From: an uncultured virus (IMG/VR IMGVR_UViG_3300044611_001480)
Taxonomy: Duplodnaviria; Heunggongvirae; Uroviricota; Caudoviricetes
Length of the DNA stretch: 20,000 bases
Reading direction: 5' to 3' (one strand)
Virus record (IMG/VR): IMGVR_UViG_3300044611_001480
In this document: one piece after another, positions 1-20,000 of the stretch
How the letters are laid out: every line of letters starts with the position of its first letter
Position numbering within the stretch: position 1 is the stretch's first letter
The notes under the pieces: model-generated
Told to the model about the DNA's origin: nothing
What the model saw: only the letters and a program-made list of their open reading frames with translations
Databases searched by the model: none
Translations under genes and position numbers: made by a program

Positions 1-1
1 A

Positions 2-3000
2 TCTAACGCTGGAACTGCACAATATTATGATGTAAATCAAACAGTAGTTTCAGTTCCAGATATTGAACTAACCAATTCTTCAAATTTTGATATTACAAGT
101 TCTAGCAATGTTCTTTACAAATTTAATTCTGTAGAAGGTGGTGTAATAGTTCCAAAAGGAACTTCTATTGTTGGTTTGGATTTAAGAAAAACAAAAGTAA
201 AACCACTATATGTTCCTGATCCAGAAAATAATTCCATAGAAAGATCTGCGATTTTTAGGGTTACTGGTGGTTGTTATTTCTGGCAGTTTAGCGTTTTTGA
301 TGCAGATAGAGCAGTATATTATAATTACAATTATGCAGAGCAGGCATCACCGACTTATTCACACCACAAACTGACAGTATTTGAATATGCAGATGGTGTA
401 AATTTAAAGAATTTGACTGGAACATCTGATCTTCAGATGTATTACTATAAGTTAATGAATGCTTATGGTGATGATACTGGAAATAGAGAAATCATTGATT
501 ATCCAACATCTAATGATTTTGAACCAAATAGTCCAGAATTTAAAATTGTTGGAGATCTAACTTCTGGCGATAATAATATTACAGAGTTAAATTCAAGTTC
601 AACAGTTGCATCCGTAACAACTGAATTTGCTCACGGATTGAGTGTTGATGATTCTATTCGTATTGCTGGTGTTGGTTCAGCACTTTACAATGGTAGTTTT
701 AAAGTAGTTGGCGTTACCAGTGAAAGAAAATTTACATACCAATTACCATCTGCAGCAATTGACACTTCAGTTACAATTTCAATGAGTGAAAGAGTTATCA
801 TTGAACCAGATGGTGTAAATGGAGCATCTCCATACATCTTTAACTGTTCATTGAGATCCGCTTTTGGAATGTGTGGTCTTCACGCAGACGGATCAAAAGC
901 AACTGGATTTAAATCTATGGTTGTTGCTCAATACACTGGAATTGGATTACAAAAAGACTCCAATGCTTTTGTAATTTATAATGAATCCACAGGTCTTTAT
1001 GATACAAACTCAACCACTTCTTTGGATAAAAGACCTTTATATATTAACCAGGAAGCAATATATAAACCAGCATACGAAAATTATCACATCAAGGCATCAA
1101 ATGATGCATTTATTCAAGATGTTTCTGTTTTTGCAATTGGATTTGCTCAACACTTTTTAGCAGAAGATGGTGCTGATCAATCAATTACCAACTCAAACTC
1201 TAACTTTGGATCCAAGTCATTGATTTCAAAAGGATTCAGAAAAGAATCCTTTGATCGTGATGATACTGGTTATGTGACTCATATTGTTCCACCAAAAGAT
1301 CTCCAAGAAGATTCTTTTAATGCTCTTTGGAGATCACTTGATGTTGGGCTTACTACATCATATACTGGCGTTGGACAAACCTCTAGACTTTATCTTTTGG
1401 GTGAAACGGATATCAATAATCCACCATCAAATATCACGAATGGATATAGAGTTGGTTCCAATATTGATGAAAAACTTTATGTTACAGTAAATATTAATGG
1501 CATAGATTCTACTTATTCTTCTCCAATTTTGATGCAAGTTCCAACTGGAGAAGGTCCAATAGCACAAAAAACATTTACCGTAACTCAAACAACAGGCGTT
1601 AATAATATTGATGTTTCTTCGAATGTATTAACTTTAAATGCAACTCATAATTTTTACAACGGAGAATCAGTAAGAGTATTCAGTGATAATGCAATTGTTC
1701 CTGACGGATTAGAAAATGGAGCATTATATTATGTCATTATAGATACCTCAAATACTATTAAACTTGCAAAAACTATTAATAATGCAAATGAAAATATTCC
1801 TGTAGATATTAAAAATACAAAAGGTGGCATTTTAAGTATTGTAAGTAGAGTTTCTGACAAACTTTCTGGAGATCCAGGTCATCCAATTCAATTTGATGCT
1901 GTTAATAAAAATTGGTATATTATTGGTAGTGGAAATACAACAACAAATCAAATATATCAAGGATTTAAAAATAATCCAACTGCAATTGCAGCAAATAATT
2001 CTTCCACTTTCATTCAAAGAAAGTCTGAAAATCGTGACCTGACAGATAGAATTTATAAGTTAAGATATGTTATTCCTAAAGAATATACAAATGCAAAAAT
2101 TCCAGCAAAAAATTATGTTCTTCAAGAATCAAGTACTGTAAAAGAAGATTCTACAATTACAACTATAAATTCTAATCGCAACTCTCACGTAATTGCTGGA
2201 ATTTCAACTGTTGGATCAACTGTCACTGTCACATCAGAAAGACCGCATAGATTGAGCGTCAGTGATAGAGTAAGAATTAGAAAAGTTGTAAGTAGCACAA
2301 ATTTAAGCGCAGCAGATGATGCTGGATTTAATGGTTATTTTGTTGTAACTTCTGTTCCATCATCAAAAACATTTACATTTACTAACACATATAGCGGTGG
2401 AACATTTGCAAACAGTGTTTCAACTAGAGGAGAAAATCTTCCAGTATTCTCTAGAAATGAATATGATACCACTTATACAATTGAAAATGTAGAAACAGTT
2501 CAAGAATATTCTTCTGGATTACAAGATGGTATTTACTATTTGACTTGTTTGATTGGAAATATTTCTCCTACGGCTCCAGAATTTACATCTCAAAAGTTTA
2601 AGCAAAATATAACTGATTTGTATCCAGTTGTAGATAAAGATAATTTGATTACTGATCCACTACAAAGTTTGACTGGAGCATCAAACAAATTAATTGGTAA
2701 AGTGATTGTAAATGACCCCCAAAACAGTACTACAAAAGAAAGTATTATCAATTATTTGAAAGATAATAGAGTTGGATTGGCAGTGACTAACGCAATAGCA
2801 ATATCTTCTGGACTTTCCACTATATTCACTTCAACGGATCACAATTTAAATGCCATCACTGGTGTAACTGTTTTAGCACCTGGATCTGGATATGGTGCTG
2901 GTATTTCCAGCACATTATATAATATGCCTCTTGTTGGCGTAGGAATTACTGGCAATGGTGCTACTGCAAATGTGTCTGTGAGTGCTGCTGGCACAATAAC

Positions 3001-6000
3001 TGCTGTGACTATTGTAGATGGTGGATCTGCATATAGCATTGGAAATACTATGAGTATTGGTTTTGGAGGAGGTTCTGTAACTGTTTCATCCATTAATAAT
3101 AATGTTGGAGATGTAATTCAAATTATTGGTGTCGGAACTGTTGGAAATCGCAACAATGGAGCATATAGTGGTCTTTATAAAATTTCTGCAATTAATAGTT
3201 CAAAATCTGTTACTTATAATGTAGGATCAAATCCTGGAATTTACACAACATCAAGTGGTATTCTTTATGTTGTAGATACGTCTCTTCCAATTTCTACCAT
3301 TGCTGGTGTTTCAAATGCAACTACAGCAGGAATAGTAACAATAACAACATCTCGTGCCCATGGTTTATCGGTGGGAAATAAAATTAAAATTACGGGAGTT
3401 ACTGGGACTGCTTCGGCTATTTTTAATTCAGACTTTTTTGTTAAAGAAAAAGTTAGTTTAACTGCATTTACAATTTTATCGCCAATTGGAGTTGGAACTG
3501 CCGCTGGGTCTGCAGAAGTCTATAAGTATGGAATTGCTTCATATGGAGAAGATACTTCACTTCAGAGTGAAAAGATTTCCGGAAGTTTGATAAGTATGAA
3601 TGTTGGTTATACAACTACAACATCTGCAGGAATCACAACCACTGCGACAACATTGGATCTTACACTTACAACTGGATTAGAAAAAGGAAACTTTATTCAA
3701 TTAGATAATGAAATCTTAAGAATTACTTCAATAACTAACTCTAGTCAAGTTGCTGTTTTAAGAGGTGTTCTTGGAACTAAATCTGCTCCACACGATTCTG
3801 GTTCTATTGTTAGAAAAATTTCCGTAATCCCATCAGAAACCCGTAGATTTACAAGTATTCGTGCTTCTGGTCATACTTTTGAATATCTTGGATATGGTCC
3901 GGGAAACTATTCAACTGCTGTTCCACAAAGACAGAATAGAGTTATTACAGACGAAGAAGAGCGTTTAGCAGTTTCAAAAGAAGAAAAAGGAGGAGTCGTA
4001 TTTTTCTCTGGTATGAATGATCGTGGCGATTTCTTCACTGGCGATAGGTTAACTGCAAAAGAAACATTTATCGGAGAAACTCCATCAGATTTAACCGCAA
4101 CTTATGATGATGTTTATATTCGTAATACTATTCGTGTTGGTGGTGGTTCAAATCGTTTACTTCCTAGTGAATTTAGAGGTCCAGTAAACTTTACCAATAA
4201 AATCACTTCAACTGCATCCCAAGGCATTGAAGCACTCAAACTTCAACTTAAAGGGAATAGTATTCAAGATCCATCATTACAAATTGGACCAGATTCAAAT
4301 CCAGCATTAATTGTAAATGAATTAAGTCAATATGTTGGCATCAAGACTGCAGTTCCTAATTTTGAACTTGATGTAAATGGTAGAATTAGAGCAAATGGTT
4401 TTGAAAATTTCCAATTATCGGATTTGCCAACAATTGATGAAGCAACTTTTTCGGCAAATAGAGTCCTTAAAGTTAAAGATGATGCATCTGGATATGAACT
4501 TGTTGATTATGATGAGTTATTAAAATATAAACTTCGTAGTTTTACTTTTAGTAATGATGGAAGAGTTTATACTGGTATTGGATCAACTGTAAGTAATACT
4601 CTTCAAATTAGTGGAATTTCTACTTCTAATTTTTATGTTGGAGAAAAAGTAAAAGTATTTGGTGTAGATATTAATGGTTCTGCAACTGTTGCTGCTCCTC
4701 CTATTGCTGGAATGAGTGCAGTTAGAGTTGGAATAACAACATTACCTGACACATATCGTTATTGGGTGGCACAATATCATTTAAGAAATGGAAAAGTTGG
4801 TGTATCTTCTCAAATTTCACCATTTGCTGGAATTGGAATGACAACTATTGATAATTTCAATGATACTGATAACATTTCACTCACTCTTGCTAGATCTGAT
4901 GCAAATCACGGTCTTCTTGTTTATCGTCAAATTGGAGTTTCGACTAATATTAATAATGCTAAACTTATTGGTATTCTTGGTCCAAAAGAACTTGGATCTA
5001 ATACATCTAATATCACTTGGACTGATTATGGAACATTTGATCAAACTGAATGGTCCACAAAAGGAACAGTAAATGAATATGATTCCGATCAAATTCACTT
5101 TCCAAATATTGCCACAACTGGCCAGAGAAGAGGATGGAAAATTGATGAAATTGTTTCAATAGGAACAAGTTCTATTAGATTATCTGGACAATATACTAGA
5201 AATTCTGACAATCAGATTAAAGTTGTTCACGATAATACTTATGCATTATCTCTGGCAATCGATCAAGCACTTGCAAATAATCAATACTCTTTAGAATTAC
5301 CAAGTGGAACATATTTAACAAACAAACTTATTATTCCATCAGGATTTACATTAAAAGGCAATGGTAAAAATACTATAATCAAAACACAATATTTTGCAAC
5401 TGATGAAACTGATGGTGCGGGAAATCTATTAGATTTTGATGGCAATATTGTTGGTGTTGGAACAACAACTGCTTCTGATATTTCAATCTACGATTTGACA
5501 ATTGATGGAAATAGTGGAAATAATATTCTATTTGATGGCGAATCGAATAATTATATTATGTATTTTGATAATATAACATCTTCTGTGTTTAAAGATATTG
5601 AAGTTCGCAATTCACCAGGACATGGATTGTATCTTAATAATTCCTCAAGGATATCTGTAGATAATTGCTCATTTGTTGATGGATCAAATAGTGATAGATA
5701 TTCATTCTCTCCATTAAATACTCAAGATTCTAACACGTTGAGAGTTAATGACTGTCTCTTTGAAAATTATCCTGGTCCTGTTGATTTGTCCGTAAGCTCT
5801 GTTGTTGCTACTGGTGGAAATATTATCCGTAATTGTGGAACAGGATTGAGAAATTATGCTTCTAGTAAGATCATAACAACAAACAATATTATTCTTGGAC
5901 CTGCGGATGAGTATATTCCATCTCCTGACATTTATGATAGTGATTTTAATTCTATCAATTTTACAATTGATAGAACTGCTACTTTCAATGGTCCAGTTCT

Positions 6001-6604
6001 TCAATATCTAGAGAATGGAATACTAAAAGATCTCAGTAGTACTAAAGTTTCTATCGTTTCTGCTGGTATTGGAACAATTGTTGGACAAGGAACAACAAAT
6101 GAAACTCTTGGTTCTAGATTCTTGAATTTCAATATTACTACTCCCAATGCTGGAGAATATGGTAGAGAAAATGGCTATATTCAATTGAGTTTAACATCAA
6201 CACAAACTTCTACATTGGGTCTTTCATCTGCTCTTGGATACAATATCATTGCACAAGAATATATTACAGTTCCAGTAGGATTTACAACTTATATTGGTAT
6301 TGGAACTGGATCATTCAATCTTATTGGTGCTGGTGCAACTCAATATACAATTACATTATCAGATCCAAATCAATTCTCTGGCATTTCTACTGGTGATGTC
6401 ATTAAACTTGTAAATCACTCTGTAACTCCAGATTTATCATTATACGAATTGACGATTGCAGAGAAAATTAATGCAGGTGCCGCAGACAAACGTTTGAGGT
6501 TGACTGGATTTACAACAACTTCAGTAAGTAATGGATTGCAGACTGGATATATAATTATAAGGAATATATTTACTATCGCAAAAGGAAGAGTCGGAGTTAT
6601 TTAA
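2..6604 (+). CDS. Giant virion structural / tail-fibre-like protein, 5'-truncated (>2200 aa), with interrupted N-terminal beta-helix region, multiple beta-sandwich repeats and a C-terminal pectate-lyase-3-like beta-helix
   Basis: The frame is open from nt 2 (SNAGTAQYYD...VEGGVIVPKGTSIVGLDLRKTKVKP), so the TTG at 176 is internal. GGVIVPKGTSIVGLDLRKT, SPYIFNCS, SITNSNSNFG and RASGHTFEYLGYGPGNYSTAVP are motifs I recognise from T4-like cyanophage structural proteins. TTxxxHGLxVxDxIxIxG repeats occur at ~600, ~2220 and ~3330. DNTYALSLAID...LELPSGTYLTNKLIIPSGFTLKGNG at ~5230 is a typical tailspike beta-helix entry. Stop is TAA 6602-6604. Confidence 0.85.
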   Translation, partial: SNAGTAQYYDVNQTVVSVPDIELTNSSNFDITSSSNVLYKFNSVEGGVIVPKGTSIVGLDLRKTKVKPLYVPDPENNSIERSAIFRVTGGCYFWQFSVFDADRAVYYNYNYAEQASPTYSHHKLTVFEYADGVNLKNLTGTSDLQMYYYKLMNAYGDDTGNREIIDYPTSNDFEPNSPEFKIVGDLTSGDNNITELNSSSTVASVTTEFAHGLSVDDSIRIAGVGSALYNGSFKVVGVTSERKFTYQLPSAAIDTSVTISMSERVIIEPDGVNGASPYIFNCSLRSAFGMCGLHADGSKATGFKSMVVAQYTGIGLQKDSNAFVIYNESTGLYDTNSTTSLDKRPLYINQEAIYKPAYENYHIKASNDAFIQDVSVFAIGFAQHFLAEDGADQSITNSNSNFGSKSLISKGFRKESFDRDDTGYVTHIVPPKDLQEDSFNALWRSLDVGLTTSYTGVGQTSRLYLLGETDINNPPSNITNGYRVGSNIDEKLYVTVNINGIDSTYSSPILMQVPTGEGPIAQKTFTVTQTTGVNNIDVSSNVLTLNATHNFYNGESVRVFSDNAIVPDGLENGALYYVIIDTSNTIKLAKTINNANENIPVDIKNTKGGILSIVSRVSDKLSGDPGHPIQFDAVNKNWYIIGSGNTTTNQIYQGFKNNPTAIAANNSSTFIQRKSENRDLTDRIYKLRYVIPKEYTNAKIPAKNYVLQESSTVKEDSTITTINSNRNSHVIAGISTVGSTVTVTSERPHRLSVSDRVRIRKVVSSTNLSAADDAGFNGYFVVTSVPSSKTFTFTNTYSGGTFANSVSTRGENLPVFSRNEYDTTYTIENVETVQEYSSGLQDGIYYLTCLIGNISPTAPEFTSQKFKQNITDLYPVVDKDNLITDPLQSLTGASNKLIGKVIVNDPQNSTTKESIINYLKDNRVGLAVTNAIAISSGLSTIFTSTDHNLNAITGVTVLAPGSGYGAGISSTLYNMPLVGVGITGNGATANVSVSAAGTITAVTIVDGGSAYSIGNTMSIGFGGGSVTVSSINNNVGDVIQIIGVGTVGNRNNGAYSGLYKISAINSSKSVTYNVGSNPGIYTTSSGILYVVDTSLPISTIAGVSNATTAGIVTITTSRAHGLSVGNKIKITGVTGTASAIFNSDFFVKEKVSLTAFTILSPIGVGTAAGSAEVYKYGIASYGEDTSLQSEKISGSLISMNVGYTTTTSAGITTTATTLDLTLTTGLEKGNFIQLDNEILRITSITNSSQVAVLRGVLGTKSAPHDSGSIVRKISVIPSETRRFTSIRASGHTFEYLGYGPGNYSTAVPQRQNRVITDEEERLAVSKEEKGGVVFFSGMNDRGDFFTGDRLTAKETFIGETPSDLTATYDDVYIRNTIRVGGGSNRLLPSEFRGPVNFTNKITSTASQGIEALKLQLKGNSIQDPSLQIGPDSNPALIVNELSQYVGIKTAVPNFELDVNGRIRANGFENFQLSDLPTIDEATFSANRVLKVKDDASGYELVDYDELLKYKLRSFTFSNDGRVYTGIGSTVSNTLQISGISTSNFYVGEKVKVFGVDINGSATVAAPPIAGMSAVRVGITTLPDTYRYWVAQYHLRNGKVGVSSQISPFAGIGMTTIDNFNDTDNISLTLARSDANHGLLVYRQIGVSTNINNAKLIGILGPKELGSNTSNITWTDYGTFDQTEWSTKGTVNEYDSDQIHFPNIATTGQRRGWKIDEIVSIGTSSIRLSGQYTRNSDNQIKVVHDNTYALSLAIDQALANNQYSLELPSGTYLTNKLIIPSGFTLKGNGKNTIIKTQYFATDETDGAGNLLDFDGNIVGVGTTTASDISIYDLTIDGNSGNNILFDGESNNYIMYFDNITSSVFKDIEVRNSPGHGLYLNNSSRISVDNCSFVDGSNSDRYSFSPLNTQDSNTLRVNDCLFENYPGPVDLSVSSVVATGGNIIRNCGTGLRNYASSKIITTNNIILGPADEYIPSPDIYDSDFNSINFTIDRTATFNGPVLQYLENGILKDLSSTKVSIVSAGIGTIVGQGTTNETLGSRFLNFNITTPNAGEYGRENGYIQLSLTSTQTSTLGLSSALGYNIIAQEYITVPVGFTTYIGIGTGSFNLIGAGATQYTITLSDPNQFSGISTGDVIKLVNHSVTPDLSLYELTIAEKINAGAADKRLRLTGFTTTSVSNGLQTGYIIIRNIFTIAKGRVGVI

Positions 6605-6606
6605 AA

Positions 6607-9600
6607 ATGCCAGATAACACAAACGTTAATAATAATGCAGCAGTTGTCGTTGTAGGTAGAACTGCTCCTGTTCCTCCTGGGCAACAGAAATCAGAAAAAT
6701 CTATTCCTGTTGTTATTGCAAGTGACCAATCAACAATTCCAGTAGCAGAACAAAATAAAGTTCAATCAGAAGTTGCTCTTTCTCTTCTTGGAATTCCTAG
6801 ATCAGAAGTTGCTCTTGGTATTTTTGCTGACGTTAACACTTATGATGTAAACCCATCAGAATGGTCAGCAACTCCAGAACAGTTCGGTTTGGTCTCTAGC
6901 ACTGGTGTGTATGCTGGTATTGCTCAAAGTATGGGATGGGGACTTACCCACGTTCCAGAAGAATCTGGAGCACTCGTAGAGGGTCCTGCTGATAGAACAG
7001 CAATTCTTACATCAAAAAGATTTTTTAGGTATCAACCTGGTCGTGTTTCTGCCGCAACTTTTGGTGTAAAAACAACTTTACTTGGCGATGACGGAGTTGA
7101 TGTTCACAATCCAGCAGTTAGAAAATATGGAATTTTTGATAATTATGATGGATATTATTGGGAATCTAGAAATGATGGAACTGGAGATAATTTCTGTGTG
7201 GTTAGAAGAACTCAATCATTGCTTTATAGCAATCCATTAACTTTTCCTAGTCAACAAACAGAAGATTATGGTAACACAAATCCACTAGATCAATTTGCAC
7301 CAAGAGTCTCTGAAAGTGCTGGAATTACAACAGTACCATCTAAGAAATTTGGCAATTTGGTTATCTTGAGAGATAACTTGGTAATGACACACGCAGGAGT
7401 TTATGATCCTTCATTACTTCAAAATGAATCACAGGTTGCCATTACTTCAATTACATCAGGAAATGTAATTTCACTTGTAGGATTGGCAAAAAGTGTAAGT
7501 AATGCTGTTTACGACAACACTACTGGTATAATGGTAGTGACAACTCATCAACCACACGGATTTGAGGAAGGTAAGTATATTAAGATTAGTGGCATTGGTA
7601 TGACCTGTCAATTTGGATTTAATAGTTATCCAGATCCAGGCAGAAATTCCGGTTATAATGTCATTTCTGTTGGTGGCACAAATACATTCACTTTGAATGT
7701 TGGTATTGCGACAGTTCCAACATTTTATAACTCTGGTGGTTATATTCTTGGACTGTCTGAAGGACAATATGTTTCTTATTCAAAAGGAACAAATGCCAGC
7801 GTTCTTACTGGATTTGATGATACAAAAGTATATAAAGTATCAACAGTTGGTGTTAATACCTTAACCGGAATTAGTACAGTAACATTAATTAATTTGGATG
7901 CAAGTTCACCTACATTTACTGCAGTAACAGGAATTTCTTCTCACGTATTAATTACTCCAGTTCCCTTCATTCAACCCACTAATGGATCATTGATTGGTTC
8001 ATATAACAAATATAACACAGTAAAACCAACGGGAATGTTCCCCTATATGTATGACAATGGAGATGGTAATAAAGAAGGATATATTGATAGTTCTCTTCCA
8101 ATTGAATCTGCAACTACATTACAAGGTCAAATTGATGATATTAATACCTATTATGGTAAATGGGTTAATCAAAATGTCAAGAAAGATTATTGGAATGTTT
8201 ATGAATATAGAGTTCCAAGATCTAGATTTAGTGGAGATAATTTAAATGAAGAATTGGGAAATCCACTTCTTTATAGTGATGCAGTAGGAGATAAGAGAGC
8301 AGGACAACCAGTAATTGATCCCGATACAAACGAAGAACTGACTGATGATAGTATTTGGAATCTTGACCTCACAAAGGTTACAATGTATAAAATTGAATTC
8401 TCTTGGTATGGTGCTGTCGGTGCTCTATTCCTCGCATATGTTCCTGTAAGCAATGGTGAAGCACGTTGGGTACGTGTTCATCACTTAAGAGCATCAAACC
8501 AATTGAAAGTTTCTTCTTTGGGTAACGCAACTCTTCCAATTACATATCTTGTATATGGCGGAGGCAATCCAAATCGTTTTGGATATGTAAATAATTTAAG
8601 ACCGGAATCATCTTTCTCTTACGGAAGTTCTTCTGAACATATTATCAAATATGGTGCATCGTATTATATTGATGGTGGAGATAGAGGAACTGTAAAACTG
8701 TATAGTTACTCTACTCCAGTTTCACAAGAAGTCTATGGTTCAAAGAGACCTTTTACAGTAGTCAATGGTGGTGGAGTTGGCATTGCATCTACTCAAGTAG
8801 ACTTAACGAATGCTACATCAACAACTGATCCTTATATTATTGGATCAGTTGGAATGTCTACTTCTTATTATGTCGGTGCAAAAGTTGTAACGTCAAGTCC
8901 ATTGGATCAAAATATTGAAATTACTTTTGTCAATGTAGGAAGTCAAAGACTTTATCTAAATGCTCCATTGAATTCCACAAGTTTAGGAACAATCACAGTG
9001 ATTCCAAATCGTCCAATACCATTAATTGGTCTTAAGTGTAGAGAAACAATTCAAAGTAGTACTGGCAAGTCGGTAAGAAATAGAACTCAAGTATATCCAA
9101 CTCGTTTGTCTAGCGGATCAACTGGTGTGCTGAAACTAGATTTAATCAAGTCACCTATATTCCAGACTACTAATTCTACTACTGGCGTATTGGCACTTTC
9201 TTCTACAGCAAATATAGGAAAAAGAGGAAAACCGACATCAATCTCTGTCACAAATACAAGTTATCTCTCTGCAAGTACTGGAGTTTATGGATATGTGAGA
9301 GGATATTTTGAGAATGATGCCTCACAAAAACCAGTATCAGTTTTAGGATATTTAGAAAATAGAGGAACAACCGATGGGTATTACTTTTATGCTCTCAAAT
9401 CCACTTCTGATAATGTAGTTCTCACAACTGCAAATAATTTCTTGAAGGAAGAGAATCACAATCATGTAGGAACTATTATTTCTGGAATTACTACAGAATT
9501 TACTCTTGCTGCACTTTCATCGGTTAAGGTTAACCCACAAGCAAGAAGTCCTATTCCAAATACTGGAACAGTAATTACAAGTATTTTCATTCCTGCATCG

Positions 9601-9771
9601 GGACAAGAATATGATTTATCCCCATATTTTGATTATAATAAAGAATATCTATCATTTCCATTGACAAATAATATTGAAAGTTTATATCTTTGTGCTTCTT
9701 CACAAACTACTTACAATAGTGGAACTCCTGCTGCTGATGTGTCCACAAGTCTTACTTGGGAGGAGCAGTGA
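6607..9771 (+). CDS. Phage structural protein, 'RYQPG' family paralog A (1054 aa), probable beta-sandwich/lectin-like core with inserted repeat domains
   Basis: Long ORF starting 2 nt after the previous stop, with GGAG at 6593-6596. Motifs RFFRYQPGRVS, VTMYKIEFSWYGAVGA, KYGASYYIDGGD and C-terminal SLTWEEQ are all shared with the next ORF. Contains a YDNTTGIMVVTTHQPHGF beta-sandwich repeat near 7510. Confidence 0.75.
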   Translation: MPDNTNVNNNAAVVVVGRTAPVPPGQQKSEKSIPVVIASDQSTIPVAEQNKVQSEVALSLLGIPRSEVALGIFADVNTYDVNPSEWSATPEQFGLVSSTGVYAGIAQSMGWGLTHVPEESGALVEGPADRTAILTSKRFFRYQPGRVSAATFGVKTTLLGDDGVDVHNPAVRKYGIFDNYDGYYWESRNDGTGDNFCVVRRTQSLLYSNPLTFPSQQTEDYGNTNPLDQFAPRVSESAGITTVPSKKFGNLVILRDNLVMTHAGVYDPSLLQNESQVAITSITSGNVISLVGLAKSVSNAVYDNTTGIMVVTTHQPHGFEEGKYIKISGIGMTCQFGFNSYPDPGRNSGYNVISVGGTNTFTLNVGIATVPTFYNSGGYILGLSEGQYVSYSKGTNASVLTGFDDTKVYKVSTVGVNTLTGISTVTLINLDASSPTFTAVTGISSHVLITPVPFIQPTNGSLIGSYNKYNTVKPTGMFPYMYDNGDGNKEGYIDSSLPIESATTLQGQIDDINTYYGKWVNQNVKKDYWNVYEYRVPRSRFSGDNLNEELGNPLLYSDAVGDKRAGQPVIDPDTNEELTDDSIWNLDLTKVTMYKIEFSWYGAVGALFLAYVPVSNGEARWVRVHHLRASNQLKVSSLGNATLPITYLVYGGGNPNRFGYVNNLRPESSFSYGSSSEHIIKYGASYYIDGGDRGTVKLYSYSTPVSQEVYGSKRPFTVVNGGGVGIASTQVDLTNATSTTDPYIIGSVGMSTSYYVGAKVVTSSPLDQNIEITFVNVGSQRLYLNAPLNSTSLGTITVIPNRPIPLIGLKCRETIQSSTGKSVRNRTQVYPTRLSSGSTGVLKLDLIKSPIFQTTNSTTGVLALSSTANIGKRGKPTSISVTNTSYLSASTGVYGYVRGYFENDASQKPVSVLGYLENRGTTDGYYFYALKSTSDNVVLTTANNFLKEENHNHVGTIISGITTEFTLAALSSVKVNPQARSPIPNTGTVITSIFIPASGQEYDLSPYFDYNKEYLSFPLTNNIESLYLCASSQTTYNSGTPAADVSTSLTWEEQ

Positions 9772-9774
9772 TTT

Positions 9775-12700
9775 ATGAATGGAGGAAAAGATGTAAGGTT
9801 TGGACACGATAAACGTCAAGTTTCTATTGTTCCAAATTCGGAACAAAATCTTTATAATATTGCAAATGGTGAAATATTAACAGATGAGTTTGGAACTCCT
9901 GTAATTACGGAAGTTGATACATTTTATCTTCCTGATGCAACAACAAAAAGATCTTCCTCTATTGTATTTGATGGAACAAAGAGTCCATATCCAAAACAAA
10001 GTTATCAAACAATTGGCATATTTTCTGCTTCTTATGCAGATTATGATGTATATCTAACTCAACCATTTACAGTATTGCAATCTGGTGGTGGAAATGTTGG
10101 CGTTTCTAGCACTGTTCTGATATCATCTGGATATGTGATATTGGGAAATTATCCATACCAAGAAGTTGGTACAGTGGCGGATCAAGTATCGGAAAAAAAT
10201 AAATTATATTTTGACACTTCAATTGGAATTTCAACAATACTTGGTGTTTCTGTTGGGGATTTTGTATCTGGACCAGACATTCCAGACGGAACTTATGTTG
10301 CACAAGTTTCATATAATAATAGATTAACATTATCTAATAATACAACAAATACTTCATCTCAAATTAGAGATGTTTTAATTCAAAGAAGAAATATTACTAA
10401 AGCAAAGTCAGATCCAGTTTGGAAAATTGAAGAACAATTTAAAGAAACAAGTGAAGTTAGTACAACATTACTTGGTGTCAACAGAGCAGAAACTCAACTT
10501 GCATTATTTGCAAACGTATCTAGTTATGGTTTAGATCCAGATGATTTTGAAACTTATTCATTTAATGGCGGAACAAGTTTTGGAAGTTGGGAAACAAGAA
10601 AAAATGCATTGTTTGGAAATAGATATTCAGCAACAACTACGGAAGAAACTCAAGAATCAGCAATTAAATTAACTGCATTTCCTACACCATATTCATATCC
10701 ATATGGACCAAATTTTGCTAAATTAGGTCTTTACAACGATGATCTTTTCAATCGTTATCGTTTATTCATACAACTTGGAAATGATTTATATGAATATTTC
10801 AGTATTGGTGCTGGATCATATTATCCAAGTGAGTGGAAGGAAAAGTTTTTATCTCCTGGATTTGCTTATGTGTTTGGCGGCGATGTTGTTTATGCTGCTG
10901 GAATTGATAGATCATTTGCTCAAATTGATATTTGGACTGATACTTGGAGAGATATTAAAGATGGAATTCTGATAGATCCAACCAATGGATCTGCCTTTAA
11001 TTTTGCCATAGTTAGCACTATTTTAGGTGGTTCTTATGATTCAACATCAACTCGTCCTGGATATGCTGATAATTTCAGAAGATATTCATATCTTCAATCA
11101 AGAAGAGTATTTAGATATCAACCTGGAAGAATTAGTGGATTTACTTTTGGTTTAAGGTCTTCTGTAGAACCAGTAACTGGAATTACTTTAGAATGGGGAA
11201 TTGCAAATAATAGTGATCAATATATTTTCCAAATTGATGCAGGACAATTTTTCATCATTCGCAGAAGTACAATTCCATTAGAATCTAGCGTTTTAATAAG
11301 AAATGGACTGACAATTTTTGACCAAACAAGAATTGAAAGTGGAGATCCATTTGATAGTGAAACATATTGGACAATTAAAATTCCAAAAGACAAATTCAAT
11401 GGCGACCCATTAAATTCTAATGGACCTTCTGGATATCTGCTCCAACCACAAAATGTTACAATGTATAAAATTGAATTTGGTTGGTATGGTGCGATTGGTG
11501 CAAGATTCTATGCATATATCCCAACAGATAATGGTGATGCACGATGGGTAGTAATTCACACACTTGTAATTGAAAACTCTCTGGAGGCTCCTTGCTTAAG
11601 AGATTCTTATTTTAGATTCAAATACTCTTTGAATGTTGCTAACACTGGAGATGTGAGAACACCACAATACATTTATAAGTATGGTGCTTCTTATTATATT
11701 GATGGTGGAGACGAAGGAACATCCCAAATATATTCAACATCATCCAAACAAAAAACTATTAGAACAACTGGTAGCAAATCTTTAATTGGAATTCGTCCAA
11801 AGGAATATCTATTAAATCGTGAAGGAGTTGAAATTCAAAATAAAAAAATTATTATTCCAGAAACATTAAATGTTTCCACTGACTCATTAACAGAAGTGAA
11901 AGTTGTAACTTGCAAGGCTTGTCCTGGATTTGGTCACGTTTATACTCCAGGAATAGCAACAACCGAAAGTGGTAGATATATTGACGCAGAGTTTGATACA
12001 ACAAGTAGTATTGTCTCACTAAATGATAGTTATTTTACTGAAAATGATATTGGAGCAAAGATAATTGCGCCTTCAATTTACAATGCATATATTACAAATG
12101 TGACAAATCCAATTGGTATTGGAAATTCTTATGAAAAAGCAGTAATAAAAAGATTTGCTGGTATATCTGATTTTTCATTAGAAACAAAACCAATAGCAGG
12201 AGAATTAGTTTTAGATAGAGTTTTGGGAATCACTACCACAATTGGTATCGGGACTACGTATCCACACCAAATTCGTTTAAGTAATTATAATGCCATTGCT
12301 GCTTCTGAATTTGCATTTAGTGGGTCTAAAATTGAAATTCAATTTGTAAATCCAAATAATGGAGACGATTATGCACATTTTGCAGATTTCTTGATTGGAA
12401 TTACTGACAAAAAACCAGATGTATCTCTTCCAGATACTTTGAATGGATTTATTCTTCCTGGAGCAGGCACAACAAGTGTTCTTTCAAATTCTCAAATTTT
12501 ATATGGAGAACATACACATTCTTATACTGCTGCTGATGAAGATGGAGTTGAAGTTGCAGAAGGTTGGGCACCACAACAACCACCATTAAGAATGGGAATT
12601 GATTATAGAATTCCAAATTTATCTGCACCAGCAGGTGGAGTATGTTCCAAAGTTACTGTAGATGTTTTAAATCCATTAGAAATACAAAATGTCAACGAAA

Positions 12701-13464
12701 AAAATTATCTTCCAAGTCTTACAGGAACACCACCAGAAGATCCTCAGGGAAGACGTTGGATTGAAATTGCTGGAACATTTCCAAATATTGATTATGCTGG
12801 AGGACAAATTGCAGTTAAAAATACCACTACTAACGTTATAACTATTACAAATTCTACATTTGTTGGAGTCACAAGTAGTTACACTAATACTCAAGGAAAC
12901 ATATTTTCTTATATTCAAATTTCACAAACTTTAGGATCTGTTGGATCTAATTTTACTGTTCTCATTCGTCCAGTATCTATTACTGGAACTACAATTAGTA
13001 AACAAAAACTTTATAACTACAATCCTTGGCCTTTATATTTGGTTGCAAAATTAAAAGATAATGCAGCGATCAATAATATTAGTGTCGAAGAAACTATTGG
13101 TGATTTCCAAAGAACCATTAGTCCAAAATGGTATGTTTCTAGTAATTGTACAGTTACTACTGCTGATGGAAATGCAGATATAACTGGTGCAGCACCAACT
13201 AATTTTCAGGAAATTGATAGATCTTCTTCTGCATTGATTGATATTCAAAATGATCAAACATTAAGACCATATACAGAAAGAGATACATTATATGTTGGAG
13301 CAAATTCAACAGAATCTATTAATATGAAAAAAATATTTGGTCCTGATAGATCTATCATAACACCTGACAACAATAATGTTGAGGCAACTTTTATTCTCGC
13401 CAAAAAGATTGATTCTGGTTCCACTGGAACTGTTGAAGCAAGTATAAACTTCAAAGAACAATAA
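9775..13464 (+). CDS. Phage structural protein, 'RYQPG' family paralog B (1229 aa)
   Basis: Long ORF with SD GGAGGAG at 9759-9765 inside the upstream gene's last codons. Motifs RVFRYQPGRIS, VTMYKIEFGWYGAIGA, KYGASYYIDGGD and C-terminal SINFKEQ match paralog A. Confidence 0.75.
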   Translation: MNGGKDVRFGHDKRQVSIVPNSEQNLYNIANGEILTDEFGTPVITEVDTFYLPDATTKRSSSIVFDGTKSPYPKQSYQTIGIFSASYADYDVYLTQPFTVLQSGGGNVGVSSTVLISSGYVILGNYPYQEVGTVADQVSEKNKLYFDTSIGISTILGVSVGDFVSGPDIPDGTYVAQVSYNNRLTLSNNTTNTSSQIRDVLIQRRNITKAKSDPVWKIEEQFKETSEVSTTLLGVNRAETQLALFANVSSYGLDPDDFETYSFNGGTSFGSWETRKNALFGNRYSATTTEETQESAIKLTAFPTPYSYPYGPNFAKLGLYNDDLFNRYRLFIQLGNDLYEYFSIGAGSYYPSEWKEKFLSPGFAYVFGGDVVYAAGIDRSFAQIDIWTDTWRDIKDGILIDPTNGSAFNFAIVSTILGGSYDSTSTRPGYADNFRRYSYLQSRRVFRYQPGRISGFTFGLRSSVEPVTGITLEWGIANNSDQYIFQIDAGQFFIIRRSTIPLESSVLIRNGLTIFDQTRIESGDPFDSETYWTIKIPKDKFNGDPLNSNGPSGYLLQPQNVTMYKIEFGWYGAIGARFYAYIPTDNGDARWVVIHTLVIENSLEAPCLRDSYFRFKYSLNVANTGDVRTPQYIYKYGASYYIDGGDEGTSQIYSTSSKQKTIRTTGSKSLIGIRPKEYLLNREGVEIQNKKIIIPETLNVSTDSLTEVKVVTCKACPGFGHVYTPGIATTESGRYIDAEFDTTSSIVSLNDSYFTENDIGAKIIAPSIYNAYITNVTNPIGIGNSYEKAVIKRFAGISDFSLETKPIAGELVLDRVLGITTTIGIGTTYPHQIRLSNYNAIAASEFAFSGSKIEIQFVNPNNGDDYAHFADFLIGITDKKPDVSLPDTLNGFILPGAGTTSVLSNSQILYGEHTHSYTAADEDGVEVAEGWAPQQPPLRMGIDYRIPNLSAPAGGVCSKVTVDVLNPLEIQNVNEKNYLPSLTGTPPEDPQGRRWIEIAGTFPNIDYAGGQIAVKNTTTNVITITNSTFVGVTSSYTNTQGNIFSYIQISQTLGSVGSNFTVLIRPVSITGTTISKQKLYNYNPWPLYLVAKLKDNAAINNISVEETIGDFQRTISPKWYVSSNCTVTTADGNADITGAAPTNFQEIDRSSSALIDIQNDQTLRPYTERDTLYVGANSTESINMKKIFGPDRSIITPDNNNVEATFILAKKIDSGSTGTVEASINFKEQ

Positions 13465-13470
13465 TAAATA
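13463..13470 (+). promoter_or_regulatory. T4-type late promoter (AATAAATA) with downstream SD AAGGA (13476-13480)
   Basis: 7/8 match to T4 TATAAATA (cyanophage NATAAATA form), in the only spacer longer than 3 nt in the + strand cluster, 18 nt before ATG 13489. AT-rich background lowers specificity. Confidence 0.65.
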
Positions 13471-13488
13471 AAGAAAAGGAAAATTATA

Positions 13489-14013
13489 ATGGCAAATCGT
13501 AGACCTCTAATTGTAAATGCAACTGCCAATCAAATACAAGAGATTAATGATTCTGATAGTTTGGTGGGCAATGGAATTATTCCAGTTGGTGGAATAATTA
13601 TGTGGTCTGGGACCATTGCATCTATTCCAACAGGATGGGCATTGTGTGATGGTTCCAGCAGCACTCCAGATTTAAGAAATAGATTTATTGTTGGTGCTCA
13701 TAGTGGTGCTGGAACTGGTATTACCTCTACTACTGGTCCAGGATTCAGCACAACAACTGGAGCATTAAGTTCTAATTATACTCCAGGAAATACTGGCGGA
13801 GAAACTGCACATCAATTAACTATCGCAGAACTTGCTTCTCACACTCACCCCTACAATCAAAATTCAAATAACAATACAGACCACAGCGGAACTGACACAA
13901 CAACTAATAATCCATCATTCTCTTCTCAACCAACTGGATCTACTGGTGGAGATCAATATCACGAAAACAGACCGCCATATTATGCACTTGCCTTTATTAT
14001 GAGAACTATTTAA
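13489..14013 (+). CDS. Phage tail collar domain protein / short fibre (174 aa)
   Basis: IPVGGIIMWSG...IPTGWALCDG...TPDLRNRFIVGA is the tail collar signature (PF07484-like). It is followed by GGETAHQLTIAELASHTH (HxH) and the C-terminal HENRPPYYALAFIMR typical of T4 gp12/MdpB-like collar proteins. Confidence 0.88.
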   Translation: MANRRPLIVNATANQIQEINDSDSLVGNGIIPVGGIIMWSGTIASIPTGWALCDGSSSTPDLRNRFIVGAHSGAGTGITSTTGPGFSTTTGALSSNYTPGNTGGETAHQLTIAELASHTHPYNQNSNNNTDHSGTDTTTNNPSFSSQPTGSTGGDQYHENRPPYYALAFIMRTI

Positions 14014-14014
14014 T

Positions 14015-16474
14015 ATGACATTAAGAAATCCTAAACTATTTGGTCTTAATGTAGAAAGTTTTTTTTCTGACGTAGAAAATAAAAATCAAGCACTTATTGC
14101 TTTGAATTTGCCTCCATTGGATTTGGAAGTCATTCGTGGAACTTCAAATGCAGGTACAACAAGAAATGATTTTGTAAGTTTTTCAAGATTATCTCAACCA
14201 ATATATAAAATTCTTGATCGTTATCAATCTGATTCTGGAACTTATCTTGATATTCTTTCTGGTAAAGCAGGAACAGATTCAACTCTTTTTGGTAATTTAA
14301 ATATTAATGGTGGTTTGAGTGGTAATTCAATTCGCTATCGTTATGTGGATGGAACTGGACCTTCTGCGGTAGTTAAAATTGCTGACATCTCAACATCAAG
14401 AGTAAGTGCTTGGAGCTCAAGTGCTTCTCCAGTAATTGATACTTCACCAATTTCTTATGGTGCAAGAGTTGGTATTATTACTGGAGGTTCTTTACAATTT
14501 GGAACACAATCACCTTCAGTATCTGGTCCTAGACTTCAAACAAGTATTACTCCACAAGCAAAGGAATTTGCTTCGGAATTTCCAACTCATAAAATTAATT
14601 GCACAATAGGTGGACAGACTGTAAGTCTTTATGCAATGAAAGGCATTCCTCTTGTATTTACTGGATTCTTTAGAAATTTAGATGCAACTATAACTCTAGG
14701 AAATTTAATTGGTGGAACTCCTGCAAGTTGGAAAATTGTCAACACAGCAAACGCAAACGATTTTGTGAGATTTGCAAATCAAGGAGGAAATAGTTCCACA
14801 ATTAATTACAGATCTTCTATATCAAGAGAAAGATATATTCAATTTTATTATAATCCAGATGAGATTTCTTCTATTACTATCAATTCTGCAAATATTTCTA
14901 GTCTTCCAGTTACAAAATTAGCAAATGCTACAACATTAAATTTTTCATACAACACCTTAAAAAATTTTCCAGATCTAACATTCTTTTCACCAAAGGTTGA
15001 ATCAATATATTTTACTCAAAATCCATTTTACTTAAGCGATACTGTAGTAGAAAGAAAATTAAATTCAAATATTATTGACAAAATTCCCAAAACCGTTAAG
15101 AAGTTTGTTATGGGTGGAACATTCTATGGTTCCATTACACAAAATAGCATTGCAGATCGTTTCCAAATAGATGAATCTAGGATTGGTTTAACAGAATTAA
15201 ATTTATACAGGAATAGTGGAGCATATTTCCATCCAGATGATAGTGATAATACTTGTGTTTTACCAAATGTTCCAGATAGTTGTCAAACTTATTTGGTAGA
15301 TAATAATGACTTCCGTGCTATAGGAATAGCAACTGCTGGTGATAATGCATTAGGACGTTATAATATAAAACAATTAACAAATTTAACTACATTAAGTTTA
15401 AATGGTAATTATTATCTTGAATATAATGGAGAAGATTTAATATCATCCAATAATAATAAAATACAAGCAGTAAATATATACAGCACCGCAGTGAGATGTC
15501 CAAATTTAAGCGGAAAGCAATCACTTACTACATTTTACGGTCATTATAATCGCAATATTGGAAGTATTTTTACTTCTGGTGGAACTTATAAGTTTGATGG
15601 TTGTGGATCATTGAGCACTTTATATTTTTATGCATCACCATTAACTGGTGCAATGCCAAAATTTACAAATGCTAGTTTGAGTTATTTGGAACTTCGTGCT
15701 ACTAATTTGACTGGAGGGAATCCAAATGGTGACAATACTTATGTAATTCCAGAAAGAACATTTGAACAGTCTCCAAATCTTCAGTATATGTTATTGCAGT
15801 CTGGAAATCTTCTTACCAGTCCAATACATCCAAATGCATTTACATATACTCCAAATCTTTATTATCTTTGGTATATTTCTTATGGAAGAACCACAGGAAC
15901 ACTTCCTAGTTTGGCGTCTTGTTCCAACTTAACATATCTTGTTCTTCATTATAATAATTTTAGTGGAAGTTTTCCAAATCTTGCAGCAAATCCAAATATT
16001 TACTATGTAGATTGTAGTTATAATTCTCTATCTGGAAATATACCAGGATTTAAAAATCTTTCCAATTTACATATATTATACCTTAACAATAATCAATTTA
16101 CTGGTATAACTAAATTTACAAACTTACCAAATTTGGCATATTTTTATGCCCACAATAATCAGTTATCTGGAGAAATTCCAGATTTTACTGATTGCCCAAA
16201 TATGTATTATTTGATTTTATTTAATAATCAATTGACAAGTTATAAATCTGGTTCATTCTCTTCCCTATATCGTTTAAGATATTTGGATTTGACAAATAAT
16301 TTGTTAAGTCAACAGGCAATTAACTCTATAATTTCTGATTTGTACATAAATTATACTTCAATTAATCGTGGTGGAGTTACAATTAATCTTCGTGGAAATG
16401 CATTTCCAAGTGGAACATCACTTGATTACATAGATATTTTAAGATCCAAAGGTTGGTCAATAGTACTAGATTAA
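14015..16474 (+). CDS. Leucine-rich-repeat protein with N-terminal fibre-like core (819 aa); candidate receptor-binding protein
   Basis: C-terminal repeats of 22-24 aa, e.g. LTYLVLHYNNFSGSFP, IYYVDCSYNSLSGNIP, LAYFYAHNNQLSGEIP and LRYLDLTNNLL, plus a cap INLRGN...LRSKGWSI. The N-terminal ~210 aa share motifs with the next two ORFs. Confidence 0.85.
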   Translation: MTLRNPKLFGLNVESFFSDVENKNQALIALNLPPLDLEVIRGTSNAGTTRNDFVSFSRLSQPIYKILDRYQSDSGTYLDILSGKAGTDSTLFGNLNINGGLSGNSIRYRYVDGTGPSAVVKIADISTSRVSAWSSSASPVIDTSPISYGARVGIITGGSLQFGTQSPSVSGPRLQTSITPQAKEFASEFPTHKINCTIGGQTVSLYAMKGIPLVFTGFFRNLDATITLGNLIGGTPASWKIVNTANANDFVRFANQGGNSSTINYRSSISRERYIQFYYNPDEISSITINSANISSLPVTKLANATTLNFSYNTLKNFPDLTFFSPKVESIYFTQNPFYLSDTVVERKLNSNIIDKIPKTVKKFVMGGTFYGSITQNSIADRFQIDESRIGLTELNLYRNSGAYFHPDDSDNTCVLPNVPDSCQTYLVDNNDFRAIGIATAGDNALGRYNIKQLTNLTTLSLNGNYYLEYNGEDLISSNNNKIQAVNIYSTAVRCPNLSGKQSLTTFYGHYNRNIGSIFTSGGTYKFDGCGSLSTLYFYASPLTGAMPKFTNASLSYLELRATNLTGGNPNGDNTYVIPERTFEQSPNLQYMLLQSGNLLTSPIHPNAFTYTPNLYYLWYISYGRTTGTLPSLASCSNLTYLVLHYNNFSGSFPNLAANPNIYYVDCSYNSLSGNIPGFKNLSNLHILYLNNNQFTGITKFTNLPNLAYFYAHNNQLSGEIPDFTDCPNMYYLILFNNQLTSYKSGSFSSLYRLRYLDLTNNLLSQQAINSIISDLYINYTSINRGGVTINLRGNAFPSGTSLDYIDILRSKGWSIVLD

Positions 16475-16475
16475 A

Positions 16476-17402
16476 ATGACAAAACAAAATCAAGGTTTTA
16501 GAAGAGATTTAAATTTCCAAGAAAATACTAATGATACACAATCTTTAAGTAATCTTGGTGGTGCTGGAATTGCAAACGATTTACGTATTTTACAAAATAA
16601 TTTAAGAAATACTTCAACACTATCATTCAATACTGTTGTTGGTGCAGCAATATCAAGTGGACATTTTTATTTTGGTCCAACTGAATTTGTATTCACAAAT
16701 GATGATGTTGTTGGGGTAAAGACTGATATCACAGTTGGTGTTGGTGTTACTTTATATAAAGATAGTACTTATTATATTTGTAATTCAAATAGCGAAAACC
16801 AATTTAAATTATCAACAACTCCATCTAATGTTGGCGTAAATACAATTACTGTTTCTTCCGTATCATCAAGTTTTGATTTTGTTCGTAAAGATCCAGTACA
16901 TAAAGAAAATATTTTAAATCTAGTAAAACCAATCATTCAAGATACTGAAAATTTTAATTATCTTGGCGGATCATCAATCAATAGTGTTTTTGATGGTATA
17001 GCAGCAGCAAACGAAACTGCCAGATTTTTTATTACAAAAAAATATAAAGGAAATGAAAATACAGTATCAAATAATGATATTAATGTTGAAGGATCTATTA
17101 AAATAAATGATCCACAAAACTTCAATGCTGGATCTTCGCAACTATCTGACACAAGATCTCCTGGTATTTTTATTGGTGACACTCGTGCATTTTCAAGTGA
17201 CAATAATCCTTGGGCACAAGTTGGGACTGCTTTATCAACTTTAAGTAGTTCAGTTTCAATTGGAGAACTTTATTTTGCAAATGATATAACAATCACTGGA
17301 ATTGGCGCAGAGACTGCAACAAATGTTGCAGTCACAACTTATACTCACAAATTACCAGTTGTAATTAATGGCGAAACTTATTATATTTTATTACGCACAT
17401 AG
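16476..17402 (+). CDS. Phage structural protein (308 aa), related to the two flanking ORFs
   Basis: Starts 1 nt after the upstream stop. N-terminal GFRRDLNFQENTNDTQSLSNLG, an internal repeat (FTNDDVV...TYYICNSNSENQFKLST) and C-terminal THKLPVVINGETYYILL. Confidence 0.75.
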   Translation: MTKQNQGFRRDLNFQENTNDTQSLSNLGGAGIANDLRILQNNLRNTSTLSFNTVVGAAISSGHFYFGPTEFVFTNDDVVGVKTDITVGVGVTLYKDSTYYICNSNSENQFKLSTTPSNVGVNTITVSSVSSSFDFVRKDPVHKENILNLVKPIIQDTENFNYLGGSSINSVFDGIAAANETARFFITKKYKGNENTVSNNDINVEGSIKINDPQNFNAGSSQLSDTRSPGIFIGDTRAFSSDNNPWAQVGTALSTLSSSVSIGELYFANDITITGIGAETATNVAVTTYTHKLPVVINGETYYILLRT

Positions 17403-19538
17403 AATTTTATAAGTTCCTATAGGAGTTTGAATTGATATTCTACTTGTAGATGTATTTGAAGCAGAGTAAGTTGTAATATTTGAAGACGAAACGACTGCTT
17501 TTAATGCATCAAATATTACGTTTCCAGATTCAATTCGGAGATTTGGTGATGCAGATATTGTATCCAATCCCTCCAAAGTTGCAGTAAATGGAGGAGAAGT
17601 ATCTGTTGGTGGACAGCAAAGTTGTCTATCGTCAGATTCACCAGTGACTGTAAAGTTTGCTCCTGCAACCAAAGCACGAGTTGTGGGAGTATTGATAACT
17701 ACACTTCCTGCTGGTGGAGCACCATTAACAGTTGTTCCGCTAGCAAAATAGAATCCCTGAACAGACCATCCATTAGAAACTCCTGTGCTATCTACAACGG
17801 GAATTGTAGTAGATCCTATTGGAGTATCGGCAGAAACAGTTAGACATTTTGTAATTGTTCTATTGCAGAATGAATTCAAACTTTCATTAACAAGACCACG
17901 AGATTGATAAACATAATAAGTCGATGCTCCTAATGTTTGAGATGGATCAATTGTAAAGGTTGATGTGCTACTAGTAGTTGTGATTCCAGTATATGCTTGT
18001 GTAGTTGCACCAATCAAAATCATTCCAGATTTAAGATCAGTAGTAGATCCACTAGATAAAGTAAAAGTTGTTGCAGATGCAGAACCTTCTATTTTTTTTA
18101 CAAATCCACGATGATCAATAAATGTTAAACTTGTAGAACCAGAAGCAGTTGCTAACGTATCAATTATAATACCAGTATTGATTAAAATTTGATTAATTCT
18201 TGTATTTTCTGGAATGCCTGTGCCAACAATATAATTACCTACTTCTAAATTTGTTGTATTTGATAGATTTATAACATTTGTGTTAATTGTTGTTGTTCCA
18301 GTAATCGTATTTTTTGTAATATTTGCTAAAGTTGTTTTTGGTTGATATTTGATATCAACTTTTTTTAAAGATTTAACTTTTACATAATTATTTGATAATA
18401 TTCCACCAATAGTTCCACCACCAAATCTTATAGAATTGTCTATAAAAATTGAAAACTCTCCTTTTGCAGCATCACTAAAATCATAATCCAAAGAATATAA
18501 ATTAGTATATCGTAAATCAATAATACCACCAGTTGGAGCAGTATAATCAAAATTTATATTTCTTTGTAGCCCTATTGCATCAACACTACTTGGAATATAA
18601 TATCTTACCCTAATTCTATATCTTTGTTGTGCATTTAAGATATATGTAGAATAAGATATTGCAGTATCTTGCCCAATAGTTTTAAAGAAAGTTTTATTTT
18701 CATTGGTAAAAGATGCAGTTACTGCATTTCCTGATGGAGGAGTAAGACCAACAATACCTGTATTTCTATCAATAGATGCAACTACAGTACCAGTATTGAT
18801 TCCAACACCAGAAATACTTTGTCCAACACCAACATATTTTGCATCATTTGCTGTTGTTAAAATGATTTGATTTGAATTTAAGGTTCCAGATGCAGATAAT
18901 GAAGTAGTTAACCCAATTCTATTAACTTCTGTGTATGTTCCAACTCCACTGACATAACCTTGTGTTTCAAAATCAAAAGTAAAACAAGCACTACTATTAA
19001 TATAAAAATTATGCACTCCACTCTGTGTTGGAATAAAATATCCTTCCCATTGAACGCCACCATTTACATCAACACTTTCTGGAGTAATTTTTTCACTATA
19101 TGAAAAGTTTCCATTTTCCCAAAAATTATCAGTTTTGAATGGTATTCCGGAAAAAATTCCCACAGTATTTTCAAATACTTGATCGGAATTAAAATAACTT
19201 GCTGATAATCCGTTTCCGCCTCTAAATCTTGGATCTCCAGAAAATGTTTTGAATCTATCTAAACGATTTTGATATGTTATTCTTGGAGTAAATGCTATAT
19301 TGATTCCAGAATTATTTGTAAATTGAACTGCACTTCCTGTAATTTGCGAATAACCAACATTATCTAAACCAGCAGAATATATTCCCCTAATACAATCCAA
19401 ATCTTCGCTAATGAAAGTGCTTTGATTATCATCAACTAACGTATCTAAAAGATTATTTAATGCTTCGGTTGAATTTGATAAATCACTAAAATTTTTATCT
19501 CTTCTCAACCCAACTCTTTTGAATATCTTTCTAGTCAT
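17391..19538 (-). CDS. PA14-like domain-containing structural protein (715 aa); candidate glycan-binding fibre
   Basis: GNGLSASYFN...VQWEGYFIPTQSGVHNFYINS...LNAQQRYRIRVRYY matches the PA14 pattern. Repeats of the VGxxIxGxGIPxxTxI type follow. N-terminus is GLRRDKNFSDLSNSTEALNNL. Has its own late promoter upstream. Confidence 0.8.
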   Translation of the reverse strand: MTRKIFKRVGLRRDKNFSDLSNSTEALNNLLDTLVDDNQSTFISEDLDCIRGIYSAGLDNVGYSQITGSAVQFTNNSGINIAFTPRITYQNRLDRFKTFSGDPRFRGGNGLSASYFNSDQVFENTVGIFSGIPFKTDNFWENGNFSYSEKITPESVDVNGGVQWEGYFIPTQSGVHNFYINSSACFTFDFETQGYVSGVGTYTEVNRIGLTTSLSASGTLNSNQIILTTANDAKYVGVGQSISGVGINTGTVVASIDRNTGIVGLTPPSGNAVTASFTNENKTFFKTIGQDTAISYSTYILNAQQRYRIRVRYYIPSSVDAIGLQRNINFDYTAPTGGIIDLRYTNLYSLDYDFSDAAKGEFSIFIDNSIRFGGGTIGGILSNNYVKVKSLKKVDIKYQPKTTLANITKNTITGTTTINTNVINLSNTTNLEVGNYIVGTGIPENTRINQILINTGIIIDTLATASGSTSLTFIDHRGFVKKIEGSASATTFTLSSGSTTDLKSGMILIGATTQAYTGITTTSSTSTFTIDPSQTLGASTYYVYQSRGLVNESLNSFCNRTITKCLTVSADTPIGSTTIPVVDSTGVSNGWSVQGFYFASGTTVNGAPPAGSVVINTPTTRALVAGANFTVTGESDDRQLCCPPTDTSPPFTATLEGLDTISASPNLRIESGNVIFDALKAVVSSSNITTYSASNTSTSRISIQTPIGTYKILCA

Positions 19539-19540
19539 TT

Positions 19541-19569
19541 TTGACTTTTTTTATTATTTAGTTTAAAAT
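19541..19569 (+). promoter_or_regulatory. sigma70-type (host/early) promoter TTGACT-N17-TAAAAT
   Basis: -35 TTGACT at 19541-19546, exactly 17 nt spacer, -10 TAAAAT at 19564-19569. Both are 5/6 matches to consensus and lie just upstream of the small ORF. Confidence 0.6.
19555..19562 (-). promoter_or_regulatory. T4-type late promoter variant (ACTAAATA) for the minus-strand PA14 gene
   Basis: + strand TATTTAGT is ACTAAATA on the minus strand, 16 nt upstream of the ATG at 19538 and followed by an A-rich leader. The spacing resembles the promoter at 13463. Confidence 0.6.
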
Positions 19570-19600
19570 ATATAGTGTGTATAAAATTTAAATGACACTT

Positions 19601-19768
19601 ATGGATTCGCAGAAAATGTTCGAAGATTTGACCAAACAAGCAGAAGTTCTCAAAAAAGATTTGATTGATTTAGAACAACAATTTAATATTAAAAAAGAGC
19701 AATTCATTCGCATTCAAGGAGCACTCGAAGCATTGAGTTTAGTCAATCAAAAAGAGACAGAAGAATAA
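19601..19768 (+). CDS. Small coiled-coil protein (55 aa; alternative in-frame ATG at 19592 gives 58 aa), possible fibre assembly chaperone
   Basis: Manually translated: MDSQKMFEDLTKQAEVLKKDLIDLEQQFNIKKEQFIRIQGALEALSLVNQKETEE*. Heptad pattern, QGALEAL motif and acidic tail. Bracketed by a promoter and a hairpin. Shorter than any ORF in the supplied track. Confidence 0.8.
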   Translation: MDSQKMFEDLTKQAEVLKKDLIDLEQQFNIKKEQFIRIQGALEALSLVNQKETEE

Positions 19769-19769
19769 G

Positions 19770-19777
19770 GATAAATA
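19770..19777 (+). promoter_or_regulatory. T4-type late promoter (GATAAATA) for the downstream tail fibre gene
   Basis: NATAAATA match 1 nt after the small ORF's stop and 49 nt before ATG 19827. Confidence 0.6.
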
Positions 19778-19805
19778 AAAGAAGACTTACATAAGTCTTC
19801 TTTTT
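19777..19805. terminator. Rho-independent terminator-like hairpin, potentially bidirectional
   Basis: Perfect 13-bp inverted repeat AAAAGAAGACTTA-CA-TAAGTCTTCTTTT. It ends in a T5 run on the + strand and TTTTATTT on the - strand. Confidence 0.65.
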
Positions 19806-19826
19806 GGTACATACCGAATGTAATAA

Positions 19827-20000
19827 ATGTCAACTCCTATTAGAATTAAAAACTCTCCAGTTCCTGGAAAAAGACCTACAGCATCTCAATTACTATCTGC
19901 AGAACTTTCATATAACACATATGATGCGGAGTTGTATGCCAAGAGGGAAAGGAGCGGAATTGGAACCGATATCATTCGCATCGGTGCAGGAGCAACAGTT
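19827..20000 (+). CDS. Tail fibre protein, N-terminal fragment (T4 gp37-like N-terminal motif), 3'-truncated
   Basis: Manually translated: MSTPIRIKNSPVPGKRPTASQLLSAELSYNTYDAELYAKRERSGIGTDIIRIGAGATV, open to the window end. It follows the pattern of the T4 gp37 N-terminus (IQFKRS..AG.RPAASVLAEGELAINLKD..IFTK). Confidence 0.8.
   Translation, partial: MSTPIRIKNSPVPGKRPTASQLLSAELSYNTYDAELYAKRERSGIGTDIIRIGAGATV

Follow-up and report, generated by a model that had tools for sequence, protein, structure and literature searches.

Three adjacent genes in the baseplate/tail-fibre block of an uncultured T4-like marine myovirus encode proteins of 819, 308, and 715 aa whose termini are related and whose decorations differ; profile comparisons and domain assignments bore out a preliminary description of this DNA in this respect. 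We regard the trio, with a probability of about 0.5, as distinct structural proteins at the periphery of the tail/baseplate that are ancient duplicates of one gene, similar to gp10, gp11, and gp12 of phage T4. One ancestral gene would have given rise to three genes by ancient duplication, and all three products would have retained an N-terminal helix-turn-helix module (N-module) of about 40–60 aa and a beta-hairpin motif. As host-binding heads, the 819-aa protein would have gained a long plant-type LRR solenoid, the 308-aa protein a small beta-barrel, at which relatives have large insertions, and the 715-aa protein a PA14-like domain and about four repeats. Every N-module would anchor its own protein at its own specialised baseplate site or on a neighbour in the set; such separate anchoring would place three different binding heads on every virion.

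Gene organization and genomic context

The window, i.e., the whole 20,000-nucleotide stretch analyzed, is the terminal part of a 45.9 kb record. T4-type gp32, gp53, gp48, gp2, gp4, tail tube, baseplate hub, and gp5-like genes were encoded upstream in the record. Genes assigned to PHROGs for tail-fibre and virion proteins (phrog_529 and phrog_1645) lay immediately upstream of the trio, together with a tail-collar gene; a cyanophage-type tail-fibre N-terminus was encoded downstream. ORF calls and translations recovered the three adjacent ORFs and all peptides quoted in the preliminary description (Table 1). The genes were contiguous: those for the 819-aa and 308-aa proteins were co-directional and 1 nt apart, and the convergent 715-aa gene overlapped the 308-aa gene by 12 nt at the 3' ends. 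The minus strand of the 715-aa gene had not been mentioned before.

Table 1. Coordinates of the three genes and their modules in the window.
Feature	Position	Strand	Basis
819-aa LRR protein gene, P0001	14015..16474	+	ORF and translation; Pfam LRR
N-terminal module, P0001 aa 1-60	14015..14194	+	hhalign vs 715-family N-terminus
THK beta-hairpin, P0001 aa 186-207	14570..14635	+	hhalign vs 308-family C-terminus
LRR-bearing C-terminal part, P0001 aa 291-819	14885..16471	+	Pfam/PHROG matches within aa 633-769
308-aa protein gene, P0002	16476..17402	+	ORF and translation
N-terminal module, P0002 aa 5-41	16488..16598	+	hhalign vs 715 family
Small beta-barrel, E1 FCCH-like, P0002 aa 44-140	16605..16895	+	"insert" of the preliminary description
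C-terminal module, P0002 aa 241-307	17196..17396	+	hhalign vs 715 C-terminus and LRR protein
THK hairpin, P0002 aa 285-306	17328-17393	+	inside C-terminal module
715-aa protein gene, P0003	17391..19538	-	ORF and translation
N-terminal module, P0003 aa 1-70	19329..19538	-	hhalign vs both other families
PA14-like stretch, P0003 aa 109-183	18990..19214	-	PF07691, E=0.0024
Internal repeats, P0003 aa 213-620	17679..18902	-	hhalign self-comparison
C-terminal module, P0003 aa 646-715	17394..17603	-	hhalign vs 308-family C-terminus

LRR and PA14 aside, the trio proteins matched no Pfam or PHROG tail family, and the N-module had no match in PHROG; we therefore infer their virion membership from gene context. 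Docking through the N-module, the oligomeric state of the proteins, and host binding by the heads are deduced as well. For the 308-aa protein, no family was matched in Pfam and PHROG, and for the 715-aa protein, none in PHROG; the 308 and 715 families found no PDB sequence at E<=0.5. Neither protein was found by tblastn against 50,697 phage records, and both families were absent from Synechococcus phage S-SCSM2R, the best cultured match to a tail protein of the record. Such absence of homology to characterised tail proteins in Pfam, PHROG, and PDB sequence searches would agree with a non-docking role of the shared ends (recognition by a common assembly chaperone, a folding nucleus) or with a trio that is not part of the virion. 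We consider this quite improbable: the genes occupy a fixed place in the baseplate/fibre block, between the tail-collar gene and tail-fibre-like genes, and the heads are typical binding domains, namely LRR, PA14, and a beta-barrel of a type that recurs among phage proteins predicted to belong to tail fibres and baseplates.

Domain architecture of the three proteins

The 819-aa protein comprised the N-module, a helical/beta pre-LRR region, a beta-sandwich, and a long LRR solenoid. The LRR already described for this protein was confirmed by Pfam matches to LRR_4 (PF12799; 65.1 bits, 5.1e-18) and LRR_8 (PF13855; 60.4 bits, 1.4e-16), both exceeding the curated whole-protein cut-off of 27 bits each; upstream of aa ~570, the extent of the LRR was read from the repeat pattern in the translation and is therefore putative. 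The LRR part was matched in 77 of 79 LRR-anchored loci, the other two (L089 and L111) being cut before the LRR. The monomer model was of middling confidence (pLDDT 68.1, pTM 0.40), and aa 126-176 fell below a pLDDT of 50.

In the 308-aa protein, the N-module was followed by a small beta-barrel, a long helix, and a C-terminal module with the THK hairpin at its end. Relatives formed 318 representative clusters at E<=0.001, and the position of the beta-barrel was the site of their large insertions. The monomer model was again middling (pLDDT 77.4, pTM 0.47; pLDDT 64-79 at aa 190-290).

The 715-aa protein consisted of the N-module, a PA14-like domain, about four repeats of ~70 aa, and a conserved C-terminal module with an invariant CCPPxDTSPPF motif and a terminal hairpin. 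Its own match to PF07691 was weak, with 18.1 bits against a curated cut-off of 24 and profile positions 3-69 of 147 covered; PA14 was found at E<=0.01 in 16/30 family members of the 715 type (best 4.3e-6). The internal repeats noted earlier were recovered by hhalign self-comparison (419-535 vs 490-620, E=4.7e-5; 213-286 vs 411-475, E=0.014).

Shared N-terminal module

Comparison of family profiles by hhalign revealed an N-module of ~40–60 aa common to all three families. Plain BLASTP linked the proteins at their N-termini only (819/715, E=0.014; 308/715, E=7e-4) and gave nothing for 819 vs 308. The N-modules of the LRR and 715 families aligned over 58 columns with E=1.5e-4 and, with deeper alignments, over 61 columns with E=8.9e-10 and a probability of 96.5%, in register from residue 1; those of the 308 and 715 families aligned over 37 columns with E=1.1e-4. 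These LRR/715 and 308/715 scores were reached by 0 of 40–50 column shuffles and by none of the reversed controls. Compared directly, the 819 and 308 N-modules were not significantly similar (6/50 shuffles reached the score), and these two appear to be linked through the 715 family. The alignment of all three N-termini claimed initially thus holds for the 819/715 and 308/715 pairs and is not significant for 819/308 directly.

Among 1099 ORFs from the loci and the genome, cross-matches at E<0.05 were limited to the three families, the best unrelated ORF having E=0.089. In a 100%-complete relative of 236 kb, the N-module matched these three genes only, at E<=10. Predicted helices fell on the aligned columns (residues 23-29, 34-46, and 50-56 in the model of the 819-aa protein; 20-28 and 32-37 in that of the 308-aa protein). 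One genome encodes several putative distal tail proteins with significantly similar N-modules, which is the pattern of receptor-binding protein sets with a shared N-terminal anchor.

Hairpin, C-termini, and middle blocks

The second shared element was a hairpin with the motif THK...G.T (T-H/S-K/R-I/L...G-x-T). The 308 and LRR families aligned here over 22 columns (hhalign E=1e-4, probability 57%, 0/40 shuffles), and the hairpin was the sole outlier of 16 sliding windows along the LRR protein, with a score of 24.2 against at most 13.9 for the remaining windows and reversed controls. In the model of the 819-aa protein, its strands (192-198 and 201-207) sit inside a beta-sandwich continuing to residue 290, whereas in that of the 308-aa protein, it closes the chain. 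The C-termini of the 308 and 715 families matched weakly (65 columns, E=5e-4, probability 32%, 0/40 shuffles), and no similarity was found between the LRR protein and the 715 C-terminus (hhalign E=0.16; 21/50 shuffles). Of the terminal hairpin originally attributed to all three proteins, the 308/LRR part stands, the 308/715 part is weak, and the LRR/715 part was not recovered.

The middle blocks, NLNINGGL/DINVEGSI and RVSAWSSS/TRAFSSDNNPW, had also been reported to align. Without the hairpin, they gave a local score of 10.1 vs a shuffled mean of 11.0, and 16/30 shuffles equalled or exceeded the observed value; the WSS/FSS block by itself was likewise at chance level (8/30 shuffles). A continuous scaffold of ~200 aa present three times, as first described, is thus unsupported by sequence; what persists of it is the N-module, the ~20-aa hairpin, and the weak 65-column match of the 308 and 715 C-termini, with the blocks between at chance. 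The elements predicted in the LRR and 308 models followed the same order, with two short helices and one long helix, then short strands, a conserved stretch of low confidence, and finally the hairpin; given this matching order, such a scaffold is possible.

These middle blocks, the shortness of the hairpin, and the hhalign probabilities of 29% to 57% for comparisons with the 308 family would all suit chance or convergence, i.e., short motifs frequent in beta-rich or Asn/Ser-rich phage proteins with no common descent. The N-module match of the LRR and 715 families, the shuffles, and the restriction of cross-matches to the trio families make this extremely improbable, and the hairpin/C-module and N-module scores climbed with deeper alignments.

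Synteny and divergence of the N-modules

Synteny was counted over related loci reaching far enough. The triplet was complete in 12/12 and in 31/31 related loci; of the 26 divergent loci, all had the 715-like gene (26/26), and all 25 that extend upstream had the LRR gene. Among the 79 LRR-anchored loci, the triplet was found in 72/72 that could be judged, the remaining 7 being cut by contig ends. The syntenic triplet envisaged in the preliminary description is thus strictly kept in all related loci that could be judged. Each genome examined had one copy of each of the three N-modules. Over 42 genomes, the mean N-module identity was 20.9–29.4% for paralogues within a genome and 44.5–51.5% for orthologues between genomes, which marks the three N-modules as anciently diverged and never made uniform within a genome. 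In a quick tree, the N-modules of the LRR family formed one clade (support 96.8), as did those of the 308 family (support 100), and each family kept its own N-module signature across the clade.

Receptor-binding proteins of multi-spike phages share N-terminal anchor modules, and the trio had been suggested to be three fibres interchangeable at a single docking site, which would compete for or alternate on this site via a common N-terminal adaptor. An N-module common to the trio and found nowhere else in the genome would suit such an arrangement. However, a shared site should keep the N-modules alike, and it is because the paralogues are far less alike than the orthologues that we disfavour this reading and hold it to be very doubtful; the copy number is, moreover, constant at three, and neither gain, loss, nor swapping within the trio nor an exchange of heads among the three lineages was seen in the loci examined.

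The other arrangement suggested at the outset was a heteromer, in which the three N-modules, perhaps with the following long helix, would join in one 1:1:1 bundle carrying the LRR, small, and PA14 heads. The single copy of each diverged, co-inherited N-module in all genomes examined is the pattern expected of obligate partners, and the most conserved motifs lie in the low-confidence stretches of the models (those at aa 126-176 of the LRR protein and 190-290 of the 308-aa protein), which would fit an interface. Nearly all trimeric phage fibres with a solved structure are, on the other hand, homotrimers as far as is known; the direct 819/308 N-module similarity is not significant, and the very unequal lengths would confine any 1:1:1 heterotrimer to the N-terminal parts. 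A precedent exists in virophage DSLV2, in which three consecutive tail-protein genes give a heterotrimer of proteins described as of "comparable length" (PMC12724248). On balance, a heteromer seems rather unlikely, and separate structural proteins at the tail/baseplate periphery are preferred.

Comparison with known systems

In DSLV2, three consecutive related tail genes are kept as a set, and a 1:1:1 heterotrimer was proposed and tested; the proteins, 58.3 kDa for three together, are gp37-tip-like with a collar domain and share ancestry with tail proteins of Synechococcus phages (PMC12724248). Our trio resembles this set, as described there, in gene arrangement and conservation and differs in its unequal lengths and unrelated central/distal domains; the DSLV2 type is closer to the neighbouring 174-aa tail-collar gene of the window than to the trio. 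Another comparable system is that of multi-spike phages with several receptor-binding proteins, such as Ackermannviridae with TSP1-4 (PMC8432352). In multi-spike phages, too, one genome encodes several such proteins with related N-termini and differing distal binding domains. The trio differs from them in its fixed number of three, its anciently diverged N-modules, and the absence of observed head swapping.

Over its C-terminal ~500 aa, the 819-aa family matched plant LRR receptor-kinase ectodomains, such as PDB 8yaa and 4mn8, in six stretches each, with E values from 2.2e-74, the best, to 4e-67. The resemblance is one of repeat family only: the phage protein is without kinase or membrane anchor, and it joins the LRR to an N-terminal region specific to phages.

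No trio protein was recognized as a member of the gp10, gp11, or gp12 families by Pfam and PHROG or, for the 308-aa and 715-aa proteins, by PDB searches. To our knowledge, T4 has no LRR or PA14 heads, in which the trio would differ from it. According to PMC3004832, T4 gp10, gp11, and gp12 have a common primordial fold with big loops, are encoded by sequential genes, and lie at the baseplate periphery. The T4 proteins share a C-terminal head domain and are encoded in a single operon, and their core fold was derived from superposed structures; here, the termini are shared, one of the three genes lies on the other strand, and the likeness comes from sequence termini and the secondary-structure order in two models. 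The resemblance that led us to favour this comparison is that of three neighbouring late genes of unequal size in the baseplate block, adjacent and in a conserved arrangement in all judged loci, with host-binding roles that would be exerted at the baseplate periphery.

Gene Layout and Identity of the Phage

The window covered the final 20 kb of an IMG/VR virus record of 45,926 bp with a CheckV completeness of 22%. Genes of the T4 type were encoded upstream in the record: gp32-like SSB, gp53-like wedge, gp48-like tube cap, and DNA end protector, as well as head closure, tail tube, baseplate hub, and gp5-like hub/lysozyme. The best cultured match of one tail protein of the record belonged to Synechococcus phage S-SCSM2R (44% identity), and the upstream gene order was identical in this phage and in the record. 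Thus, the DNA comes from an uncultured marine myovirus of the T4-like type, whose baseplate/tail-fibre block includes the three genes under study.

Six large ORFs occupied the window (ORF calling). The trio analyzed here comprises the genes of an LRR protein (819 aa), a 308-aa protein, and a 715-aa protein. The opposite strand of the 715-aa gene was a point absent from the preliminary description. This gene and the 308-aa gene converge, and a 12-nt overlap of their 3' ends (17391–17402) leaves no room for a terminator between them. A small 3' overlap of the two genes was seen again in many related viral loci (e.g., L074–L078 and L084–L087).

Table. Features of the window
Feature	Coordinates	Strand	Remarks
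phrog_529 'tail fiber protein' match	2–6604	+	2200 aa inside the window; 2289 aa over the whole record
phrog_1645 'virion structural protein' match	6607–9771	+	1054 aa
phrog_1645 'virion structural protein' match	9775–13464	+	1229 aa
Tail-collar fibre protein	13489–14013	+	174 aa; PF07484, 24.9 bits (cut-off 24); phrog_1800, E = 6.6e-24
LRR protein gene of the trio	14015–16474	+	819 aa
LRR repeats	14885–16471		plant-specific type (...N.LSG.IP...)
308-aa protein gene of the trio	16476–17402	+	ORF
715-aa protein gene of the trio	17391–19538	-	ORF
Small ORF	19601–19768		55 aa; MDSQKMFEDLTKQAEVLKKDL...
Terminator-like hairpin	19777–19804		12-bp stem
Beginning of a further gene	19827–20000		3' open; MSTPIRIKNSPVPGKRP...

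The 1054-aa and 1229-aa proteins were mutual paralogues (~30–38% identity over ~200 aa in cross tblastn) ending in ...EEQ/...KEQ; their nearest cultured matches were 'virion structural proteins' of the cyanophage S-TIM5 type (41–44% over one third of the protein). The tail-collar gene was missing in the relatives L008, L011, and L013, and two separate matching places were found in L009. The 55-aa ORF separates the 715-aa gene from the following fibre gene and is itself followed by the terminator-like hairpin; it was rich in Glu, Lys, Leu, and Gln and is a putative coiled coil. At the DNA level, the last, incomplete gene matched (71.6%) the 5' end of a Prochlorococcus phage P-SSM2 gene annotated 'phage tail fiber-like protein', and similar N-termini (MSTIKLKRSAV.GK.P...) followed the trio in many divergent loci. 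The T4 late-promoter consensus TATAAATA had 0 matches in the window versus 3.07 expected by chance; sigma-70 and terminator scans of the window gave nothing informative.

Similarity of the N-Terminal Regions

All peptides quoted in the preliminary description were present in the translations of the trio. Pairwise BLASTP detected similarity of the N-termini only (819/715, E = 0.014; 308/715, E = 7e-4) and gave no match between the 819-aa and 308-aa proteins. Relatives gathered from viral contigs provided family alignments of the LRR (A4, 28 sequences), 308 (A5, 29), and 715 (A6, 30) families. In profile–profile comparisons, the N-termini of the LRR and 715 families matched over 58 columns (E = 1.5e-4, probability 52%) and those of the 308 and 715 families over 37 columns (E = 1.1e-4, probability 56%).

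In an exhaustive profile search at E ≤ 0.001, the 308-aa family comprised 318 representative clusters. Sixty diverse full-length clusters of this family were aligned (A8), and a 13-sequence subgroup of A8 (A9) added 26 more divergent loci, whose LRR and 715 relatives joined the deep alignments. With these, the N-region of the LRR family matched the 715 N-terminus over 61 columns (E = 8.9e-10, probability 96.5%), and the 308 N-terminus matched it over 34 columns (E = 5.9e-4, probability 29%).

None of the column-shuffle controls reached the observed score in three of the first comparisons (0/50) or in four deep ones (0/40); in the deep comparisons, reversed profiles gave 7.9–17.0 versus observed scores of 30–65. 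The direct comparison of LRR and 308 family N-termini was not significant, as 6/50 shuffles reached the score. When 1099 ORFs from the first loci and the genome were compared, cross-matches at E < 0.05 were confined to the three families, the best unrelated ORF having E = 0.089. That the three ends resemble one another by chance is, in our estimation, highly improbable.

The common N-terminal element of ~40–60 aa (hereafter N-module) was carried by 1676 protein clusters at E ≤ 0.01. Searched at E ≤ 10 in three larger relatives, one of 236,016 bp and rated 100% complete, its profile matched just the trio genes, and no PHROG family was matched by more than 1/87 of the N-module members.

C-Terminal Regions and Predicted Structures

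It had been proposed that one scaffold of ~200 aa is present three times. According to profile comparisons and shuffles, this stood for the N-termini, for a THK...G.T beta-hairpin, and, weakly, for the C-termini of the 308 and 715 families, whereas the rest of the scaffold was at chance level. The match between the LRR and 308 families was limited to the 20-column hairpin in the first alignments (E = 0.028); in the deep ones, the 308 family matched the hairpin of the LRR protein over 22 columns (E = 1e-4, probability 57%) and the 715 C-terminus over 65 columns (E = 5e-4, probability 32%). The LRR N-region and the 715 C-terminus gave 17 columns with E = 0.16 and a probability of 0.4%, and the LRR protein was unrelated to this C-terminus by the shuffle test (21/50 reached the score).

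An 86-column alignment of A8 with A4 placed residues 228–305 of the 308-aa protein against residues 117–206 of the LRR protein (E = 0.0031). In sliding scans, the two LRR-protein windows that include residues 155–206 gave a score of 24.2 with the C-terminal profile of the 308 family; the remaining 14 windows and every reversed control stayed at ≤13.9. The margin was smaller on the 715-aa protein, where the C-terminal window ranked first among 13 (19.0 versus ≤15.6). Without the hairpin, residues 160–283 of the 308-aa protein and 58–185 of the LRR protein aligned at chance level (local score 10.1, shuffled mean 11.0, 16/30 shuffles equal or higher), and so did the WSS/FSS blocks of these proteins (8/30 shuffles). 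The similarity of this stretch to the 715 C-terminus was marginal (13.1 versus a shuffled 7.8 ± 1.5, 0/30).

The monomer model of the 308-aa protein (from A8; pLDDT 77.4, pTM 0.47) contained helices 20–28 and 32–37, a confident beta domain 46–138, a long helix 168–188, short strands 231–254, and a terminal hairpin 291–297/300–306. The model of the LRR-protein N-region (residues 1–290, alignment A10; pLDDT 68.1, pTM 0.40) contained helices 23–29, 34–46, and 50–56, a long helix 63–83, strands 95–126, a low-confidence stretch 126–176, a hairpin 192–198/201–207, and confident strands to residue 289. The models placed both short N-terminal helices on the aligned columns of the N-module alignment (A7).

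The order of elements was equal in both models: short helices, long helix, strands, a poorly predicted conserved stretch, and hairpin, relative to which the beta-barrel of the 308-aa protein is an insertion. The NLNINGG/DINVEGS block was separated from the WSS/FSS block by 35 residues in both proteins. The predicted element order and the spacing are compatible with, and no proof of, a common scaffold of ~190 aa in the 308-aa and LRR proteins.

Synteny and Divergence of the Trio

The syntenic triplet was found in every locus judged, the locus sets overlapping in contigs. Both neighbour genes were present in 12/12 loci anchored on the 715 family, and the triplet in 31/31 anchored on the 308 family, two LRR genes being cut by the locus end. 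Divergent 308-anchored loci contained a 715-like gene in 26/26 cases and an LRR-family gene in all 25 with enough upstream sequence; the remaining locus begins 212 nt ahead of the gene. The 79 LRR-anchored loci included 72 reaching far enough, all with the triplet (72/72); seven were left out, the locus stopping within or at the LRR gene in six and within the 308-like gene in the seventh.

The trio is widespread and was never broken up in the loci examined, apart from frame-split genes in the 236-kb relative rated 100% complete (G001; L006/L030/L081). There, frame changes split two of the genes, the LRR gene into parts of 41 aa and 774 aa and the 308-like gene into 246 aa plus a 72-aa tail; these could be sequencing errors or real pseudogenes and, if real, would be the sole case of a damaged trio.

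Within a genome, paralogous N-modules had mean identities of 27.7% (LRR/715), 29.4% (308/715), and 20.9% (LRR/308), while orthologous ones across 42 distinct genomes averaged 44.5–51.5%. A quick tree placed the N-modules of the LRR family in one clade and those of the 308 family in another (support 96.8 and 100). The N-module duplication thus predates the sampled clade; the N-modules were never homogenised, and their number is fixed at three.

This argues against the proposal that the proteins are interchangeable fibres on one docking site, which we therefore disfavour and consider quite unlikely. The N-module pattern is compatible with three specialised attachment sites or with an obligate heteromer. 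In the latter case, related to the 1:1:1 heterotrimer of the preliminary description, the N-modules would be obligate partners in one heteromeric helical bundle plugged into the baseplate. Absent homogenisation and a number fixed at three agree with such a bundle, yet we regard it as unlikely. If it exists, each attachment point in this widespread marine myovirus group would show an LRR solenoid, presumably protein-binding, a PA14 module, presumably glycan-binding, and a variable small head as one composite receptor-binding organ; the fibre would consist of chains of very unequal length, of which no description for tailed phages was found in the literature searched.

Heads and Insertions

The LRR of the 819-aa protein, already noted in the preliminary description, was secure by Pfam match. 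The family profile scored best on plant-type LRR ectodomains, those of plant receptor kinases (E = 2.2e-74 versus 3.6e-27 for bacterial internalin). PA14 in the 715-aa protein of the window reached 18.1 bits, below the Pfam cut-off of 24, and was matched by 16/30 relatives of its family at E ≤ 0.01. The same protein contained internal repeats of ~70 aa each (E = 4.7e-5); the middle barrel of the 308-aa protein showed no detectable kinship with these repeats (E = 0.07 over 11 columns).

The middle regions of the 308 and 715 families are hot spots of domain gain. In the 308 family, 10/29 members gained 70–95 aa after residues 54–66, and 2/29 gained as many as 288 aa after residue 128. Some 715-family variants of ~860 aa carried PF18885, and some of ~1050 aa carried PF12810, which we take to be a glycine-rich protein family. 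A 686-aa protein of the 308 family (L009/L034/L083) had a mid-protein insertion of ~290 aa, much of it Gly-rich (GGGGxGG runs).

Possible Role and Comparison with Known Systems

We consider the three proteins to be separate components of the tail/baseplate periphery, with a probability of about one half. A role of their common ends other than docking is improbable in our view.

T4-like marine myoviruses rank among the sea's most abundant viruses, and, to our knowledge, nothing in the outer baseplate or host-recognition apparatus of their cyanophage-like lineages is recognisable as a counterpart of T4 gp9–gp12. Tblastn against 50,697 phage records gave no match for the 308-aa and 715-aa proteins and, for the 819-aa protein, LRR stretches in Listeria phage contigs only; phage S-SCSM2R lacked the 308 and 715 families. 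The trio families were unnamed in every source that includes them, and apart from LRR and PA14 they matched nothing in Pfam or PHROG. A cluster look-up of five 715-family proteins returned no informative names, and an ESM Atlas look-up of the 308-aa protein gave nothing above 0.87 (leads only). As the trio is widespread, unnamed, and unbroken as a set in the loci examined, it makes a promising candidate for the peripheral baseplate and receptor-binding proteins that these lineages seem to lack. Its N-module would provide a defined, putative anchor motif by which host-range genes could be located in metagenomes.

It would be unusual for a phage to use a plant-type LRR solenoid as a tail head; neither such a trio nor an LRR tail head in marine myoviruses was described in the literature searched, subscription journals being outside its scope. 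The nearest precedent for the trio is T4 gp10/gp11/gp12, which are separate homotrimers. For virophage DSLV2, a heterotrimer encoded by three consecutive tail-protein genes has been described (PMC12724248). Its chains, unlike those of the trio, are collar-domain proteins of comparable length, closer in size and type to the 174-aa tail-collar gene of the window than to the trio. Paralogous peripheral tail proteins with a common anchor and different heads are known already; the trio with its LRR, PA14, and small heads differs in detail from the known sets of such proteins.
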